The notes beneath the pieces were generated by a model. It did no database searches. It had not been told where the DNA came from and saw only the letters and a list, made by a program, of their open reading frames with translations. Of a DNA stretch of 64,000 nucleotides, positions 1 through 64,000 are shown piece after piece. Position 1 is the first letter of the stretch; the number at the start of each line of letters is the position of its first letter. A program made the position numbers and the translations under genes. The DNA is from an archaeon (lineage in GTDB: Archaea > Nanobdellota > Nanobdellia > Pacearchaeales > GW2011-AR1). The DNA lies in NCBI GenBank assembly GCA_043810865.1, contig JBDRNS010000020.1, positions 17,828-81,827 on the forward strand, in the 5' to 3' direction.

Positions 1-129
1 AAGGTAACCCCGCAGTCCGTGAGGACGCGAAACAGAAAAAACATTCAGATTTTTTTTCTCTGCTCTTTCAGCAATCATGTCCAGCGCTTTCTCTTCTTTG
101 TTCGTAATTACTTTTATGATAAAAATCAT
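1..129 (-). CDS. spt5: Transcription elongation factor Spt5/NusG, first 43 codons only (gene runs off the left edge)
   Basis: Absent from the ORF track because it is truncated. The minus-strand ATG at 129-127 gives MIFIIKVITNKEEKALDMIAERAEKKNLNVFSVSRPHGLRGYL, which resembles the start of an archaeal Spt5 NGN domain. It lies downstream of secE, as in the conserved secE-nusG arrangement. Confidence 0.55.
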   Translation of the reverse strand, partial: MIFIIKVITNKEEKALDMIAERAEKKNLNVFSVSRPHGLRGYL

Positions 130-239
130 TTTGTTTTATTTTTTATTTTTAATTTAGTTTTTAAATTTGCTCCGCTACGTCCTAAAAATTGTAGGAGTAG
201 TAATGATATAAAAAAATAATGGTTTATAAAATTTTGGAT

Positions 240-2270
240 TTAATAATCTTGAATTGGCACTGGAGACCAAACGGGAGAACCATTTTCATTGCGACTAACA
301 ATTTCTGTTTTGCTGTTAGAATCTCCAAATGTAACTTTGCGTATTGAAGGTATGCCTCGGCCATCTATAACATCTGATAGATAAACTAATTGACTTCCGT
401 CAGGAGACCATGAAGGAGAATAAGGATATCGATTCTCATCCCTTTCACTAAGAAAAGGTGCTGAAAAGCCAGCAGTAGGATCTAGAAAGTAAAGGTAATC
501 ATTATGTGAAAAAAGAATAAAGTTATTTGCTGGAGACCATGAAGGGCCTCCTAAACTAAATGCTTCTAAGTGAGTTAATCTTATAACATCTCTTGTATTA
601 ATATTTATTTTATAAATATCACCCCCATTGTCATCTGATATAAAAACAATTTCTGTTCCGTCAGGAGACCAATCAAACCCATATTCTGTAGTTCCTGGAC
701 TCTGGGTAAGATTCTCAGGATTAGAGCCATCTTGATTCATTAACCAAATCTCTAAATCTCCTGTCCTGCTTGAAATAAATGCGATTCTTGTTCCATCCGG
801 AGACAGAACAGGGTGGAAATCATGAATGTCGTTTGTCAATTGCGTTTCGTTTTTTGTTCCCAGATCCATTTCATAAATTCCATATTTATTTTGGCTGTAG
901 TCATAATATATAATTTTATTTCCATCAGGAAACCATGAAGGACTTCCTTCAAAAATATTTGGTGTGTTTGTCAGATTTGTCATACCAGAACCATCAGTAT
1001 TAACTATGAAAATATCTGCGCCGTGATAAAATCTTCCGTCAAAGTCATTTAGGCGGCTGAATAATATTTTTTCTCTTGGTTCAGGTTCTGGTGGCTCTTC
1101 AGGAGGTTCCTCAGGTGGCTCCACTCCTTCTGCTATAAGCTCCCTATGAGAAATTACTGTTTCTGAATAATTTAATATTTCCCTCCCAAAAAAACGCATC
1201 TCTAACCCAAGATTAAGTTCTAGTCCTCTATAAATTCCCCAATTAGAGCCATCTGAATTAAATTCCAAATATCCTTCTAAGGTCGCATTAGCTCCTGCAG
1301 TGCAGTAAGCCAAAAGTTTTATTCTGGGGATTCCTATAGCTGCTCTTAAATTCATAGAGCCCAGAGAATTTGGGGGATTAAAATTAAATGAATTGCTAAA
1401 ATCCTGACTAGAACTCCAGCCATTAAGATGATTATAGGAGATATCTCCATAAACATTTGTAGATTGTGTTAAACTTGTTTCCAAAGGAGAAACATTTCCT
1501 ATAAGATTTAAGGGAATTTCCGCCACAGGACATAATACAAAAGGAAATCCCACAATTGTTGTGAGATCTACAGGAGGAATTTCTGGATGAAATAGAATTG
1601 TTTCATTATTAATAGTTGAATTTGAGAAGGCAGATATTTCTAACTCTAAAAAATTATTTACATCAACCGAGAACAGGAGATTCTCCACGTCGAAGGAATT
1701 ACTGCGCGGGAAAGAAGCATTGATGCAAGCTTCTAAATCAAAAGATGTTGACCCGTTTACATAAACTTGTCCAAGATCGCTATTAAAGGGAAAAACGTAA
1801 GATTCTGCGAAGCATTCGTCTATTTCTAAACCATCTTGTAAATATTCCTGAGAAAGATCAAAGGTTATCAGTGAATTATTGTCTAACATCCTTAGGGCTT
1901 CTGGGATAGTTGCATGTTCTGTATATACAGTTCTTCCATCAGAAGATACGTTAATTATTTTTCTTAAAAATCCGTAAGGAGAATTAGGGGTTATTCCTGC
2001 GGCGATTATGTCTCCAGTTCTAAAGTTTTGAGGTTCTGAAAATGCAAGAGTATGTTCTTCAGGTTCAACAGGGCCTGCCAGATTATCAAGTTCGTCGTCC
2101 AGTACAGAAACTATAGGAGTTCCATCATTTCTTCCACCATTTCCATTATCATCACCACCACAAGAAGGCAGAAATAATGCAAGAGCAAGTGTTGCTGCAA
2201 CCAACCCTCTTTTTAAATTTCGTATTCCTTTTCTTATTTTTCCTGTTCTAATTTCATCTTCCAGATTCAT
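240..2270 (-). CDS. Secreted or lipid-anchored surface protein: unknown N-terminal domain, PE-rich linker, C-terminal TolB-like (PD40/WD40-like) beta-propeller
   Basis: N-terminal hydrophobic segment ends in a Cys (LALFLPSCGG). The linker reads PPEEPPEEPPEPEP. The C-terminal half has repeated SPDG/WSPDG..I.F units typical of TolB/PD40 propellers. About a dozen N-x-S/T sequons are visible. Confidence 0.7.
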   Translation of the reverse strand: MNLEDEIRTGKIRKGIRNLKRGLVAATLALALFLPSCGGDDNGNGGRNDGTPIVSVLDDELDNLAGPVEPEEHTLAFSEPQNFRTGDIIAAGITPNSPYGFLRKIINVSSDGRTVYTEHATIPEALRMLDNNSLITFDLSQEYLQDGLEIDECFAESYVFPFNSDLGQVYVNGSTSFDLEACINASFPRSNSFDVENLLFSVDVNNFLELEISAFSNSTINNETILFHPEIPPVDLTTIVGFPFVLCPVAEIPLNLIGNVSPLETSLTQSTNVYGDISYNHLNGWSSSQDFSNSFNFNPPNSLGSMNLRAAIGIPRIKLLAYCTAGANATLEGYLEFNSDGSNWGIYRGLELNLGLEMRFFGREILNYSETVISHRELIAEGVEPPEEPPEEPPEPEPREKILFSRLNDFDGRFYHGADIFIVNTDGSGMTNLTNTPNIFEGSPSWFPDGNKIIYYDYSQNKYGIYEMDLGTKNETQLTNDIHDFHPVLSPDGTRIAFISSRTGDLEIWLMNQDGSNPENLTQSPGTTEYGFDWSPDGTEIVFISDDNGGDIYKININTRDVIRLTHLEAFSLGGPSWSPANNFILFSHNDYLYFLDPTAGFSAPFLSERDENRYPYSPSWSPDGSQLVYLSDVIDGRGIPSIRKVTFGDSNSKTEIVSRNENGSPVWSPVPIQDY

Positions 2271-2271
2271 T

Positions 2272-2457
2272 TTAAAAAAACAAATTTACAATCATTGAAA
2301 TTACAAAGCCAACGAATCCGACGATTAAAATTCCTATTGCTGAGACCTTTGCAACAACTTCAAATTCTTTTCTCGTCGGCTTCTTAAGGACAAGCCAGAC
2401 CCTTTTGCATTTCAAATAGAATGATTTCGCGCTTTCATGAAATTCTTTTATATTCAT
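2272..2457 (-). CDS. secE: Preprotein translocase subunit SecE / Sec61-gamma
   Basis: 61 aa. KKPTRKEF followed by a single C-terminal TM helix (VSAIGILIVGFVGFVISMIVNLF) is the canonical archaeal SecE layout. Confidence 0.85.
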   Translation of the reverse strand: MNIKEFHESAKSFYLKCKRVWLVLKKPTRKEFEVVAKVSAIGILIVGFVGFVISMIVNLFF

Positions 2458-2493
2458 ATTCAGAGAAATAAAAATGAGTTTTTAAGTTTTTAT

Positions 2494-2934
2494 TCAATAA
2501 GTATAATGGGTTCTGTCATTTTGTATTTTTATTCCTGCTAGACGGGCAGTTGCCAGATTCCCTTTTTCCATAAAATAAGAAGACAAATTTTCAAAATCAT
2601 AATCTTCAGGCAATTGAGATTCTCTAACTCTCAAAAGCAATTCTGTAACTGGTTCATTACCGACAGTTAAATCAGTACTAGCAATTCCAAAAACAGTGGC
2701 AAATCCGAATTGGGTTGTCGTCGGATAAAGAAAAGCATTATTTTTTCTTGAGATTCCAAGAATTCTTTTTATTTCTCTTTCACTTAATTTTCTATTTGAA
2801 AAATCCTCAGACACAAAATCCCTATAGGCAGGACGAGCATGAGGATCATGGTGTGGTGTCACAGTGCGAAGTTGTGAATCCAAGTTTTTAAGAAATCTAA
2901 TGTCTCTCCCAGTTAATTCTCTAATTTTTTTCAT
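2494..2934 (-). CDS. Hypothetical protein (146 aa) between ftsZ and secE
   Basis: Clean ORF on the same strand as its neighbours with short intergenic gaps. I recognise no motif. Confidence 0.5.
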   Translation of the reverse strand: MKKIRELTGRDIRFLKNLDSQLRTVTPHHDPHARPAYRDFVSEDFSNRKLSEREIKRILGISRKNNAFLYPTTTQFGFATVFGIASTDLTVGNEPVTELLLRVRESQLPEDYDFENLSSYFMEKGNLATARLAGIKIQNDRTHYTY

Positions 2935-2967
2935 ATTATTATATAAATTAGGAATTTAAATAAATTT

Positions 2968-4068
2968 TTATTCGTAAAATTCAATTCCCAACTCTTCCTC
3001 AATTTCATGATGTTTTATGTCTTCTATTCTTTCACCGTGCCCGAGAATTTGTGAGCTTTTTACACCTGTAACAATTAACAAAACCCTCATTGATTTTTCC
3101 ATGTCAGGAGAAATTTGCGCGCCCCAAATTAATTTTGCTTCAGGATTCAGGCGATTCCCGACGGTTTCAACAATCAACTTGCATTCGTCAAGAGACATGT
3201 CATTTCCTCCGACGATATTAATCAATGCGCCGTTGGCGTCGGAAATATCAACATCAAGCAAAGGATTTTGAATTGCTTTTTCAATCGCATCAATTGCTCT
3301 TTGCCCTGTGTCTGATTCACCCATGCCGATAAGTGAAACGCCGCCGTCAACCATTACTGCTTTTATGTCTGCAAAATCCAGATTTACCAAGCCGGTTGTT
3401 GTAACAAGTTCTGTAACTCCTTTCACAGCATTTGTCAAAATCTCGTCGGCAATTTTGAATGCAGTGTGCAGCGGCAAATCGGGAGCAAGTTCAAGAAGTT
3501 TGTCGTTGGGAATAACAATCAAAGTGTCTACGATGGATTCCATTCTTTCCAAACCATTCATTGCGTTTTCAATTCTTCTTTTTCCTTCAATTGTAAAAGG
3601 CAATGTTACAACCCCTATTGTCAGTGCGCCTTGCTTTTTTGCGAGATTTGCAATCACAGGAGCAGCACCTGTTCCTGTTCCTCCGCCTAAACCACAGGTT
3701 ATGAAAATCATATCGCTTCCCGCAATTTTCTTTTTTATCTCTGATTCTGATTCTTTTGCTGCTTCCTCGCCGATTTTAGGATTGCTTCCTGCACCCAAAC
3801 CCTGTGTCAATTCTTTTCCGATTAGAATTTTTTGGTCTGCATCTGTGTAAAGCAAGTCCTGTGCATCTGTATTTACTGCAATTAACTCTCCACCTTTTAT
3901 TCCAATTTCCCTCATTCTGCTCAAAGAATTATTTCCGCCTCCGCCGACGCCGATGACTTTTATTTTTGCTGCCTGTTTTTTTAATAGCTCTTCAAGTTCC
4001 CTGTCAATATCTCTTACTTCCGAAGATACTGATCTTTGCTCAGAAGAAAATATGCTGTCAGCCATCAA
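2968..4068 (-). CDS. ftsZ: Cell division GTPase FtsZ
   Basis: IGVGGGGNN near the N-terminus and the tubulin signature GLGGGTGTGAAPVIA. Length is 366 aa. Confidence 0.95.
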   Translation of the reverse strand: MMADSIFSSEQRSVSSEVRDIDRELEELLKKQAAKIKVIGVGGGGNNSLSRMREIGIKGGELIAVNTDAQDLLYTDADQKILIGKELTQGLGAGSNPKIGEEAAKESESEIKKKIAGSDMIFITCGLGGGTGTGAAPVIANLAKKQGALTIGVVTLPFTIEGKRRIENAMNGLERMESIVDTLIVIPNDKLLELAPDLPLHTAFKIADEILTNAVKGVTELVTTTGLVNLDFADIKAVMVDGGVSLIGMGESDTGQRAIDAIEKAIQNPLLDVDISDANGALINIVGGNDMSLDECKLIVETVGNRLNPEAKLIWGAQISPDMEKSMRVLLIVTGVKSSQILGHGERIEDIKHHEIEEELGIEFYE

Positions 4069-4096
4069 ATAAGAAAAAAGGAGTTGTTTATAAAAA

Positions 4097-4813
4097 TTAT
4101 TGTGATTTCATTTCAGAGCCAGGGGATTCTTTTTCAACCATGTTTTCTTTTGCTTTTTTGCCGGATTCTTCTTTTCTTCCTGCCTCTTTTATTTCCAAGT
4201 CCAATCCCAGAACCTCCTTGAATTTTCCGCTGAAAACTTCCACGAATTTTACAAGCGATTTTTCTGTCTCAATTATAATTTTATTATTTTTTATTTCAAA
4301 ATCAAAATTTTTCTTGAACAGAAAATCCATGAATGCTCTTACTTTTTCATTTACATCATCAACTTTTCTCAGGACATTTATTTTGTAATTAACAGATTTT
4401 CCCGCGAGAGGATTGTTGAAATCGACTATTACCCTCCCAGATGAAACAGAAAGAACTTTTGCAATTCTTCCGTCGAAATTGAAAACAACTCCCGGAACAG
4501 GATTTAACTTGTGTTCCCTAAAGATTTTTGAGGGCATTATCTGAATTAGTTGTGAGTCCCTAGCACCAAATGCTTTTTCAGGAGGCAGAGAAATTTCATA
4601 AATTGTCGGTTTTGAAGGCACAGGTTTCCCTACAAGAAAATCGTCTATGCTTTTCAAAAACATGCCTTCATCAAGAGAGAAAATAAACGGCTTCGGCTCT
4701 GTTTCAAGATTTGTTTTTTTCAAATCCTCTTTTATATTTGAATCAAAAATCTCTCCTTCACTTGTTCTTCCCGTGAATTCTATTTCAATAAAGTCCTTTT
4801 TCTGAAGTTTCAT
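4097..4813 (-). CDS. FKBP-type peptidyl-prolyl cis-trans isomerase (long archaeal type)
   Basis: The N-terminus KKDFIEIEFTGRTSEGEIFDSN matches the archaeal FKBP/SlyD-like pattern (V..Y.G....G..FD.S). At 238 aa it has a C-terminal extension. Confidence 0.7.
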   Translation of the reverse strand: MKLQKKDFIEIEFTGRTSEGEIFDSNIKEDLKKTNLETEPKPFIFSLDEGMFLKSIDDFLVGKPVPSKPTIYEISLPPEKAFGARDSQLIQIMPSKIFREHKLNPVPGVVFNFDGRIAKVLSVSSGRVIVDFNNPLAGKSVNYKINVLRKVDDVNEKVRAFMDFLFKKNFDFEIKNNKIIIETEKSLVKFVEVFSGKFKEVLGLDLEIKEAGRKEESGKKAKENMVEKESPGSEMKSQ

Positions 4814-4833
4814 TTTTGAATCTAATTAAAAAT

Positions 4834-4846
4834 CTTTATAAATATA
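4834..4846 (+). promoter_or_regulatory. Putative TATA box for aIF5A (near-leaderless transcript)
   Basis: CTTTATAAATATA is centred about 24 nt upstream of the ATG at 4864, in the divergent intergenic region. Confidence 0.3.
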
Positions 4847-4863
4847 TTTCCTTTGGTTGAATT

Positions 4864-5253
4864 ATGGTTTTAAAAATTATCGGTGCCACTGAAGTAAAAG
4901 TCGGCACAAACATTATCGTCGACGGAGTTCCGTGCACTGTCAAAAGTGTGGACATAAGCAAGACGGGAAAACACGGACACGCGAAAGTCAGAATTGAAGC
5001 AGTAGGGATAATCAACGGACAAAAAAAAGTTTTCGTTGTTCCAGGACATGAAAGATTTGAAGTTCCGATGGTGGACAAGAGGAAAGCCCAGGTTCTTTCA
5101 ATCGGTGAAAACAGCGTTAGTGTTATGGATTTGGAAAACTTTGAGACGCTTGACGTTCCCTGCGACAGTGAAATCAAAGAACAACTTGAAGAAAGTTCAA
5201 ATGTTGAATATTGGGATGTTGAAGGTGAAAAGATTATAAAGAGGAAACTGTAA
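4864..5253 (+). CDS. eif5a: Translation initiation factor 5A (aIF5A)
   Basis: Hypusine-site motif SKTGKHGHAK. Length is 129 aa, with OB-fold-like C-terminal sequence. Confidence 0.9.
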   Translation: MVLKIIGATEVKVGTNIIVDGVPCTVKSVDISKTGKHGHAKVRIEAVGIINGQKKVFVVPGHERFEVPMVDKRKAQVLSIGENSVSVMDLENFETLDVPCDSEIKEQLEESSNVEYWDVEGEKIIKRKL

Positions 5254-5266
5254 TTTAATAGATAAA

Positions 5267-5428
5267 ATGGCAAAAATTCCGGAAGCGCAGAACAGAATGT
5301 TTAAGAATGTGTTTGTCTGCAAAAGTTGCCACAGCAAAATAAAAGCGGATCCTGTAAAAATTCTCGTCGGAAAAGTAAAATGCAGAAAATGCAAGAAAAA
5401 AGCGTTCAGGCCGCTGAAGAAAAAGTAA
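5267..5428 (+). CDS. rpl40e: 50S ribosomal protein L40e
   Basis: Absent from the ORF track (53 aa). Sequence is MAKIPEAQNRMFKNVFVCKSCHSKIKADPVKILVGKVKCRKCKKKAFRPLKKK. It has the C-x2-C...C-x2-C zinc ribbon and basic tail typical of L40e. Confidence 0.7.
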   Translation: MAKIPEAQNRMFKNVFVCKSCHSKIKADPVKILVGKVKCRKCKKKAFRPLKKK

Positions 5429-5429
5429 A

Positions 5430-6866
5430 ATGGGTTCTTCAATTTATTTTTATGATATTGCATTTTTAATTTTGTTTGCAATTTTTACATCTTCATTTCT
5501 TTATCTTAGAAGGAAAAATCTCAGGAGAGAAGGGCTTTTGTTCATTTACAGGACAAGCTGGGGAATAAAACTCATCAACAGCGTCGGAAAGAAGAGCCCC
5601 GGATTTTTCAAATTTTTAAGTTATGTTTCAATAACAACAGGATATCTTTTGATGGCAGGAATGTTTTATCTCTTAGGAAGAATTGTTTATTTGTATATTG
5701 CATTTCCTTCTCTTGTAAGAGAAATCAAAGTTCCGCCGATAACTCCTTTAATCCCGTATCTTCCTGAAATATTCAAAATTGATTTCCTTCCTCCTTTTTA
5801 CTTTACATACTGGATAATAATAATCGCAATTGTCGCAATATCACATGAATTTTTCCACGGAATTTTTGCAGCGCACGACAAACTAAAAATAAAATCCACC
5901 GGCTTTGGATTTTTTCCTTTTTTCTTTCCTATATTTCCTGCGGCATTTGTTGAACTCGACGAGAAAAAGATGGCTACAAAAAGCAAGTTCAGCCAACTTG
6001 CAGTTCTTTCAGCAGGAACATTTGCAAATGTCATCACCGCAATTTTGTTTTTTGCATTGCTGATAATTTTCTTTCAATTTGCCTTTTCACCTTCAGGAGT
6101 TGTTTTTGACAGTTATTCTTACAATGCCGTCGCTGTTTCAGCCATTTCTTCTGTTAACGGAATTAATATTGAAAATCCGAATTATGGAAACATTTTGAAT
6201 TTAGTAAATGAATCCGGGCTAAACAGGATAAATGCCGGCGGTGAGAGTTATGTTATAACAAAAGAGGCGCTGGAAAAGCAAAGTGATAATAATAAGAATT
6301 TGGTTTTGTATTATGATGCCCCCGCAATTAATGCACAGCTTGAGAATGTTCTTCTTGGAATTAACGAAGAAAAATTGGAGAGCATAGAAGATATAGAAAG
6401 AGAATTATCAAAGTATTCTCCAGGAGAATCTGTAACTTTAAATGTTCTCGGGAAAGACGGAGAAAATTATGACAGAGACATAACACTCGGAGAAAATCCC
6501 GGAAAAAACAATTTGGCTTGGCTCGGAATTGTTTTTATAAAACAGAGTGGCATAGGAGCCATGGGAAAAATTTCTTCCCTGATTCAATCCTTCAAGAACA
6601 AACATGTTTACTACAAATCAAATCTGGGGGAATTTGGGACTTTTATTTATGATTTGATTCAGTGGCTTGCAATCATAAGCATCAGTGTTGCCCTGATTAA
6701 CATGCTTCCCGTCGGTATTTTTGACGGCGGCAGATTTTTTTACCTTACTATCCTGGCAATTACAGGAAGTGAAATGAAAGCAAGAAAGGCATTTGCATTT
6801 TCAACATATTTCATATTGTTCCTGATTTTGATTCTTATGGTTTTTTGGTTTCGTTCTTTTATATAA
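5430..6866 (+). CDS. Site-2 protease (peptidase M50) with an internal PDZ-like region
   Basis: Multi-pass membrane protein with HEFFHG (HExxH) in a TM segment and a C-terminal NMLPVGIFDGG (NxxPxxxxDG) motif. A soluble insert lies between the two motifs. Confidence 0.8.
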   Translation: MGSSIYFYDIAFLILFAIFTSSFLYLRRKNLRREGLLFIYRTSWGIKLINSVGKKSPGFFKFLSYVSITTGYLLMAGMFYLLGRIVYLYIAFPSLVREIKVPPITPLIPYLPEIFKIDFLPPFYFTYWIIIIAIVAISHEFFHGIFAAHDKLKIKSTGFGFFPFFFPIFPAAFVELDEKKMATKSKFSQLAVLSAGTFANVITAILFFALLIIFFQFAFSPSGVVFDSYSYNAVAVSAISSVNGINIENPNYGNILNLVNESGLNRINAGGESYVITKEALEKQSDNNKNLVLYYDAPAINAQLENVLLGINEEKLESIEDIERELSKYSPGESVTLNVLGKDGENYDRDITLGENPGKNNLAWLGIVFIKQSGIGAMGKISSLIQSFKNKHVYYKSNLGEFGTFIYDLIQWLAIISISVALINMLPVGIFDGGRFFYLTILAITGSEMKARKAFAFSTYFILFLILILMVFWFRSFI

Positions 6867-6948
6867 ATTCTCAGGAAAATTTTTGATTTTAGAAAAATAT
6901 TTAAACTAAATTTTCCTAAACATATTAAATTAAAAAGAGGTAAATGAA

Positions 6949-7017
6949 ATGAAAAAGAAAAAAGCAGCTAAGAAGACAACAAAGAAAAAAGCAGCTAAGA
7001 AGAAAAAGAGAAGATAG
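6949..7017 (+). CDS. Possible 22-codon lysine-rich mini-ORF (MKKKKAAKKTTKKKAAKKKKRR)
   Basis: A GAGGT Shine-Dalgarno-like sequence lies 8-12 nt upstream. The ORF contains the internal direct repeat AAAAAAGCAGCTAAGAAG twice. It could equally be chance in A-rich DNA. Confidence 0.2.
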   Translation: MKKKKAAKKTTKKKAAKKKKRR

Positions 7018-7122
7018 ATTATCTTTGCTATTTTTTAATTTTATTTTTATTAATTTATGTTATTTCTTATTTATATTTTTCATTACAATTATTTTTATTA
7101 ACACATTAATTGTTAATGTTTT

Positions 7123-7575
7123 ATGGGACATATTGGGGGACTTACGAAAATTTTACTTGTTGGGAGTTTTGTTGGATTGACAGCATGTTCTTTATCATCA
7201 AAAACAAATGTTCCTCTAAATCAAGAAGACAGAACAGAAATTGTTTATATGGTGTCTCCAGACCCTTCACTTCCCCTAACTGCATATAAAATGGATGAAG
7301 AAGCCAGAAATATTATGGCACAAGTTGTGCATTTGCAAGGACAAATAAATCTTCGCAACACAGGTGATTCTGATTTACTGCCAGGACAATTACTTGCCCT
7401 TTATTATATGGCCGCAAATGGGAATAAATATATTACGCGCGAAGAAGCAACTATTGCATATACCTATTTTGAAAAAGAATTAAGAAAACCATATGAAGAA
7501 AATATATTTCCTCCCGCACCGGTAATTCCCTCTTTAACTTCTCCAACAGAGCCCCAACAACAACCTCTTCAATAA
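7123..7575 (+). CDS. Hypothetical lipoprotein or secreted protein
   Basis: Signal peptide with a lipobox-like LTAC (ILLVGSFVGLTACS) and a proline-rich C-terminus. No other motif is recognised. Confidence 0.5.
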   Translation: MGHIGGLTKILLVGSFVGLTACSLSSKTNVPLNQEDRTEIVYMVSPDPSLPLTAYKMDEEARNIMAQVVHLQGQINLRNTGDSDLLPGQLLALYYMAANGNKYITREEATIAYTYFEKELRKPYEENIFPPAPVIPSLTSPTEPQQQPLQ

Positions 7576-7935
7576 TCACAAATCAATAATTCCGTCTTTT
7601 GTCAATGCTGCAAATCTTATTCCCACAGGAAGATTAATTAGTGCAGAAATCAAAGCCATGTGCTCTTTTCCGTCGCCTGAAGCAACAGACAGCGCGACTT
7701 CTGTTCCATGAATTTTTCCCTTCAATTTGTTTATCAATTCATCACGCAAGTCCCTTATCTTCTTTCCCAAATCAATTTTTATGAATTCTGTAATTTCTTT
7801 TTTATCTTCAATTCTGAATTGGGAAGAGAAATCGTCTCCGAGAAGAATTATTTTTTCCCATTCGCCATGTTTTATCAAACCAGCCACCTGTGCCCAAGTT
7901 CCTTTTCCCGAAGAAAGCAGTGCAATAAATTCCAT
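7576..7935 (-). CDS. Hypothetical protein (119 aa)
   Basis: Uninterrupted ORF, convergent with and abutting the previous gene. No motif is recognised. Confidence 0.5.
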   Translation of the reverse strand: MEFIALLSSGKGTWAQVAGLIKHGEWEKIILLGDDFSSQFRIEDKKEITEFIKIDLGKKIRDLRDELINKLKGKIHGTEVALSVASGDGKEHMALISALINLPVGIRFAALTKDGIIDL

Positions 7936-8014
7936 CCCTGAAAAAAATTGATGATCTTTTTAAGGATTGTTGTTCAACGCTGAATAATAAGATTTATAAA
8001 TCAATTTTTTCTCA

Positions 8015-8024
8015 GATTTATATA
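8015..8024 (+). promoter_or_regulatory. Putative TATA box of the L1-L10-L12 operon
   Basis: GATTTATATA lies about 65 nt upstream of the rpl1 ATG. That leaves a roughly 40-nt leader ending in a strong AGGAGGTG Shine-Dalgarno sequence. Confidence 0.3.
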
Positions 8025-8089
8025 CCGTTAAGAACTACATCGTTGCGGAATAAATTCTATGTCTGCGGCGCATAATGTAGGAGGTGTTT

Positions 8090-8719
8090 ATGAAATCTGA
8101 AGAAGAAATAAAAAAAGCTTTAGATGAGCTAAGAAAAGAAAAAACACGAAAGTTTAATCAGACAGTTGACTTAATCGTGAATCTGCAGAAATTCGACGCA
8201 AAGAAAACTCCGATTAATATTTTTGTTTCCATTCCGCACAAAATCAAGGAGAAAAAAATTGCCGCATTTCTTGAGACGAAAAACAAAGATGTCGAAACAA
8301 TAACAAAAGACAGCTTCAAAAGATATTCTGACAAAAAGGAACTGAAAAGGTTGTCAAAGAATTTTGATTTTTTTATTGCACAGGCAAATTTAATGCCGAG
8401 CGTTGCAACTTCTTTCGGAAGAGTTTTGGGTCCAATGGGAAAGATGCCGTCACCGCAAATGGGAGTTATAGTAAATGCCGACGAGAAAACAATAAAAGAA
8501 ATTAAGGAAAAAATAAGCAATATAATCCGTGTGAGGGTAAAAGAGGGCAGTTTGAAACTTGCAATAGGAAAACAGGACATGAAAGATGAAGACATTGCAG
8601 AGAACATAATTTCTGTTTACAACGCTCTTGTTAAAGCGCTTCCAAAAGGAATAGAAAACGTGAAAAATGTCGAGATAAAACTTACCATGACTAAACCAAA
8701 AAAAATAAACATGAAATAA
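8090..8719 (+). CDS. rpl1: 50S ribosomal protein L1
   Basis: Sequence begins MKSEEEIKKALDELRKEKTRKFNQTVDLIVNLQ. The ORF track starts at GTG 8084. I prefer ATG 8090 because AGGAGGTG lies immediately upstream. Confidence 0.9.
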   Translation: MKSEEEIKKALDELRKEKTRKFNQTVDLIVNLQKFDAKKTPINIFVSIPHKIKEKKIAAFLETKNKDVETITKDSFKRYSDKKELKRLSKNFDFFIAQANLMPSVATSFGRVLGPMGKMPSPQMGVIVNADEKTIKEIKEKISNIIRVRVKEGSLKLAIGKQDMKDEDIAENIISVYNALVKALPKGIENVKNVEIKLTMTKPKKINMK

Positions 8720-8720
8720 A

Positions 8721-9620
8721 ATGAAAAAAGAATCTCAAACACACGTCTCCATGAAGAAGGTTGAAACAGTGAAAGAATTGTCTGAATTGATAAAGAATAA
8801 GAAAACGATTCTTATTGCGTCTGTAAAAAACCTTCCGTCTTCGCAGTTTCAGGAAATTGTGAAAAAGTTAAGAGGAAGGGCTGTAATCAAACTTCCGAGA
8901 AAAAGTTTAATGATTCGGGCAATTGACAAATCAGAAAATGAAGAACTGAAAAAAATAGAAAATTATCTTTATGAAAGCACTGTAATATTATTTTCTGATT
9001 TGGACAGCTTTGAACTTGCATCGGAATTAATTGACAACAAAAGCCCGATAAAAGCGAAAGCAGGGCAGGAGGCGGTTGAGGATATCAGCATCGAGGAAGG
9101 GCCGACTGACCTGGTTCCAGGGCCTGCAATATCCGAGTTGGGAGCATTGGGGATTCAGATTCAAATAGAAAAAGGAAAAATAAATATAAAAGAGCCGAAA
9201 GTAATTGTCAAAAAGGGAGAGAACATTTCTGCCAATGCTGCAAACATTCTTTCTAAACTTGATGTAAAGCCGTTTTCAGTTGGATTTGTTCCGATTTCTG
9301 CATTTGACATGAAAGAAAGAAAATTATATTCAAACATAAACATAGACAAGAAAGGAATTCTTGAAGAACTGAAGAAGTCCTTCGGCAAGGCGCTTGCGTT
9401 TGCCGTCGAAATTGGAAATGCAAACAGCGAAACAATAAAGTTCATTTTGCTGAAAGCGAAAGTGCATGAAGATGCATTGAGCAAGCTGATTAAGTCCGAA
9501 GAAATTAGCGAAGAAAAATCAGAAGATAAAACAGAAAATATTGAGACGAAAGACGAAACAAATGAGCCCATGAAAGAAGAAAGTCAAACTCCTGAAATAA
9601 ATTCCGGAGAGGAAAAATAA
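8721..9620 (+). CDS. rpl10: 50S ribosomal protein L10 / acidic protein P0
   Basis: Operon position is L1-L10-L12. The protein has an L10-like N-terminus and an acidic, E/K-rich C-terminal tail. Confidence 0.85.
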   Translation: MKKESQTHVSMKKVETVKELSELIKNKKTILIASVKNLPSSQFQEIVKKLRGRAVIKLPRKSLMIRAIDKSENEELKKIENYLYESTVILFSDLDSFELASELIDNKSPIKAKAGQEAVEDISIEEGPTDLVPGPAISELGALGIQIQIEKGKINIKEPKVIVKKGENISANAANILSKLDVKPFSVGFVPISAFDMKERKLYSNINIDKKGILEELKKSFGKALAFAVEIGNANSETIKFILLKAKVHEDALSKLIKSEEISEEKSEDKTENIETKDETNEPMKEESQTPEINSGEEK

Positions 9621-9914
9621 ATGGAATATGTGTATGCGGCACTTTTGTTGCACAAACTTGGAAAAGAAGTAAATGAAGAAAGTTTGAAAAGTGTTGTTGC
9701 AGCTGCAGGCGGCGAAATTGACGAGGGAAAAATCAAATCGCTTACTGCAAGTTTGAAAGGCGTTGATATCGACAAGGAACTTGAAAGCGCTAGTTTGGTT
9801 TCCGCTGCTCCAGCCGCGCAAAGCGGACACGGAGAGCATGAAAAGAAAGAGGAGAAACCAAAGGAAGAAAAGAAAGAAGCTGCAGCAGAAGGATTGTCTG
9901 CGTTGTTTGGTTAA
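9621..9914 (+). CDS. rpl12: 50S ribosomal protein L12 / P1
   Basis: [20 protein letters not shown] at the N-terminus, then an Ala-rich hinge and the conserved C-terminal EGLSALFG. Confidence 0.9.
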
Positions 9915-9963
9915 GAAATTATTTAAAGCAGGCAATCCACTTTTCTAGTAACAACTTTATAAA

Positions 9964-10110
9964 ATGGAAAAGAAAAATATCGCAGGACTTTTTTCAATAA
10001 TATCTTTTGCAGGAGTTTTGTTCACGCCTTCTGATTCAAATATCTGGATAATTTTTTTAATTCTCGGAGTTCTTTTTGGGGTTGTTTGGTTTATGGGGAA
10101 CAGGCAATAA
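9964..10110 (+). CDS. Possible small membrane protein (48 aa)
   Basis: Absent from the ORF track. MEKKNIAGLFSIISFAGVLFTPSDSNIWIIFLILGVLFGVVWFMGNRQ has two predicted hydrophobic helices. Confidence 0.3.
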   Translation: MEKKNIAGLFSIISFAGVLFTPSDSNIWIIFLILGVLFGVVWFMGNRQ

Positions 10111-10112
10111 GT

Positions 10113-10120
10113 AATTTATA
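10113..10120 (+). promoter_or_regulatory. Putative TATA box for tRNA-Thr
   Basis: AATTTATA is centred about 27 nt upstream of tRNA position 1, which suggests a near-leaderless tRNA transcript. Confidence 0.35.
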
Positions 10121-10143
10121 CTCTAATTTTTTAGTAAAATTAT

Positions 10144-10215
10144 GCCTCAGTAGCTCAGCGGTAGAGCAATTGATTCGTAATCAATAGGTCGCAGGTTCAA
10201 ATCCTGTCTGAGGCT
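10144..10215 (+). tRNA. tRNA-Thr (anticodon CGU)
   Basis: Hand-folded cloverleaf. Acceptor GCCTCAG/CTGAGGC, D arm GCTC-AGCGGTA-GAGC, anticodon arm ATTGA-TTCGTAA-TCAAT, T arm GCAGG-TTCAAAT-CCTGT. No CCA is encoded. Confidence 0.85.
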
Positions 10216-10230
10216 TTTGAACGAAGTGAG

Positions 10231-10247
10231 AAAGCCGTGGGCTTTTT
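10231..10247 (+). terminator. Hairpin plus T-run downstream of tRNA-Thr
   Basis: AAAGCC-GTG-GGCTTT is followed by TT. Confidence 0.3.
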
Positions 10248-10289
10248 GAGAATATCTCCGGCTTTTGCTAAATAAATCTTAAGATTAAA

Positions 10290-12212
10290 ATGTGGAATTT
10301 ATACAGGCAGAAAAAACTCCTTGAACCCTTGATTTTCTCCAATGGGAAAACACAGGAGGATGTTGTAAAAGAAGTTTTGAATGCGATAAAAAAAGGAGAG
10401 AAAATTATTTTCATACGCGGAATATGCGGAACAGGAAAGAGCGCGATAGCTCTGAATATTGCAAAATCCCTCGGAAAGACATCAATAATCGTGCCCGGAA
10501 AAAATCTGCAAAATCAGTACAAAAAAGATTATGAAACAGACAAGTATCTTCTTAAAAACAACGGGGAGAAATTAAAAATCAGCATAATAACCGGGAGAAA
10601 CAATCACAAATGCAATTTTCTTGAAGACAATGAAACAATACTGCCGAGATTCAGGAGAGAAATAAATTCAAAACTTCTCGACATTTTTGAGCCGCGGGAA
10701 AAACCTAAAATAAAGGACAAGTCCGCAGACAACCAAAGCATTCCGTGCAAAATAGAAATAAAAGAAAGAAACTTCAGGGAAATAAAAGAGCATCTCAAGC
10801 AGAATAAAAACATCAACATAAAAAATATTATTGACATCAAAGACGTGAAAAGAATTCCTCTTGCAAGCGTCTGTCCTTACTGGAGTCCTGTTCTGCCGGA
10901 AAAATATGAACTTAAAAATCTTGAATGCAGAGACAAGAAAACTTATATGGGGCTTAACAACATGAAGTTTGTCATTTATCAAAGAAAGCCGGGATGCAAA
11001 TTTTATGAACAGTTTCATTCATTTGTTGATTCAGACGTTATGGTTTTTAATTCGCTAAAATACAAACTTGAATCGGCACTGAACAGAAAACCTTTAACTG
11101 AGGCGGAAATCATCGACGAATGCGACGAATTTCTTGATAGTTTTTCGAATCAGAGAACCATAAATCTTGACAGATTTCAGAATTCACTGGTTCAAATGAT
11201 TGCAGAAAATGAATTTGCGGAAAAGATTACAGAAGAAATGTTTGAAATCTTGAATCACTTAAGAAAAGACAAGAGAATCGGTGAGGCGATTTATTCCAAC
11301 AGCATCATGCCTCTAAAAAATACAGGGCTTTATGACTTATTCAAAATTTTTCTTAAGTCAGATGACTTTTTGGCGGGAATCGATGAAGAAAGTTATATTT
11401 CTGAAGTTGAAAGGACAATCAGGATGTTTGAAGATTCTTTTGATGATACATATCTGACATTCAACAAAATGGAAAATAACCTGATTGTTAATCTTGTAAC
11501 AACCAATCTTGCAAAAAAATTCAAAGAAATGGTTGACAAAAACAAAGTTATTGTCCTGATGTCGGGAACAATTCATTCAGACAAAGTTTTAAAAGATGTT
11601 TTTGGCCTGGGCAAATTTATTGTAATAGATGCAGAAACAGAACAGCAGGGAAAAATTGATTCTTTCAGAACAGGCATGGAAATTGACTGCAGGTATGAAA
11701 ATTTTTCAAGCGGAAAGCATAGCAGAGGAGATTATCTCAAAGCGCTGGACAAGTGCCTTGTTGTAGCGCGAAAACCTGTGCTGGTTCATGTCAGCGCTTT
11801 TTCTGACTTGCCGACGGAAAATGAAATAAAAGAATTCTCTCTCAAAAATCTTACAAGCAGGGAAAAACTTCGGGAAATGCAGAATGACGACAAATCAAGC
11901 AAATTAATCAGTGAATTTAAAAAAGGGTTGATTGATGTTCTTTTCACGACACGCTGTTCAAGAGGAATTGATTTTCCGGGAGAAGAATGCAACAGCATTG
12001 TTTTCACAAAATATCCAAATCCAAGTCCGGAAGAAAGTTTTTGGAAAATTCTAAAGCAAACAAATCCTGCAGAATACTGGGAATTCTATAAAGACAAAGC
12101 GCGACGCGAACTGCTGCAAAAAATTTACCGCGGATTAAGATTCAAGGAAGACCATGTTTATCTTTTAAGTCCTGATAAAAGAGTGTTGGAGTTTTTTGAA
12201 AGGGAAAAATAA
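10290..12212 (+). CDS. XPD/Rad3-family (DinG-like) SF2 DNA helicase with a putative 4-Cys FeS domain
   Basis: Walker A is GICGTGKS and the Walker B-like motif is IIDECDEF. Four Cys lie between them (NHKCNF, IPCKIE, SVCPYW, PGCKFY). The C-terminal helicase motif is TRCSRGIDFPGEECNSIVF. Confidence 0.65.
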   Translation: MWNLYRQKKLLEPLIFSNGKTQEDVVKEVLNAIKKGEKIIFIRGICGTGKSAIALNIAKSLGKTSIIVPGKNLQNQYKKDYETDKYLLKNNGEKLKISIITGRNNHKCNFLEDNETILPRFRREINSKLLDIFEPREKPKIKDKSADNQSIPCKIEIKERNFREIKEHLKQNKNINIKNIIDIKDVKRIPLASVCPYWSPVLPEKYELKNLECRDKKTYMGLNNMKFVIYQRKPGCKFYEQFHSFVDSDVMVFNSLKYKLESALNRKPLTEAEIIDECDEFLDSFSNQRTINLDRFQNSLVQMIAENEFAEKITEEMFEILNHLRKDKRIGEAIYSNSIMPLKNTGLYDLFKIFLKSDDFLAGIDEESYISEVERTIRMFEDSFDDTYLTFNKMENNLIVNLVTTNLAKKFKEMVDKNKVIVLMSGTIHSDKVLKDVFGLGKFIVIDAETEQQGKIDSFRTGMEIDCRYENFSSGKHSRGDYLKALDKCLVVARKPVLVHVSAFSDLPTENEIKEFSLKNLTSREKLREMQNDDKSSKLISEFKKGLIDVLFTTRCSRGIDFPGEECNSIVFTKYPNPSPEESFWKILKQTNPAEYWEFYKDKARRELLQKIYRGLRFKEDHVYLLSPDKRVLEFFEREK

Positions 12213-12214
12213 AA

Positions 12215-12295
12215 CGCCCCCGCCAGGAATCGAACCTGGAAGCCCTTACGGGCCTGGTTCTCAAGACCAGTGCACTACCATTATGCGACAGAGGC
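12215..12295 (-). tRNA. tRNA-Ser (anticodon UGA) with a long variable arm
   Basis: The minus strand reads GCCTCTG-TC-GCAT-AATGGTA-GTGC-A-CTGGT-CTTGAGA-ACCAG-GCCCGTAAGGGCTT-CCAGG-TTCGATT-CCTGG-CGGGGGC-G. The acceptor stem has two G-U pairs. The 14-nt variable stem-loop fits a class II tRNA. Confidence 0.85.
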
Positions 12296-12369
12296 TTTGC
12301 CGAATCGCACTATTAAAGGGAAGGGTTGATAAGGGTGAACCTTGGTTCCCTTTATTATGCGACAGAGGC
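12296..12369 (-). repeat. Upstream leader with an exact 16-nt copy of the tRNA-Ser 5' end plus a 39-nt hairpin
   Basis: ATTATGCGACAGAGGC at 12354-12369 is identical to 12280-12295. Between the copies is a hairpin with arms AAAGGGAA (12315-12322) and TTCCCTTT (12346-12353), then AATAGTGC, which resembles the D-arm 3' side. Confidence 0.6.
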
Positions 12370-12390
12370 ATAAAAATAATATTCATTAAG

Positions 12391-12400
12391 TAATTTTAAA
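12391..12400 (-). promoter_or_regulatory. Putative TATA box positioned for the upstream tRNA-Ser 5'-end copy
   Basis: The minus strand reads TTTAAAATTA, centred about 27 nt upstream of the duplicated GCCTCTG at 12369. No comparable box precedes the complete tRNA. Confidence 0.3.
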
Positions 12401-12536
12401 GGTTTTGTTATTTCATAATTTGGAACTCGCTATCGCTCGTCCATTGATAATTTAAGCTAAAAGAAATCCTGCTGGTTAACGTTAATCAGTTAATTTTTTT
12501 AGGGGGGCGGGAACAAATTTAATTTAAAAAATAAAA

Positions 12537-12821
12537 TTATTTCATCCAAAAGAAGAAATTTTTCCAGAGTGGTTTTTTAGGGCTTAATTGAAATGGTTTG
12601 TTGTCAGCGTCGTAAATTTCATATTTTATTTTCGGTTTTTCCTTTACTACAGGAGCTCTTGCAGACAATTCCCTGTTCGCCTGTTCAAGTGCTTTTGCAA
12701 TATCTGTTCTTGTATAACCCTGATTTATCAGTGCAAATTTCAAGGATTCGGCAGGATATCCTTTCACCAGATTTTTCTTGAAATAATCAACAAGAGTTCT
12801 GAGATAATTTGTTTCTATCAT
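12537..12821 (-). CDS. Hypothetical small protein (94 aa)
   Basis: Clean ORF. The N-terminal segment looks helical (LVKGYPAESLKFALINQGYTRTDIAKALEQA). No family is assigned. Confidence 0.5.
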   Translation of the reverse strand: MIETNYLRTLVDYFKKNLVKGYPAESLKFALINQGYTRTDIAKALEQANRELSARAPVVKEKPKIKYEIYDADNKPFQLSPKKPLWKNFFFWMK

Positions 12822-12854
12822 GGAATAGAAAGAAAAAAGGAGTTTAAAAAATTA

Positions 12855-14339
12855 TTAGTGATATTTTATCGGTTTTTCTTTTCGGTAATATTTTACTGCC
12901 TGAAGAATTCTTGTTTTTGTCTCCGCATAAATTGTTATCACTTTTTTTCCTTTTTTAATTTCTTCGCCGACGTGATAGTGGAGATATAATCCTGAAAACT
13001 TATCAACAGGGCAACCTGTTATCCTGGCCATGATGCTTATTTTTTTATTGTCAATTTCTTTTATTTTTCCTGTCTTTTTTGCAATAATGCTTCTCCTGAA
13101 TTTTGCATTTCTTAATTTTTTCAAACTTCCGTCCTGTGCCTTCACTATTGCAAGGAATTTTTCAAATGCTTTTCCTGAGTAAAGAATTTTTTTAGCCGTT
13201 TCAATTCCCTTTCCTGATTTTGCCTTGCCAGTCATTTCAAGAATTTCTCCTGCAAGAAACAATGATTTTTTCTCCAAGTCAGAAGGGCCTTTTTCCTTAG
13301 GATTCAGAATTTTTATTATATCTGCAATTTCCAGCGCAGGCCCGACGCCGTTTCCAATCGGCTGGCTCCCATCTGTGAGAACAACTTTTATTTTTTTATG
13401 GAAATATTTCCCGAGCTCTTCAAACTTTCTCTTCAAAACAAGAGCTTTTCTTTTGTCGACTTTCGCTGTTTTTCCGTAGGGAATATCTATGAGTATGTAT
13501 CTGCTTCCGACTGCGAACTTTTTTGCCATGATTGACGCGAGCAGCTGTGATTTCGGATCTATGTTCAGCATTTTTTCAACTTTTATTATTTTTGAGTCGG
13601 CAGGCGTTAAACCAAGAGAGCCGCCCCAAACAATAAATGCTTTTGTCCTGCTAAGAATTTTCCTTAATTCAGCAACATTGAAATCAACTCTTGCAATTGT
13701 CTCCATGACGTCTGCTGTTCCCGCCGCGCTTGTTATTGCCCGCGAGGATGTCTTCGGAAATACAAGTCCTGCAGCAGCGCAAATTGAAACAACTATTGGT
13801 GTCGTCCTGTTCCCTGCAACGCCGCCGACAGAATGCTTGTCAACAGAAAGAGGATTTTTGATTGAAAGGCGATTCCCGTATTTCATTATTGCATTTATAA
13901 GATAAACTGTCTCCTTCAAAGTCATTTTTTTAAGATACATAGCGGAAACAAAAAGCGCAACCTCTGCTTCTGAAAGAGAATTGTTCACAATGTCCCTTAT
14001 TATGCTGTCTATTTCTTTGGCATTCAGGCGTTTGTTGTGCAGTTTTTTCTTGATTAAATTCAAACTTTCAGGAACAGGAGCAATGTTAACGTCGACAATT
14101 TGTCCTCTTTTCAGCCCCATGTGTTTCCTTATTTCTGAGGATACAAGAATTTCGTTTTTTTTCACAGGGCCTTTTTCAATAGTGTCTATGACTGCGGAAC
14201 TTTCTTTGGGATATCTTGAAAGCGTTTTTATAAGAATCATGCCCTGCTCGTGGACGCCCATTTCTATTGCTGTTTCCTTATTCAGCATAGCGACGGAAAG
14301 TCCTGCGGACCAATTCAAGAATTTTACTTTTAATTTCAT
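12855..14339 (-). CDS. deoA: AMP phosphorylase (archaeal DeoA / thymidine phosphorylase family with N-terminal extension)
   Basis: Length is 494 aa. The N-terminal extra domain begins MKLKVKFLNWSAGLSVAMLNKETA. The glycosyl-transferase family 3 core contains DKHSVGGVAGNRTTP, and a C-terminal PYNP domain follows. Confidence 0.8.
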   Translation of the reverse strand: MKLKVKFLNWSAGLSVAMLNKETAIEMGVHEQGMILIKTLSRYPKESSAVIDTIEKGPVKKNEILVSSEIRKHMGLKRGQIVDVNIAPVPESLNLIKKKLHNKRLNAKEIDSIIRDIVNNSLSEAEVALFVSAMYLKKMTLKETVYLINAIMKYGNRLSIKNPLSVDKHSVGGVAGNRTTPIVVSICAAAGLVFPKTSSRAITSAAGTADVMETIARVDFNVAELRKILSRTKAFIVWGGSLGLTPADSKIIKVEKMLNIDPKSQLLASIMAKKFAVGSRYILIDIPYGKTAKVDKRKALVLKRKFEELGKYFHKKIKVVLTDGSQPIGNGVGPALEIADIIKILNPKEKGPSDLEKKSLFLAGEILEMTGKAKSGKGIETAKKILYSGKAFEKFLAIVKAQDGSLKKLRNAKFRRSIIAKKTGKIKEIDNKKISIMARITGCPVDKFSGLYLHYHVGEEIKKGKKVITIYAETKTRILQAVKYYRKEKPIKYH

Positions 14340-14348
14340 GCAACCTCT

Positions 14349-15395
14349 TTATTTTTTTACAAAAATTCCTTCTATCTGTTTTCCCCTGTAAACCTCAACC
14401 ACAATTATTATGTAAGCGATTATCAGCGGGCCGAGGATAAATCCCAAAAACCCAAAGAAAAAAAATCCTCCAATCATGCCGATAAGAGCAAGAAGCGGAT
14501 GCATTTTTGATTTTGCCGAGATTATTATCGGACGAATGACATTATCTATGCTTCCCGCGAACAACCCGAATGCCAAAATCCCGAAGGCAGCGACGGTGTT
14601 ATCCGCAATGAACAGATAAACAATTACGGGAACCCAGACAATTGTTGTTCCTATGAATGTCGGAATTATTCCTGCGATTATTGCAAGCAGAGTTAAAAAC
14701 AAACTGTTTGAAACGCCGAAGATTAAAAATCCAAGTCCGACAATAATTCCCTGCATCGCGCCGATGAAAATGTGCCCGTAGATAACAGAGAGAGTTATGT
14801 CTTTTGACGACTGGAACAATCTTTTTTCAACATCTTTTGAGAAAGGCATGAGGTTGTGAATGCTGTTAAGAATAACTTCCTTGTCTCTTAGAACAAAAAA
14901 CAGAGTGCAGAACACGACGAAGAGCTGAAGAAGAATTGACGGGAATTTTATAATTATCTGGGAGAAATAATTCAGCAGTGAATTGGTTGCTTTTACTATG
15001 AAAGAATTCAGAATTCCGCCGACTTCATTTGAAATTGTGTCTGAAGCCGAGAACAAAGTGAAAACTTTGTTCAAAACAGCGGCGAAATCTATCTGCTGTG
15101 AAACCCTGTATGCTTCCAGCGACTGTTCTATGAATACAGGAGTGAGGAACCAAAGAGGAATCAGAATGCTAAGCAAAAGAAGAGCGCAAACTATTCCTGC
15201 CGCGAGATTTTTGTATTTTACTTTTGAGAGAATTTTATTGTAAGGAATCTCGAAGACAATTGCAAGAATTATTCCCATTATTATCGACAGAAGAATCGGC
15301 TTGAGGATGAAAAACGAGAGGACAAGGAGAACTGCAAGTATGACGCTAACAAAAATCTTCTTGAAAAATTCCTCGTCAACAATCATGCCTGCCAT
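14349..15395 (-). CDS. AI-2E family transporter (PerM/UPF0118 permease)
   Basis: About 8 TM segments. The characteristic C-terminal half includes AIIAGIIPTFIGTTIVWVPV and the PLLALIGMIGG region. Confidence 0.75.
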   Translation of the reverse strand: MAGMIVDEEFFKKIFVSVILAVLLVLSFFILKPILLSIIMGIILAIVFEIPYNKILSKVKYKNLAAGIVCALLLLSILIPLWFLTPVFIEQSLEAYRVSQQIDFAAVLNKVFTLFSASDTISNEVGGILNSFIVKATNSLLNYFSQIIIKFPSILLQLFVVFCTLFFVLRDKEVILNSIHNLMPFSKDVEKRLFQSSKDITLSVIYGHIFIGAMQGIIVGLGFLIFGVSNSLFLTLLAIIAGIIPTFIGTTIVWVPVIVYLFIADNTVAAFGILAFGLFAGSIDNVIRPIIISAKSKMHPLLALIGMIGGFFFFGFLGFILGPLIIAYIIIVVEVYRGKQIEGIFVKK

Positions 15396-15469
15396 TTTTT
15401 TATCACGCAGAATAAATTTATAAATTTATGTAGGGACAAATTTAAAAACAAATTTCCACAATTTAAGAT

Positions 15470-16180
15470 ATGAATTTCATAAAAAAGATTTTCCAGAACA
15501 AAGTTGACGGCAAGGTGCACGCGCAGTTTCAGAAATTCAGCAAGGGCGAGTTCAGGAACAGGGCGATGATAAACGCGAAAGCAACAAAAGACAAATTTAC
15601 GATAAATACGTCAAGCGAATTTGCAGGGGACGTGATAAGGATTGCGGCTGAAAAGTTGGGAAAAAACAAGGCAAAGGTTTCAGGAGCAGTGATATCAACT
15701 TCTGATTTAACAGACAAGATAGATTTCAAAAGCAAAAAGCAGTTTCAGGGCGTGAAGAATTATGCGATTGAAAATGAAATGTCGGGAGACGAGATAATCA
15801 GCTTGCTTGATGAGTTTCCGAAAACATTTTTTGCGTTGAGTTTTGAGGCGCCTGAGATTTCAATTAAGATAAAGCCGAAGGCGCCGATGTCCGGAAAGCC
15901 AAAGCCAGCGAAAGAAGGGGAGAAACAGAAAGTTGATTTTTGCAAGCTTATTACAACAAACAGGGAAATTGCAGACAGTTTTGTTTTTGAAAAGCCAAAT
16001 TGGAAAAATGCAGAGATAAAGCACACTTTTTTGATTGATGAAATTAAAATTCCAAATGAACTGAAAAATGAAAAGGACTTTGCAGTTGTTAGGGAAAAGG
16101 CATTGAGGAAAGGAAAGATAATCCGTGAGGCGATTATTGACGGCGAGAGGATGAAGAGGGAAGTGGGGATGGAGGTTTAG
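15470..16180 (+). CDS. Hypothetical protein (236 aa)
   Basis: Clean ORF, lysine-rich and soluble. No motif is recognised. Confidence 0.5.
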   Translation: MNFIKKIFQNKVDGKVHAQFQKFSKGEFRNRAMINAKATKDKFTINTSSEFAGDVIRIAAEKLGKNKAKVSGAVISTSDLTDKIDFKSKKQFQGVKNYAIENEMSGDEIISLLDEFPKTFFALSFEAPEISIKIKPKAPMSGKPKPAKEGEKQKVDFCKLITTNREIADSFVFEKPNWKNAEIKHTFLIDEIKIPNELKNEKDFAVVREKALRKGKIIREAIIDGERMKREVGMEV

Positions 16181-16317
16181 TGGATAGATTATTCTCACAT
16201 CTATTCTCCTGAGTAATGTTAATACCCATGAGTATTAGAACCTGAAACCAAAATTAAGAACACCCGTATCTTCTTAATATCAGCAAACTTTATAAACTCA
16301 TTTTTATTTCTCTGAAT

Positions 16318-17031
16318 ATGAATATAAAAGAAAATGAAATCAGGGAATTACGCCCACCTTATGCTGGCTCTGGACAGGCCGATGCAGCATTAGAACTATT
16401 CAAAAGACAAGTTCCGAAGAAAATAGACAAAAAATTTGTTATAGCAAATAATCTCGCAACACCCACTAATGCTTTTAGAATAATAGATTTTTATAAATGG
16501 TTAGGTATTACAGATGCGGATGATAATGTTAGAGAAGATGTTGCAAAAAAACTTCGCTTGACTGGTGATGAAAGAGAAAAATACATTAGAGAACTCGTAG
16601 AAGAAGCATATCAAATCTTAATTGAATCTGTTAGTCTTGAGAATGCCAGAAAAGAAGACATAGTAAACGCATTTATCACAAACTATGATTTTACACATAT
16701 ACAAGCAAAATTCGCGGCTGCTCTTTTTATCCATTTATGTCAGAAGTACAGTATTCAAATTTCCGATGAATTGAAAAAAAAGAATTACGTTCCCTCAGAC
16801 AAAGAGAAAAGAAGAAAAATCATCCCACGGAAGAAAATAAAAGATACCTCCTCAAAATTATTTCCTACCCCTCAAGAAAAAATAGATGGAAAAGTTAACC
16901 TTATTATTAGGGGTAATGGGATACATAAGATTTTATCTGCAAATACTCCTGAAGAACTGGATGAAATTTATAAGGGCAAACTGAAAGATGCTGTTGATGC
17001 CGCAAAATTATTATGTTTTGATAAAGATTAA
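16318..17031 (+). CDS. Hypothetical protein (237 aa)
   Basis: Clean ORF flanked by unusually long non-coding spacers (137 and 107 bp). No motif is recognised. Confidence 0.5.
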   Translation: MNIKENEIRELRPPYAGSGQADAALELFKRQVPKKIDKKFVIANNLATPTNAFRIIDFYKWLGITDADDNVREDVAKKLRLTGDEREKYIRELVEEAYQILIESVSLENARKEDIVNAFITNYDFTHIQAKFAAALFIHLCQKYSIQISDELKKKNYVPSDKEKRRKIIPRKKIKDTSSKLFPTPQEKIDGKVNLIIRGNGIHKILSANTPEELDEIYKGKLKDAVDAAKLLCFDKD

Positions 17032-17062
17032 TATTCATATATGAAAGGGAGATGCGCACCAA

Positions 17063-17093
17063 GGGGAACTTGCCTTCCAAGCAAGATTTCCCC
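17063..17093. terminator. GC-rich bulged hairpin in a convergent intergenic spacer
   Basis: GGGGAA-CTTGC-CTTCCAA-GCAAG-(AT)-TTCCCC, flanked by CCAAGG direct repeats. It stands out against AT-rich surroundings and could be a bidirectional terminator or a small RNA. Confidence 0.3.
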
Positions 17094-17138
17094 AAGGACT
17101 TCCTGAAATAAAGTATTTTTATTTCTTAAAACTATCTA

Positions 17139-17537
17139 TTAAGAATAAATTTTCTTTTCAATTTGTTCCTTAATTTTCTCAAATTCAGGTTGTTGTTTCT
17201 TATTAAACATTATTGTATTTTCATCTTGTGTAGCCATTAATATTCCTCTCTTACTTTCTTGCCCACCAATAAAAGAAAATTGAATATATCCATTAGCCAT
17301 CAATCCTGCGGATTTAAATTGAATAGCAGATATATGTTTCAACGCAATTTTTTTATTGCCTTTAAAACCATGTGTAGCAAAGGCCATAAAACCTTTTCTT
17401 ACAATTTCAATAAATCCCTCTCCAAAAATTAATTTACCATTAATTCCTTGCGCTTCCATTAAGAAAACAAAAATATCTTCCACAAAAACCTTTTTAAATT
17501 CACATTTTCTCTCAGTTATATTCCAGGGAAATAACAT
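17139..17537 (-). CDS. Hypothetical protein, possibly a PH-like (bacterial PH/DUF4429-like) fold
   Basis: The pattern G.L.F....IEI.RKG......G...I.L..I.AIQFK.AG...NGYIQF resembles bPH-type domains. The true start is more likely Met27 (17459), because the long form leaves only 25 bp before rpl3. Confidence 0.45.
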   Translation of the reverse strand: MLFPWNITERKCEFKKVFVEDIFVFLMEAQGINGKLIFGEGFIEIVRKGFMAFATHGFKGNKKIALKHISAIQFKSAGLMANGYIQFSFIGGQESKRGILMATQDENTIMFNKKQQPEFEKIKEQIEKKIYS

Positions 17538-17542
17538 AAAAT
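17533..17542 (+). promoter_or_regulatory. Putative TATA box for the L3 operon (near-leaderless)
   Basis: AACATAAAAT is centred about 26 nt upstream of the rpl3 ATG at 17563. Confidence 0.25.
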
Positions 17543-17562
17543 GTTATCCGCATCATTAAGAA

Positions 17563-18498
17563 ATGGGTACGAGAAAATCACCGAGAAAAGGAAGCCTGCA
17601 GTTTTGGCCGAGGAAGAGAGCGAAAAAATTTCTTCCCAGAACTAACTGGAGTGCCATTAATTCTGAATCCAAGAAATTGAAGGGTTTTATCTGCTACAAG
17701 GCAGGCATGAAATCTGCTTATGTTACTGACAATACAGCGAACTCTATGAGCAAGGGAAAAAAGATAATAGTTCCTGTTACAATTCTTGAATGTCCGCCGA
17801 TGAAAATATTCTCTGTAAGATTTTACAAGAATGGAATCGTGCAAAAAGAAATTCTTGCTGATAATCTTGAAAAAGAACTGAAAAGAAAAGTCAAGCTTCC
17901 GAAAACAAAAAGAGAAATGAAAACAGACGGCGATTATGATGACGTTAAAATCATTGCTTATTCCAAAGTTAAGGGGACAGGAATCAAGAAAACGCCTGAT
18001 TTGGCTGAAATTGGCTTGGGAGGAACAAAAGAAGAGAAAATCAATTTTGCAAAAGAAAATCTCGGAAAAGAAATTCATGTTTCTGATGTTTTTGAAAAAG
18101 GACGTCTTGCTGATTTTCGCGGATTGACGAAGGGAAAAGGACTTGTCGGGCCTGTGAAAAGATTTGGCATAAAGCTGAAAAGTCACAAGTCAGAGAAAGG
18201 AAGAAGACGCCCGGGAAGTTTAGGACCGTGGCATCCTGCACGAGTTACTTTCCGCGTTCCAATGGCAGGACAGCTTGGAATGTTCACACGAGTTGTTTAC
18301 AATAACAAGATAATTGACTTGGGAAAGACGGATGAAAAGTTCAAAGGAATAAAAAATTACGGAGATGTAAAAACAGATTATCTCATCGTGCAGGGAAGCG
18401 TGCAGGGAAGTGTGAAAAGACAACTTGTTGCAACCAATCCGTTAAGAGGAACAAAAAAACAATTAAAAAAGAATTACGAACTTTTGGAGTTGAGATAA
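17563..18498 (+). CDS. rpl3: 50S ribosomal protein L3 (uL3)
   Basis: N-terminus SPRKGSLQFWPRKRAKK with FICYKAGM, plus operon position. Confidence 0.95.
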   Translation: MGTRKSPRKGSLQFWPRKRAKKFLPRTNWSAINSESKKLKGFICYKAGMKSAYVTDNTANSMSKGKKIIVPVTILECPPMKIFSVRFYKNGIVQKEILADNLEKELKRKVKLPKTKREMKTDGDYDDVKIIAYSKVKGTGIKKTPDLAEIGLGGTKEEKINFAKENLGKEIHVSDVFEKGRLADFRGLTKGKGLVGPVKRFGIKLKSHKSEKGRRRPGSLGPWHPARVTFRVPMAGQLGMFTRVVYNNKIIDLGKTDEKFKGIKNYGDVKTDYLIVQGSVQGSVKRQLVATNPLRGTKKQLKKNYELLELR

Positions 18499-18549
18499 AA
18501 TGAAAGCAAATCAAAGATTTTCGTTCATTCTCCATAGAGGGTATGTCGA

Positions 18550-19344
18550 ATGAAAGCAGAAATTTTAGACATCAACGGAAAGAAAACAAAAGAAATAGAA
18601 CTGCCTGAATTTTTTTCGGAGAAAATCAGAGAAGATATTGTTGCAAGAGTTCTTGAAGCGAAAAAGAAAAAGCAACCCTATTCTCCGAGTTTGGTTGCGG
18701 GAAAGCAATATTCTGCTAGCGGAAAAATAAAACACCACAGGCATGTTTGGAAAACGCATTACGGAAAAGGAATTGCAAGAATTCCAAGGAAGATAATGTC
18801 GCGAAGAGGTTCTCAGTTCAACTGGATTGGCGCGACTGTTCCAAGCACTGTCGGAGGAAGAAGAGCGCATCCGCCAAAAGTTGTTGCAATGATAAACAGC
18901 AAAAAAATAAACAAGAAAGAAATAAGCATTGCACTAAAATCCGCGATAAGCGCGACGGCAAATGAAAAGGAAGTTTCTGGAAAATATGAAAAATTAAGAA
19001 ATGAAAAATTGAAACTTCCGATTGTTGTTGAATCAAAAATAACTTCACTGAAAGCAAAAGAACTTATGAACAGTATGAAAAAAATTCTTGGAGGAAAACT
19101 TTTTGATGTTGCAATAAAAAAGAAAACAATAAGAGCAGGGAAAGGAAAAATGAGGGGGAGAAAATACAAAAGCAACGCAGGACTTTTGATTGTCACGGGA
19201 AATGACGAGAAAATGAAAACAGGATTTTTTGATGTTGTGAATGCAAAGAACGTAAGCATTACTGATTTAGCCAAAGGAGGACTTGGACGACTGACTGTTT
19301 ACACTGAAAACTCAATTAAAAATTTGAAGGAGAAAATAAAATGA
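18550..19344 (+). CDS. rpl4: 50S ribosomal protein L4 (uL4)
   Basis: GKGIARIPR and VGGRRAHPPK motifs, plus operon position. Confidence 0.95.
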   Translation: MKAEILDINGKKTKEIELPEFFSEKIREDIVARVLEAKKKKQPYSPSLVAGKQYSASGKIKHHRHVWKTHYGKGIARIPRKIMSRRGSQFNWIGATVPSTVGGRRAHPPKVVAMINSKKINKKEISIALKSAISATANEKEVSGKYEKLRNEKLKLPIVVESKITSLKAKELMNSMKKILGGKLFDVAIKKKTIRAGKGKMRGRKYKSNAGLLIVTGNDEKMKTGFFDVVNAKNVSITDLAKGGLGRLTVYTENSIKNLKEKIK

Positions 19345-19604
19345 AAAGAAATTATGGTGGAAACGGAAATGGAATTGTAAGAACAGAAGACGGAGAATAT
19401 ACACCATTAAAAATAAAAACAGTTGCAGGCAAATGCGAATTTTATGGTTCGGGAAACTGTCGCGATGAAAGAAGATGTGATGCTGCAGGACATATGCTCG
19501 GACCTGAGGGAGATAATGGAAAAAGAAAAATTATAGGAGTTTGTGAAGGTTACATTCCTACCCTTAAAGAAATTTTAGTGCCGGAGATGAGGAGAGTAAG
19601 ATGA
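19341..19604 (+). CDS. Hypothetical 87-aa Gly- and Cys-containing protein inserted in the ribosomal operon
   Basis: Its ATG overlaps the rpl4 stop (ATGA at 19341-19344). It has four Cys (GKCEF, GNCRD, RRCDA, GVCEG). It resembles no ribosomal protein I know. Confidence 0.6.
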   Translation: MKRNYGGNGNGIVRTEDGEYTPLKIKTVAGKCEFYGSGNCRDERRCDAAGHMLGPEGDNGKRKIIGVCEGYIPTLKEILVPEMRRVR

Positions 19605-20248
19605 ACCTTAAACCAGTTGCACTTGATTTGGAAATGTCGGGATTAGACATGGAAAAATGCGGAGTGTGGCAGATAGGCGCTGTTGATTTGGATACGGGAG
19701 AAGAATTTTTAGAGGAATCAAGAATTGACGACGAGGATGAAGTTAATGAAGAATCAATGAGGGTTTCAATGAAAACAGAAGAAGAGCTGAGGGATCCAAG
19801 TAAACAGTCACAGGAAGAAATGATTAGAAAATTTTTCGCGTGGATGGAAAAAAGGAGAGCGAGAAATTTTTTGGCGCAAAATCCTGCGTTTGACATGGGC
19901 TTTCTTTACATAAAGGCAAGCAAATACAATCTGAGAAAGCCGTTCCATTTCAGAAGCTTTGACTTGCATACAATTGCACAGGTAATTTTTTACAAACTCA
20001 ACAATAAATTTTTCACAAGGGAAAACGACAGCGACATGAGTTTGACTAATATCTTGGAGTTTTGCGGAATCCCCGACGGGAGAGTGCAACTTGTAAGGGG
20101 AAAGGTTGCAAAAGAAGGAAAGCCGCACAATGCGCTGGAAGACGCAAAACTTGCCGCAGAATGTTTTTGCCGACTTATGAAAGGAGAAAATCTTTTTCCA
20201 GAATATTCACAGTATGCAATTCCGGAGGTTTTGAAAAATGCATCTTAA
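19601..20248 (+). CDS. DEDDh-type 3'-5' exonuclease (DnaQ / RNase T / oligoribonuclease superfamily)
   Basis: ExoI is ALDLEMSG, ExoII is QNPAFDMGFL and ExoIII is HNALEDAKLAAE. An acidic insert lies between ExoI and ExoII. The start overlaps the upstream stop (ATGA) and the 3' end overlaps the rpl23 start by 11 nt. Confidence 0.8.
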   Translation: MNLKPVALDLEMSGLDMEKCGVWQIGAVDLDTGEEFLEESRIDDEDEVNEESMRVSMKTEEELRDPSKQSQEEMIRKFFAWMEKRRARNFLAQNPAFDMGFLYIKASKYNLRKPFHFRSFDLHTIAQVIFYKLNNKFFTRENDSDMSLTNILEFCGIPDGRVQLVRGKVAKEGKPHNALEDAKLAAECFCRLMKGENLFPEYSQYAIPEVLKNAS

Positions 20249-20480
20249 GCCAGTAACAACTGAAAAGGCAGTTATGATGATTGAAAAAGAAAACGCGCTT
20301 TTGTTTGAAACAGAAATGAAAATGACAAAAGAGGAAATAAAAAAAGAAATTGGAGAAATCTTTGACGTGAAAATTGAAAAAGTCAGGACGCTGATTAAGA
20401 AAAACAAGAAATATGCTTACGTAAAATTAAACAAAAAGTTTCCTGCCATCGACGTGGCGACGAAACTTGGAGTGATATAA
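20238..20480 (+). CDS. rpl23: 50S ribosomal protein L23 (uL23)
   Basis: KPVTTEKAV...ALLFETEMKMTKEEIKKEIGEIFDVKIEKVRT is the typical L23 pattern. Confidence 0.9.
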   Translation: MHLKPVTTEKAVMMIEKENALLFETEMKMTKEEIKKEIGEIFDVKIEKVRTLIKKNKKYAYVKLNKKFPAIDVATKLGVI

Positions 20481-20788
20481 TGGAAGAAAAAAGTTACCAA
20501 GGACAATTGAATGAACTTAATATTTTAACAGGAGAATTATTAGCAAGAGACGCAAAAGATGACGAAGCGGGAATAGCTCCGGCTGCTGCTCTTAAACTTA
20601 GGGTATATGGTTTTAGACAGCCGGTAGACAAGGGCCCATTGAAATATTCTAAAGGAGGGATTGAAGTGACTTATGATACATTCAGACAAGAACCTTTTAA
20701 GATTACAATTGAAGAAGACAGGTGGTTTGCAGTTCCAAGAGTACGAAGAATTTTATCTGATTTATTAAAAGAATTTAAAGAAATTTAA
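20480..20788 (+). CDS. Hypothetical 102-aa protein inserted between rpl23 and rpl2
   Basis: The start shares one nucleotide with the rpl23 stop (TAATG). The gene ends 1 nt before rpl2. No motif is recognised. Confidence 0.6.
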   Translation: MEEKSYQGQLNELNILTGELLARDAKDDEAGIAPAAALKLRVYGFRQPVDKGPLKYSKGGIEVTYDTFRQEPFKITIEEDRWFAVPRVRRILSDLLKEFKEI

Positions 20789-20789
20789 A

Positions 20790-21488
20790 ATGGGAAAGAG
20801 AATAATTTCGCAGGCAAGAGGGCACGGAAGCTCAACTTACAGAGTAAGAAGAAAAGCATTCAGATACAAGCTGAAATATCCCCCTAAACTTGCGGGAGAA
20901 GGAATGGTTTTGAAACTTTTGAATTCTCCGGGACACAGTGCGCCGCTCGCGAAAATAAAATACAACAAAGGAATATTTTTTATTCCTGCATTCAGGGGAA
21001 TGTATGAGGGGCAAAAGATAGGTTTTGGAAAAGAAGCTAAAGAAGGAAACATCATGAGATTGGAAAATATTCCTGTAAAAACAAACATTTACAACATTGA
21101 ATCGCGCCCGGGCGACGGAGGAGTTTTCATAAAAACATCCGGAAATTCCGCGTTCATCAGCAGAATAACAGACAAAGGCATTTTTGTCACACTTCCGTCG
21201 AAAAAAGAAAGATTATTCAACAAAGAATGCAGAGCAATAGTCGGGACAATTGCAGGAGAAGGGCGGCTAAGCAAGCCGATTGTCAAGGCAGGAAAAAGTT
21301 TTCATATCAACAAATCAAAAGCAAGAATCTGGCCGAGGACATCTGCAGTTAAGATGAATGCGATAGACCATCCGTTCGGTTCAGGAAGAGGGAAAAATCC
21401 AAAAAGAAAAATAGCAAAAAGAAATGCTCCTCCTGGAAGAAGAGTAGGTCTGCTAAGGCCGAGAAGAACAGGAAGGAAGAAAAGATAA
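20790..21488 (+). CDS. rpl2: 50S ribosomal protein L2 (uL2)
   Basis: MGKRIISQARGHGS at the N-terminus, with the C-terminal sequence MNAIDHPFGSGRG. Confidence 0.95.
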   Translation: MGKRIISQARGHGSSTYRVRRKAFRYKLKYPPKLAGEGMVLKLLNSPGHSAPLAKIKYNKGIFFIPAFRGMYEGQKIGFGKEAKEGNIMRLENIPVKTNIYNIESRPGDGGVFIKTSGNSAFISRITDKGIFVTLPSKKERLFNKECRAIVGTIAGEGRLSKPIVKAGKSFHINKSKARIWPRTSAVKMNAIDHPFGSGRGKNPKRKIAKRNAPPGRRVGLLRPRRTGRKKR

Positions 21489-21489
21489 A

Positions 21490-21894
21490 ATGGCAGAAGA
21501 AATAACAACAAAAAAACAATTCACATACAGGGGAAAAACAATAGATGAACTGAAAAAACTGGATGTGAGAGAATTTGCAAAATTGCTTGAGTCAAAATAC
21601 AAGAGATTTGTTTTGAGGCAGTTTCATCAAATTGAAAATTTCACAAGCAGGGCGAACAAAAAAATTTCAAAAAACAAAGCAGTGAGAACGCACAACAGAG
21701 ATTTGATTATTGTTCCGCAAATGGTTGGGATGAAAATTTACATTTACAACGGAAAAAGTTTTGTTCCCTTAATTATCGTGGAAGAAATGCTGGGGCATAA
21801 GTTCGGCGAATTCGCGCTTTCACGAGGAAAAATAAAACACGGAAAAGCAGGAGTCGGTGCTACAAAGGGCTCCAAAGCGAAATCCAAAAAATAA
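21490..21894 (+). CDS. rps19: 30S ribosomal protein S19 (uS19)
   Basis: NGKSFVPLIIVEEMLGHKFGEFALSR matches S19, and the operon position fits. Confidence 0.95.
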   Translation: MAEEITTKKQFTYRGKTIDELKKLDVREFAKLLESKYKRFVLRQFHQIENFTSRANKKISKNKAVRTHNRDLIIVPQMVGMKIYIYNGKSFVPLIIVEEMLGHKFGEFALSRGKIKHGKAGVGATKGSKAKSKK

Positions 21895-21942
21895 AATGAA
21901 AAATAAATTTTTCAAGTATACAAAATCAGGAGATTTTGCATA

Positions 21943-22569
21943 ATGACAGAAAAAGATTACAATCCAGAGCAAAAACAGGCAAAGGCAATGAAAAAACAGC
22001 AAAAAGCCGAGAAGAAAAAGGAAAATATAGCTGAAGCCAAAACAGAAAAAGTTGAAGAGAAAAAAACTGAAAAGAAGGATAAAGAAAACAAAGAAGTTAA
22101 GGATGAGACCAAGAAAGAAGAAAAGCCCGAGAAAAAAATAACAAAGCCAAAAAGAAAAAAGACAGAGGCAGTTGTCAATGCGCGCTCGTTGCCGATTTCA
22201 ACAAAGCAGGCGATTGCCGTCTGCAAGTTTGTAAAAGGAAAAACAATTGAGAATGCAATGAACGATTTGGAAAAGGTTGTGCGGAAAAAAATTGCCGTGC
22301 CCATGAAGGGAGAAATTCCGCACAGAAAAGGAAAGATAATGTCGGGAAGATTTCCGAGAAAAACATCAGAACATTTTTTGAAGCTGCTTAAAAGTTTGGC
22401 AGGAAATGCAAATGTCAATGAAATCAATGAGCCAATAATTTTTGAAGCAATTGCAAATATTGCTCCAAGACCTTACGGGAAATTCGGCGCTGTCAGAAAA
22501 AAAAGAACTCATATAAAACTTGTTGCAAAAGAAAAGAAAGTTAAAAACAAATCCGGAGAGAAGAAATAA
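21943..22569 (+). CDS. rpl22: 50S ribosomal protein L22 (uL22) with a roughly 70-aa Lys/Glu-rich N-terminal extension
   Basis: The core is SLPISTKQAIAVCKFVKGKTIENAMNDLEKVV. The only in-frame Met codons before the core are residues 1 and 16, so the extension is at least about 60 aa. Confidence 0.9.
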   Translation: MTEKDYNPEQKQAKAMKKQQKAEKKKENIAEAKTEKVEEKKTEKKDKENKEVKDETKKEEKPEKKITKPKRKKTEAVVNARSLPISTKQAIAVCKFVKGKTIENAMNDLEKVVRKKIAVPMKGEIPHRKGKIMSGRFPRKTSEHFLKLLKSLAGNANVNEINEPIIFEAIANIAPRPYGKFGAVRKKRTHIKLVAKEKKVKNKSGEKK

Positions 22570-22570
22570 A

Positions 22571-23251
22571 ATGGAAGAAAAAAATATAGTCAAATTCAAG
22601 AAAGAAGAATTCGCGGTCAGAGAATACATCAAAAAATCTCTGGGCAAAGGAAGAATCAGCAACGTGAAAATAGAATACACTCCTGTGGGAGAAAAAATAG
22701 TTGTGTCGACAAACAAGCCGGGACTTGTTATAGGAAGAGGAGGAGAAAGAATAGATGAACTTACAACTGTCCTTAAAAGAAGATTCAAACTTGAAAATCC
22801 CCACATAGAAATAAACGAAATCATGAAGCCGGAATTTGACGCGCAGATTATTGCTGATGAAATTGCGACAGCGCTGGAAAATTTCGGGCCATTGAAATTC
22901 AAAGTTATTGCATACAGGACTATACAAAAAATAATGAATGCAGGAGCATTGGGAGTTGAGATAAGATTGGGCGGGAAACTTCCAAGTTCAAGGGCAAAGC
23001 AATGGAGATTTGCACAGGGCTATCTGAAAAAAGTCGGCGACAGCGCAAAAGTTGTTGACAGAGCACAATCAATTGCACAGACAAAACCAGGAACAGTCGG
23101 AGTTAAAGTTGCAATACTCTCGCCCGACGCCAAATTGTCAGACAAAATTGTCGTCGACAACGAAATGATTGAAAAAATAAAACAGAACAAGGAATTTGTT
23201 CCTCAAGAGAAAATAAAAACAAAGAAAAAAACAAATTCAAAAAAGAAATAA
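22571..23251 (+). CDS. rps3: 30S ribosomal protein S3 (uS3)
   Basis: KH domain with VVSTNKPGLVIGRGGERI. I take the ATG at 22571, just after the rpl22 stop, rather than the track start at 22520. Confidence 0.93.
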   Translation: MEEKNIVKFKKEEFAVREYIKKSLGKGRISNVKIEYTPVGEKIVVSTNKPGLVIGRGGERIDELTTVLKRRFKLENPHIEINEIMKPEFDAQIIADEIATALENFGPLKFKVIAYRTIQKIMNAGALGVEIRLGGKLPSSRAKQWRFAQGYLKKVGDSAKVVDRAQSIAQTKPGTVGVKVAILSPDAKLSDKIVVDNEMIEKIKQNKEFVPQEKIKTKKKTNSKKK

Positions 23252-23252
23252 A

Positions 23253-23435
23253 ATGGCAACTTTAAAAATGAAAGATTTGAAATCAATGGGCAAGGAAGAA
23301 AGAGAAAAGAAAATGAAAGAACTTAAATTTGAACTTATAAAATCAAATGCAAATGCGTCAAAGACAGGTTCAAAAACCAAAGAAATCAGAAAAATAATCG
23401 CACGCATTAAAACGTTCGATAAAACAAACAAATAA
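23253..23435 (+). CDS. rpl29: 50S ribosomal protein L29 (uL29)
   Basis: The 60-aa sequence LKSMGKEEREKKMKELKFELIK...IRKIIARIKT fits L29. Confidence 0.9.
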   Translation: MATLKMKDLKSMGKEEREKKMKELKFELIKSNANASKTGSKTKEIRKIIARIKTFDKTNK

Positions 23436-23436
23436 C

Positions 23437-23733
23437 ATGGAGATATGCCCAAAATGCGGCCTGCCAAAACAGGCATGTGTATGTGAACAGATTGTAAAAA
23501 GTTCACAGAAGATAAAGGTATCTACAGACAAGAAGAAATACGGGAAGCTGGTAACAGTGATTACCGGTTTTGAAAGCGGGATTGACATGAAAAAAATTGT
23601 GAAGTCGCTGAAAAACGAACTCGCCTGCGGGGGAACAAACAAAGGCAACACAATTGAACTTCAGGGAGATCACACGAAGAAAGTAAAACAAGTCCTTATA
23701 AAACTGGGATTTGAAGAAGAGTTGATAGATTAA
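23437..23733 (+). CDS. sui1: Translation initiation factor SUI1 / aIF1
   Basis: N-terminal CPKCG..C.C zinc knuckle, then KYGKLVTVITG and LACGGT...IELQGDH. Confidence 0.9.
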   Translation: MEICPKCGLPKQACVCEQIVKSSQKIKVSTDKKKYGKLVTVITGFESGIDMKKIVKSLKNELACGGTNKGNTIELQGDHTKKVKQVLIKLGFEEELID

Positions 23734-23748
23734 ACATACACATAGAAA

Positions 23749-24126
23749 ATGAAAAAAACAGAAAGCAAAAAAGAAAGAAGAGAAAGCAAACTACAAGACG
23801 GAAGTATCGCAGAAACAGAAAAGTGCAATGATATTAAATGCAACATTCACGGGAAACTAAAAACAAGAGGAAGAGTTTTCGAGGGAACTGTCATTAAGAA
23901 ATTTCCGAAGAGAGTTGCAGTTGAATTTGAGAGAATGATTTACATAAGAAAATATGAAAGATATGCAAAGAAAAAAACAAAAATTCACGCGCGGCTTCCC
24001 GAATGCACTGAAAAAAACGTGAATGTCGGCGATTTGATAAAAGTTCAGGAATGCCGTCCCTTAAGCAAAATTGTTCACTTCATTGTCTTAAGCAAAATAA
24101 AAGACAAAGAGGAAAATTTCAAATGA
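23749..24126 (+). CDS. rps17: 30S ribosomal protein S17 (uS17)
   Basis: RGRVFEGTVIKKFPKRVAVEFERMIYIRKYERY and VGDLIKVQECRPLSK match S17. Confidence 0.93.
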   Translation: MKKTESKKERRESKLQDGSIAETEKCNDIKCNIHGKLKTRGRVFEGTVIKKFPKRVAVEFERMIYIRKYERYAKKKTKIHARLPECTEKNVNVGDLIKVQECRPLSKIVHFIVLSKIKDKEENFK

Positions 24127-24524
24127 AAGCAATAAGTGCAAAAGCAACAAGAGGATTGAATTTGGGAACACTGATGATTGCATCTGATAACAGCGGTGCG
24201 AAGATTGTGAAACTTGTCGCCGTGAAAAAAGGAAAAACGAAAAAGGGACGACAGGGATATGCAAAAATATCTGACTGGGTAAAAGTCAGTGTCAGAAAAG
24301 GCGTTCCGGATATGAAGGGAAAAGTTTTTGACGCGGTTGTTATAAGGCAGAAGAGACCTTACAGAAGAAACAGCGGCGAGAGAATTGCATTTGAAGATAA
24401 TGCTGTTGCGATTCTTAAAGATGAAAAAGGAAATCCTAAAGGAACGCAAATAAAAGGACCTATCGCAAGAGAAGTTTTGGAGCGATGGGCAAGCGTAGCT
24501 AAAATTGCGTCAATAGTATATTAA
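24123..24524 (+). CDS. rpl14: 50S ribosomal protein L14 (uL14)
   Basis: The sequence contains IASDNSGAK. The ATG overlaps the rps17 stop (ATGA). The track start at 24051 is an upstream artefact. Confidence 0.93.
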   Translation: MKAISAKATRGLNLGTLMIASDNSGAKIVKLVAVKKGKTKKGRQGYAKISDWVKVSVRKGVPDMKGKVFDAVVIRQKRPYRRNSGERIAFEDNAVAILKDEKGNPKGTQIKGPIAREVLERWASVAKIASIVY

Positions 24525-24533
24525 AAACCAAAA

Positions 24534-24971
24534 ATGAAGAAAAAATTTTCAACAAAGTGGAAAGGAAGCAGGCAACCGAGAAAGCAGAGAAAATATTCAG
24601 CTAATGCTCCAATTCACATAAAGCGAAAATTTGTTTCAGTGAATCTTTCAAAAGAGCTTAGAAAAAAATACGGAAAGAGAAATGTTCCTGCTGTAAAAGG
24701 AGACAGCGTGAAAATAATGAGGGGAAAATTCAAAAAGAAAAACGGAAAGGTTGAAAGCGTTATTGGAAAGTCAGGGAAAATTTATGTTGAAGGAATACAG
24801 GCGACAAAACAGGACAAGTCAAAAGTTAATGTCCCACTGAGGGCTTCAAATTTGCAAATCACAGAACTCAATTTAAACGACAAGAAAAGATTAAATTCGC
24901 TTGAAAGAAAACAAAATAAAAAGGAAAACAAGGAGAGAAAAAATGCACCTGAAAAGACAAAAAACTCCTAA
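24534..24971 (+). CDS. rpl24: 50S ribosomal protein L24 (uL24) with a basic C-terminal extension
   Basis: KOW motif KGDSVKIMRGKFKKKNGKV. The tail is K/N/E-rich. Confidence 0.9.
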   Translation: MKKKFSTKWKGSRQPRKQRKYSANAPIHIKRKFVSVNLSKELRKKYGKRNVPAVKGDSVKIMRGKFKKKNGKVESVIGKSGKIYVEGIQATKQDKSKVNVPLRASNLQITELNLNDKKRLNSLERKQNKKENKERKNAPEKTKNS

Positions 24972-25605
24972 AAAATGGCCGACACCGAGAAAAGGAACAG
25001 CATACATAGTCAGACCCTCATTCAATCTTAAGTCAGGAATTCCTCTTTTAGTGGTTTTAAGGGATATGCTAAAAATTTCGCAAAACAGAAGAGAAGCCAA
25101 AAAAGCAATTTTATCAGGAAGTGTTTTACTTAACGGAAAAAAATTAAGGGACGAAAGTCAGGGAGTTTCATTGTTTGACACCATAACAATTGTTCCGCAA
25201 AAGAAATATTACAGAATAGTCCTGTCAGAAAACAAGAAATTCAAAATGGAGGAAATAAGTGAGAAGGAGTCATTCAACAAGGTTTCAAAAATAATAAACA
25301 AAAGAACACTGAACAAAAAGAAAATGCAAATAAACCTCAGCGACGGAAATAATTTTCTCTCTGACATGAAATGCAAGGTCAATGATTCTGTTCTGATAAA
25401 CTTAAAAGACAAAAAAATAGAGAAGTGCCTTCCTCTTGAAGAAAAGGCAGAGGTTATGATTTTTGACGGAAAACATACAGGAGAGACAGGAACAATCAAC
25501 AAAATAAATGAAAAAAACAAGATGGTTGAACTGAATATAAACTGGAAAACAGTAAATGCTTTAATTAAACAGATAATGGTGGTTAATAAAGATGGAAAAA
25601 GATAA
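24943..25605 (+). CDS. rps4e: 30S ribosomal protein S4e (eS4)
   Basis: MHLKRQKTPKKWPTPRKGTAYIVRP at the N-terminus. An AGGAGA Shine-Dalgarno-like sequence lies upstream of the ATG at 24943. Confidence 0.92.
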   Translation: MHLKRQKTPKKWPTPRKGTAYIVRPSFNLKSGIPLLVVLRDMLKISQNRREAKKAILSGSVLLNGKKLRDESQGVSLFDTITIVPQKKYYRIVLSENKKFKMEEISEKESFNKVSKIINKRTLNKKKMQINLSDGNNFLSDMKCKVNDSVLINLKDKKIEKCLPLEEKAEVMIFDGKHTGETGTINKINEKNKMVELNINWKTVNALIKQIMVVNKDGKR

Positions 25606-26098
25606 ACAGCCGATGAGAAAAATAAAAATAGAAAAAGTTGTTCTTAATGTGGGCGGAGCCGGAGATGAGCTTGCAAAAGGAACAAAGTTAATTGAATTTT
25701 TAACAAAAAGAAAGGCAGCTAAAATGAAAACAAGAAAAAGAATTCCTTCTCTCGGAGTCAGGCCGGGACTGGAAGTCGGAAGCGTCATTACTCTGAGAAA
25801 AAATGTCGATGATGTTTTAAAAAAAATGCTCTCTGCAATTGACAACACGTTAAAGAAAAAGCAAATCAGCGAGAATAATTTTTCATTTGGGGTAAAAGAG
25901 TATATCGAAATTCCCGGAGTGGAATACCAGAGAGACATAGGAATGAGGGGCTTTGATGTGACTGTTGTTTTCAAGAGAGCGGGACGGAGAACAGGAATAA
26001 GAAAAATTAAAACAGGAAGAATACCAAAGAGACAGACAATAGCAAAAGAAGAAATAATCAAATTCATGGAGGAAAATTTTAATACTAATTTCAAATGA
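25592..26098 (+). CDS. rpl5: 50S ribosomal protein L5 (uL5)
   Basis: [14 protein letters not shown] and the region [23 protein letters not shown] match L5. Confidence 0.93.
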
Positions 26099-26325
26099 CT
26101 GCAAGCGACTGGAAAAAAACACTAAATCAGCTTAAGAATAAGCCGGCATTAGCCGCGCGATTCACAAAACACAACAAACCAAAGGAAAGGAAAATAGGAA
26201 TCGCTTCAAAAAAATGCGGAAGATGCGGAAGATTCGGAGCACATATAAAATCATACGGATTAAATTTATGCAGGCAATGCTTCAGAGAAATTGCCGAGGA
26301 GATTGGCTTTAAAAAATACAGCTAA
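26095..26325 (+). CDS. rps14: 30S ribosomal protein S14 (uS14, zinc-binding type)
   Basis: [37 protein letters not shown] matches S14. The N-terminus is about 20 aa longer than typical archaeal S14. Confidence 0.9.
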
Positions 26326-26333
26326 AGAGTAAA

Positions 26334-26714
26334 ATGTCACAAGATACAGTTGCTGATGCGCTTAACATGATAAGGAATGCCAAACGGGCAGGAAAAGAAT
26401 CTCTAAAAGTGAAAACCATATCAAATCTTTTAATTGAAATCCTGAAAATAATGAAGATAAAAAATGCAATTAAAAAATATAAAATAAACGGCAAGGACAA
26501 ATCTGCAGAGATTTTTCTGGAAGACATACATGAATGCAGGGCAATAAAGCCGAGATTTACCGTCGACAAAAGCCAGATAGAGAAATACAGAAGAAGATAT
26601 CTTCCATCAAGAAATATGGGAACTATGATAATTTCCACAAATAAAGGACTGAAAACGCATGAAGAAGCGCTTGAAGAAGGAATCGGAGGAGTGCTAGTTG
26701 CGTACTTTTACTAA
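26334..26714 (+). CDS. rps8: 30S ribosomal protein S8 (uS8)
   Basis: DTVADALNMIRNAKRAG at the N-terminus, with a C-terminal GGVLVAYFY. Confidence 0.93.
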   Translation: MSQDTVADALNMIRNAKRAGKESLKVKTISNLLIEILKIMKIKNAIKKYKINGKDKSAEIFLEDIHECRAIKPRFTVDKSQIEKYRRRYLPSRNMGTMIISTNKGLKTHEEALEEGIGGVLVAYFY

Positions 26715-26715
26715 A

Positions 26716-27258
26716 ATGAGAAAAGAAATATTTCAGAAAATAAAAATCCCTCAGGAAGTTGAAGTTGAAATAGATAAAAACACAATCGTGGCAAAGGGCA
26801 AAGACGGGGAAATGAAAAAGAAATTCAATCTTAAAGGAATAGTTTTGAAGAAAGAAAATAATGAATTAATAGTGGGACATACTAATGCAACAAAAAAAGA
26901 TAAAAGAGAGATAAATACAACTTATGCGCATATAAAAAATATGATTGAAGGAGTGCAGAAAAAATTTGAATACAAGCTTAAAATATGCAGCAGCCACTTT
27001 CCGATTACTGTTGAAATTAAAGGCAAAGAAGCAACAATAAAAAATTTTCTCGGAGAAAAAACACCAAGAAAAGCAGAGATTTTAGAAGGCGCTGATGTGA
27101 GAGTTGACAAAGACATAATCACAATAACTTCCAGCGACAAAAATCTTGCAGGACAAACATCTGCTAATTTTGAGAATGCGACAAAAATCAGAAAGAGAGA
27201 CAGAAGAATTTTTCAGGACGGCATTTTCATAATGAACAAAGCAGGGAGGGAAATATGA
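26716..27258 (+). CDS. rpl6: 50S ribosomal protein L6 (uL6)
   Basis: IPQEVEVEIDKNTIVAKGKDGEMKKKF matches L6. I take the ATG at 26716, just after the rps8 stop. Confidence 0.92.
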   Translation: MRKEIFQKIKIPQEVEVEIDKNTIVAKGKDGEMKKKFNLKGIVLKKENNELIVGHTNATKKDKREINTTYAHIKNMIEGVQKKFEYKLKICSSHFPITVEIKGKEATIKNFLGEKTPRKAEILEGADVRVDKDIITITSSDKNLAGQTSANFENATKIRKRDRRIFQDGIFIMNKAGREI

Positions 27259-27620
27259 AAAGGTTTTTGAGAAGGGACTCAAACAGGTATGTCAAGTTAG
27301 GAAAGAGGAATAAAAGCAAGCAGAGATGGAGAAGTCCTAAGGGAAGACATAATAAAATGAGAAACAAAATGAAAGGTTATCCTGCTGTTGTAAGCATAGG
27401 ATATAAAAAACAAAAAACAGAAGGGAAAAAGCAGAAAGATGTGAGAATCAGAAACACAGATGATTTGATGAAAATAAAAAGCAAAACAGCGACAATCGGA
27501 AAAGTCGGGCGGAGAAAGAAAATTGAAATTGCAAAGAAAGCAAGAGAACTTAAGATAAATATTCAAAATTTAAACATGAAAAAAATTCTCAAGGAGAAAA
27601 AAAATGAATCTGTCAAATAA
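27255..27620 (+). CDS. rpl32e: 50S ribosomal protein L32e (eL32)
   Basis: FLRRDSNRYVKLGKR...WRSPKGRHNKMR matches L32e. Confidence 0.9.
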   Translation: MKRFLRRDSNRYVKLGKRNKSKQRWRSPKGRHNKMRNKMKGYPAVVSIGYKKQKTEGKKQKDVRIRNTDDLMKIKSKTATIGKVGRRKKIEIAKKARELKINIQNLNMKKILKEKKNESVK

Positions 27621-28041
27621 AAAAAATCTCGTCGCGCGAACCTTAAACGTTAGCAAGGAAAGAGTTGTCCTCGTAAATTCAAGGATAAAGGAAATAAAAG
27701 AAGCCATAACTAAACAAGACATCAGGGACTTGAGAACTGACGGGGCAATATTAATCAAGCCAATAAAAGGAATAAAAAAGAAAAAAAGAAGGAATGGAAG
27801 AAGAGGTCCCGGGAAAATAAAAATAAAAGTCAAGACGAGGAAAAAAGATTATGCCACACTTACAAGAAAACTGAGAAAGCATGTTGGTTCTGAAAAAGAA
27901 AAAGGAAAAATAAGCAAAGATGATTTTAGCGATATAAGAAAAAAAATCAGAAACAAATTTTTCAGAAGCAAGGCACATTTAAAAGAACATATCGGAGGAA
28001 TTTCAAATGAAAACCGTGAAAAGACGAAGAAGAGAAAATAA
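27604..28041 (+). CDS. rpl19e: 50S ribosomal protein L19e (eL19)
   Basis: KKNLVARTLNVSKERVVL followed by KKRRNGRRGPGK matches L19e. Confidence 0.9.
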   Translation: MNLSNKKNLVARTLNVSKERVVLVNSRIKEIKEAITKQDIRDLRTDGAILIKPIKGIKKKKRRNGRRGPGKIKIKVKTRKKDYATLTRKLRKHVGSEKEKGKISKDDFSDIRKKIRNKFFRSKAHLKEHIGGISNENREKTKKRK

Positions 28042-28501
28042 AACAGATTATTTGAAACGGCTTAAAATGCTGAAAGGTGAAAAGCCAAGAATTGTATTTA
28101 GAAAAACGAATAAATATCTTATAGCACAATATGTTACAAACAAAAATGTCGAAGACAAAACAGAAATCGGAATTAATTCAAAGATTTTGATGAAATACGG
28201 CTGGCCAAAAGAATTTGAAAACAGCTTAAAATCACTGTCTGCAGCATATCTTCTTGGTTTCCTTATGGGAAAAAGAATTGTCAAAGAAAAAAAAGAGACG
28301 CCGATAATTGACTTGGGAATGGCAAGAATTGTTCATAAGACAAAACTTTTTGCATTCATGAAAGGAATTGTTGATTTGGGTGTTAAAATAAAACATGACG
28401 AGAAAACATTTCCTGATGAGAACAGAATAAAGGGAAAAAATCTCAAAAAAGATTTTTCTTCGCATTTTGAAAAAATTAAATCACAAATGGAAAAAGAATA
28501 A
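28007..28501 (+). CDS. rpl18: 50S ribosomal protein L18 (uL18)
   Basis: RRRRENKTDYLKRLKMLKGEKPRIVFRKTNKYLIAQYV matches L18. Confidence 0.92.
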   Translation: MKTVKRRRRENKTDYLKRLKMLKGEKPRIVFRKTNKYLIAQYVTNKNVEDKTEIGINSKILMKYGWPKEFENSLKSLSAAYLLGFLMGKRIVKEKKETPIIDLGMARIVHKTKLFAFMKGIVDLGVKIKHDEKTFPDENRIKGKNLKKDFSSHFEKIKSQMEKE

Positions 28502-28502
28502 A

Positions 28503-29171
28503 ATGGAAAAAAGAAGAAACAACAATGTAATTGAAGTGGATATATCCGGATGGAAACCAAAAACAAAACTCGGAGAAGAAGTAAAAAGCAAGAAAATAAA
28601 AAACATAGATGAAATTCTAGACGGGAAGAGGAAAATACTTGAAAGTGAAATAGTTGACTCCCTAGTGAGTTTGAAATCTGACTTGATTTCAATAGGACAG
28701 TCAAAGGGAAAATTCGGCGGAGGAAAAAGAAGAATCTGGAGACAAACGCAAAGAAAAACAGAAGAAGGAAACATCCCGACTTTTTCCACACTTGCAGTTA
28801 TCGGAGACGAAAAAGGACATGTTGGAATCGGAAGCGGAAAATCAAAAGAGACACTTCCTGCAAGAGAAAAAGCAATAAGAAAAGCTAAACTGAATATATT
28901 CAAGGTTAAAAGATTATGCGGAGCATTTGACTGCTCATGCTCTGAGCCACATACAATTCCGTTCAAAGTAACAGGAAGTTCAGGAAGTGTGAAGGTAACG
29001 TTTATCCCTGCACCACAGGGAACAGGACTTGTCGTCGCTGATGAAATAAAAAAAGTCATGAAGCTTGCCGGAATAAAAGATGTTTACAGCAAGACATTTG
29101 GAAAAAAGAGGACAACGTTCAACTTAATTAAAGCATGTATTAATGCACTCAAAAAAACAAACATAAAATGA
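28503..29171 (+). CDS. rps5: 30S ribosomal protein S5 (uS5)
   Basis: AVIGDEKGHVGIGSGKSKETLPAREKAIRKAK matches S5. The ATG follows just after the rpl18 stop. Confidence 0.93.
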   Translation: MEKRRNNNVIEVDISGWKPKTKLGEEVKSKKIKNIDEILDGKRKILESEIVDSLVSLKSDLISIGQSKGKFGGGKRRIWRQTQRKTEEGNIPTFSTLAVIGDEKGHVGIGSGKSKETLPAREKAIRKAKLNIFKVKRLCGAFDCSCSEPHTIPFKVTGSSGSVKVTFIPAPQGTGLVVADEIKKVMKLAGIKDVYSKTFGKKRTTFNLIKACINALKKTNIK

Positions 29172-29593
29172 TTTGTATAATAAGGATCAAGGGACAAGTC
29201 GGACTGAGAAGAGATGTAAAAGAAACACTGGACAGATTAGGATTAAGAAAAAAATATTCCTGTGTTGTTATAAATCCCAACATGGAAAATAAAGGAATGA
29301 TTAAAAAAATAAATGACTTGGCTGCATACGGGGAAATAAATGACGAGACATTTACTGAACTAATTGAAAAAAGAGGACAGTTAATCGATAATGGTTCAAA
29401 AACAAAAAAGATTGATGCAAAGAAAATGGTTGATGAAATAAATAAGGGGAAGAAATACAAAGAATTAAATTTGAAGCCGTTTTTCAGATTGCATCCGCCG
29501 AGAAAAGGAATTGAAAGCAAAAAACATTTTCCGAAGGGTGTTTTAGGAAACAACAAAGATAAAATAAATGATTTAGTAAAGAGGATGTTATAA
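29168..29593 (+). CDS. rpl30: 50S ribosomal protein L30 (uL30)
   Basis: IIRIKGQVGLRRDVKETLDRLGLRKK matches L30. Confidence 0.9.
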   Translation: MICIIRIKGQVGLRRDVKETLDRLGLRKKYSCVVINPNMENKGMIKKINDLAAYGEINDETFTELIEKRGQLIDNGSKTKKIDAKKMVDEINKGKKYKELNLKPFFRLHPPRKGIESKKHFPKGVLGNNKDKINDLVKRML

Positions 29594-30051
29594 TGAAAAT
29601 CAAAAAAAGAACAAAAGCGTCTAAAATGAGAGGAAGAGGGCAGGGAACTCACGGCTGGGGCGCAAGAAAGAAACATAAAAAGTCAGGACACAGAGGAGGA
29701 ACAGGGATGGCAGGAACAGGAAAGAGAGGAGATCAAAGAAAGACACTTGTTACAAAACTTTATGGAGGAAAATATTTCGGAAAGCAAGGGATAACAAGCA
29801 GGGGAACAAAAAAAGACAAAACGAAAAAGATAAATCTCGCGACAATAGAAAAAAATATTGACAGTTATATCAAAAAAGGAATAATCAAGAAAACAGAAAA
29901 AGGATATGATGTTAACTTAAAAAACCATAAAATTCTCGGAGATGGAGAAGTGAAAAATAAATTTTTCATAAAAGCGAAAAGCGCGTCAAAATCGGCAATT
30001 GCTAAAATAAAAAAAGCAGGCGGTGAAATTCAGGCGGGCAAAGAAAAATAA
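29593..30051 (+). CDS. rpl15: 50S ribosomal protein L15 (uL15)
   Basis: MRGRGQGTHGWGARKKHKKSGHRGGTGMAG matches L15. Confidence 0.92.
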   Translation: MKIKKRTKASKMRGRGQGTHGWGARKKHKKSGHRGGTGMAGTGKRGDQRKTLVTKLYGGKYFGKQGITSRGTKKDKTKKINLATIEKNIDSYIKKGIIKKTEKGYDVNLKNHKILGDGEVKNKFFIKAKSASKSAIAKIKKAGGEIQAGKEK

Positions 30052-30052
30052 A

Positions 30053-31492
30053 ATGGAATTTACCAAAATATTAACTTTTATTCCGGAGGTGGGGAAACCT
30101 GAGGATAAAAGAGTTAGTTTCGGGACAAAGCTCAAGTGGACTATTACAGTAATTGTTTTGTTTTTTATTCTTGCAAATATTTCTCTTTACGGATTGTCTT
30201 CAAATGCTCTGCAAAGATTTGAGTATCTCGCGATAATTCTCGGAACTGATTTCGGGAGCATAATTTCCCTCGGTGTAGGGCCAATAGTTATGGCTTCAAT
30301 TATTCTTCAGCTGCTTAAAGGTTCGAAGATACTTGACATAGACACGACAACACCGGAAGGCAAAAAATTTTATCAAGGAATTCAAAAATTACTTGTATTG
30401 TTTTTCATAATTTTTGAAGCAATGGTTTACGTTTTAATGCAGGGACTTCAGGCAGCGCCGGGATTTACATACATTGTGATTACACAACTTGTGCTCGGAG
30501 GACTGGCAATTTTTTACATGAGTGAAGTTGTTGACAAATGGGGATTTGGCTCAGGTGTTTCATTGTTCATAGGTGCAGGAATAAGCTGGCGACTTTTTTC
30601 AAGCGCGTTCCAGTTTGTAAATCAGCAGGGAAGAAACTGCCTTCTTGAATTCAGCACAACACCCTGCTCTGGAAAAGTTCTTGTTTTATTGCAGGCAGTA
30701 ATTAACAGATACCAGTTTGAATTTCTTTCTGCTCTCGCGGCAATTATAGCTACGGTATTAATATTCCTTCTTATTGTCTGGGCGCAATCACTTAAAGTTG
30801 AAGTTCCACTATCTTTTGGGAGAATAAGAGGTTACGGAATTAAATGGCCCCTATCATTCTTTTATACTTCTGTTATTCCTGTTATTTTTACAGCGGCATT
30901 AATTGCAACGCTGCAACTCTTTGGAGGAATTTTTGAAAATGCGGCAGCACCGTGTGTTTCAGGAATCGGAGAGTGCACAGGAATTTCAAGATTTGCATCC
31001 TACTTTGGATTTTTGGGGCATTTCATACAAGGGCAGCCGGTTTCAGGTTTGGCGTTTTGGCTTGGTTCAACAAATCTGGTTGAATTAATAATAAGAGGAG
31101 GGTTCCTGCCAATATATCTGCTGCAAGGAGTAACTCACACTCTGTTTTTTATGTTTTTCTCAACGCTGTTTGCGATATACTGGGTTAAGTCAGGAGGAAT
31201 GGATGCAAAGACACAGGCACATAATCTTGCATCGTCAGGATTGCAGGTTGCAGGATTCAGGCAGGATGAAAGAGTTTTGGAAAGTATTTTAGACAGATAC
31301 ATAATGCCTTTAACCGTCATGGGCGGACTTGCAATAGGATTTTTGGCTTCAATAACCAATTTATTGGGAGCATTAATTCCGGGGACAGCAATACTTTTAG
31401 TGATAATGATTATGTTCCAGTTCTATCAAAACATTGCGCAAAAACATCAAACAGACATGTATCCTGCACTGAGAAAATTCGTGAGCGAATAA
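30053..31492 (+). CDS. secY: Preprotein translocase subunit SecY
   Basis: A 10-TM protein directly after rpl15. It has a GTDFGSIISLGVGPIVMASIILQLL region. The ATG at 30053 follows the rpl15 stop. Confidence 0.93.
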   Translation: MEFTKILTFIPEVGKPEDKRVSFGTKLKWTITVIVLFFILANISLYGLSSNALQRFEYLAIILGTDFGSIISLGVGPIVMASIILQLLKGSKILDIDTTTPEGKKFYQGIQKLLVLFFIIFEAMVYVLMQGLQAAPGFTYIVITQLVLGGLAIFYMSEVVDKWGFGSGVSLFIGAGISWRLFSSAFQFVNQQGRNCLLEFSTTPCSGKVLVLLQAVINRYQFEFLSALAAIIATVLIFLLIVWAQSLKVEVPLSFGRIRGYGIKWPLSFFYTSVIPVIFTAALIATLQLFGGIFENAAAPCVSGIGECTGISRFASYFGFLGHFIQGQPVSGLAFWLGSTNLVELIIRGGFLPIYLLQGVTHTLFFMFFSTLFAIYWVKSGGMDAKTQAHNLASSGLQVAGFRQDERVLESILDRYIMPLTVMGGLAIGFLASITNLLGALIPGTAILLVIMIMFQFYQNIAQKHQTDMYPALRKFVSE

Positions 31493-31526
31493 GTAGTTTT
31501 AAAAGATAAATTTTACTTGTTATAAA

Positions 31527-32063
31527 ATGAAAAAAGAAATGAGCATGAGAAGTTTGCTGATATTTTTGAGTTTGCCGATGGCAATAGCACTTTTATGGGA
31601 TATTGTTCCGCAGATAAAAAATTCAGCGCATTTTATTTTAAATCCTACAGCAGGATTTCTTCTTGAATGGGATTTAACTTACGGGATGATTGTTATCGTG
31701 TTCGTGCTTTCACTTTTTACAATTTTAATACAGAAATATGCGACAGACCAGCAAACTCTCAAGGAAATAAAAAAAGAGCAGAAAATTCTCCAGGAAGAGA
31801 TGAAAAAGTTTAGAGAGCATCCTGAAAAACTTGCAGAACTTCAGAAAAAACAATTTCAGTTTATCCCAAAAACAATGATGATTAGCATGAGGGCTATTGC
31901 ATTTACAGGAGTTCCAATTATTTTATTTTTCAGATGGTTCTCTGATTTTTTTACAGAACTTGGAAATCCGGTATTCCTTGGATTCATGAGCTGGTTTTGG
32001 TTTTACTTCATAGGTTTTTTAATTTTCAGCAGCATTTTCAGAAAAATTCTGGATGTAGCATAA
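31527..32063 (+). CDS. DUF106 / EMC3-TMCO1-like membrane protein (archaeal YidC/Oxa1-like insertase candidate)
   Basis: It has three hydrophobic segments and a charged coiled region (KEIKKEQKILQEEMKKFREHPEKLAELQKKQ). It sits downstream of secY, as in many archaea. Confidence 0.65.
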   Translation: MKKEMSMRSLLIFLSLPMAIALLWDIVPQIKNSAHFILNPTAGFLLEWDLTYGMIVIVFVLSLFTILIQKYATDQQTLKEIKKEQKILQEEMKKFREHPEKLAELQKKQFQFIPKTMMISMRAIAFTGVPIILFFRWFSDFFTELGNPVFLGFMSWFWFYFIGFLIFSSIFRKILDVA

Positions 32064-32064
32064 A

Positions 32065-32463
32065 ATGGAAGAAAAACAACAAGAAATGATATTTAAGCTG
32101 AGCATGTTTGAGCAGCAAATAAAACAAATTCAGCAGCAGACGCAGGCGATTGAAGAAGAAATTTTTAATCTTAGTTCATTGAGCGAACAGCTTGATGATT
32201 TAAGAAATTCAGAAGACAAGGAGATGTTCGCTTCGCTTGGGAGAGGAATATTCATAAAAACAAAAGTTCTTTCCGATGATTTTATCGTTGATATAGGGAA
32301 TAAAAATTTTGTCAGGAAAACAATTCCCGAGACACAGGAAATGATAAATGAGCAATTAAGAAGGTTAAATGAAGCAAAAAAAGAACTTGACAATGCAGGT
32401 TATGAAATCAGCAAAGAAATTGAAAAAACAATAAATTCAATTGATTCGGAAAATAAAAATTAA
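32065..32463 (+). CDS. pfdA: Prefoldin alpha subunit
   Basis: Coiled-coil termini flank two beta-hairpin segments (FASLGRGIFIKTKV and FIVDIGNKNFVRKT). Length is 132 aa. Confidence 0.7.
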   Translation: MEEKQQEMIFKLSMFEQQIKQIQQQTQAIEEEIFNLSSLSEQLDDLRNSEDKEMFASLGRGIFIKTKVLSDDFIVDIGNKNFVRKTIPETQEMINEQLRRLNEAKKELDNAGYEISKEIEKTINSIDSENKN

Positions 32464-33278
32464 TCGTTCATCTTTCTCAGGAAATTATCATAAGTTAATT
32501 CTCCTTTTTCCGAGATAATTTTTTTAATATATTTTTTAGGCACAAATTCAAAACCAGGGTTTCTTATTTTTATTTTTGATTTTTTAGAGATTCGGTTCCA
32601 AACTTCGTGAAAATTTCTTTCTTCAAGTTCAACATTCTTGGGAGAATATTTCCATGAATCAGCAATTATGTAAAGAGGGATTTTCTCATTCTTTGCTATT
32701 TGCGCAATTACATTGCTCCCGACTTTATTTATGATTCCTTTTTTTAGCAGGGCATCTGCACCCAGGAATATTTTCTTCACTTTTTTTGTTCCTTGTTTTT
32801 TTGACAACGCAATTCCAAGAGCAGAATCAACAAACATAGTAACTTTTATTCCCGCTTTTCTAAGCTCTTTTGCAGTTTTTCTTCCCTGATACAACGGGCG
32901 TGTCTCTGTGTTGTAGACCTCAAATTTCTTTCCGTGCTTTTTTGCGTAAATCAAAGATTTGCTGACGTTTGTCGAATGGCAATGCGTAAAGATAACATCA
33001 TTAGTTTTTATTAATCCCAACACAAAGGAATTTATTTTTTCCTGTGCGTCGTCGAAATGTTTCAGAATTTCGCGATAAGGATGGTTTTCCATTCTGTTCA
33101 AAACATTTGAAAGCATCGGTTCTGTCGGGCGCAAAGACAAAAGTTTTTTCTTTGAACTTTTCGTTGGTTTTAAAGAATAAGCGCGCAGGGCGGCTTTGGC
33201 TATGCTTCTCGCGCCCTGAATCTTAACTGATTTTATGTCTTTCACTATTTTGTCAAACCTCTTTTGATTTGAATTCAT
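32460..33278 (-). CDS. eIF-2B alpha/beta/delta family protein, likely ribose-1,5-bisphosphate isomerase
   Basis: THCHSTNV, NTETRPLYQGRKTAKEL, GADALLKKGIINKVGS and IIADSWKYSP are spaced as expected for the family. At 272 aa it is shorter than characterised enzymes. Confidence 0.6.
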   Translation of the reverse strand: MNSNQKRFDKIVKDIKSVKIQGARSIAKAALRAYSLKPTKSSKKKLLSLRPTEPMLSNVLNRMENHPYREILKHFDDAQEKINSFVLGLIKTNDVIFTHCHSTNVSKSLIYAKKHGKKFEVYNTETRPLYQGRKTAKELRKAGIKVTMFVDSALGIALSKKQGTKKVKKIFLGADALLKKGIINKVGSNVIAQIAKNEKIPLYIIADSWKYSPKNVELEERNFHEVWNRISKKSKIKIRNPGFEFVPKKYIKKIISEKGELTYDNFLRKMND

Positions 33279-33325
33279 AACGAAAAAAAGTTACGAACAT
33301 TTAAAAATTCTCTTTTTTTATTCTA

Positions 33326-34186
33326 ATGATGCTCGAATCACTGGTGAATCCGAAAAGGGTTGCAAAAGGGCCGTGGAAAATGCTTTTTATCGGAATGCTT
33401 TATGCTTCATTGTCTCTTCTTCTTGTAAACTGGTTTTTTTCTGGAGATGCGGTTTTGAAGCAATATTCAGGAATGCTTGTAGTTACATTTTCAGTAATGT
33501 TTTCTCTGCCATTCATGTATTATCTTATTAAGATAGAAGAAAGAGAAGATGAAGAAGTTGCAGGTTTTTTCAGCGTCTGGAAAGTGCATAAAGATGCTGT
33601 TTATTCATTCATGTGGCTTTTTTTGGGCTTTGTCATTGCATTTTCATTTTGGTATATGATTTTGCAAAATCAACAATTGTTCAATGCACAGATAGAGACA
33701 TACTGTATGATAAACAGTCCCGGAAGCATTGAATCATGCGTTTCTGCATATTCTATGAACATAATAAAACCAACCGGTTCTGCAACAGGAAGTGTCAGAT
33801 TTTTGTCAATAATAAGCAACAACATTTATGTCATGATTTTCACTTTAATATTTTCTCTGATTTTCGGGGCAGGGGCTATCTTTGTCCTTGCATGGAATGC
33901 TTCTGTAATTGCAGCAGCTGTAGGAATATTCACACGATACAGCATAAGTGAAATTCCCTTCGGAATTGCAAGATACATGATTCATGGAATTCCTGAAATT
34001 GCCGCATATTTCATGACTGCCTTGGCAGGAGGAATATTTGGAGTCGGAATAATAAGAAACGGAGTAAGAAACAGAAGATTTTTACATGTTGTTGAAAATG
34101 TCGTCATGCTTTTGTTCATAGCACTTGTTCTTCTTTTGTTTGGAGCGTTGATAGAAGTTTATCTTACACCTGTTTTATTCAGGTAA
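33326..34186 (+). CDS. SpoIIM-like (DUF95) integral membrane protein
   Basis: About 6 TM segments, with the HGIPEIAAYFMTALAGG motif typical of the family. Confidence 0.6.
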   Translation: MMLESLVNPKRVAKGPWKMLFIGMLYASLSLLLVNWFFSGDAVLKQYSGMLVVTFSVMFSLPFMYYLIKIEEREDEEVAGFFSVWKVHKDAVYSFMWLFLGFVIAFSFWYMILQNQQLFNAQIETYCMINSPGSIESCVSAYSMNIIKPTGSATGSVRFLSIISNNIYVMIFTLIFSLIFGAGAIFVLAWNASVIAAAVGIFTRYSISEIPFGIARYMIHGIPEIAAYFMTALAGGIFGVGIIRNGVRNRRFLHVVENVVMLLFIALVLLLFGALIEVYLTPVLFR

Positions 34187-34232
34187 GATTTAATTTCAGA
34201 AAGTTTAAAAGTCAGAGAGATGATTTGTAAAA

Positions 34233-35225
34233 ATGGAACCATTGATTTTAGCAATTATTTTCATCAGTTTTTTTTGCACATATCTTGCCGTGCCTTTCTG
34301 GATAAAAAAAGCACATTTTTACAAATTAACAGGAAAAGACATTCACAAAAATGACAAAAAAGAAATTGCAGAAGGCGGAGGAATTGTTATTCTTGCAGGA
34401 ACTTCCCTTGGAATTTTGCTTTACATTGCACTTAATACTTTTTATTTTCACAGCCAGGAAAATCTGATTAAAATTTTTGCGATGCTTAATGTTTTATTCA
34501 TTGGTTCTGCAGTCGGAATTATCGACGATTTTTTCGGGTGGAAAAAAGGATTGAGCAAAAAGCTAAGGATGTTCATTGTATTTTTTTCAGCGGTTCCGTT
34601 GATGGTTATTAACGCAGGAAATTCATCAATAGTTGTTCCTTTTCTTGGAAGTTTAAACCTCGGGCTTTTTTATCCGCTTTTGCTTATCCCAATAGGTGTC
34701 GTAGGTGCTACAACAACTTACAATTTTATCGCAGGGTATAATGGTTTGGAAACCAGCCAGGGGATTATAATTCTTTCAGCACTTGCAATAGTAACTTATC
34801 TTACAGGAAATTCATGGCTCAGTGTGATTGCATTGTTCATGATTGCATCTCTTCTTGCATTTTACATTTTCAACAAATATCCTGCAGAAGTTTTTCCGGG
34901 AGATATTCTGACTTATTCTATAGGAGGAATGATTGCATCAATTACCATTTTGGGAAATATAGAAAAAATCGCTGTTTTCTTTTTCATACCTTATATAATT
35001 GAAGTTGGTTTAAAGATAAGGGGAAAACTTGAAAAAGAAAGTTTTGCAAAAGTCCAGAAAGACGGAAGTTTGGAAATGCCCTACCATAAAATATATAGTT
35101 TAACACATATATCCTTATTTATCTTAAAGAAATTCAAGAGCAAGGTTTACGAAAAAGAAGTTGTTTATTTGATAAATGCATTCCAGATTTTTATAATTGC
35201 ACTTGGTTTTTTGGTATTTTTTTGA
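34233..35225 (+). CDS. aglH: Polyprenyl-phosphate HexNAc-1-phosphate transferase (MraY/WecA family GT4, AglH-like)
   Basis: Polytopic membrane protein with IIDDFFG, NFIAGYNGLE and VFPGDILTYSIGG motifs. Confidence 0.8.
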   Translation: MEPLILAIIFISFFCTYLAVPFWIKKAHFYKLTGKDIHKNDKKEIAEGGGIVILAGTSLGILLYIALNTFYFHSQENLIKIFAMLNVLFIGSAVGIIDDFFGWKKGLSKKLRMFIVFFSAVPLMVINAGNSSIVVPFLGSLNLGLFYPLLLIPIGVVGATTTYNFIAGYNGLETSQGIIILSALAIVTYLTGNSWLSVIALFMIASLLAFYIFNKYPAEVFPGDILTYSIGGMIASITILGNIEKIAVFFFIPYIIEVGLKIRGKLEKESFAKVQKDGSLEMPYHKIYSLTHISLFILKKFKSKVYEKEVVYLINAFQIFIIALGFLVFF

Positions 35226-35258
35226 TACGACTAAACTTTTAAACAGCAATTTCTTTTG

Positions 35259-38003
35259 ATGAAGATGTCTGATGAATTGCTGAAATTTGACAAAGAAAGG
35301 TTGAAAAAAAGTTTTGAGAAAGCCAAAAAAGTTTTTAGTCAAAGGAAAGTCCAGTTAATTCTTATTTTTCTTTTGCTTTCAGCAATAATAATTTTTGGGA
35401 TGTGGATGAGAGTTCAAAATCTTCCCCTGCTAAAAGACCAGACAACAGGAGAATATATCCCTACAGCACTTGACCCATTTTATTTTTTGAGAGTGGCTGA
35501 AACAATAATTGAACAGGGAGGACTGCCGGAAGTCGATAATATGAGAATTATTCAAGGAGGGATAGGGTATACTCACGAGATTCTTCCATGGCTGATAGTT
35601 TACATGCATAAAATCGCAAATATATTTGGAGATTACTCTATCCAATACATTGATGTCATTTCTCCGGTAGTATTTTTTGGGGCAGGATTAATTGTTTTTT
35701 TCTTTCTTATTTATTATTTAACCCATTCTAAGGTTACTTCTCTGATAAGCACCGCTTTTCTTATGGTAATTCCATCATACATTTATCGTTCTACTGCCGG
35801 ATTTTCCGATCATGATATTGTAGGGATGTTTGCATTTTTTTCAGTTTTGCTGAGTTATAGTTTTGTGTTAAAATATTTCGACAAGGAATATGAAAAAAGA
35901 AATCTCCTTAGAAACTCTATTTTATTTGGGTTGCTGGTTGGTTTTTTATCCTCATTTACTATTGCAAGTTGGGGAGGTGTTGCAAATTTTGTTTTTTTGA
36001 TAATTCCACTCTCCTCTCTTTTATTTTGGATAATAAAGTCGCAAAAAATTCATGATACAAACACAAAACATCTTAAGAATTTCATAATATTTTATTCTTC
36101 CTGGATTTTTTTTACAATATTGTCCGGTTTGATTTATGGGTTTTCATTATCCTCTCTTATTAACAGAACATTTTTAGGTTCAACGAGCATATTATCAGGA
36201 ATTACTTTTTTATTTATTCTTGTGGACTTTTTAATCATCAGGTACAACAGCAAAATTTATTTCGTTAATCAACAGAATTTGAAAAAGTATAGAATTTTTT
36301 ACAGCATATCTGCTGTTTTATTAATTGGATTGGTTTTTCTTACAGTAACGGGAAGATTATTTTCTTTTGTCTCGCTTTTCATAGACAGATTCATCCATCC
36401 TTTTGGAGCCGGAAGAACAGGATTAACTGTTGCTGAAAATGCACAGCCGTATTTAAATGACTGGATAAGCCAGACAGGAAAAAGATTTTTTTGGTTGGTT
36501 TGTTTAGGGATTTTCTTTGTGGGTTTGGATATTTCAAAAGGACTTGAGAAAAATAAAAACAGGATTATTTTCTTACTACTGTGGGCTTTCATGGTATCAG
36601 GAATATTATTCAGCAGGATATCCCCAAATTCTCTTTTCAATGGTTCAAATTTCATCAGCATACTTTTTTACTTTATTAGTATAAGTTTATTTTTTCTGTA
36701 TTCCTTATGGCTTTATTTTAACCATAAAATCAATATCAAAAGCGAATTACTTTTGATTTTCGCGTGGCTAATCTTCATGCTAGTTGCAGGAAGGTCCGCT
36801 GTAAGAGTATTATTCATAATAACTCCCTTTGCATGCTTTATGGGGGGTTATGCGATTAACTCCTTTGTAAAATATTCTCTAAAAACAAAAGATGATCTGC
36901 TGAAGATTTTTTTAGTGATTGCAACAATAACAATCATAATCATATCTACCTATAGCTTCTTTATTTTTGTTTCAACATCATCGCAGCAGGCAAAATATGT
37001 TGGTCCTTCTGCAAATGCCCAATGGCAAGAGGCAATGAACTGGGTGAGAGAAAATACATCTGAGAGTTCTGTTTTTGTTCACTGGTGGGATTACGGTTTT
37101 TGGGTAGAATATCTCGGCAAGAGGGCTACATTAGCAGACGGGGGACATTTTGAAGGAGATTTTAGAGACCATTTGATAGGGAGATATTTACTTACTACGC
37201 CAAAACCTGAAACTGCATTAAGTTTTATGAAATCTAATAATGTCTCTCATTTGCTAATAGATCCAACTGACTTAGGAAAATACGGAGCATATTCCAGAAT
37301 TGGAAGTGACAATTCAAGCATTGACAGATTTTCAACCATACCTTTAATTTCTTACAATTCAGAACAAAGCAAAGAGGAAAATGGAAAAGAAACAAGAGTA
37401 TATTTGGGAGGAGTTTATGTAGATGAAGATATTGTTTATGGAGAAGGAGATAATCAAATATTTCTTCCACAGAATGGTGCAACATTTCAGGGAGCAGCAA
37501 TAACATTAAACAAAAATGGAAATCAGCAATCATTTAATCAGCCAGTGGGAATTTTTGTTTACCAAAATAAACAATTTAGCATTCCGATAAGATACTTAGA
37601 GTATAAAAATAATCTGAATGATTTTGGAGGAGGATTGGATGCTGTAATAAAAATCATACCTTCCACAACCCAGAACCAAAATAACGTGAACATAGATTAT
37701 ATGGGTATGGCACTCTATCTCTCTCCAAAAGTTTCCAAGAGTTTATTTGCCCAGCTTTATCTTCTTAATAATGCATTTAATACATATCCTACAATAAATA
37801 TTGCGCATTCAGAACCAGACCCTGTCATCAGCAATTTAAAATCTCAGGGTGCTAATCTCGACGAATTTGCCTTTATCGGAGGATTTAGAGGGCCAATAAA
37901 AATCTGGAAAGTTGATTATCCTGAAAATATTCTTGTAAAAGAAGAATTCCAAAGAACCGGCGGAACTTATGCTGAGTTTGATAATTTAATACTTAGTAAT
38001 TGA
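35259..38003 (+). CDS. aglB: Archaeal oligosaccharyltransferase AglB (STT3 family)
   Basis: Large N-terminal polytopic domain with the catalytic WWDYG motif (VFVHWWDYGFWVEY) and a soluble C-terminal domain. The track start at 35256 is TTG, so I use ATG 35259. Confidence 0.9.
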   Translation: MKMSDELLKFDKERLKKSFEKAKKVFSQRKVQLILIFLLLSAIIIFGMWMRVQNLPLLKDQTTGEYIPTALDPFYFLRVAETIIEQGGLPEVDNMRIIQGGIGYTHEILPWLIVYMHKIANIFGDYSIQYIDVISPVVFFGAGLIVFFFLIYYLTHSKVTSLISTAFLMVIPSYIYRSTAGFSDHDIVGMFAFFSVLLSYSFVLKYFDKEYEKRNLLRNSILFGLLVGFLSSFTIASWGGVANFVFLIIPLSSLLFWIIKSQKIHDTNTKHLKNFIIFYSSWIFFTILSGLIYGFSLSSLINRTFLGSTSILSGITFLFILVDFLIIRYNSKIYFVNQQNLKKYRIFYSISAVLLIGLVFLTVTGRLFSFVSLFIDRFIHPFGAGRTGLTVAENAQPYLNDWISQTGKRFFWLVCLGIFFVGLDISKGLEKNKNRIIFLLLWAFMVSGILFSRISPNSLFNGSNFISILFYFISISLFFLYSLWLYFNHKINIKSELLLIFAWLIFMLVAGRSAVRVLFIITPFACFMGGYAINSFVKYSLKTKDDLLKIFLVIATITIIIISTYSFFIFVSTSSQQAKYVGPSANAQWQEAMNWVRENTSESSVFVHWWDYGFWVEYLGKRATLADGGHFEGDFRDHLIGRYLLTTPKPETALSFMKSNNVSHLLIDPTDLGKYGAYSRIGSDNSSIDRFSTIPLISYNSEQSKEENGKETRVYLGGVYVDEDIVYGEGDNQIFLPQNGATFQGAAITLNKNGNQQSFNQPVGIFVYQNKQFSIPIRYLEYKNNLNDFGGGLDAVIKIIPSTTQNQNNVNIDYMGMALYLSPKVSKSLFAQLYLLNNAFNTYPTINIAHSEPDPVISNLKSQGANLDEFAFIGGFRGPIKIWKVDYPENILVKEEFQRTGGTYAEFDNLILSN

Positions 38004-38043
38004 GTTCCATAATCTTTAAAATGTTTTTGCTTTAAAATTATTG

Positions 38044-39159
38044 ATGGGCAATAGTCATTCTGGCATTGTGATTATAATCGGGACAAAGGCGGAACTAATA
38101 AAATGCATGCCTGTAATGCTTGAATTGCAAAAACAAAAAAAAGATTATTGGTTTGTTCATACAGGACAGCATCCTTTAGGAAAAGCATGCGAGGAATTTA
38201 GCATAAAAAAGCCGGATTTTATTTTGAGCGAAGAGCCAGAGATAAGCACAAAGTTTTGGTCAAAGATAAGCGGAAATGCAGCTATTTGGTCTGTCTCCAT
38301 GGTTTTCAAAATAAAAAACCTCATTAGAAAACTAAAACCAAAATATATAATTTACCACGGAGATACTATGAGTACGGCTATTGCTGCTTTTGCTTCAAGT
38401 AAAATTTTGAACGGCAAAAAATCATGGAAAAATGTCCATCTTGAGGCAGGATTGAGGAGTGGTTCTTTATTTGAACCATTTCCCGAAGAAATATCACGCA
38501 AAATTGCTGATTATTTTTCAGATATACTTTTTGCGGTTTCTGATTTAACTGAGAAAAATCTTAAAAAGATGATGAAAAAAAGAATGGTGATGAAAGTTGG
38601 GAATACTATAATTGATTCCGCAAGAATTACTTATGATAAAGCCAGAAAAAACCCATATAAAATTCATGGAGAGTATGTCCTTATTAATTTACACAGACAT
38701 GAAAGTTTGAATAATAAAGAAAGAATGGTAAATATTGTCCGAATTATAAAAAAAGTAAAGATTAAAGCTATCTGGCCATTACACGATAATACAGAGCATT
38801 ACCTAAAAAAATATAATTTATACGACGATGTTAAGAAAATGGAAAACATGGAAATTCTGCCACTTATTGACTACTTTAAATTTATTTTTTTGCTGGCAAA
38901 TTGCAAGTATCTCATTACCGACGGAGGCAGTATTCAGGAAGAAAGTTTAGTTTTCAAAAAGCCATGCATTTTACTCAGGGAGAGAACAGAGAGACAAGAA
39001 GGATTAATAACAGGAATTAATTTTCTTACCGGGCTTGATGTTTATTTAGCCGGAAAAATTATTGCTAAAGCAGAAAACAATGAAATAGAAATAAAAGATT
39101 TTAAAAATCCTTATGGGGAAAAAGATTTAAGTAAAAAAATTATTGAAATTCTAAAATGA
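38044..39159 (+). CDS. wecB: UDP-N-acetylglucosamine 2-epimerase (WecB family)
   Basis: GTKAELIKCMPV, HTGQH, HLEAGLRS and TDGGSIQEES motifs. ATG 38044 follows the TTG at 38041. Confidence 0.8.
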   Translation: MGNSHSGIVIIIGTKAELIKCMPVMLELQKQKKDYWFVHTGQHPLGKACEEFSIKKPDFILSEEPEISTKFWSKISGNAAIWSVSMVFKIKNLIRKLKPKYIIYHGDTMSTAIAAFASSKILNGKKSWKNVHLEAGLRSGSLFEPFPEEISRKIADYFSDILFAVSDLTEKNLKKMMKKRMVMKVGNTIIDSARITYDKARKNPYKIHGEYVLINLHRHESLNNKERMVNIVRIIKKVKIKAIWPLHDNTEHYLKKYNLYDDVKKMENMEILPLIDYFKFIFLLANCKYLITDGGSIQEESLVFKKPCILLRERTERQEGLITGINFLTGLDVYLAGKIIAKAENNEIEIKDFKNPYGEKDLSKKIIEILK

Positions 39160-40022
39160 ACAATATAATAGAATGGGTAAGCTGGATACCTTACAAATTA
39201 AAAACAGAAATTTTACCAAAAAAAGTAAAAAAGAGAATTGATTTGGATTTGTCTTTTATCGGGATAAACAAAAAGTTCAGGTTTTCCGCATTAGAAAAAG
39301 ATGAAGGTTTGTCAAGACAACTAACAACTTTCGGTTTTAGAGAACCCATAAATTTAAGATACTCATCTATTTTTACTGGCAAGGATGACATAGTCCTTGA
39401 TATTGGTGCAAATCTGGGCTTATTTTCATTACTTTCATTCAACGCAAAGAAAATAATATCAATAGAACCAATTAAAGAATGCATTCCTATCTTAAAGAAG
39501 AATCTCATGGATAATAATTTATCGGGTAAGTCAGAGGTGTTAAACATGGCTGTAGGTAAAAGAGGAAAATTAATTCTAGAAAAAAATAACAAAGTTAATT
39601 TGTCTATGGTTGTAGACAAAAAAGGCGCCAATACTGTGGAAGTAATAAGCCAGCCATTAGAATATTTTGTCGGAAGATTTCATGCAAATGCTCTGCGCAT
39701 GGATGTGGAAGGTTATGAGTATGATATTCTATACAAAAAAATCCCAAGAGAGATAAATAAAATATCAATGGAGTTCCATACGGCCCTCCTCGGCAATGAA
39801 AAAATTGCTAAATTACTTGATTACTTTAATAAGGAAGGATTTTCTGTCCAATATTTAATTGAGGATCTTCCCATAAGATTATACCCCTTTTACACTATTT
39901 TAAAAAAAACAGGAATAATAAAAAGAATTGCTTATGTTAAAAAAAACTTAAACCCCCGAGATTGCATTAATTACATAAATGAGGGGAGGAAAGTAAAATA
40001 TCTTTTCCTCAAAAGAGAATGA
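39156..40022 (+). CDS. FkbM-family SAM-dependent methyltransferase
   Basis: DIGANLGLFSL (SAM motif I) and the later MDVEGYEYDIL, both typical of FkbM. Confidence 0.7.
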   Translation: MNNIIEWVSWIPYKLKTEILPKKVKKRIDLDLSFIGINKKFRFSALEKDEGLSRQLTTFGFREPINLRYSSIFTGKDDIVLDIGANLGLFSLLSFNAKKIISIEPIKECIPILKKNLMDNNLSGKSEVLNMAVGKRGKLILEKNNKVNLSMVVDKKGANTVEVISQPLEYFVGRFHANALRMDVEGYEYDILYKKIPREINKISMEFHTALLGNEKIAKLLDYFNKEGFSVQYLIEDLPIRLYPFYTILKKTGIIKRIAYVKKNLNPRDCINYINEGRKVKYLFLKRE

Positions 40023-40068
40023 TTATTAATTTCATAATTTTTAAAAATGAGTTCTGGCAATATTAGTA

Positions 40069-41214
40069 ATGAAAAGTCAAAAAATAAAAGTCCATATTCT
40101 TGCAAGCCCCCACCCACAATTTGACGAGATTCTTGACTTTCCGCCTAAAGGGGTAAAATATTCCATTAATAGGGTTAAAACATCTTATCATGGATGGATT
40201 ACGGAAAAGAAAATTGCCCTCCACGGACTGCTGATGTTTGTCCTTCCCATTCCAAGGATGACTCATACTAAAACAAATGCGGATTTAGTCCATTCAACGC
40301 GCGGGATTTTGCAGATAAAACAGAAAAAACCATGGATAGTAGATTGTGAAACAGGAGGGATATTTACTTCTTTTAATTACAAGTCATTAAAAAACCCGAT
40401 TATGAAAAAAATTATTCTTGGTGCTCTAAGCTCAAAGGAATGTAAAAAAATTCTCCCTCAAAGCGAAGCCGCTAAAAAGGACTTGCTGAATGCCCTTGAT
40501 TGCAGTGGTTTTAAGGACAAGATAGAGGTTCTCTATTTGGCAATGAGGCCCTGCAAAAAAAAGAAAATTAACAGAAAAGATAAGAAAGTTGTTCTTTTGT
40601 TCATTGGACAAAATTTTTACGGTAAAGGAGGTCATGATTTAATTAGAGCATATGAAATCTTGACAAAAAAATATGATAATTTGGAATTAAAATTCAAGGG
40701 GGACATCCCCGAGAAATATTTGCCCTTAGCTAAAAGACTTAAAGGATTAAAAATAATAAAAAACCATTTCCCGAGGGACGAATTATTTGACAGAATGTAT
40801 CTAAATTCAGATATTTTTGTACTTCCAACCCACCAAGATAACTATGGTGTTGTTTTTCTTGAAGCGATGTCTGCAGGATTACCCATTGTAGGAACAACAA
40901 GTTTTACGGTCCCTGAGTTAATAGAGGAAGGAAAAAATGGTTTTTTAATTAAAACACCTTATTCTTGGGAAAATTATCTTAATCAGAGAAATGAATTTGA
41001 AGATAAAAAAGCTACAAAAGATTGGGAAAGATTACATCCGGAGATTATAAAGCAACTTGTTGAAAAATTGTCGATTTTGATTGAGAACAGGGGATTAAGG
41101 GAGAAAATGGGAAAAGAAAGCAAAAAGATGATAGAGGATGAAAACGGGAAATTTAGCATAAAAAGGCGAAACAAACAATTAAGAAAAATTTATGAAGAAG
41201 CCTTGAGAAATTAG
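40069..41214 (+). CDS. Glycosyltransferase, GT-B fold (GT4-like)
   Basis: C-terminal domain with IFVLPTHQDNYGVVFLEAMSAGLPIVGT and EEGKNGFL (E-x7-E-like region). Confidence 0.75.
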   Translation: MKSQKIKVHILASPHPQFDEILDFPPKGVKYSINRVKTSYHGWITEKKIALHGLLMFVLPIPRMTHTKTNADLVHSTRGILQIKQKKPWIVDCETGGIFTSFNYKSLKNPIMKKIILGALSSKECKKILPQSEAAKKDLLNALDCSGFKDKIEVLYLAMRPCKKKKINRKDKKVVLLFIGQNFYGKGGHDLIRAYEILTKKYDNLELKFKGDIPEKYLPLAKRLKGLKIIKNHFPRDELFDRMYLNSDIFVLPTHQDNYGVVFLEAMSAGLPIVGTTSFTVPELIEEGKNGFLIKTPYSWENYLNQRNEFEDKKATKDWERLHPEIIKQLVEKLSILIENRGLREKMGKESKKMIEDENGKFSIKRRNKQLRKIYEEALRN

Positions 41215-41217
41215 ATT

Positions 41218-42288
41218 ATGGAATTATTAAACAAAGATAATGAGCATTTATTGGAAAATTTTGCAAAAACCACGGAAAACAACAGTCCTCAATTTTCGAT
41301 TCAGTGGAAAAATGAGGTAGAAAAATCATATGGAAATTGTACTCCAAATTATTACCTGAACAAAATAGGAGAAAATGTAAAAACAATTTTTCCTTTTTTT
41401 CTTGTTAAAAGCAAAATTTTCGGAAACAGGTTAATCTCATTGCCTTTTGCAGATTTCGGGGGCCCTTTTGGAGAATTTGATGAGAAATTTCTTGGAAATG
41501 TCTTGGAAACACTTAAAGAAAACGAAGGCGTTTCAAAAATAGAGATAAGACTAAATGACTTCGTGGATGAGTACGAGAAAATGGAAAAAATCCTTATTAA
41601 AAAAGGATTCGAAAAAGAATTTAAAAAAAATCAGTGCATCTTAAAGCTCAAGGGTGAAGAAGAGTTATGGAATGATTTTAATAGGATAACAAAAAAGGGC
41701 GTAAAGAAGGCACAAAAATCAGGATTGGTTCTTAAGGATATTAATAACGATGAAGAATTAAATTCATTTTACAAACTTTATTTCAAAAATATGAAAAATT
41801 TTGGCACCCCTCAGCATAGTTATGATTTCTTCAAAAATCTTATGGAAATTATGGGCGAGAAATTTAAGGGATTAAACTGCTATAAAGACAGCAAACTAAT
41901 AGGTTCACTTATTGCCCTGCACACGAAAGAATATGCATGCGCCGCATACACCGCTTCCGAAAAAAAATTTCTTGTTTATCAGCCGAATGATTTGATTCAT
42001 TGGGAGATTATAAAATGGTGCGCAAACAAAGGGATTAAGTATTTTGATTTTGGACAGTGCAATGCAAATTCCGAAGAAGGCACGCATGAAAGGGGAATAT
42101 TCAAATTCAAAAGCAAATGGGGTGGGGAAATGTACAACAGATATTATTTTAATTATAATTTTGACAAAAAAGACAAACTGGAAAGTGCAAAAGAAGAGAG
42201 AGAGACCCTTGTAAAAATCTGGAGAAAAGTTCCTTCATTTTTAATTAAAATTTTGGGGCCAAGGATTGCATCCCAGCTTGCACTTTAA
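41218..42288 (+). CDS. FemAB-family / GNAT-fold acyl(aminoacyl)transferase-like protein
   Basis: The length and pattern (F.IQWKNEVEKSYG, LSLPFADFGGPFG, FYKLYFKNMKNFGTPQHSYDFF, KYFDFGQC) resemble FemAB-type proteins found in exopolysaccharide loci. Confidence 0.55.
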   Translation: MELLNKDNEHLLENFAKTTENNSPQFSIQWKNEVEKSYGNCTPNYYLNKIGENVKTIFPFFLVKSKIFGNRLISLPFADFGGPFGEFDEKFLGNVLETLKENEGVSKIEIRLNDFVDEYEKMEKILIKKGFEKEFKKNQCILKLKGEEELWNDFNRITKKGVKKAQKSGLVLKDINNDEELNSFYKLYFKNMKNFGTPQHSYDFFKNLMEIMGEKFKGLNCYKDSKLIGSLIALHTKEYACAAYTASEKKFLVYQPNDLIHWEIIKWCANKGIKYFDFGQCNANSEEGTHERGIFKFKSKWGGEMYNRYYFNYNFDKKDKLESAKEERETLVKIWRKVPSFLIKILGPRIASQLAL

Positions 42289-42289
42289 A

Positions 42290-43069
42290 ATGAAAAAATC
42301 ATTCACTCTCAGGGTTGACTTGGAATCAGACAAAGGGATAAAAGAAGGTGTTCCAAAACTTTTGGATTTGCTTAAAAAATATGGCATTAAGGCATCTTTT
42401 TATTTGTCCATGGGGGGAGAATCAGACATTCTGGAAATATTAAAGCACAGGGGAAAGTTAAAAACTTCCGGCGAAAGAAGCGTCAAGATATGGTCTATAA
42501 AAGAAAAGGTGAGAATGGTTTTGTTCCCAAAAGATTTCGTTAAGAGAAACATAGGAATCCTGAAGAGAATACTTGAAGAGGGACATGAACTTGGTGTTCA
42601 TGGATGGAAGCACAGGGAATGGACTCGTGGACTGAAAAAGATTGGCATTGAAAACACGATTAGAAAATCAATAAAAAAATATGAAAAATTTTTTGGGAAT
42701 AAACCAATAAGCTTTGCGTCTCCGGGTTTTAATACAAATAAGGATGTTATGGAAGCATTGGAAAAGAATAACATAAAATTTGTCAGCGATTTTCAGGGAG
42801 ATAAACCGGAAAAACACGGAAAGATAAAAAACATCCCTATTACCATCCTCGGAAAGGAAAAAATGCCTGTAATTGAATATTTGGTTTCTTTAGGCAAAAA
42901 TGATGGAGAAATACTAGAGATAATAAAGGAAGAGATAACAAAAAGAGAACTGGCATCATTTTATATTCACGGTATGTTTGAACCAAGGTTCAAGAGAGAT
43001 GTTTTAGAGGAAATATTTAGGTTTGTAAAAAGAAAAAAAATTAAAGATAAAAGAATTATTGATTATTAG
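42290..43069 (+). CDS. Polysaccharide deacetylase (CE4 / ArnD-like)
   Basis: FTLRVDLESD, HELGVHGWKH and FASPGFN motifs. The ATG follows just after the upstream stop. Confidence 0.7.
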   Translation: MKKSFTLRVDLESDKGIKEGVPKLLDLLKKYGIKASFYLSMGGESDILEILKHRGKLKTSGERSVKIWSIKEKVRMVLFPKDFVKRNIGILKRILEEGHELGVHGWKHREWTRGLKKIGIENTIRKSIKKYEKFFGNKPISFASPGFNTNKDVMEALEKNNIKFVSDFQGDKPEKHGKIKNIPITILGKEKMPVIEYLVSLGKNDGEILEIIKEEITKRELASFYIHGMFEPRFKRDVLEEIFRFVKRKKIKDKRIIDY

Positions 43070-44168
43070 ATTTATTTCCAATTAATGAAATATAAAGTTC
43101 TTTATATTTTCCAGCAACAACTGGCCAGTTATTTTCCCTTAAGTATCTTTCACATTCTCTCACCATTTTTTTATAATTATCTTTTTTCATAGACTCTTTT
43201 ATAACACGCGGAAAATCATCTTTATTTTCTGCAATCCTCAAAGACCCATATTTTCTTGCCATTTCCTTAAAGAAAGGAATGTTGCTGGCAACAACAGGTG
43301 TTTTTGAAGACATGGCATCTGAAAAAACCCCGCTCCTTACCCCTCCCCTATATGCCTGTATAATCAAATCTGCGGCTGAAAAATACTTCCACCATAATAC
43401 ATCAGGAATTTCCTTCAAATCAAATCTCACAAATTTTTCAAATCCTTTTTCTTTCACAATTTCCTTGTTAAGACTAATATAATTTCTTGTTTTTTCCTTG
43501 TTTCTTACATTAACCCCTTTGGGGTTGGTTGCAAAAACAATTGTCTTTCCTATCTTATCCGCCTGACTGATTATTATATCCGCCCCAACATCTTCTGTAA
43601 GGTTTCCCATCATAAGATAAACATTACCTGTAAATTTCAGCTCTTTTTTTGCCCTTGACTTCGGCAAGAGATTAACATCATAAATAAGTCCTTGGGGGAC
43701 TACTTTTATTCTTGAATCATTAAAATTATATTCTTCTATCAAAATATTCTTATAAAACTCTTCATTTACTAAAACCATATCAGAAACCCAATTTATCATC
43801 CTATTTTGAAAAAAGTACAACATTTTTCTAAAGATACTTTTTATGGCTTTTTTGTCTACCCTTTTTTTGTTTGAAAGAACAGTATGCATATGAAGCACTA
43901 TTTTTTTATTTAACATAAAAAAACGCGACAAAACTAAAAAGAAAGGCAACCCGTAAAGCCCAAGAAGGTTATATTCATGCTGTAAGTGAATTATATCATA
44001 TTCTTTTAATTTAGGGATTATTTTAAAAAAGGATTTTAATGAGCCTGCAGTGTAAGTTATCAAGTTTATATCAACCCCTTTCTTCCTGGTTTCATTTACA
44101 ATGTATTGTGAAATTTTTGACAGTGCCTTTTCCGACTCCGAATCGGGAGAAATTAATGCCACTTTCAT
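43056..44168 (-). CDS. Glycosyltransferase, GT-B fold (GT4-like)
   Basis: N-terminus MKVALISP, with a C-terminal nucleotide-sugar-binding-like region (SGVFSDAMSSKTPVVASNIPFFKE). Confidence 0.65.
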   Translation of the reverse strand: MKVALISPDSESEKALSKISQYIVNETRKKGVDINLITYTAGSLKSFFKIIPKLKEYDIIHLQHEYNLLGLYGLPFFLVLSRFFMLNKKIVLHMHTVLSNKKRVDKKAIKSIFRKMLYFFQNRMINWVSDMVLVNEEFYKNILIEEYNFNDSRIKVVPQGLIYDVNLLPKSRAKKELKFTGNVYLMMGNLTEDVGADIIISQADKIGKTIVFATNPKGVNVRNKEKTRNYISLNKEIVKEKGFEKFVRFDLKEIPDVLWWKYFSAADLIIQAYRGGVRSGVFSDAMSSKTPVVASNIPFFKEMARKYGSLRIAENKDDFPRVIKESMKKDNYKKMVRECERYLRENNWPVVAGKYKELYISLIGNKSNNQ

Positions 44169-44285
44169 AAAAATTTTGGAGAAGTATTGTTTATAAAATT
44201 TATCGATGTCAGGGACATATTCAAGAAATAAAATTGTATTTCACAATGCATATAAACTTTTAAATGAGGATTTTTCTGTTCTAAA

Positions 44286-45392
44286 ATGAATGAAATAAAC
44301 TTTTCAACAAGTGTAAAAGAGATTAAAGAAAGGGTTTTGCAAATTTTTGATAATTTTGACAAAGAAGTTAAAAAAGGAGAGAGAAAAAAAGCATTTATTA
44401 CGGGAATTACTGGGCAAGATGGCTCATATTTAGCTGAATTTTTGTTAAAAAAAGGATACGAAGTTCATGGATTGGTAAGAAGGGTAGCTTTGGAGGACCC
44501 ACATCACAGACTTAAAAGAATTTACCATATAAAGAACAAATTAATTTTACATCCAGGAAATATAGAAAGCTATTCCCGTTTAATAGATTTATTTGATAAA
44601 ATTCAACCAGATGAATGTTATCATCTAGCAGCACAAAGCTTTGTACACGAATCTTTTGAAGATTCTTTCTCTACCTTCATTACAAATATTCAGGGGACAC
44701 TTAATATACTAACTGCTCTCAAAAATAGATCTCCAAAATGTAGATTTTATTTTGCGGCATCATCAGAAATGTTTGGAAAAGTTGAAGAAATACCTCAAAC
44801 AGAAAAAACTCCTTTTCATGCACGTTCCCCATATGGGATTACAAAAGTTACTGGCTTTGATCTAACAAGAAATTTCAGGGAGTCTTACAATATTTTTGCG
44901 TGCAGTGGAATACTATTCAATCACGAATCTCCAAGGAGAGGTCATGAATTTGTTACCAGAAAAATAACCTCTTCAATATCAAAAATAAAAGAAAATCAGG
45001 ATTTTTGTTTAGGACTTGGAAATTTAAATGCAAAAAGAGACTGGGGTTTTGCAGAAGATTATGTTGAGGCAATGTGGCTAATGCTACAGCAAGAAAAACC
45101 AGAAGACTACGTGATATCTACAGGAGAGACCCATACAGTAAGAGAGTTTGTTGAAGAAGCATTCAAGGTCGCAGGCTTGCTCCCAATAACATGGCATGGT
45201 GAAGGCATCAATGAAATTGGAAAACATAATGGGAAAATAGTTATAAAGATTGATGAAAACTTTTCTAGGCCTGCAGAAGTTGACCTTCTTGTTGGAGATT
45301 TTTCAAAAGCAAAAACAAATCTTAATTGGAAACCAAGAACAAAATTTGAAGATCTTGTTAGAATAATGATTAAAGAAGATTTAAAAAAATAA
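44286..45392 (+). CDS. gmd: GDP-mannose 4,6-dehydratase (paralog 1)
   Basis: AFITGITGQDGSYLAEFLLKKGYEVHGLVRR, SSEMFG, SPYGITK (YxxxK) and ILFNHESPRRG. It carries a roughly 35-aa N-terminal extension. Confidence 0.9.
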   Translation: MNEINFSTSVKEIKERVLQIFDNFDKEVKKGERKKAFITGITGQDGSYLAEFLLKKGYEVHGLVRRVALEDPHHRLKRIYHIKNKLILHPGNIESYSRLIDLFDKIQPDECYHLAAQSFVHESFEDSFSTFITNIQGTLNILTALKNRSPKCRFYFAASSEMFGKVEEIPQTEKTPFHARSPYGITKVTGFDLTRNFRESYNIFACSGILFNHESPRRGHEFVTRKITSSISKIKENQDFCLGLGNLNAKRDWGFAEDYVEAMWLMLQQEKPEDYVISTGETHTVREFVEEAFKVAGLLPITWHGEGINEIGKHNGKIVIKIDENFSRPAEVDLLVGDFSKAKTNLNWKPRTKFEDLVRIMIKEDLKK

Positions 45393-45420
45393 AAAATTAT
45401 TGTATCTAAAATAATAACAA

Positions 45421-46320
45421 CTATCCAAAAACTAAAAGTCCCTCTGTTGAGTTCCTCACAATTACATAATTAATCAACTCTTCTCTTATTTTTATTTTTT
45501 TATTTTTTAAGTGATAGAATAATACCCTTTCTAAAAGACACATATGTTCTGTCTTAAATTTCTTATAAAACATTTTTGGGAATAAAAGAAATACTCCAAA
45601 AAAAGATCTTGGTAATTTTTTTTGTTTTTTGTTTAATTTCTTATTGATAAAAAGAAAAAAATTAACATAGTTCTTTTCAAAGAAAAAAAAGATTTTTTGA
45701 AAGAAAGTTGGTTTAATTGAAGCATTCTTTTGTACTATTTTTCTAAAATTATCATATAAGGAGCAATATGATTTAAAATTCTCAAATTCTTTTGTTATAC
45801 AAAACATATCATTTATTTTATTCTTATAAGAATCATTTATTTTAGGTACAATAATTTCATTTTCCTTTAATTTGAAATTTTCTAGTTTAATAGTGTCAAA
45901 TGGAAGAAAATCAAATCTCAATCTAATAAAATAATTATATGAAACTCTTTCTTTTTTCATATATTCTTCAAGGAGATCAAAAGATTTCCTTATTTTATAT
46001 AATTGTTGGTAGATGTTCCTAAAATTAAATCTAAAAGATTCCAAGAAGAGAATTGTTTTATAATTTTGTTTATTTAAAAGCCTAATTTCAGGTTGGATTA
46101 TCTCATCAACATCTGAGAATTTAACTTTCTCTAATCTTTTATAATTTAGCAATTTTACTTTTTTAAAATCCCCGTCATCTTCTGAAAAACAAAAGATATC
46201 ATGAGATCCTATTTGGTCCAATAAATTTTTCTTGATGTAAGGGTAACATAATTCCAATGTTCTGGCTTGCCCAGAAAAACACAAGGCAACATTTTTTACA
46301 GAAGGTTTTTTATTTTTCAT
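45421..46320 (-). CDS. Hypothetical protein, very AT-rich, possibly glycan-related
   Basis: Clean 299-aa ORF inside the glycan island. The protein is extremely K/N/F/I-rich and I can assign no motif confidently. Confidence 0.45.
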   Translation of the reverse strand: MKNKKPSVKNVALCFSGQARTLELCYPYIKKNLLDQIGSHDIFCFSEDDGDFKKVKLLNYKRLEKVKFSDVDEIIQPEIRLLNKQNYKTILFLESFRFNFRNIYQQLYKIRKSFDLLEEYMKKERVSYNYFIRLRFDFLPFDTIKLENFKLKENEIIVPKINDSYKNKINDMFCITKEFENFKSYCSLYDNFRKIVQKNASIKPTFFQKIFFFFEKNYVNFFLFINKKLNKKQKKLPRSFFGVFLLFPKMFYKKFKTEHMCLLERVLFYHLKNKKIKIREELINYVIVRNSTEGLLVFG

Positions 46321-46657
46321 TTTAAATTCTATACTTCCTTTTCAAACTTAACAAGCAATATCTATTTAAATTTTGTACAATACTTTAATCTAATCATTTT
46401 TATATAGTTTTCTTGTAATAAAAACCATCTATTAATGTATCAAAAAAGTCACCAAAAAGTAGTAGTAATTAGATAAGTATCATTATACCTTTGGGAGTAT
46501 TGGGAACTAGATTTGAAGAGAATAGGTTTGATTAATTTAAAAGATTTAAAAAATAAAGGAACAGTCCATAATAGGGTTCTGTAAGATCTTCGGTTGGTGA
46601 AATGGGGGTGATTCTTAAATCCACAAGAAATAAATAGCTTAATTTATAATTTTTATT

Positions 46658-47065
46658 ATGATTATGGAAACACTTGAGAAAGATGGAAAAAGATTTGCAT
46701 TTGTTATAAGAAAAGACTCAAACATCCAAGGTAAAGAATTTCTAAGCAAAGATGAAGATTTAATTCAAGTTGGTTTTATGAATCTCAAAAAGGGAGATTC
46801 AATTGACCCCCATTTTCATAAATTTTATGAAAGAAAAATTGAGAGAACGTCTGAAGTAATATATATTTTAGAGGGAAAGGTCAAGGTTAATATATATGAA
46901 AATAAAAAGAAAGTGATAGATACAATAATTGAAAAAGGGGATTTGATTGTTCTTTTATCCGGGGGGCATGGATTCGAGATTTTAGAAGACACTAAATTCT
47001 TTGAAGTCAAACAAGGGCCTTTTATTGGAGCTGAAAATGATAAAGAAAAATTTGAGGAAAAATGA
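46658..47065 (+). CDS. Cupin-fold protein (WxcM/WbuC-like, possible sugar ketoisomerase)
   Basis: Small beta-barrel pattern with HFH...E (DPHFHKFYERKIERTSEVIYILEG). It is coupled (ATGA overlap) to the downstream sugar aminotransferase. Confidence 0.5.
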   Translation: MIMETLEKDGKRFAFVIRKDSNIQGKEFLSKDEDLIQVGFMNLKKGDSIDPHFHKFYERKIERTSEVIYILEGKVKVNIYENKKKVIDTIIEKGDLIVLLSGGHGFEILEDTKFFEVKQGPFIGAENDKEKFEEK

Positions 47066-48186
47066 TTCCAGTATGTAAACCTTGGTTGCCGGGTAAAGAA
47101 AAAGAATATCTTAATGATGCCATAAATACTAATTGGATAAGTAGTAATGGAAAATATATCACTAAATTTGAGGAAGAATTCTCTAAATTTTGTGGGACCA
47201 AATATGGAATTAGTTGTTCTAGTGGATTTGGAGCATTGCATTTGGCTTGTGCAGCACTAGGTTTAAAAAAAGGTGATGAAGTCATAGTTCCTAACTTTAC
47301 AATGATTGCACCCATCAATGCCATAATATTAACAGGAGCAAAACCTGTTCTAGTTGATGCAGACCCTAAAACATTTTGTATTGATGTTAATCTAATAGAG
47401 AAAAAAATTACTAAGAAAACTAAAGCAATTATTCCTGTACACATTTATGGACACCCTTGTGACATGGACCCTATTCTAGAGTTAGCTAAAAAATATAATC
47501 TTTTCGTTATTGAAGATTCTGCAGAAGCACATGGTGCAGAATATAAAAATAAGAAATGTGGAAGCATGTCTGATATTAGCTGTTTTAGTTTTTATGCTAA
47601 TAAAATATTGACAACGGGGGAAGGAGGAATGTGTGTCACAAATAACCCAGAACTAGCAGAAAAAATTAGAAAATTAAGAAATCATGCTTTTGAAGTGCCA
47701 CGTTTTACACATAATGAAATTGGTTTTAATTATAGATTAACAAATCTTCAGGCAGCAATAGGATTTGCCCAAGCAGAAAATGCTGACATGTTAGTGGAAT
47801 CGAGAAGAAATATTGGAATTCAATATAATCAGTTCCTTAAAGAGGTAGGGGGATTAATTCTTCCTGTAGAAGAACCTTATGCTAAAAATGTTTATTGGAT
47901 GTATGGGGTTGTTTTGACGGACGAAATTAAGACAAGTAGGGAAGAAATTGTTAATAAATTAAGAGAAAAGGGGGTTGATACTAGAAATTTTTTTATTCCC
48001 GTGCATAAACAACCTGTTTTTATTAAGGGAGAAATAGAAAATGCTCCAGATTGCTCTGGAAACTTTGAAATATCTGATAAAATAAGCGAAAGGGGTTTTT
48101 ATCTTCCTAGTTCTAGTGATCTAAAAAAGGAGGAAATTCAATCTATTTGTGAGATATTAAAAGAAATTTTATCAAAAAATCAATAA
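47062..48186 (+). CDS. DegT/DnrJ/EryC1/StrS-family PLP-dependent sugar aminotransferase
   Basis: Family pattern: DAINTNWISSNGKY, VIEDSAEAHGAEY, SFYANKILTTGEGGM (catalytic Lys) and NYRLTNLQAAIG. Confidence 0.85.
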   Translation: MIPVCKPWLPGKEKEYLNDAINTNWISSNGKYITKFEEEFSKFCGTKYGISCSSGFGALHLACAALGLKKGDEVIVPNFTMIAPINAIILTGAKPVLVDADPKTFCIDVNLIEKKITKKTKAIIPVHIYGHPCDMDPILELAKKYNLFVIEDSAEAHGAEYKNKKCGSMSDISCFSFYANKILTTGEGGMCVTNNPELAEKIRKLRNHAFEVPRFTHNEIGFNYRLTNLQAAIGFAQAENADMLVESRRNIGIQYNQFLKEVGGLILPVEEPYAKNVYWMYGVVLTDEIKTSREEIVNKLREKGVDTRNFFIPVHKQPVFIKGEIENAPDCSGNFEISDKISERGFYLPSSSDLKKEEIQSICEILKEILSKNQ

Positions 48187-48307
48187 CGTTGTGTCTGTGC
48201 AATAAAGTGTGATTATATAGACATATGTTTATATATGCATAAAAAAACATTATAAATTAGATGAAAAATATTAACTTAAATAAAAAAATAATTGTGTAGT
48301 TTTAAAA

Positions 48308-49120
48308 ATGAATAATCTTGGCCTTTTAGATGCAATAACAGAAAGAATTGAAAGTTTTTTCGTTCTTATGAAAGAGGGTTATAAATTCAAAGATAAACTT
48401 ATAATTTTAAGATTTCATCTTAAGACACCTTTACACTTATTAAACTATCTTTTGGGAATAAAAAATTCACGAAGATTATATGGAAATGTTTTTATCAAAA
48501 ATCGTTATGGTTTATTCTTCTGCGGAAATAATTTTTCAAGTGTCTTTGGTGTGGGTTCTATGTCTGAACCTATTGTAAGAAAAGAACTTATTATAAAAAA
48601 AGGTGTTATGATGGATATTGGGGCTAATTGTGGTATGTTCACAATTCCCACAGCAAAAATGTTAGGGAAAAATGGAAGAGTCATATCCATTGAGCCAGAT
48701 AAAAAAAATATAAAACTCCTTAAAAAAAATGTGGGCTTAAATAATCTAAAAAATGTAGATGTAATTGAAAAAGGAGTTTTTTCTAAAAAAGGAAAAATGA
48801 CCTTTTATCTTGATGACATTGGAACTGGAGGCCATTCTTTATTAAAAAGTGAGGTAAAGAAAAAAGAGATTATTTCTGTAGATACTATTGATAATACACT
48901 AAGTAAACTTAAGATAAATCATGTAGATCTTATAAAAATTGATGTTGAGGGTGTTGAAATTGAGGCTTTCAAAGGGGCAAAAAAAATTCTGAAAAAATCC
49001 CACCCTAAAATAATTTTTGAGGCATTAAGTGAACACAAAAGAGAAGAAATATACAAATTTTTAAATCAATATGGTTATAAGATAAAAAAAATAACTGACT
49101 GCAATTATGTTGCTGTCTAA
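48308..49120 (+). CDS. FkbM-family SAM-dependent methyltransferase
   Basis: DIGANCGMFTI and KIDVEGVEIEAFKGA motifs. Confidence 0.7.
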   Translation: MNNLGLLDAITERIESFFVLMKEGYKFKDKLIILRFHLKTPLHLLNYLLGIKNSRRLYGNVFIKNRYGLFFCGNNFSSVFGVGSMSEPIVRKELIIKKGVMMDIGANCGMFTIPTAKMLGKNGRVISIEPDKKNIKLLKKNVGLNNLKNVDVIEKGVFSKKGKMTFYLDDIGTGGHSLLKSEVKKKEIISVDTIDNTLSKLKINHVDLIKIDVEGVEIEAFKGAKKILKKSHPKIIFEALSEHKREEIYKFLNQYGYKIKKITDCNYVAV

Positions 49121-49177
49121 AATTTTCTGAATAATCACATATTCTTACCAACTTTACCCATAATCATTATTTTTTAA

Positions 49178-49729
49178 TCAATATAAAGATTCATATAATT
49201 CCCAATGTTCTTTTGCAACCTTTTTCCATGAGCGTTCTTTTAAAAGTTTTTGTGCTCCTTTTTTTAGTTTATCCCTTAATTTTTTAGATCTGCTTACTTG
49301 AATTATTTTAGCTTCAAATTCTTTTATTGAGTCTGCCGTTAAACATGCACCATATTTTTTTTCTATTTCTTTAAAGAAAGGATTGTTCCAAGCAATTATT
49401 GGCTTTAAGTACATCACTACTCTTGAAAATACCCCGCTTAAAGCGACAACACTCCAGTAGGGAAGTAAAATTATGTCTGCATTTTTGGCATATTTTTCGA
49501 ATTCATTTTCTTCCAATCTTCTTGCTTCTATTTTAAGATTTTTCAAAACTTTTTCTTTTTTTCTTAGACCATATAATGTTTGTTTATCTTCAAGAGACCA
49601 CACAGGTCCCACAATAAGAAGATGTATATTTGGATTTTTTTCTATAACTTTTATAGCCCGGTCATAACCTTTTATTTTCCCTATTGATCCAAAAATCACG
49701 CATTTAATTAATTCCATGGCCAATTTCAA
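49178..49729 (-). CDS. Glycosyltransferase C-terminal (nucleotide-sugar-binding) half
   Basis: LLIVGP...ADIILLPYW is typical of the C-terminal Rossmann domain of a GT-B enzyme. The track start is TTG 49729 and an internal ATG lies at 49717. It overlaps the upstream half-gene. Confidence 0.55.
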   Translation of the reverse strand: MKLAMELIKCVIFGSIGKIKGYDRAIKVIEKNPNIHLLIVGPVWSLEDKQTLYGLRKKEKVLKNLKIEARRLEENEFEKYAKNADIILLPYWSVVALSGVFSRVVMYLKPIIAWNNPFFKEIEKKYGACLTADSIKEFEAKIIQVSRSKKLRDKLKKGAQKLLKERSWKKVAKEHWELYESLY

Positions 49730-50195
49730 TTATTTTTATTTTTTTCTTGTCTATTTTATAATCTACAACTAAAGTTTTTTTCATTCCATAGATTAGGGCA
49801 ACAATTTTGTCAGAAAAAAACACTACCAGTTTTGTAGAGATTGGAAGGATAATTTTCTTTATAAGTGTAAAAAATTTATTTCTTGTATATATCTCTTTTT
49901 TGTTAGGAATAGTTCCAAATGTTAGAACAATTTTCTTTTTATTAAGTTTTAATCTTATTAATTTTGGAATAATGCCCAGTCCAAATGGGTGAAAAAGAGA
50001 ATGATCAAATATTACGTGGAAGACATCAAAATCATTGTAATTTGTCTTATTTGAAAGCGTTGCATCAAAACCTTGTTTTTTCATTGCTTTTACAAGAAAT
50101 TCCGCATATGATTTTAATCCGCCTTCATCTGTTACATACATGAGAACTTTCATTTTAACAAAAATAGAGTCATTATTTAAAAATTTATGGGGCAT
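49704..50195 (-). CDS. Glycosyltransferase N-terminal half
   Basis: MKVLMYVTDEGGLKSYAEFLVKAMKKQG resembles a GT4 N-terminal domain. The ORF ends at IEIGHGIN*, where a full-length GT would continue into the C-terminal domain. Confidence 0.55.
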   Translation of the reverse strand: MPHKFLNNDSIFVKMKVLMYVTDEGGLKSYAEFLVKAMKKQGFDATLSNKTNYNDFDVFHVIFDHSLFHPFGLGIIPKLIRLKLNKKKIVLTFGTIPNKKEIYTRNKFFTLIKKIILPISTKLVVFFSDKIVALIYGMKKTLVVDYKIDKKKIKIIEIGHGIN

Positions 50196-51564
50196 TTTTC
50201 ATTAATTGTTTCTCTTTCTTCTTACTCAAAATCAAGCCAAACATATAGGACCAACTACCAATTATTGTCGCTCCTGTTACACCGTAAACCACAAATGAAT
50301 TCCCATATTCATTTAGAAATAAAATTGCTAAAACATTTAGAGTTATATTCATAAACAAAGAAATAATTAGGAGTTTTGTGACAATCATGGGCTTTCCTTT
50401 TGCAGCAAAATAACTAATATAAATACCATTTAAGGGAATACTTATTAATAATAAAGAAAGAAATCTTAGAAGATTTATGGAAAATATGTATTCTCCCCCA
50501 TAAATAAGATTAATTATAAAAGATGATGATAATAAAACAAATAAAAATAATGCGAATGAAATCCATAATATTATCAAAAGGGATTTTTTGAATCCTCTTT
50601 CTAATTGTTGATTTTTTAACTTACTAAAAATTGGAAGTAAAACTGTTGAAAAACTAATTAAAGAAGTCATAGCAGCTATAAGAGTGAATGCGGCCCTATA
50701 GTACCCTATGTATTCTGAAACAACAAATCTTCCAAGCATTACCATGTCAACATATCCAAAAAAAGCCGTTGTTATTGTTAGTGCAGAAACAGGAAGAATA
50801 AACTTATTTACTTTTTTCTTTTCTAAAAAAGAAATTTTTTTCTCTTTTTTAGATAAATACTCTAATTTATTTTTAGATAAAAAAATGAGAAAAATTAAAG
50901 AAATCAAATAAGAAAAACCTAATCCAAGTATTATAAGAAATAAAAGAGATTCACTTGAAAAAAGTTGTTTTAAAGAAAGCAAAACCACTAAAGGAATTAT
51001 AATTAATCTCATTGCCTGGAAAATTATCTCTTTGTAAAAAATTCCTTTAAAATAATTTAATGCTTGTAAAATTGATTGCATAAATGCCACAATCCCTGCA
51101 AATAAAATATACAGAGATCCTGCTATTAATGCTAAAAAGATAGGCTTCTGATAATAAGCATTTGAGATAAATTTTGCAGAAATTATTAAAATTAACATTG
51201 AAATAAAAATTAGAAATAACTTTAACTTTCCTAAATAAATAGTATAAGATTTCGCTTTATTCTTTTTTTTGTTTTTTCCAAATTCTTTTGAAACAAATCT
51301 GGTTAAGGTTACTCCAACACCCAATTCAGAAAATGTGGAAAGGATTAAAATTGTCGATAAAGCTAAACTATACAACCCGAATAATTCTGGCATCAGTATT
51401 CTTGCTAAAATTATTGTAAATAATAATGAACCTGCTTTTGCGGTAATATTTGTTAGAAATTGAAAAATACTGTTTTTAACAACAATACCTGTATTTCCGG
51501 AAAAATCTCTTTTTTTTATTCTCCTAAAGATATCTCTAATATGAATCAGAATATCTTGTTTCAT
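50185..51564 (-). CDS. wzx: Wzx-type oligosaccharide flippase (MOP/polysaccharide biosynthesis protein family)
   Basis: 459 aa with about 12-14 TM segments. The N-terminal pattern is KNSIFQFLTNITAKAGSLLFTIILARILMPELFGLYSLA. Confidence 0.8.
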   Translation of the reverse strand: MKQDILIHIRDIFRRIKKRDFSGNTGIVVKNSIFQFLTNITAKAGSLLFTIILARILMPELFGLYSLALSTILILSTFSELGVGVTLTRFVSKEFGKNKKKNKAKSYTIYLGKLKLFLIFISMLILIISAKFISNAYYQKPIFLALIAGSLYILFAGIVAFMQSILQALNYFKGIFYKEIIFQAMRLIIIPLVVLLSLKQLFSSESLLFLIILGLGFSYLISLIFLIFLSKNKLEYLSKKEKKISFLEKKKVNKFILPVSALTITTAFFGYVDMVMLGRFVVSEYIGYYRAAFTLIAAMTSLISFSTVLLPIFSKLKNQQLERGFKKSLLIILWISFALFLFVLLSSSFIINLIYGGEYIFSINLLRFLSLLLISIPLNGIYISYFAAKGKPMIVTKLLIISLFMNITLNVLAILFLNEYGNSFVVYGVTGATIIGSWSYMFGLILSKKKEKQLMKNAP

Positions 51565-51690
51565 TTTTGAAACAACAATTTTTCATTTTTATTCTTTATG
51601 GAACTATAACTTTTAAGAATTATGCGCAAAAAAAGCATAATCTAAATGGTTAGGAAAACCCAAATAAGACGCCTTATTTTATTTTAAGAT

Positions 51691-52542
51691 TTAATATTTC
51701 CAAATATCCAATTTTTTATTGATTAATTTTTCTGTTTTTTCTATTTCTTTCAAAAAAAATGCCCTTTGTAATAATTTTTTATCAGAAGGTTTGATAATGG
51801 TTTGGATTTGCCTAGCATTATCCACTTTCCTATAAAATTTTTGTATTTTCTTTTTATTTCCTCCCAAAATTTCTTTTATTTTTAATCTTGTTGTAAAAGG
51901 AATTTTATTGTATGCATAAAAAATTGCTTTCATAAAAAGAGAGTAATTCGTCTTGGCTGAATAATGTACATTCCTAAAATTTGGTTTAAATTTGTTATCA
52001 ATTTCTAAGAAATCGCAAACTTTCTTATACTCTTTTTCAATATCTTTAATATAATCATCAAATAGTATTATATGAACATTTTTCTTACCAAAAAAAGTTA
52101 TCCACCTTTTCAAATTCTCATAATATAAAAGTTCTCTTAATGTAAATACAAGTTCCTTAACATCATTATATCCTCCAGCATCAATATTGGATCTTAAAAT
52201 ATCAATAGGGCTTCTTAATATAATTATTATCTTAGAATTTTTGTTAAATTGTTTTATTTGTTTAGGAGCATTTAACGAACCGAAAACATGAGAAGAATCC
52301 CCAAGAAATTTCTCATTCTTTGCTTCTTTAAATAGAGACAGATATTTCTCTTCGGTGTTGAAGTATCTAGAATTATTATCTTCATACTCTCCAAAAAAAT
52401 TAGGTCTTTGCTCTCTTGACATAAGAATTTCTGGATGTTGGTTTAAATGACTAGTCCATGAAGAAGTTCCTGCTCTTGCTACACCAACTAAAAATAAGTT
52501 TGGCTTTCTTATTTTACCAGCACCCATCTTTTTAATTTTCAT
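51691..52542 (-). CDS. PAPS-dependent sulfotransferase family protein
   Basis: The 5'-PSB-like loop is LFLVGVARAGTSSW and the 3'-PB-like motif is IIILRSPIDILRS. Length is 283 aa. Confidence 0.7.
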   Translation of the reverse strand: MKIKKMGAGKIRKPNLFLVGVARAGTSSWTSHLNQHPEILMSREQRPNFFGEYEDNNSRYFNTEEKYLSLFKEAKNEKFLGDSSHVFGSLNAPKQIKQFNKNSKIIIILRSPIDILRSNIDAGGYNDVKELVFTLRELLYYENLKRWITFFGKKNVHIILFDDYIKDIEKEYKKVCDFLEIDNKFKPNFRNVHYSAKTNYSLFMKAIFYAYNKIPFTTRLKIKEILGGNKKKIQKFYRKVDNARQIQTIIKPSDKKLLQRAFFLKEIEKTEKLINKKLDIWKY

Positions 52543-53684
52543 TTATTATTTTTATTTTTTAAAATTTTTTTTATCACTTCACAGTATTTTTCAATGTCCT
52601 GTTCTGTTAAAAGATATGAACTTGGAAGATTGATACCTCTGGAAGAAATGTCGTAAGACACTGGATTATCCTTTTCTGAACCTGTTTTATATCTCCTATA
52701 AGCAGATAAAGAAGATAGGGGGTAGAAAAAAGGTCTTACAAGAAGACCTTTTTCTTCTATCTTAGCCATTATTTCATCTTTTGTTATATTGTGTGAATTC
52801 CCAATTACCAAGGAAGAAAGCCACGCACCATTATAAATTTCTTCTGAATCAAGATTAAATTGTAGATCATCTATGTTAGATAGTCTTTCTTTATATTTAT
52901 GAAATATCCATCTTTTTTTATCAATTATTTCTTTCAATCTAGTGAATTGGGCATATCCTAATGCGGCACCCAAATTATTGGGCATATATTTTGGAGAGGG
53001 AGTAAGTATATCATGAACATTTTCAGGATATCTTCCATGATCTCTCAGTATTTTGGCTTTTTTGTAAAGTTCCTCGTCATCAAGAAGAAGGATTCCTCCT
53101 TCTCCCCCTGTAGTTATTGTTTTTGTAGAATGAAAGCTAAAAACAGAACCTATACCAAACTTTCCTGCTTTAATTCCTTTGTATGTTGAGCCAAGAGCTT
53201 CTGCAGAATCTTCTATAATCGGGATATTATATTTTTTGGAAATTTCCGTTATTCTTTCCATATCTGGCATGTTTCCATAAAGATCAACAATTATTATTGC
53301 CTTTGTTTTGTTTGAAATCTTTTTTTCAATAGATTCTGGATCAGCACACCAATTTTTTTCGTCCACATCACAAAAAACAGGGATGGCTTTGCAATATGTT
53401 ATGGGTGCCGCTGTAGCAGTCCATGTAAGATCAGGAACTATTATTTCATCCCCTTCCCCAATACCCAGAGAAAGAAGCAATAAATGGATGGCTTGAGTAC
53501 AATTAGGAGTCATAAGAGCATATTTCCTATTATGATATTCTGCAAAATCTTTTTCGAATTTCTCTATGTAATAATTTCTATTATCTCCTAATTTTTCATC
53601 TGTCAGCGCTTCCCCCACAATTTTTCTTTCAACATCAGTTATCCATGGGCCATACATAAATTTTTTATTCTTCTCCTTCTCCAT
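52539..53684 (-). CDS. DegT/DnrJ/EryC1/StrS-family sugar aminotransferase (second copy)
   Basis: IIEDSAEALGSTYKG, SFHSTKTITTGGEGGI and the PNNLGAALGYAQ region. Its stop overlaps the downstream sulfotransferase start. Confidence 0.85.
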   Translation of the reverse strand: MEKEKNKKFMYGPWITDVERKIVGEALTDEKLGDNRNYYIEKFEKDFAEYHNRKYALMTPNCTQAIHLLLLSLGIGEGDEIIVPDLTWTATAAPITYCKAIPVFCDVDEKNWCADPESIEKKISNKTKAIIIVDLYGNMPDMERITEISKKYNIPIIEDSAEALGSTYKGIKAGKFGIGSVFSFHSTKTITTGGEGGILLLDDEELYKKAKILRDHGRYPENVHDILTPSPKYMPNNLGAALGYAQFTRLKEIIDKKRWIFHKYKERLSNIDDLQFNLDSEEIYNGAWLSSLVIGNSHNITKDEIMAKIEEKGLLVRPFFYPLSSLSAYRRYKTGSEKDNPVSYDISSRGINLPSSYLLTEQDIEKYCEVIKKILKNKNNK

Positions 53685-53866
53685 TTTTCAAATATTATTA
53701 TTTCTTTTAGTATAAACTTCATAAATTGCTTTTTATTATTTGTGAAACTATGATTGGTATCTTCCAGTGAAGTTTTAAAAGTAAATAGTATGATAAACTT
53801 TAAATAGATTTATTGAATTTTTGAGTCATAAGAATTAATCGAAAAATATTGATAAACTAAATAAAA

Positions 53867-54982
53867 ATGGCTAAAAAAATAATAAAAATTGATTTTAGGT
53901 ATTATTGGGGGCATTTTAATCCTGAAGACAACATCATAATCAATCTTTTGAAAAAAGATTACAATGTAATTATAGACAAGGACAATCCAGATTATGTTTT
54001 TTATTCTACATATGACAAAAAAAGACCCATAAATTCCAAAACTTTCGGGAGGATTGGAATATTTATTGAAAGAAATTTTCCTAATCTTTACAGAGTATTA
54101 AGGGATGTATACTATTTCAGAAGAGAAAGATGGAAAATGCCTGTTATTGAGGGTGATTTTGTAAAGATTTTTTTCACAGTGGAGAATGCAATTCCCAATA
54201 TGAATAAGTGCGACTGGGCATTCACTAATGAATTTGATGAAATATTAAAACATCCGAGACACCTGAGAATTTCAAACTACACCTTTTACTCTGTAAAAGA
54301 CCCAAAAGCACTCATAAAGGACAAAAATTACAACCCTGAAAAAATTCTGAAAGAGAAGAAAAAATTCTGTGTATTCATCTGTTCCAACGACGTGGCTTTC
54401 AGAAATAAATTTTTCAAGGCGCTTTGTAAATACAAAAAAGTTGAATCCTGGGGGAAAGTGCTGAATAACATGGGAAAAGGAATTCCAAAAGTTTACGAGA
54501 TAGAAGGCAAAAAATCAAAAAAAGAAACAAGAAGATATATTCCTGAAGGATTTTTGAAACAGTATAAATTCATAATAGCTTTCGAGAATGCATCCCATAG
54601 AGGTTATACTTCGGACAGAAAAATAGAGCCAATGATGGCAAATTGCATCCCAATATATTGGGGAAATCCTTTAGTTCATTGGGAGTTTAACACAAAAAGC
54701 TTTGTTAATTATCATGAGTTTGAGAAGGAAATTAAAAAAAACATCCCAAAGATAATTTTTGATATTCCTTTAATTGGATGGTTTACAAAAAAACGTGTCG
54801 AGAAAAAAACTTTGAAAAAAGTTATTCAAAGAATCAAAAACCTTGACAAAAATGAGGAGTTATATCTCGAAATGTTAAAAGAGCCATGGTACATTGATAA
54901 CAAGCCTTCGAAATACCTTGACAAGGATTTGATAAGGAAAAGGTTGAAAAAAATTATTGATTCTCCAAAGCAAATTTCTTAA
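53867..54982 (+). CDS. Alpha-1,3/4-fucosyltransferase, family GT10
   Basis: IAFENASHRGYTSDRKIEPMMANCIPIYWGNPLVHWEFNTKSFVNYHEF matches the GT10 signature known from Helicobacter and eukaryotes (FENS..GY.TEK...IPIYWG.P.V..FN.KSFVN.H.F). Confidence 0.85.
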   Translation: MAKKIIKIDFRYYWGHFNPEDNIIINLLKKDYNVIIDKDNPDYVFYSTYDKKRPINSKTFGRIGIFIERNFPNLYRVLRDVYYFRRERWKMPVIEGDFVKIFFTVENAIPNMNKCDWAFTNEFDEILKHPRHLRISNYTFYSVKDPKALIKDKNYNPEKILKEKKKFCVFICSNDVAFRNKFFKALCKYKKVESWGKVLNNMGKGIPKVYEIEGKKSKKETRRYIPEGFLKQYKFIIAFENASHRGYTSDRKIEPMMANCIPIYWGNPLVHWEFNTKSFVNYHEFEKEIKKNIPKIIFDIPLIGWFTKKRVEKKTLKKVIQRIKNLDKNEELYLEMLKEPWYIDNKPSKYLDKDLIRKRLKKIIDSPKQIS

Positions 54983-54984
54983 TT

Positions 54985-56223
54985 TTACAGAATGTAGGGA
55001 ATAGGGACAGGAATTATGAATTTTCCTCTAAATCCTTTTTCTCTTAATTTTGGAATAATTATATCTTTTATATTCCATGCTAAAATCAAGGCATGAGTCG
55101 GTTGTGGCTCTTCAAAAAGAACTGATTCTTCTTTAATTGGAATGTGCACACCAGGAGAATATGTGCCTATTTTCAAACTCTTATATTCAAGTAAACAATC
55201 TATAGTTTCTGTTCCAATTTTGCAAAAATTGAGCAGGGTGTTTCCTTTAGCAGGAGCTCCTATGCCCACAATTGTTCCACTTTCATCTTTTATCTTAAAT
55301 AAAATTTCCCTAAATTTTTTCCTATTTTCAAAAACACTTTCAGAAAAAATATCATAAGTTTCTTTAGAGTAAAGGCCAAACTCCTCCTCTTCTTTTAATA
55401 TTCTTAAAATGTTGTCTGAAATCGAATAATCACCTTTATTACAAGCAAAAACCCTCATTGAACCTCCATGTGTCTCTATTCTCTGTGCATCAAAAATATC
55501 CATCCCATATTCATTAAAAAGACATATTAGAGATTTCAAAGAATAATATCTTAAATGTTCTGTATAAATAGAATCATATTCTCTTTTTGATATAAGATCT
55601 ATAACATATCCAGATTCCTCTATAAAAACCCCTTTTTTGTCCAAAAGCATTTTTATGCCTTTCATAAAAGAATCTAGCTCCTTAACGTGTGCAAAAACAT
55701 TTGTTGCAGTTATTATTTTTGCTTTTCCGAATTCACTTAATGTCTTTAATGCAGTTTCTTCATTAAAAAAAAGTTTCAAGGCAGGAATTTTTTTTTGGCT
55801 TGTGAGCTCCGCAGCTTTTGAAGGATCAATATTCAAAACACTTATTTTATATGGAAGATAATTTTCAAGTAAAGTCCCATCATTTCCCCCAATATCTACT
55901 GCAAGATCTCCTTCACTTAAATTGAACCTCCCCATAATAATTTCTACTAAGTCATGGAAATCTCTGACAAGTCCTTTATTTGAACCTGTTGTATAAATAA
56001 AACTATCTGTAAATAAGATTTTTGGGTCGGGAGCATACCCTAGCTGAACCAAACTGCAATCTTCACAAAAATAAACATCCAATGGAAAAAAAATTTCTGG
56101 TTCTTTTATTTTTTCTTCTGTTAAAAAACTACCCGGATTTGGATGATGGCCAAGAGACAAAAATTTATACAAATTGTTTGAAGAGCATATTTGGCATTTT
56201 TGTTTGTTAATTGTTTCAGACAT
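54985..56223 (-). CDS. NDP-hexose C-methyltransferase-like enzyme (Zn-ribbon + class I SAM MTase + C-methyltransferase C-terminal domain)
   Basis: N-terminal CQICSS...CEDCSLVQL, then SAM motif LAVDIGGNDGTLL. Length is about 410 aa. It is a paralog of the N-terminal part of 61473-63707. Confidence 0.75.
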   Translation of the reverse strand: MSETINKQKCQICSSNNLYKFLSLGHHPNPGSFLTEEKIKEPEIFFPLDVYFCEDCSLVQLGYAPDPKILFTDSFIYTTGSNKGLVRDFHDLVEIIMGRFNLSEGDLAVDIGGNDGTLLENYLPYKISVLNIDPSKAAELTSQKKIPALKLFFNEETALKTLSEFGKAKIITATNVFAHVKELDSFMKGIKMLLDKKGVFIEESGYVIDLISKREYDSIYTEHLRYYSLKSLICLFNEYGMDIFDAQRIETHGGSMRVFACNKGDYSISDNILRILKEEEEFGLYSKETYDIFSESVFENRKKFREILFKIKDESGTIVGIGAPAKGNTLLNFCKIGTETIDCLLEYKSLKIGTYSPGVHIPIKEESVLFEEPQPTHALILAWNIKDIIIPKLREKGFRGKFIIPVPIPYIL

Positions 56224-56289
56224 AAAAAATCAAAAAAACGTTTGTTTAAAAAGAATGTGGTTTTATATTCCATTCTGAATAAATTAAAT

Positions 56290-56880
56290 CAAAAATTCCT
56301 AAAAAAAAACAGTTTTTATTCTTATATTTTTTATTTTTTCAAAAGAGAATCATAAATAGCTCTAAAATTATGCCAAACTATCTGGGGTTTATTAAATTCC
56401 ATTTTCTGACGGGATAAAAAGGCAAAACCCTCCTTCATTAAGTGTTATATCTTTAACATCTCCGGAAAAATCAGCAGAATAAACATGTAAAAGCCCACTT
56501 CTTTGCCCACCATCAAAAGCAGTGTCCATAAACGGAAAATCTCCAAAATAATCAATATCATTTTAAAAAAATATCCAATAGAGAGAAGAATCTGTTAAGT
56601 CAAATTCTTTATGTGTTGGTGCTAAAATATCCTTAAATTTCTTTGATTTTAAGATTGCACTTCCTAACTTTCCACTTCCCCGGGTTAAAAGTATTTTTTA
56701 TATTTCATTTAATCCACTTTCAGAATTTTTCCTTTTTCCGTGGGAATGCATGAAACCCGTAAGTATTCCTCTTCCGAGCTTAAATCAACTCTTTTATCAA
56801 CCATATCCTTTGTTCCATTAATAAGGTGCAATAAGATTCCTTGTTTTAATTTAGAGTGTATTTTTTCCCTTTTATAGTAT
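56290..56880 (-). pseudogene. Decayed gene remnants
   Basis: About 680 bp has no ORF of 60 aa or more in any frame, within an otherwise gap-free locus. The minus strand gives short, mutually out-of-frame fragments. One (56563-56694) reads ILLTRGSGKLGSAILKSKKFKDILAPTHKEFDLTDSSLYWIFF*, which resembles the N-terminal Rossmann start of an NDP-sugar reductase/epimerase with a damaged GxxGxxG. Confidence 0.5.
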
Positions 56881-56904
56881 AAAAATAAAAGTTTATGTTT
56901 GTTT

Positions 56905-57405
56905 TTAAATTTTGTTTTTTACTATCTCAAATTTAAACCTTATGCTTCCTTTCAAAAAAGGAAACAAGTTAAACCATAATCTTACAAAAACATTGGGGCG
57001 CTTGTTTAAATTCCTTAAAATTATCGGCGTTGTATAACTGCACTCTTGCCCTTCCTCACAGACAAAAAAACTATCCCATGAAAAAGTTCTATAATGATTC
57101 ATTCTTGTTCTCTGATACATGTTGTCAAAATTCAAGCTCAATTCCAAAACACAATTATTCCTTGCTACCCTTGAAATCTCAGATAAAACAAATTCCCATT
57201 TTTCAGGTCTTACTTCTTCCAAAGCGTGGGATGAAAATATATGCTCAAAAGTATTGTCAGGAAAAGGCAATCCCTTTTCAATATCAACAACTTTGTCAGG
57301 GTTCACATTTTTTGCAATGTCTATGTTCATAAATCCCCCTTTTTTCACATTACCACAACCTATATTTAATCTTGTGAACTTTGGTTTTAGGTGTTTTCTT
57401 GGCAT
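56905..57405 (-). CDS. Class I SAM-dependent methyltransferase (Methyltransf_11-like)
   Basis: LNIGCGNVKKGGFMNID and FPDNTFEHIFSSHALEEV motifs. Confidence 0.7.
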   Translation of the reverse strand: MPRKHLKPKFTRLNIGCGNVKKGGFMNIDIAKNVNPDKVVDIEKGLPFPDNTFEHIFSSHALEEVRPEKWEFVLSEISRVARNNCVLELSLNFDNMYQRTRMNHYRTFSWDSFFVCEEGQECSYTTPIILRNLNKRPNVFVRLWFNLFPFLKGSIRFKFEIVKNKI

Positions 57406-57423
57406 TTTTACTTTATTTTTTGC

Positions 57424-58515
57424 TTAATATTGGATTTTGTAATTTATTTTCTTGGCAAGATCTTTTCCTTTTTCAATATAAAATTCATCTGTCTTTTTAT
57501 CTCCATCTATTGGTACTAAACCTCTTTGTTCCAATTTTTCTTTTAGATCATGAACAACCATCATTTTTACAAGATCCTTAAACTTTGTTTTTGGTTCCCA
57601 TCCTAAAATCCTTTTTGCCTTAAAAGAATCACCTAAAAGTGCAGGAACTTCTGCAGGTCTTTTATACCCTTCATTTATTTCAACAAATTGTTCCCAATTT
57701 AAATCAAAAATTCCAAATGCCTCCCTGACAAAATCTTTAACAGTGTGTGTTTCTTCCGTGGATATAACAAAATCATCTGGTTTATCATGTTGGAGAATTC
57801 TCCACATTGCTTCAACATATTCTTTTGCAAAACCCCAATCTCTCTTTGCATCCAAATTACCAAGAATCATCTTATTTTTTTCCCCTGTGATTATCTTTGC
57901 CAACTCAAGAGTTATTTTCTTTGTAACAAAGTTCCAACCACGCCTTGGAGATTCATGGTTAAACAAAATCCCATTTGATGCAAAAATCCCATGAGCATTT
58001 CTGTACATTTTTGTTAAATGATATGCCCCCAACTTAGAAATTCCATAAGGGCTTTGTGGCAGCATAGGTGTATTTTCATTTTGCGGGGGTGAAGAAATTC
58101 CAAACATTTCGCTTGAAGAAGCCTGATAAAATTTACAGTTTAATTTCATATCTTTTATGGCTTCCAGAATTCTTAGTGTTCCCAACAAATTATAATTAAT
58201 TGTTGATTCCGGATTTTTAAAACTTATTCCAACATGGCTTTGGGCACCGAGATTATAAATTTCGTCTGGCTTAACTTCTTCAAGAGCGTTTCTAATGCTG
58301 ACACCATCAGATAAATCTGCATATATTGTGTAATAAATGGAGTCCTCTTTGTTTCCGTGCACGTCCAAGTGCTCTATCCTTTTTTCGTTTGGCAAACTGG
58401 CACGCCTTATAACGCCTCTCACCAAATAACCTTTTGACAATAAAAATTCAGCAAGATAAGACCCATCTTGCCCCCCTATCCCTGTAATAAATGCTACTTT
58501 TTCTCCGTTTATCAT
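57424..58515 (-). CDS. gmd: GDP-mannose 4,6-dehydratase (paralog 2)
   Basis: VAFITGIGGQDGSYLAEFLLSKGYLVRGVIRR, SSEMFG, SPYGISK and ILFNHESPRRG. Confidence 0.9.
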   Translation of the reverse strand: MINGEKVAFITGIGGQDGSYLAEFLLSKGYLVRGVIRRASLPNEKRIEHLDVHGNKEDSIYYTIYADLSDGVSIRNALEEVKPDEIYNLGAQSHVGISFKNPESTINYNLLGTLRILEAIKDMKLNCKFYQASSSEMFGISSPPQNENTPMLPQSPYGISKLGAYHLTKMYRNAHGIFASNGILFNHESPRRGWNFVTKKITLELAKIITGEKNKMILGNLDAKRDWGFAKEYVEAMWRILQHDKPDDFVISTEETHTVKDFVREAFGIFDLNWEQFVEINEGYKRPAEVPALLGDSFKAKRILGWEPKTKFKDLVKMMVVHDLKEKLEQRGLVPIDGDKKTDEFYIEKGKDLAKKINYKIQY

Positions 58516-58657
58516 TTTGTGTTAATCCAATTTCAAACGCAGCCCGTTCAACCTATTTTAAAAAAGCCACCATTCAGTATTTAAATTTAATGATAGTAAA
58601 ATCTATTGAGTGATGTTGGTGCTTTTCTATGTAAAATTAGAATTTTTTATTGTCTTA

Positions 58658-60172
58658 TCACAAATTAGAATCAAATATGTCTATCTCAAAGTTGTTGTTA
58701 TCAATTTCGTTTTTTAGTCTTTGATGTATTTTTTCAAATATCTCGACATGCTCTTTATTGTCCTTGTGCAAAGGCTGCATCGTCTTGAATAAGAGCATGC
58801 AGATTATCTTTGCCTGTTTTATCTCTTCCTCATTAAAGTATTTTTTTAATAATTCAATAAACATTAACTTTCTTTCTCTCAAATGTTCGTTATACAGGAA
58901 AACAGAATTGTTTACATTGTAAAGCCCGAATTTTACCAAGTTGTAGTCATAAATTACAGAATGTAAAAGTTTTGCCAAGTCATAATACTTGCAATTCATG
59001 ACCCTTCCGTGGGGATCTACAAGGTATATCTTGTTCTGGTCAAAAAGCATGTTGCCGAGATGATAATCTCCATGGCTTATGACACTTCTTTTGTCTATAA
59101 TGTCAATATAGTTCAAGTAATTCTGCAAATTTCTGGAATACAAAATATTTTTCAAGGAATAATCTTCAGATTCATAGGAGAACACATCTATCACTCTTCT
59201 CAATTCAGAAAGAAGTATGATAAACAGCCTTTCATAATATTCCAATTCATTTTCCTTGAAGATGTATATATAATCAATGGGGAGTCCTCCAACTTTTTCC
59301 ATTTGCAATATTATTTCCCTGTTTTGGAATGACAAATCAAGCTTGCCAGGAATTTTTATGAATTTATATACATTCTTTTCACTTAGGAGTTTTAGATGCA
59401 AATACTCGGTAATGAGTTTTGTATCTGTTGACTTTTTTTCAAAAAGTTCTTCATTTTCCTGAAATGAATTAAAGAACCTTCCCATGTTAAAGTTATTTAT
59501 TCTCAAAAAATCATCTATATTTCCTATGTCTGTTACTCCAAAATTTAACAACTTGAACTTCTTCCTTGACACATATTTCTTAAGAAGCTGGGAAAATTGA
59601 TATTCTGTTTTTATTAGTGGTTCTTCCTTTTCAAAAACCTCATTCAGGCACTCAAGGGCAAAATCCTTGTCTTTAAAAAAATATAATCCTGAGAGGGCCT
59701 TGGAAGTGTCAGGTCTTGTTATAGGCTTATCATAAAAATTCAGATTGTCATCCACCATACACCATCTGGAAAAATCGGGCACAATTTGGATGCCTAGAAA
59801 GTCGCTTGTAAAGTCTAGGAATTGGGCATTATCTTTCAAAATCATATCCCCGAGATGGATTAAAAAGGGATTCTTAATATGATTCCTGCATGCATAAATT
59901 GCCCCCAATGGCCCGTTAATCTCTGTTTGCTCAACAATAACAAATTCATCGTTTCTTAAATTTTTTTTGAGAAAATCAACAATTTTTTCTTTTTTATGAT
60001 TTACTACAAAAATAAATCTCAAATTGTAGTCGCTTTTTTTTAAAGAATCAATTATGTGCTGCAGAACAGTTTTATTTTTGTAAGGCAATAATGATTTATG
60101 ATAATGTGACAATGCCTCAAATCTGGTTCCCTTGCCTGCAAGAGGGATTATTACATCAATATCCATATTCAT
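58658..60172 (-). CDS. Bifunctional sugar-phosphate nucleotidyltransferase (N-terminal) / APH-choline-kinase-like kinase (C-terminal)
   Basis: The N-terminus has IIPLAGKGTRF (the NTP-transferase G-x-G-T-R loop). The C-terminus has ISHGDYHLGNMLF...IYLVDPHG (Brenner/APH catalytic motif plus a DxxG Mg site). Confidence 0.7.
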   Translation of the reverse strand: MNMDIDVIIPLAGKGTRFEALSHYHKSLLPYKNKTVLQHIIDSLKKSDYNLRFIFVVNHKKEKIVDFLKKNLRNDEFVIVEQTEINGPLGAIYACRNHIKNPFLIHLGDMILKDNAQFLDFTSDFLGIQIVPDFSRWCMVDDNLNFYDKPITRPDTSKALSGLYFFKDKDFALECLNEVFEKEEPLIKTEYQFSQLLKKYVSRKKFKLLNFGVTDIGNIDDFLRINNFNMGRFFNSFQENEELFEKKSTDTKLITEYLHLKLLSEKNVYKFIKIPGKLDLSFQNREIILQMEKVGGLPIDYIYIFKENELEYYERLFIILLSELRRVIDVFSYESEDYSLKNILYSRNLQNYLNYIDIIDKRSVISHGDYHLGNMLFDQNKIYLVDPHGRVMNCKYYDLAKLLHSVIYDYNLVKFGLYNVNNSVFLYNEHLRERKLMFIELLKKYFNEEEIKQAKIICMLLFKTMQPLHKDNKEHVEIFEKIHQRLKNEIDNNNFEIDIFDSNL

Positions 60173-60225
60173 TTAACGATAAAGATGCATTTTATAAATT
60201 TTGTGAGAAGGAAGTCTACAAAAAT

Positions 60226-60882
60226 TTAATCAAGAGACTCTCTTATTTTCTTAGCATAATCCACTAAATGCCATGGTAAATCTGATTGTGGAAATAAAAA
60301 AGGAGTGCCATCTTCATTTTTTTGCGATGGCCAATTTGCCATTCTTAATAATTCTTCTATAACCTCCTTTTGATCAACAGCATTTAGGGGATCAAAATAA
60401 TATCCAGATGTAACGCGCTCAAACCTAGTATTACCAAAATTCTCTCCATAAGGTTCAACCCTTGACATTACATCCATCATCCCTGCAAGCCTTCTAGATG
60501 ATGTAGTATGGGCCAGAAGAGCAATTAAGTCATGTTCTAAACCTTCTCTTAGAATAACATCCAAAGAATTCACGCAATTCTCCGCCCCATTAGAAGCCCT
60601 AGTTTCTAAATAAATTACATCAGAAGGAACCCCAAATTCTTTTATTGCTAAATTTCCTAAATACTCTGCTTCAGAAACAGCTAGGTCTCCAGAATCCTTC
60701 CCAACTCCTCCTGTAAACAAAAAATATCCTGATTTTCTTTTAGCATAAAGTTCTCCTGCTTTTTCCGCCAATAAAGGGTCTGCCCTTCCAAACACAATTG
60801 TTCCCTGAACAGAATCAAATTCTGTGGGTTTATTCATATAGTCAAATATTTCCTGTATTTTTTTGGTGTCTATATCAACCAT
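60226..60882 (-). CDS. DUF218 (YdcF/ElyC-like) domain protein
   Basis: IVFGRADPLLAEKAGELY...FLFTGGVGKDSG and ETRASNGAEN fit the pattern typical of DUF218. Confidence 0.55.
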   Translation of the reverse strand: MVDIDTKKIQEIFDYMNKPTEFDSVQGTIVFGRADPLLAEKAGELYAKRKSGYFLFTGGVGKDSGDLAVSEAEYLGNLAIKEFGVPSDVIYLETRASNGAENCVNSLDVILREGLEHDLIALLAHTTSSRRLAGMMDVMSRVEPYGENFGNTRFERVTSGYYFDPLNAVDQKEVIEELLRMANWPSQKNEDGTPFLFPQSDLPWHLVDYAKKIRESLD

Positions 60883-60943
60883 GTTTTACTTTAGAATTAT
60901 TACCCTTTATAAGTTTTATTTAGTTAAGTTTATTTTGGAATTA

Positions 60944-61396
60944 TTAAAAAAAAACTTTGTTTATTTTTATGCACGCATCACAAACAGCGCCTTCTCCCGA
61001 ATTTGAAGGAGTCACATAATCCGCCCATTTCTTTGCCTCTATTCTTGCGTTTGAGGGAGCTATGCCGAATTTACAATCTCTAATTATCTTAGCATCAAAA
61101 ATTCCATCGCCCATGAAAATAGTGTTCTCAAAACCGAAATTTTTTCTTAACCATTCGTACCTGTCTCCTTCTACTACAAGTTTTATTTTGTAACCCATAT
61201 CATCTACCCTTTTTTTGGAGATTGAAAACCCTCTTTTGTCTGCACTTATAAAAAGAATATTCACTTTGTCTTTTATCAATTTCAAGCCATCTGCGTCATG
61301 CGCCCCAAAGACCTTGTAAACTTTTCCTTTAGAACTGTAAAGAAATTGTCCAGTGGTCATCACGCCATCTATGTCAATTATTAAATTTAACTTCAT
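60944..61396 (-). CDS. HAD-IIIA phosphatase, KdsC-like (sugar-acid or sugar-phosphate phosphatase)
   Basis: IIDIDGVMTTG (DxDGVxTDG-like motif I), ISADKR and FMGDGIFDAKI (motif IV GDxxxD). Length is 150 aa. Confidence 0.7.
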   Translation of the reverse strand: MKLNLIIDIDGVMTTGQFLYSSKGKVYKVFGAHDADGLKLIKDKVNILFISADKRGFSISKKRVDDMGYKIKLVVEGDRYEWLRKNFGFENTIFMGDGIFDAKIIRDCKFGIAPSNARIEAKKWADYVTPSNSGEGAVCDACIKINKVFF

Positions 61397-61472
61397 AGCA
61401 AAAATTCAACGGTTTTAACTTATAAACTTTATTAAGCTAAACACTAGTAAAAAGTTTTCACATATTCAACTT

Positions 61473-63707
61473 TTAATCTTTCAAATCTTTTTCAACCATT
61501 AACTGAGCTATTTCTTTGAATTTAAATTTTGGGTTAAATCCAAAAGCCCCTTTAGCTTTTCTAATATCTCCAATTAGAGTGCTTGTTCTAGTGGGTCTAA
61601 AAAATCGGGGATCAAATCCAACATATTCTCTTCCAGTATTCTTATCATATCCAATCTCATTCAACCCCTCTCCTTTCCAATTTATATTTATTCCAACACA
61701 TTTAAAGGATTCTTCTAAAAATTCTTTAACACTATGAGATTCTCCTGTTGCTATAATAAAATCATCTGGTTTATCCAACTGCATTATGCTCCATGCAGCC
61801 TCCATATATTCCTTTGAATACCCCCAATCAATCTTTGCACTAATATCTCCTAAATATAATTTATTTTGCTCACCTTTATGTATTTTAGCAACGGCCTTAG
61901 TTATTTTTCTTGTGACATAAGAGTCAGTTCTTCTAGGAGATTCATGATTGTAAAAAATAGCAGTAGATATAAACAATCCTCTTCTTCTATAATACTTAAC
62001 CCAATGATAAGCGGAGGCCTTGGCACACGCGTAAGGACTATTTGGATTTAATTTAGTGTCTTCATTTTGAGGAATGCTTTCATTCTCAACTTCTCCGAAC
62101 ATATTAGAAGTTAATGGTTGAAAAAACTTTATTTTTGGATTTATTTTATTAATTGCTTCAATAATTCTTACAACCCCTCCACTGGTTATATTATGACTAT
62201 ATTCTGGAGAATCATAACTCCAACCAATATGATCTTGATCCGCTTCATTATAAATCTCCTCAGGCATAACCTCTTCCATAATCCTATATATTGAACTAGA
62301 ATCAGCTAAGTCTCCTCTATGAACTTTAATTTTATCCATTATATGATCAATATTCTTTGTATTTCCTGTTGCAGATTTTCTTAAAACACCATGTACCTCA
62401 TATCCTTTTTCTAAAAGAACCTCTGCTAAATAACTCCCATCTTGTCCGGTAATCCCAAATATAAGAGCTTTTTTCTTATTTTCTCCAGATTTATTATATT
62501 CACTCCCTTTCGCATAAACTTCCAGCTTAGGAGTCACAAAAATAAATTTCCCCCCTGATTGAATCCATTCATGTTCTCTCTTAATAAAAGATTCTCTAAA
62601 TGCATAAGGTAAAACAAGAAAATAATCTGCATTTCTTTTAGCTTCCTCTTCAGAAATAATTGGAATATTACTTCCAACAGTATATTTTCCAAATTTTTCT
62701 TCACTAATCTCCGCAATCCCAGTTATGAGTCGGCCATCCAACCCATAATCTTGTAGAATAGTGTTTCCTTTTGTACTTGCACCATATCCATAAACTTTTT
62801 TCCCTTCAGAAACAATTTTCCTAATAAATTCCACACATTCTTGCTTATTCTTTTCTATTCTATCCGCAAGATCTAGATAGCTTTTCTTTGTTATATTCTC
62901 CTGATAGTCAATGCTGCCAGTTTTATAGTGTCTTGCAAATAATCTATAACTTCCTCCATTAATTGAATTTTCTTCAACCTTAAATATCTCTAGTCCATTC
63001 TTTTCAAATAAATATTTCAAAGATTCATATGAATAATACTCAATATGTTCATGGCAAATGTTTCCTACATCATTTTTCTCAAGCATAGGTTTAGAAGTCA
63101 TTAATTGAGCAATAAAGATTCCATTTTCATCTAATGCTTTAACTGCATCCCTAATAAATTGATTAGGGTCATCCATATCATAGAACATCCCAATAGCTGT
63201 AATTATCTTAGCCTTTTGATTTTCAAAAAGATGTTTGTATTTATCATAATTCCAAAAATCAGGAATAACAATTTCAGAATTTTTTTTCATTCCTTCAATC
63301 AAATTTTTTGCAGGTTCACAGCCCACTCTAATAACCTCTTTAGGATAAAAACTTAGTAATGTTCCATCATTAGCTCCTATATCCAAAACCATATCTCCTG
63401 ATTTCAAATCTGCCATATCTCTTCCAACTTCTGTTATCTCTTTAAGATCGTTGATAATAACTTGATTCAATCCGGAACGATACCAATAATGTCCTGAATA
63501 CATAAGCTCTTGTGGAGCTGTATGCTCTAGCTGCACCAATGTACAATTATTACACCACACCAATGTTAACGGAGCCTTTCCAATACTATCTCCTGGCCTA
63601 TCAATGAAAGTAGAAATATGCAAATCACCTAAAGAAAAAAGTCTTTCTAAATTATAAGACCCACACACCCTGCACTTTTCTATACCTATTCTTTCCATTT
63701 TTTTCAT
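61473..63707 (-). CDS. Fusion protein: C-methyltransferase-like domain (about aa 1-405) + GDP-mannose 4,6-dehydratase domain (about aa 410-744, paralog 3)
   Basis: The N-terminal part has CRVCGS...CNNCTLVQL and VLDIGANDGTLL, paralogous to 54985-56223. The C-terminal part has ALIFGITGQDGSYLAEVLLEKGYEVHGVLRK, TSNMFG, SPYACAK and IFYNHESPRR. It is one uninterrupted 744-codon frame. Confidence 0.8.
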   Translation of the reverse strand: MKKMERIGIEKCRVCGSYNLERLFSLGDLHISTFIDRPGDSIGKAPLTLVWCNNCTLVQLEHTAPQELMYSGHYWYRSGLNQVIINDLKEITEVGRDMADLKSGDMVLDIGANDGTLLSFYPKEVIRVGCEPAKNLIEGMKKNSEIVIPDFWNYDKYKHLFENQKAKIITAIGMFYDMDDPNQFIRDAVKALDENGIFIAQLMTSKPMLEKNDVGNICHEHIEYYSYESLKYLFEKNGLEIFKVEENSINGGSYRLFARHYKTGSIDYQENITKKSYLDLADRIEKNKQECVEFIRKIVSEGKKVYGYGASTKGNTILQDYGLDGRLITGIAEISEEKFGKYTVGSNIPIISEEEAKRNADYFLVLPYAFRESFIKREHEWIQSGGKFIFVTPKLEVYAKGSEYNKSGENKKKALIFGITGQDGSYLAEVLLEKGYEVHGVLRKSATGNTKNIDHIMDKIKVHRGDLADSSSIYRIMEEVMPEEIYNEADQDHIGWSYDSPEYSHNITSGGVVRIIEAINKINPKIKFFQPLTSNMFGEVENESIPQNEDTKLNPNSPYACAKASAYHWVKYYRRRGLFISTAIFYNHESPRRTDSYVTRKITKAVAKIHKGEQNKLYLGDISAKIDWGYSKEYMEAAWSIMQLDKPDDFIIATGESHSVKEFLEESFKCVGININWKGEGLNEIGYDKNTGREYVGFDPRFFRPTRTSTLIGDIRKAKGAFGFNPKFKFKEIAQLMVEKDLKD

Positions 63708-64000
63708 ATATTTTTAATTATTTTTAAGGATTTGTAGGGTTTCAAGCCATTATTAATTAAGTTAAATATTTCTTTAAATATATTATGAACCCAAAAATCA
63801 GTTTTTAAATATTATTGTAAAATTGTTAATCTTACTATTGAGGTGAATAGTTATAATTTGTTAATATCTAAAATTTATTGTTAAAATCCAAATTCCATAA
63901 ACCTTAAAAACAATAAAAAATGATAATTTTATATGAGAAATATTCTAGTAAACCTCTGTCATGGAAATGAACCTTATATTTTGGGGACTGGAATAGCACA

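Follow-up and report, generated by a model that had tools for sequence, protein, structure and literature searches.

The window, as we call the whole 64,000-nucleotide stretch of archaeal DNA analysed here, carries a ribosomal protein operon in which two additional ORFs separate the uL4 and uL23 genes and a third one, overlooked in the initial annotation, lies between uL23 and uL2 (Table 1). For the first two, ORF87 and the exonuclease gene, the position and the overlaps that had been claimed were confirmed exactly: the TGA stop codon of the uL4 gene overlaps the start of ORF87 in an ATGA at 19341-19344, the ORF87 stop and the exonuclease start overlap in a second ATGA at 19601-19604, and the uL23 start at 20238 results in an 11-nt overlap with the 3' end of the exonuclease gene. 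GGAG-type motifs precede the starts of ORF87 and of the exonuclease gene, and the uL23 start has a GGAGG motif upstream. Both ORF87 and the exonuclease gene show a coding signal in the frame given here only.

Table 1. Positions of the genes, ORFs and catalytic motifs discussed in the text (numbering of the window)
Feature	Positions	Strand	Basis
uL4 gene, 264 aa	18550..19344	+	Pfam Ribosomal_L4 1.8e-19; NCBIfam rpl4p_arch 1.8e-57
ORF87, small four-Cys protein, L4>exo slot	19341..19604	+	coding score, GC3
DEDDh (DnaQ/RNase T-like) 3'-5' exonuclease, 215 aa	19601..20248	+	Pfam, AF2 model, synteny
Exo I motif DLEMSG, D9/E11	19625-19633	+	
Exo II catalytic Asp, D98 in NPAFDMGFL	19892-19894	+	
Exo III motif HNALEDA, H176-x4-D181	20126-20143	+	
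uL23 gene, 80 aa	20238..20480	+	NCBIfam uL23_arch 7.5e-22
ORF102, 102 aa, extra ORF in L23>L2 slot	20480..20788	+	coding score, GC3
uL2 gene	20790..21488	+	Pfam Ribosomal_L2_C 7.6e-35
SUI1 gene	23437-23733		PF01253 SUI1 on same-position gene of related loci

Beyond uL2, the operon follows the canonical order: S19, L22, S3, L29, SUI1, S17, L14, L24, S4e, L5, S8 and onward. L29, L14, L24, S4e, L5 and S8 are backed by Pfam matches, and S19, L22, S3, SUI1 and S17 were named from the ORFs of the window together with the genes called at the same position in related loci. With Rfam, the window yielded two tRNAs only, and the operon neither a leader nor any other RNA element; a listing of T-runs revealed no clear internal terminator pattern. 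Note that gene overlaps are frequent in this genome: they occur in 6 of the 30 same-strand pairs that lie within the window but outside the operon.

An exonuclease family and its gene contexts

On sequence grounds, the 215-aa protein is a catalytically intact DEDDh 3'-5' exonuclease, whose activity is predicted. The three DEDDh motifs recognized in the initial annotation are indeed present, and the catalytic residues D9, E11, D98, H176 and D181 show no variation in 82/82 orthologs; W23, Q24, W81, D121, H123 and E187 are further invariant residues of the family. The acidic insert that had also been described did not hold up: the segment (about residues 39-64) can be aligned to a strand-helix segment that is canonical in DnaQ-type domains, and it is conserved across the family.

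Two Pfam models fit the protein, namely RNase_T (PF00929; 2.4e-12, 48.2 bits for a cut-off of 24) and Rv2179c-like (PF16473; 7.9e-12, 45.7 bits for a cut-off of 27, over residues 6-189). Its AF2 model (pLDDT 95.8), which has an RNase H-like alpha/beta fold, is closest over the full length to RNase T among the solved structures (E 8.8e-8, TM 0.61-0.65, identity 17-18%) and also matches the structures of DnaQ, ExoI, CRN-4 and ERI1; with Foldseek, the matches among viral structures were generic phage DnaQ-like proteins only (TM up to 0.75). The strongest profile matches bear DNA-type labels, as in the case of phrog_192, 'DNA polymerase exonuclease subunit' (91 bits). The PADLOC DEDDh profile, that of the Cas2-DEDDh prespacer trimmer, scored 57.8 bits, and the matches among PDB sequences comprised DnaQ and PolC exonuclease domains (8h18, DnaQ, 1.6e-9; 2p1j, 2.1e-9). 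The scores remained below cut-off for the RNase T equivalog TIGR01298 (23.1 bits vs 246.2), for the Pol III epsilon/PolC models TIGR00573 (30.9 vs 71.5), TIGR01406 (25 vs 222.7) and TIGR01405 (30.2 vs 1043), and for the oligoribonuclease model PRK05359 (18.4 bits vs 106, E 1.1e-3).

The exonuclease belongs to a conserved ortholog family of Pacearchaeota/Woesearchaeota-labelled DPANN archaea; it has at least 372 homologs, most of which carry a precomputed Pfam Rv2179c-like match. The order L4-exonuclease-L23 occurs in 50 of the 80 species-representative genomes and in further metagenome contigs, and persists in lineages whose L3 and L4 are only 53-58% identical to those of the window. In the 30 other species, the ortholog lies elsewhere: before GINS51 in 16 species, in many of which the exonuclease stop overlaps the GINS51 start, and between RecJ/GAN and aIF2-alpha in three. 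The latter context reads S15-RecJ/GAN-exonuclease-aIF2alpha-aEF1beta and hence includes translation genes; the RecJ/GAN protein encoded directly upstream has the domains DHH, DHH-CID and DHHA1. In the complete genome CP061211 (Pace33H), too, the exonuclease gene neighbours RecJ/aIF2alpha. The contexts recorded also include apgM-GINS51, transketolase/2-hydroxyacid dehydrogenase and cytidylyltransferase-aminotransferase. In a neighbour-joining tree, the 82 exonucleases form a star-like pattern, with operon and non-operon contexts interleaved, and no residue separating operon from non-operon copies was found among the 82 orthologs. The GC3 of the exonuclease gene (0.403) is like or above that of the ribosomal genes, i.e. 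its composition is native. Literature searches returned no description of the L4-exonuclease-L23 arrangement.

The junctions of the exonuclease gene overlap more tightly and more consistently than those between ribosomal genes: a 4-nt overlap is present at 41/50 loci for L4>exonuclease and at 40/50 for exonuclease>L23, compared to 16/48 for L3>L4, 0/49 for L23>L2 and 1/47 for L2>S19. Outside the operon, within the window, 3/30 same-strand pairs overlap in this way. The exonuclease>L23 junction is invaded by an insert at one locus out of 50. With 4-nt overlaps on both sides at about 80% of the loci and the arrangement retained in 50/80 species, the earlier view of a translationally coupled operon member rather than a loose insertion is strengthened; these data support the exonuclease gene being a stable, fixed gene of the ribosomal operon in most of these species, putatively coupled to its neighbours. 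Few gene orders are as well conserved among prokaryotes as L3-L4-L23-L2, and it is unusual for a non-ribosomal enzyme to have become fixed within this block throughout a whole order.

Orphan ORFs at the operon junctions

ORF87 has a coding score of +0.415 bits/codon, in its own frame only, a GC3 of 0.205 and four cysteines (C32, C40, C46 and C68). No family match was obtained in Pfam and NCBIfam (E<=0.1), PHROGs, PADLOC or PDB sequences (E<=1), and ORF87 retrieved only itself, both from 5.8 billion proteins in a word-indexed search and from 1.84 billion representatives in a full phmmer search. Its single-sequence AF2 model (pLDDT 53) was too poor for a fold search. A weak syntenic homolog is present in the sister locus L006, with all four cysteines aligned (BLASTP E=0.001). 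When metagenomes were scanned with a pattern derived from the ORF87/L006 alignment, the one match was rejected as a chance 25-residue stretch in a high-GC bacterial protein. The initial annotation had presented ORF87 as the partner of the exonuclease: its four cysteines and its lack of a recognizable family stand, but the partner status does not, since the closest exonuclease relatives (L086-L088) lack ORF87, as do almost all other loci. We therefore regard ORF87 as a real, lineage-specific gene and not as a conserved or obligate partner. It may be a fast-evolving small Cys protein that landed in the L4>exonuclease junction with the coupling signals kept.

ORF102, likewise restricted to its lineage, has similar features: a coding score of +0.388 bits/codon, in its own frame only, a GC3 of 0.204 and an SD-like motif. 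It has no family match in Pfam and NCBIfam (E<=0.1), PDB sequences (E<=1) or PHROGs and retrieved only itself in a database search; homologs with 29-30% identity occupy the same slot in the loci L012 and L016, as detected by tblastn only. A match of the 87-aa ORF to a known ribosomal protein had been named as an outcome adverse to the initial proposal; neither ORF87 nor ORF102 matched a ribosomal model of Pfam or NCBIfam or a chain of a solved ribosome.

At least one variable orphan ORF is present at the operon junctions in 35/50 related loci. From the 50 L4-exonuclease-L23 loci and three metagenome contigs, we collected 56 junction-filling ORFs on the + strand, mostly singletons, in which a Pfam scan identified NUDIX in two and nothing else. 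In L014, one small-ORF family occurs in two different slots of one genome. As judged from these comparisons, ORF87 and ORF102 are instances of widespread variable orphan ORFs that fill the junctions of the ribosomal operon. These ORFs suggest that, in streamlined genomes, new small genes may find a nursery or landing pad in the operon with the highest expression; if true, this would be relevant to how genes arise and to what DPANN ribosomes are made of.

Possible substrates and roles of the exonuclease

Our best guess for the exonuclease, a tentative one, is that it trims RNA 3' ends in connection with ribosome production. Because of the overlapping stop and start codons shared with uL4 and uL23, the exonuclease is predicted from the sequence to be co-transcribed and translated together with the ribosomal proteins. 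It would then trim RNA 3' ends in ribosome or tRNA production or turnover, in a working mode like that of bacterial RNase T or of the eukaryotic Rex/ERI1 enzymes. To the joint reading, i.e. a DEDDh exonuclease fixed in the ribosomal operon and acting as an RNA 3' trimmer, with ORF87 as a non-obligate junction ORF, we assign a probability of roughly 0.42. A broader version is conceivable but doubtful: the L3-L4-L23-L2 block of Pacearchaeota-type DPANN archaea would have been remodelled, with the exonuclease as a permanent, lineage-specific ribosome-biogenesis or ribosome-bound 3' trimmer produced in step with the ribosomal proteins, and with junctions capturing fast-evolving orphan proteins such as ORF87 and ORF102 and expressing them through translational coupling, some of them perhaps ribosome-associated.

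The initial annotation had proposed a dedicated ribosome- or rRNA-associated exonuclease in a lineage with reduced RNA-processing machinery. The first part stays as one option, tempered by the occurrence of the same ortholog next to GINS51 or between RecJ/GAN and aIF2-alpha in 19 species. The premise of the second part is weak: the DPANN cluster of this lineage is reported to keep the exosome subunits Rrp4/41/42 and to be without Csl4 only (PMC7414124), so that there is no obvious missing activity for the exonuclease to fill. More generally, given the varied contexts and the lack of an operon-specific residue signature among the orthologs, operon membership in these compact genomes is weak functional evidence. 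According to PMC11602121, the inventory of RNases responsible for finishing rRNA ends in archaea has yet to be completed; the exonuclease is a small, easily expressed candidate for 3'-end trimming in DPANN archaea.

Since the ortholog is found in other contexts in 30 species, its substrate may be either RNA or DNA. If it acted on DNA, the protein would be a stand-alone DnaQ-like replication or repair enzyme (proofreading in trans, 3'-flap or primer-end trimming), a new exonuclease in the archaeal replisome neighbourhood, and its presence among ribosomal genes would be one more archaeal case of mixed replication and translation genes, such as the clustering of GINS15/PCNA/PriS with S27E/L44E/aIF2alpha/Nop10 (Berthon et al. 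2008, PMC2643942). The overlap with the GINS51 start, the location of RecJ/GAN directly upstream, the best sequence-profile matches (DnaQ, PolC exonuclease, Cas2-DEDDh and phrog_192) and the best viral fold matches, which are phage DnaQ-like proteins, all point in this direction. We nevertheless consider a DNA substrate unlikely: the majority context is purely ribosomal, the curated DnaQ/PolC NCBIfam models are all far below cut-off, and profile names such as 'DnaQ' or 'epsilon' are applied generically to DEDDh domains of every kind. Moreover, the archaeal polymerases PolB and PolD each come with a proofreading exonuclease of their own. PMC7544198 attributes a PolII-like B7 PolB to Pacearchaeota; the exonuclease domain of this polymerase is probably intact, to judge from its family.

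The heterogeneity of the contexts (ribosomal, apgM-GINS51, metabolic) and their interleaving in the tree would also fit a general housekeeping nuclease, involved in oligonucleotide/nanoRNA decay or in nucleotide salvage in a host-dependent organism, for which any constitutive operon would do. Its position between L4 and L23 would then be kept by inertia, because loss of the overlapped gene would disrupt L23 expression. The frequency of gene overlaps in this genome, the dozens of unrelated hitchhiking ORFs tolerated by the ribosomal operon, the oligoribonuclease-like Exo I motif (DLEMSGL) and the weak match to PRK05359 are in keeping with such a role. By contrast, the tightness of the exonuclease junctions relative to the ribosomal ones, the near absence of invasion, the order-wide conservation and the six invariant residues outside the catalytic pentad suggest a specific substrate or partner, and make a housekeeping role rather improbable.

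Finally, it is highly improbable that ORF87 and the exonuclease form a recent selfish or mobile cassette, or that ORF87 is spurious: although ORF87 and ORF102 rank close to the 5th percentile in GC3 among the 57 genes of the window that were scored, ORF87 is missing from nearly all relatives and from the databases, and the two slots of the L014 family hint at movement, the exonuclease is conserved across the order with a native composition, viral contigs hold only five relatives of it (25% identity), no terminal repeats flank the ORFs, and ORF87 has an in-frame coding signal, an SD motif, an exact fit into the junction with the ATGA overlaps kept and a syntenic homolog with all cysteines aligned. 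Indeed, the repeats around the inserts were low-complexity chance matches only. The exonuclease is not mobile, and the domesticated selfish insertion initially offered as an alternative for it found no support, with no close viral relatives and no flanking repeats. A comparison of relatives and of codon or GC usage, named at the outset as a check on both ORFs, gave a divided answer: the exonuclease is conserved and ribosomal-gene-like in composition, whereas ORF87 has a low GC3 and is missing from the loci with the most closely related exonucleases.

Comparison with known systems

The GINS51 and aIF2-alpha contexts are members of the replication-translation cluster described by Berthon et al. 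(2008), a paper that includes no exonuclease of this family, the word 'exonuclease' having 0 occurrences in it (PMC2643942). The best sequence-profile matches (Pol III epsilon, the PolC exonuclease, Cas2-DEDDh and phrog_192) correspond to systems with a DnaQ-like domain, from which the exonuclease differs in that it stands alone, without fusion to a polymerase or Cas2, and in that its majority context is ribosomal. It passes the gathering score of Rv2179c-like (PF16473; RNase AS of Mycobacterium) over the whole domain, but PF00929 fits equally well and no Rv2179c chain was retrieved in the PDB sequence search (E<=0.01).

RNase T (2f96, 3nh1 and others) has the same DEDDh fold and catalytic pentad. 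Its substrates are 23S rRNA, 5S rRNA and tRNA, whose 3' ends it trims, a task of the kind proposed here for the archaeal exonuclease; unlike the latter, RNase T is a bacterial enzyme whose gene lies outside the S10-type operon, and the two proteins share only 17-18% identity.

As for the operon itself, Rpp29 (RNase P component 1) and SUI1/aIF1 sit between L29 and S17 in the archaeal S10/spc operon. The exonuclease occupies another slot (L4/L23), belongs to another family and is found in one DPANN order rather than throughout the archaea; Rpp29 and SUI1 nonetheless provide a precedent for an RNA-processing subunit as a fixed passenger of this operon.

Position and coupling of the exonuclease gene

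In the window, the exonuclease gene (exo) follows uL4 and ORF87 and precedes uL23, ORF102 and uL2; downstream of uL2 come S19, L22, S3, L29, SUI1, S17, L14, L24, S4e, L5, S8 and further genes. The initial annotation reported ATGA stop/start overlaps (19341-19344, 19601-19604) and an overlap of 11 nt between exo and L23; reading of the sequence bore out all three, and GGAG-type motifs stand 6-10 nt 5' of the starts of ORF87, exo, L23 and ORF102.

Coordinates of genes in the window and at comparison loci (L numbers)
Feature	Location	Position	Strand	Remark
Conserved 236-aa hypothetical gene	window	15470-16180		upstream of L3 in relatives
DUF4429 gene	window	17139-17537	-	GC3 0.195
uL3	window	17563-18498	+	
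uL4	window	18550-19344	+	
ORF87	window	19341-19604	+	87 aa
exo	window	19601-20248	+	215 aa
uL23	window	20238-20480	+	
ORF102	window	20480-20788	+	102 aa
uL2	window	20790-21488	+	
SUI1	window	23437-23733		sole ORF between L29 and S17
Junction ORF	L008	2909-3163	+	
Junction ORFs	L014	2130-2375, 4072-4308	+	
Junction ORF	L040	4633-4908	+	
Junction ORF	L044	5966-6475	+	
ORF102-like ORF	L012	3972-4277		
ORF102-like ORF	L016	4886-5191		
NUDIX hydrolase	L042	507-842		
NUDIX hydrolase	L068	3621-4007		
apgM-exo-GINS51	L047	2680-5178		exo/GINS51 overlap 4 nt
S15-RecJ/GAN-exo-aIF2alpha-aEF1beta-HIT	L043	1932-6533		complete Pacearchaeota genome CP061211

A protein database search at E<=0.001 returned at least 372 exo homologs; the 120 best of them, the self match aside, are 51-69% identical and come from sources named Pacearchaeota, Nanoarchaeota or unclassified archaeon. 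Together with the archaeal models matched by L4 and L23, the source names of the homologs put the organism among DPANN archaea labelled Pacearchaeota/Woesearchaeota. The order L3-L4-exo-L23-L2 was present in all three long-contig homologs looked up. When one genome per GTDB species was scanned, 167 species had an exo relative, and among the best 80 loci, which were analysed, exo lies between L4 and L23 in 50, including lineages whose L3 and L4 are just 53-58% identical to those of the window.

Junctions at the 50 operon loci (denominators 47-50 per junction)
Junction	4-nt overlap	Gap of at least 100 nt
L3>L4	16/48	18
L4>exo	41/50	7
exo>L23	40/50	1
L23>L2	0/49	22
L2>S19	1/47	10

No other gene in this part of the operon is therefore chained as tightly as exo; outside the operon, 4-nt overlaps occur in 3/30 same-strand gene pairs of the same window. 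In most species exo keeps a fixed position and shares stop/start overlaps with its neighbours uL4 and uL23; it is a genuine, conserved and coupled operon member. The literature that could be searched yielded no account of this position. The novelty lies in the order-wide fixation of exo at L4-L23, together with the pattern of junction ORFs around it.

Active site, family and fold

The DEDDh catalytic residues are intact: D9, E11, D98, H176 and D181 are invariant, first across 27 aligned homologs and then across 82 orthologs, as are W23, Q24, G26, W81, D121, H123, L184 and E187. Exo is thus, by its sequence, a catalytically intact DEDDh exonuclease whose active site all examined orthologs retain. 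Its Pfam scores, 48.2 bits for RNase_T and 45.7 bits for Rv2179c-like, exceed the respective cut-offs; it falls far under all curated NCBIfam equivalogs scored (RNase T, epsilon, PolC and oligoribonuclease), and is a new subfamily within a well-known superfamily. The 'acidic insert' of the initial annotation is conserved family-wide and aligns with the ordinary strand/helix segment that follows Exo I in DnaQ-type domains, so it is no insert; the variable extra is instead a beta-hairpin ahead of Exo III, at about residues 158-172, which some orthologs have deleted.

An AlphaFold2 model built from the homolog alignment (pLDDT 95.8) was compared with the PDB by Foldseek: RNase T came top (E 8.8e-8, TM 0.61-0.65, 17-18% identity), followed by a DnaQ domain, the PolC exonuclease, Cap18, Cas2-DEDDh, ERI1/3'hExo, CRN-4 and ExoI. 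By sequence profile, the best PDB matches are DnaQ/PolC domains, the best PADLOC match is a CRISPR-associated DEDDh model, and phrog_192 ('DNA polymerase exonuclease subunit') scores 91 bits. Neither profile, alignment nor fold matches separate an RNA from a DNA substrate.

Orphan ORFs at the operon junctions

In 35/50 operon loci (L006-L085) the stretch from L3 to S19 has one or more junctions widened by at least 100 nt, the variable orphan ORFs falling at L3>L4, L4>exo, L23>L2 and L2>S19; a + strand ORF of 45-173 aa nearly always fills the widened junction from end to end. Clustering of 56 such ORFs plus a 52-aa ORF of L001 gave mostly singletons and nine small clusters, and one family occupies two slots of L014 (L3>L4 and L23>L2). 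A Pfam scan of the 56 found a NUDIX hydrolase (6e-17) between L4 and exo in two species and no family for the remainder; in other archaea, NudF adjoins PCNA/TFS (Berthon et al., PMC2643942). No description of the pattern was found in the searchable literature.

ORF87 and ORF102 are instances of this pattern. ORF102, absent from the initial annotation, is coding in frame and matched no protein family and no other database protein; it clusters with same-slot ORFs of L012 and L016 (29-30% identity). ORF87 fills the L4>exo gap exactly and scores +0.415 bits/codon in its own frame and negative in the other five, resembling the flanking ribosomal genes. That it lacks a recognisable family was upheld by Pfam, NCBIfam, PADLOC, PHROGs and PDB sequences, and two very large protein searches returned only the self match. 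Its proposed partnership with exo fails: in the closest listed exo relatives (69%, 64% and 62% identity) L4 overlaps exo directly with no ORF87-like ORF, and only one homolog is supported: L006, which the exo tree places as sister to the window, has a 62-aa ORF at L4>exo (28% identity, four of four Cys aligned, BLASTP E=0.001 in a single comparison). ORF87 is a real gene, not a conserved partner of exo. Four-Cys ORFs of 52-58 aa in this slot of L049 and L001 resemble it at motif level only. The Cys spacing of ORF87, C-x7-C-x5-C-x21-C, forms no CxxC zinc ribbon; the protein could plausibly bind metal. Among 57 window genes scored, ORF87 (GC3 0.205) and ORF102 (0.204) lie close to the 5th percentile, which for ORF87 is in keeping with a gene that is younger or less adapted to expression. 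A pattern-based scan matched ORF87 residues 46-70 to a high-GC bacterial protein (L094:2737-3456) through a shared 25-residue AAGFILGPEGDNEIAQKIGAV, which we judged to be chance.

Upstream of L3, 16318-17537 holds two extra genes after the 236-aa hypothetical gene, a 237-aa + strand ORF and the DUF4429 gene; the equivalent place in L004 holds a Fic-domain gene and a 47-aa ORF, and the operon's upstream edge is therefore variable too. Further downstream, the S3 ORF as listed has a TTG start at 22520, which would give a 50-nt overlap with L22; the ATG at 22571, with GGAG in front, is the more likely start. In many archaea Rpp29, an RNase P protein, occupies the L29-S17 region; no Rpp29 ORF is apparent there (23253-24126). 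Finally, 44000-53000 is low in GC (0.25-0.31, gene GC3 about 0.19-0.21; elsewhere 0.33-0.41) and could represent an island or a group of genes that evolves differently.

Other gene contexts and the proposed role of exo

In the other 30 of the 80 species, exo lies outside L4-L23. GINS51 directly follows it in 16, often overlapping, usually with apgM (phosphoglycerate mutase) upstream; three have S15, a RecJ/GAN-type DHH protein, exo, aIF2alpha and aEF1beta in this order; four have a class-V aminotransferase within a few genes after exo, preceded in three by a cytidylyltransferase-like gene; and seven have other neighbours. These contexts are interleaved in the poorly resolved neighbour-joining tree, and no residue separates operon from non-operon copies among 82 orthologs. 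GINS15/51 and aIF2alpha are members of a replication-translation gene cluster described in archaea (Berthon et al., PMC2643942), so these other contexts too are information-processing neighbourhoods, replisome genes included.

We favour, at a probability of about 0.4, a role for exo in trimming the 3' ends of stable RNA, either rRNA or tRNA, as ribosomes are produced or turned over. Exo would be co-transcribed with the operon, and through termination-reinitiation coupling L23 synthesis would pass through exo translation, which would imply ribosomal-protein-like expression. The ribosomal reading of the initial annotation holds as to a conserved, coupled operon gene, but a ribosomal role is unproven. 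Replisome genes among the contexts weaken the step from ribosomal operon to ribosomal function. A DNA exonuclease of replication or repair, kept alive by the GINS51 and RecJ contexts and by the DnaQ-type profile matches, is a rather doubtful alternative; a general oligonucleotide or housekeeping nuclease, its position reflecting inertia in a compact genome, is unlikelier again. A mobile or spurious origin is highly improbable. The composition of exo is native (GC 0.40; GC3 0.403, on a par with the ribosomal genes at 0.31-0.39 or higher; window mean 0.304), only five relatives, at 25% identity, lie on viral contigs, and a repeat search found no flanking repeats; for exo, the selfish insertion once considered is not supported.

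Compensation for lost RNA-decay machinery, also proposed initially, is a weak rationale, since cluster-2 DPANN reportedly keep Rrp4/41/42 and are without only Csl4 (PMC7414124). The trimming role proposed for exo follows the analogy with RNase T, its best structural match, and with the eukaryotic Rex/ERI1 enzymes.

What the first reader, a model, noticed from the sequence alone, without database searches (positions are those of the whole stretch)
61473..63707. Single-polypeptide fusion of a C-methyltransferase-like enzyme with GDP-mannose 4,6-dehydratase
One uninterrupted 744-codon frame joins a Zn-ribbon/SAM C-methyltransferase module to a complete GMD module. NDP-hexose C-methyltransferases act on 4-keto-6-deoxy intermediates, which are exactly the GMD product. 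The fusion therefore suggests channelling toward a GDP-linked branched-chain (C-methylated) 6-deoxyhexose. The same two activities also occur unfused nearby (C-MT 54985-56223 and GMD 57424-58515). I do not know of a described fusion of this type, and C-methyl sugars are not an established component of archaeal glycans.
Basis: partly seen in the sequence, partly recalled or inferred. Interest (0 to 1): 0.66.

Follow-up and report, generated by a model that had tools for sequence, protein, structure and literature searches.

The report
Sugar C-methyltransferase fused to Glu-less GMD paralog
The fused gene is real and recurs in many tiny archaea, but its "GDP-mannose dehydratase" half lacks the residue needed for dehydration; it belongs to a widespread, uncharacterised enzyme family that always partners with a sugar C-methyltransferase, probably to make an unusual methyl-branched GDP-sugar.

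Summary
The 744-codon ORF (61473-63707, minus strand) and its domain order are confirmed: Zn-ribbon/SAM/C-terminal C-methyltransferase (MT), a ~9-15-aa flexible linker, then a full-length GMD-like SDR. The fusion recurs in more than 40 independent protein clusters, so it is not an assembly artefact.

The SDR half is not a canonical GDP-mannose 4,6-dehydratase. The sole dehydration residue (human Glu157) is Asn535. The module scores below the NCBIfam gmd cutoff. It belongs to a monophyletic "SDR-N" clade (bootstrap 93/100) with a fixed signature: E157N, S112D, A110D, R247I.

In 62 of 70 genomes from many bacterial and archaeal phyla, MT and SDR-N are separate adjacent genes (ATGA overlap). Only DPANN-type archaea fuse them. 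They travel with a GDP-perosamine-synthase-like aminotransferase, a small cupin, a GDP-mannose-hydrolase-like Nudix, and often a true GMD. All five fused loci with adequate flanks, the window included, have a true GMD 1-3.5 kb away. The MT is a fusion hub (GMD-MT, MT-cupin, MT-Nudix).

Best reading: the unfused GMD makes the 4-keto sugar, the MT C-methylates it, and SDR-N handles the C4 carbonyl, most likely as an NADPH 4-ketoreductase. The direction is unresolved. This is a new variant of a known pathway type and has not been characterised experimentally.

The parts
61473..63707 (-). Whole fused ORF, 744 aa plus stop (MT-linker-SDR-N). Identical to NCBI MFH1325769.1 from its second ATG onward.
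62502..63707 (-). C-methyltransferase half (aa 1-402). It contains a 4-Cys Zn ribbon (C12, C15, C52, C55; 63498-63674), a SAM domain with LDIGANDGT (62985-63413), an HEH motif H219-E220-H221 (63045-63053) and a Methyltransf_14 C-terminal domain (62529-62891).
   Evidence: Pfam. PDB hits are MtmC 4rv9 at 9e-43 and TcaB9/KijD1 at 1e-25, with EH aligned to TcaB9 E224/H225. These residues are invariant in alignment A1. Coordinates.
62475..62501 (-). Inter-domain linker (aa 403-411; the wider junction covers aa 395-411, 62475-62525). Predicted to be disordered.
   Evidence: pLDDT is below 50 for residues 403-410. Unfused relatives have an ATGA stop/start overlap at the equivalent point.
61476..62474 (-). 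SDR-N half (aa 412-744): a GMD-derived extended SDR that keeps GxxGxxG, the R443-K-S NADP motif, T533, Y559 and K563 but lacks the dehydration Glu.
62103..62105 (-). Asn535 codon (AAT) at the position of the GMD catalytic Glu (human E157, E. coli E135).
   Evidence: Across the clade this position is N in 33, T in 8 and H in 2 members.
62232..62246 (-). Clade-specific acidic cluster E488-A-D490-Q-D492, replacing L-x-A-Q-S of GMDs ('NLxAQSHV' becomes 'NEADQDHI').
61830..61832 (-). Ile626 at the position of the conserved 'RDW' Arg (human R247).
57424..58515 (-). Canonical GMD (SSE, AQSHV, KRDW; TIGR01472 420 bits, above cutoff), co-directional and 2.96 kb downstream of the fusion. Probable supplier of GDP-4-keto-6-deoxymannose.
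44286..45392 (+). Second canonical GMD (TIGR01472 440 bits), next to the cupin-DegT pair.
46658..47065 (+). 135-aa HxH cupin of the same family that accompanies MT/SDR-N elsewhere (170 bits to the cassette-cupin HMM). This family is fused to the MT in 8 protein clusters.
47062..48186 (+). DegT-family aminotransferase with the catalytic Lys retained. Best solved relative is GDP-perosamine synthase (3bn1, 1.3e-95).
54985..56223 (-). Second, unfused C-methyltransferase of a different subfamily (29% identical to the fused MT, about 30% to all fusion-type MTs).
53867..54982 (+). GT10 fucosyltransferase-like glycosyltransferase (a family that uses GDP-sugar donors). Candidate transferase for a GDP-6-deoxyhexose product.
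   Evidence: for the domain hit. The donor type is from general knowledge of the GT10 family.

Best explanation
The ORF is a genuine, lineage-specific fusion (DPANN-type archaea) of two enzymes that most other organisms encode as adjacent, translationally coupled genes. One is a TcaB9/TylC3/MtmC-type nucleotide-sugar C-methyltransferase. The other is 'SDR-N', a paralog derived from GDP-mannose 4,6-dehydratase that keeps the NADP(H) site and the Ser/Thr-Tyr-Lys redox triad but has lost the single Glu that GMDs need for water elimination. SDR-N can therefore do redox chemistry at C4 but not canonical 4,6-dehydration. Proposed route, with the third and fourth steps inferred: (1) the unfused canonical GMD (57424-58515 or 44286-45392) converts GDP-mannose to GDP-4-keto-6-deoxymannose. 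(2) The MT half uses the acidity next to the 4-keto group to add a methyl group from SAM, most likely at C3. (3) The SDR-N half reduces the 4-keto group with NADPH, giving a GDP-6-deoxy-3-C-methylhexose. This matches GMD -> C-MT -> Fcl in a cyanophage operon and in the proposed Coxiella virenose route, and the gmd-fcl-gmm layout of the colanic acid operon. (4) A conserved cupin and a perosamine-synthase-like aminotransferase belong to the same pathway network. They probably epimerise or aminate the same 4-keto intermediates to give an amino variant. Shown here: the fusion, its recurrence, the loss of the catalytic Glu, the separate clade, the gene-neighbourhood statistics and the fusion network. 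Inferred: substrate, methylation position and the direction of the C4 redox step.
For: 1) The fusion is real: 47 MT>SDR clusters among the top 120 hits, from NCBI, JGI, ENA, Logan and Tara. 2) Glu157 is replaced by Asn535 in an ungapped alignment to solved GMDs. In 43 clade members this position is N/T/H, none of which is an acid or base. S112D, A110D and R247I/V are near-invariant, while 29 canonical domains keep E, S, A and R. PMC8987622 gives the GMD signature [ST]SE..Yx3K with Glu as the only extra catalytic residue. The module is below the TIGR01472 cutoff. 3) SDR-N forms one clade of 110 tips with no intruders and NJ bootstrap 93/100. 4) In 70 species-level genomes, MT and SDR-N are contiguous in every case and fused in 8. 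Unfused pairs overlap by ATGA. 5) A canonical GMD is present in 32 of 70 loci. It sits in operons such as GMD-MT-Nudix-SDR-N (L045, L053) and L019, and lies within 3.5 kb in all 5 fused loci with adequate flanks, including the window. 6) Rosetta-stone network around the MT: GMD-MT (20 clusters), MT-GMD, MT-cupin (8), MT-Nudix (5) and Nudix-MT-SDR-N. 7) GDP linkage is supported by DegT being closest to GDP-perosamine synthase at 1e-95, the Nudix being closest to GDP-mannose mannosyl hydrolase, and retention of GMD's nucleotide-sugar binding motifs. 8) Reductase precedent: three characterised GMDs have weak Rmd (4-reductase) activity (bioRxiv 10.1101/854612). The cyanophage DSL-LC02 operon is canonical GMD - C-MT - Fcl. 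SDR-N is the only oxidoreductase near the MT in 64 of 70 loci. The NADP-type RRS/RKS motif is kept. 9) In the MtmC pathway, C-methylation is followed by a 4-ketoreductase (PMC10269268).
Against: 20 of the 35 fully flanked SDR-N loci have no Glu-type dehydratase within 10 kb, so GMD supply is not demonstrated there. A perosamine-synthase-like DegT accompanies SDR-N in 32 of 35 loci. If it aminates C4, a 4-ketoreductase would be redundant in the same linear pathway. The coordinated E157N and S112D swap could instead be a relocated catalytic carboxylate (topology argument only). SDR-N is far closer to GMD (1e-94) than to the known reductase RMD (2pk3, 1e-20). No biochemical data exist for any member, and the methylation site (C3 or C5) cannot be read from sequence.
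Confidence: 0.42

Rival explanations
1. Redox-neutral 'borrowed hydride' partner. Like its GMD ancestor, SDR-N keeps NADP+ bound. It oxidises C4 of a non-keto GDP-sugar (GDP-mannose, or a GDP-3-amino-3,6-dideoxyhexose made by GMD + cupin + DegT), hands the transient 4-keto sugar to the MT for C-methylation, and then returns the hydride to C4. The product would be a C-methyl sugar, with no separate dehydratase or reductase needed for this step.
For: It explains the descent from an enzyme that already runs an oxidise-then-reduce cycle with the dehydration residue lost. It explains the invariable contiguity and fusion with the MT. It explains the 20 of 35 loci without a nearby GMD and the loci L039 and L040 that have only MT-Nudix-SDR-N. 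The new acidic cluster could bind an amino sugar. 3-C-methyl-D-mannose, which is not 6-deoxy, exists in nature (PMC12961483).
Against: The intermediate would have to leave and re-enter the SDR site, yet the model shows a floppy linker and no interface. The probable RR-loop Arg (R64) is lost, which hints at altered cofactor or oligomer contacts rather than tighter binding (mapping tentative). GMD is strongly enriched next to the pair. I know of no precedent for an SDR/MT relay of this kind.
Confidence: 0.18
2. Net C4-dehydrogenase, functionally like Cj1427. SDR-N oxidises GDP-mannose to GDP-4-keto-mannose without deoxygenation. The MT methylates it, the cupin epimerises it, and the perosamine-synthase-like DegT aminates C4. 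The product would be a GDP-4-amino-4-deoxy-3-C-methylhexose. Where GMD co-occurs, it gives the 6-deoxy version.
For: It uses SDR-N, MT, cupin and DegT in one linear path and makes every observed fusion join consecutive steps. DegT co-occurs in 32 of 35 loci and is perosamine-synthase-like. In L083 a canonical GMD-MT fusion + Nudix + DegT occurs without SDR-N, as if GMD and SDR-N were alternatives. In C. jejuni, a C4-dehydrogenase and a 4,6-dehydratase coexist in one cluster and share downstream enzymes (PMC10680097).
Against: The NADP-type cofactor motif is retained, and sugar-nucleotide dehydrogenases usually use NAD+ (general knowledge). SDR-N is not detectably close to Cj1427-type proteins among PDB hits at E<=1e-10. 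The operons GMD-MT-Nudix-SDR-N (L045, L053) look like a complete dehydratase-to-reductase pathway. The regiochemistry of DegT is not established.
Confidence: 0.14
3. SDR-N is still a 4,6-dehydratase, and the catalytic carboxylate has moved from the beta5 loop (E157) to the beta4 loop (D492 or D490). The fusion then joins dehydratase and C-methyltransferase as consecutive steps.
For: E157N and S112D change together and both are near-invariant. The loops after beta4 and beta5 are neighbours in the Rossmann sheet (topological inference). Overall identity to GMDs is 45-50%, with all nucleotide-sugar binding motifs kept. Many cassettes lack any other dehydratase nearby. True GMD-MT fusions show that this pairing is selected elsewhere.
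Against: Every known NDP-sugar 4,6-dehydratase keeps an acid/base at the 157 position (PMC8987622 Table 1). Canonical GMD and SDR-N sit in the same operon in many genomes, which would be redundant. A second Glu-less lineage (E to M/H/L, without the Asp gain) is also paired with MTs, next to canonical GMD-MT fusions (L082, L061, L065). That points to a non-dehydratase role for these Glu-less SDRs.
Confidence: 0.12
4. Artefact: the fusion is a frame-restoring assembly or sequencing error joining two adjacent genes.
For: Close relatives (L014, 71% identity) have two genes with an ATGA overlap, so one indel could fuse them. The junction contains G6 and A6 runs.
Against: More than 40 fused clusters from independent projects and assemblers share a comparable extra linker segment. 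Fused forms are concentrated in one part of the SDR-N tree. The window's linker has about 12 extra in-frame residues rather than a simple read-through.
Confidence: 0.02

Closest known systems
[quoted passage not shown]
   Same: Full-length alignment at 45-50% identity (E about 1e-94). Same extended-SDR fold motifs, NADP-type RRS motif, Ser/Thr-Tyr-Lys triad, and the NHESPRR and VTRKIT motifs.
   Different: The catalytic Glu is Asn, S112 is Asp, A110 is Asp, R247 is Ile and R64 is Asn. The score is below the equivalog cutoff. It forms a separate clade that always partners with a C-methyltransferase.
Proposed Coxiella burnetii virenose route (GMD CBU0689 -> TylCIII-like C-MT CBU0691 -> Fcl/4-reductase) and the Synechococcus phage DSL-LC02 operon GMD-MT-Fcl
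   Same: A GDP-linked dehydratase -> C-methyltransferase -> C4-reductase logic. The MT belongs to the same Zn-ribbon/Methyltransf_14 family (PMC3539893, PMC3204966; phage).
   Different: In those systems the reductase is a GMER/Fcl-type enzyme and all genes are separate. Here the slot after the MT is filled by a GMD-derived SDR and is fused to the MT. Only the Coxiella GMD step has been shown experimentally.
MtmC / TcaB9 / KijD1 / EvaC nucleotide-sugar C3-methyltransferases
   Same: Best solved relatives of the MT half (4rv9 at 9e-43; TcaB9 at about 1e-25). The Zn ribbon, SAM motif and E-H catalytic pair are conserved. MtmC itself combines C-methylation and 4-ketoreduction (PMC10269268).
   Different: Those enzymes act on dTDP-2,6-dideoxy or 3-amino sugars in actinomycete antibiotic pathways. 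MtmC does both reactions in a single domain. Here a separate SDR domain is appended and the context is GDP-sugar and cell-surface glycan genes.
[quoted passage not shown]
   Same: The proposed chemistry: NADPH reduction of the C4 keto group of a GDP-6-deoxy-4-hexulose on a GMD-like scaffold (bioRxiv 10.1101/854612).
   Different: Only distant in sequence (2pk3 at 1e-20, against 1e-94 for GMDs). SDR-N is an independent offshoot of GMD.
Cj1427 GDP-heptose C4-dehydrogenase of Campylobacter jejuni
   Same: A GDP-sugar SDR that makes a 4-keto sugar without 6-deoxygenation and coexists with a 4,6-dehydratase in one cluster (PMC10680097). It is a functional model for the rival reading.
   Different: Not a close sequence relative. 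It uses tightly bound NAD(H) recycled with alpha-ketoglutarate, and no C-methyltransferase is involved.
EvaA-E (epivancosamine) / TcaB9 pathways for 3-amino-3-C-methyl sugars
   Same: The same five enzyme classes as the conserved cassette: Nudix-fold protein, DegT aminotransferase, C3-MT, cupin and SDR reductase (pathway recalled from memory).
   Different: The Nudix here is about 140 aa and GDPMH-like, whereas EvaA is a two-domain protein of about 470 aa. It is missing from one third of loci and from the window. The nucleotide is GDP, not dTDP.

Membership tests
GDP-mannose 4,6-dehydratase (TIGR01472 / EC 4.2.1.47) | Extended-SDR fold with N-terminal GxxGxxG and NADP-type RR(S) motif | tested here: met
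   GITGQDG and R443-K-S are present. PF16363 matches 1-332 of 332 at 7e-107.
GDP-mannose 4,6-dehydratase (TIGR01472 / EC 4.2.1.47) | Ser/Thr ... Tyr-x3-Lys redox triad | tested here: met
   T533, Y559 and K563 align with T155, Y179 and K183.
GDP-mannose 4,6-dehydratase (TIGR01472 / EC 4.2.1.47) | Catalytic Glu in the [ST]-S-E motif, the sole acid/base for C5-C6 water elimination (PMC8987622) | tested here: not met
   The motif reads T-S-N (Asn535). Across the clade the position is N in 33, T in 8 and H in 2, against E in 29 of 29 canonical domains.
GDP-mannose 4,6-dehydratase (TIGR01472 / EC 4.2.1.47) | Score at or above the curated equivalog cutoff (415 bits) | tested here: not met
   390.9 bits. 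The window's two unfused GMDs score 420.1 and 440.1.
GDP-mannose 4,6-dehydratase (TIGR01472 / EC 4.2.1.47) | Converts GDP-mannose to GDP-4-keto-6-deoxymannose | not testable with these tools
   Needs an enzyme assay.
TcaB9/TylC3/MtmC-type NDP-hexose C-methyltransferase (PF08421 + class I MT + PF08484) | N-terminal four-Cys zinc ribbon | tested here: met
   C12, C15, C52 and C55 are present. PF08421 scores 43 bits against a cutoff of 31.3.
TcaB9/TylC3/MtmC-type NDP-hexose C-methyltransferase (PF08421 + class I MT + PF08484) | SAM-binding class I fold with a glycine-rich motif I | tested here: met
   LDIGANDGT is invariant in A1. PF13489 scores 47.5 bits.
TcaB9/TylC3/MtmC-type NDP-hexose C-methyltransferase (PF08421 + class I MT + PF08484) | C-terminal sugar-binding domain PF08484 and full-length similarity to solved members | tested here: met
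   PF08484 scores 106 bits. 4rv9 matches at 9e-43 over residues 9-404.
TcaB9/TylC3/MtmC-type NDP-hexose C-methyltransferase (PF08421 + class I MT + PF08484) | Catalytic Glu-His pair (TcaB9 E224/H225; residue roles recalled from memory) | tested here: met
   H219-E220-H221 aligns with 'DEH'/'HEH' of TcaB9-type and MtmC sequences and is invariant in A1.
TcaB9/TylC3/MtmC-type NDP-hexose C-methyltransferase (PF08421 + class I MT + PF08484) | SAM-dependent C-methylation next to a 4-keto group; position C3 versus C5 | not testable with these tools
   Needs assay and NMR.
RMD-type GDP-4-keto-6-deoxymannose 4-reductase | Sequence membership (close similarity to characterised RMDs) | tested here: not met
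   2pk3 matches at 1e-20 and 6x3b at 4e-11, against GMDs at about 1e-94. SDR-N may work like an RMD but is not a member of that family.
SDR-N clade (defined here) | Signature E-D-D-P-[ST]-S-[NTH]-Y-K-[IVL] at human GMD positions 108/110/112/153/155/156/157/179/183/247, plus adjacency or fusion to a Methyltransf_13/14 MT | tested here: met
   The window reads E D D P T S N Y K I. It lies inside the 110-tip clade with bootstrap 93/100.
Cj1427-like non-dehydrating GDP-sugar C4-dehydrogenase | Sequence relationship to Cj1427; NAD(H) tightly bound | tested here: inconclusive
   No Cj1427-type entry appears among PDB hits at E<=1e-10. Cofactor binding cannot be tested here.

The most novel reading that the evidence does not exclude
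SDR-N is a 'dehydratase without dehydration'. It keeps NADP+ bound, transiently oxidises C4 of an ordinary (non-keto) GDP-sugar so that the attached methyltransferase can C-methylate it, and then returns the hydride. This would be a two-domain, redox-neutral C-methylation machine making sugars such as GDP-3-C-methylmannose or a 3-amino-3-C-methyl sugar without any separate dehydratase or reductase. A variant of this reading is that the carboxylate relocated to Asp492 acts as a base at a carbon other than C5.
Probability: 0.18. Interest if true: 0.8.

Novelty: new variant of a known kind. Interest (0 to 1): 0.5.

Why it matters
There are four reasons.

1. **Annotation.** Hundreds of database entries, this one included, are labelled "GDP-mannose 4,6-dehydratase" although they lack the residue that defines that activity. 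A simple signature (Glu157 to Asn/Thr, Ser112 to Asp, Arg247 to Ile/Val, next to a Methyltransf_13/14 gene) separates them.

2. **Enzymology.** SDR-N is a natural experiment on how a 4,6-dehydratase scaffold is repurposed. It is directly testable with GDP-mannose, SAM and NADP(H).

3. **Glycobiology.** The MT/SDR-N pair, together with a perosamine-synthase-like aminotransferase, a cupin and a Nudix, is spread over SAR11, Omnitrophota, Planctomycetes, Patescibacteria and DPANN archaea. This predicts GDP-linked C-methyl-branched (and probably amino) sugars on many uncultured cell surfaces, including archaeal ones, where such sugars have not been reported to my knowledge.

4. **Pathway reconstruction.** The dense network of pairwise fusions around the MT gives an unusually clear Rosetta-stone map of an uncharacterised pathway.

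Tried and rejected
- **Recent duplication of the nearby unfused genes.** Rejected: the MT halves are 29% identical and the SDR is 41-45% identical to the unfused GMDs. The second C-MT is about 30% identical to every fusion-type MT.
- **Assembly artefact.** Rejected on recurrence.
- **Strict monophyly of every Glu-less SDR.** The first test failed (0/100) because one sequence (L061, His/Val type) had been misclassified. Without it, the 110-tip clade gets 93/100.
- **First Biopython tree attempt.** It timed out.
- **Cupin as a recognisable FdtA/RmlC-type enzyme.** No Pfam or PDB support beyond weak ARD/Cupin_2 hits.
- **Non-orthologous displacement** (MT loci without SDR-N carrying an Fcl/RmlD-type reductase). 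No such pattern appeared in the 80 genome loci. Only the cyanophage, and Coxiella from the literature, show it.
- **Cassette in E. coli O-antigen or capsule loci with known structures.** Absent from all 5,426 genomes.
- **Structural roles of Ser112 and Arg247 in GMD from the literature.** Not found in the held papers. PMC2286695 is not held.
- **Prior description of the fusion or subfamily.** None found.
- **Substrate channel.** Not supported by the model.


Full report
**1. The observation**

The window has a single ORF at 61473..63707 on the minus strand, 744 aa. Pfam places four domains along it:
- a Methyltransf_13 zinc ribbon at aa 12-70
- a class I SAM methyltransferase domain at aa 99-241
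- the Methyltransf_14 C-methyltransferase C-terminal domain at aa 273-393
- a full-length GDP_Man_Dehyd domain at aa 415-737 (profile 1-332 of 332, E=7e-107)

The junction (aa 395-411, window 62475-62525) is an in-frame linker, '...PKLEVYAKGSEYNKSGENKKKALIFGITGQDG...', and both other frames contain stops. An identical protein is in NCBI as MFH1325769.1, 'MAG: GDP-mannose 4,6-dehydratase [archaeon]', on a 108-kb contig. A third GMD-type gene lies at 44286-45392. The fused halves are not recent copies of these genes: the MT halves are 29% identical, and the SDR is 44.5% and 40.7% identical to the two GMDs.

**2. The fusion is real and recurrent**

A search of 5.8 billion proteins returned dozens of full-length relatives with the same Pfam architecture, from NCBI, JGI, ENA, Logan and Tara assemblies. 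My own domain parsing of the top 120 hits gave:

| Architecture | Clusters |
|---|---|
| MT>SDR | 47 |
| SDR>MT | 20 |
| MT+cupin | 8 |
| MT+Nudix | 5 |
| Nudix-Nudix-MT-SDR (1102 aa, P0032) | 1 |

This answers the assembly-error worry without needing reads.

**3. The 'GMD' half is not a canonical GMD**

In an ungapped alignment to solved GMDs (7kf3, 2z1m, human 6gpj; E about 1e-94, 45-50% identity), three motifs differ:
- the motif 'ASTSE(L/M)(Y/F)G' reads 'PLTSNMFG'
- 'AQSHV' reads 'DQDHI'
- 'AKRDW' reads 'AKIDW'

The review PMC8987622 gives the GMD signature as [ST]SE...Yx3K and states that this Glu is the only additional catalytic residue used for dehydration.

I compared 43 members of the window's clade with 29 canonical GMD domains. 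The canonical set comprised the window's two GMDs, GMD domains fused to MTs in other organisms, and three PDB sequences. Using human numbering, the clade shows these changes:
- E157 to N (33), T (8) or H (2)
- S112 to D (41 of 43)
- A110 to D (42 of 43)
- L108 to E
- A153 to P
- R247 to I or V (43 of 43)
- R64 to N
- E328 to K or R

The clade keeps GxxGxxG, R55, Y179, K183, N208, R214, K222 and R325. In the window these positions are N535, D492, D490, E488, P531, I626, N452 and R707. The N535 codon is AAT, two substitutions from any Glu codon. The module scores 390.9 bits on NCBIfam TIGR01472, below the cutoff of 415, whereas the two unfused GMDs pass at 420 and 440.

A neighbour-joining tree of 181 GMD-like domains puts all 110 sequences carrying this signature in one clade with no intruders and bootstrap 93/100. 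I call this clade SDR-N.

**4. Fused and unfused forms**

A scan of one genome per GTDB species returned 80 loci. Seventy of them carry SDR-N, and in every one it is contiguous with the MT.
- Only 8 are fused. These carry Woesearchaeota, Nanoarchaeia or 'Methanosarcinales' MAG labels, and include the window.
- The other 62 have two genes. They come from SAR11 (*Pelagibacter*, including complete genomes), OM43, Omnitrophota, Planctomycetes, Deltaproteobacteria, Chloroflexi, Peribacteria/Peregrinibacteria, Micrarchaeota, Thaumarchaeota and others.
- In close unfused relatives the MT stop and the SDR-N start overlap as ATGA (L014, L075). A small indel would therefore fuse them.
- In the tree, fused forms are concentrated in one region with a few unfused ones interspersed. 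This suggests one or a few fusion events.
- AlphaFold2 on a 24-sequence alignment gives two well-folded domains (mean pLDDT 86.5). The linker 403-410 has pLDDT below 50 and pTM is 0.53, so no defined interface or channel is predicted.

**5. The conserved company**

In about 30 bacterial loci, the ~400-nt space between MT and SDR-N encodes a 140-aa Nudix protein. Its best NCBIfam match is GDP-mannose mannosyl hydrolase, at 74 bits, below cutoff.

A Pfam census of the two nearest genes on each side in 37 loci showed that DegT-family PLP enzymes are the commonest neighbour, with 22 hits. A conserved ~138-aa HxH cupin usually precedes the DegT.

Using HMMs built from these proteins, the 35 loci with at least 9 kb on both sides gave the counts below. 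The cupin, DegT and Nudix were scored within 5 kb of SDR-N; the Glu-type SDR was scored anywhere in the locus (±10 kb).

| Component | Loci |
|---|---|
| DegT | 32/35 |
| Cupin | 29/35 |
| Nudix | 23/35 |
| Glu-type (dehydratase-like) SDR | 15/35 |

The DegT, both the window's 47062-48186 and L024's, is closest to GDP-perosamine synthase (3bn1 at 1e-95 and 7e-93) and keeps the catalytic Lys.

Gene order reveals three units:
- **Module A:** MT-(Nudix)-SDR-N, always contiguous.
- **Module B:** cupin-DegT, contiguous and usually overlapping.
- **Canonical GMD**, attached either to A (L045 and L053: GMD-MT-Nudix-SDR-N; L019: GMD-cupin-MT-Nudix-SDR-N-DegT) or to B.

All five fused loci with adequate flanks (L001, L002, L003, L010 and the window) have a canonical GMD 1.1-3.5 kb away. 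The window also has the cupin (46658-47065, 170 bits), two DegT genes and a GT10 fucosyltransferase-like GT, but no Nudix.

The MT-cupin fusions have MT halves 70-72% identical to the window's, which ties module B to the MT.

Canonical GMD-MT fusions in Patescibacteria are flanked by one of the following:
- a second Glu-less GMD-like SDR (L082: 'AASSMIFG', 'AKVDWG')
- another GMD paralog (L084)
- a Nudix plus DegT (L083)

**6. What it most likely does**

The robust conclusion is that the fused SDR module cannot perform canonical 4,6-dehydration. It is a C4 oxidoreductase functionally locked to a C-methyltransferase, within a GDP-sugar pathway.

I favour the role of terminal NADPH 4-ketoreductase, for these reasons:
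- Operons of the form GMD-MT-Nudix-SDR-N mirror gmd-fcl-gmm.
- A cyanophage operon reads canonical GMD - C-MT - GDP-fucose synthase - GTs. This matches the route proposed for Coxiella virenose (PMC3539893, PMC3204966).
- Characterised GMDs show latent Rmd activity (bioRxiv 10.1101/854612).
- The NADP-type motif is kept.
- SDR-N is the only oxidoreductase near the MT in 64 of 70 loci.
- In the mithramycin pathway, C-methylation by MtmC, the closest solved relative of the MT half, is followed by 4-ketoreduction (PMC10269268).

The methylation site is probably C3 by analogy with MtmC and TcaB9, but this is unproven.

**7. Why this is not settled**

- Twenty of the 35 fully flanked loci have no dehydratase-type SDR within 10 kb.
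- The near-universal perosamine-synthase-like DegT would compete with a reductase for the C4 keto group if both act in one linear path.
- *C. jejuni* shows that a non-dehydrating GDP-sugar C4-dehydrogenase and a 4,6-dehydratase can share a cluster and its downstream enzymes (PMC10680097).
- The coordinated E157N and S112D change could be a relocated catalytic carboxylate. The new acidic cluster could instead bind an amino sugar or loosen NADP(H) binding (note in the notebook).

I therefore keep three mechanistic rivals: redox-neutral transient oxidation, net C4-dehydrogenase and non-canonical dehydratase. Simple assays to separate them are listed under the decisive next steps.

**8. Comparison with what is known, and novelty**

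The MT half passes every sequence-level test for the TcaB9/TylC3/MtmC family. The SDR half fails two defining tests for GMD (the catalytic Glu and the curated cutoff) and is not a member of the RMD family (2pk3 at 1e-20). It may nevertheless work like an RMD.

I found no paper describing the subfamily, the gene pair or the fusion. The search library is limited. The cassette is absent from 5,426 E. coli genomes.

This is a new variant of a known pathway type (dehydratase, then C-methyltransferase, then C4 processing), carried by an uncharacterised and widely mis-annotated GMD paralog.

Noticed in passing
window 56224-56904 (minus strand): A 680-nt stretch with no ORF of 50 aa or more lies between the small Methyltransf_11 gene and the second C-MT. 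One frame reads '...ILLTRGSGKLGSAILKSKKFKDILAPTHKEFDLTD...' before stops. It looks like the decayed N-terminus of an RmlD/4-reductase-like Rossmann gene. Not verified with an HMM.
   Followed up: partly
window 58658-60172 (minus strand): A 504-aa protein with an N-terminal NTP_transferase domain and a C-terminal APH-like kinase domain. It may be a sugar kinase/nucleotidyltransferase fusion. It lies between the MT-SDR-N fusion and the canonical GMD, next to a KdsC-like HAD phosphatase (60944-61396) and a DUF218 protein (60226-60882).
   Followed up: no
window 51691-54982: An archaeal glycan island that contains a GT10 fucosyltransferase-like GT (53867-54982), a sulfotransferase (51691-52542) and a second perosamine-synthase-like DegT (52539-53684; 549 bits to the cassette DegT HMM).
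   Followed up: partly
proteins P0073, P0080, P0101, P0109, P0119: Close relatives of the MT half are interrupted by inteins or homing endonucleases (PF14528, PF14890, PF05204). My HMM sees the MT split in two (P0073: 10-218 and 581-770).
   Followed up: partly
P0032 (NCBI MAF99533.1, Nanoarchaeota; 1102 aa): A triple fusion: two Nudix domains, then the MT, then SDR-N, all in one polypeptide.
   Followed up: partly
L085 4980-8174 (Synechococcus phage DSL-LC02, OR032571.1): A cyanophage carries an operon of canonical GMD - Zn-ribbon C-methyltransferase - GDP-L-fucose synthase - three GTs. This suggests a phage-encoded C-methyl-branched GDP-sugar.
   Followed up: partly
L081 8348-9952; L082 7369-8946; L083 6295-7686 and 14107-15474: B12-binding radical-SAM enzymes sit directly beside the canonical GMD-MT fusions in Patescibacteria glycan loci. 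They may perform further C-methylation or other radical sugar chemistry.
   Followed up: no
L082 9002-9937; L061 11252-12202; L065 11246-12253; P0115: A second, more divergent lineage of GMD-like SDRs is also paired with C-MTs. It lacks the catalytic Glu (Met, His or Leu instead) and the RDW Arg (Val or Ile), but does not have the Asp gains of SDR-N. In the tree it is sister to SDR-N.
   Followed up: partly
P0046; L010 12138-12632: A cytidylyltransferase-like (PF01467) domain is fused to the MT in P0046, and encoded immediately downstream of the MT-SDR-N fusion in L010.
   Followed up: no
L045 (CAMDWI010000004.1): A contig labelled 'MAG: Klebsiella pneumoniae' carries the GMD-MT-Nudix-SDR-N operon. 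The label is doubtful, because the cassette has no counterpart in 5,426 E. coli genomes and only its gmd portion matches there, at about 67%.
   Followed up: partly
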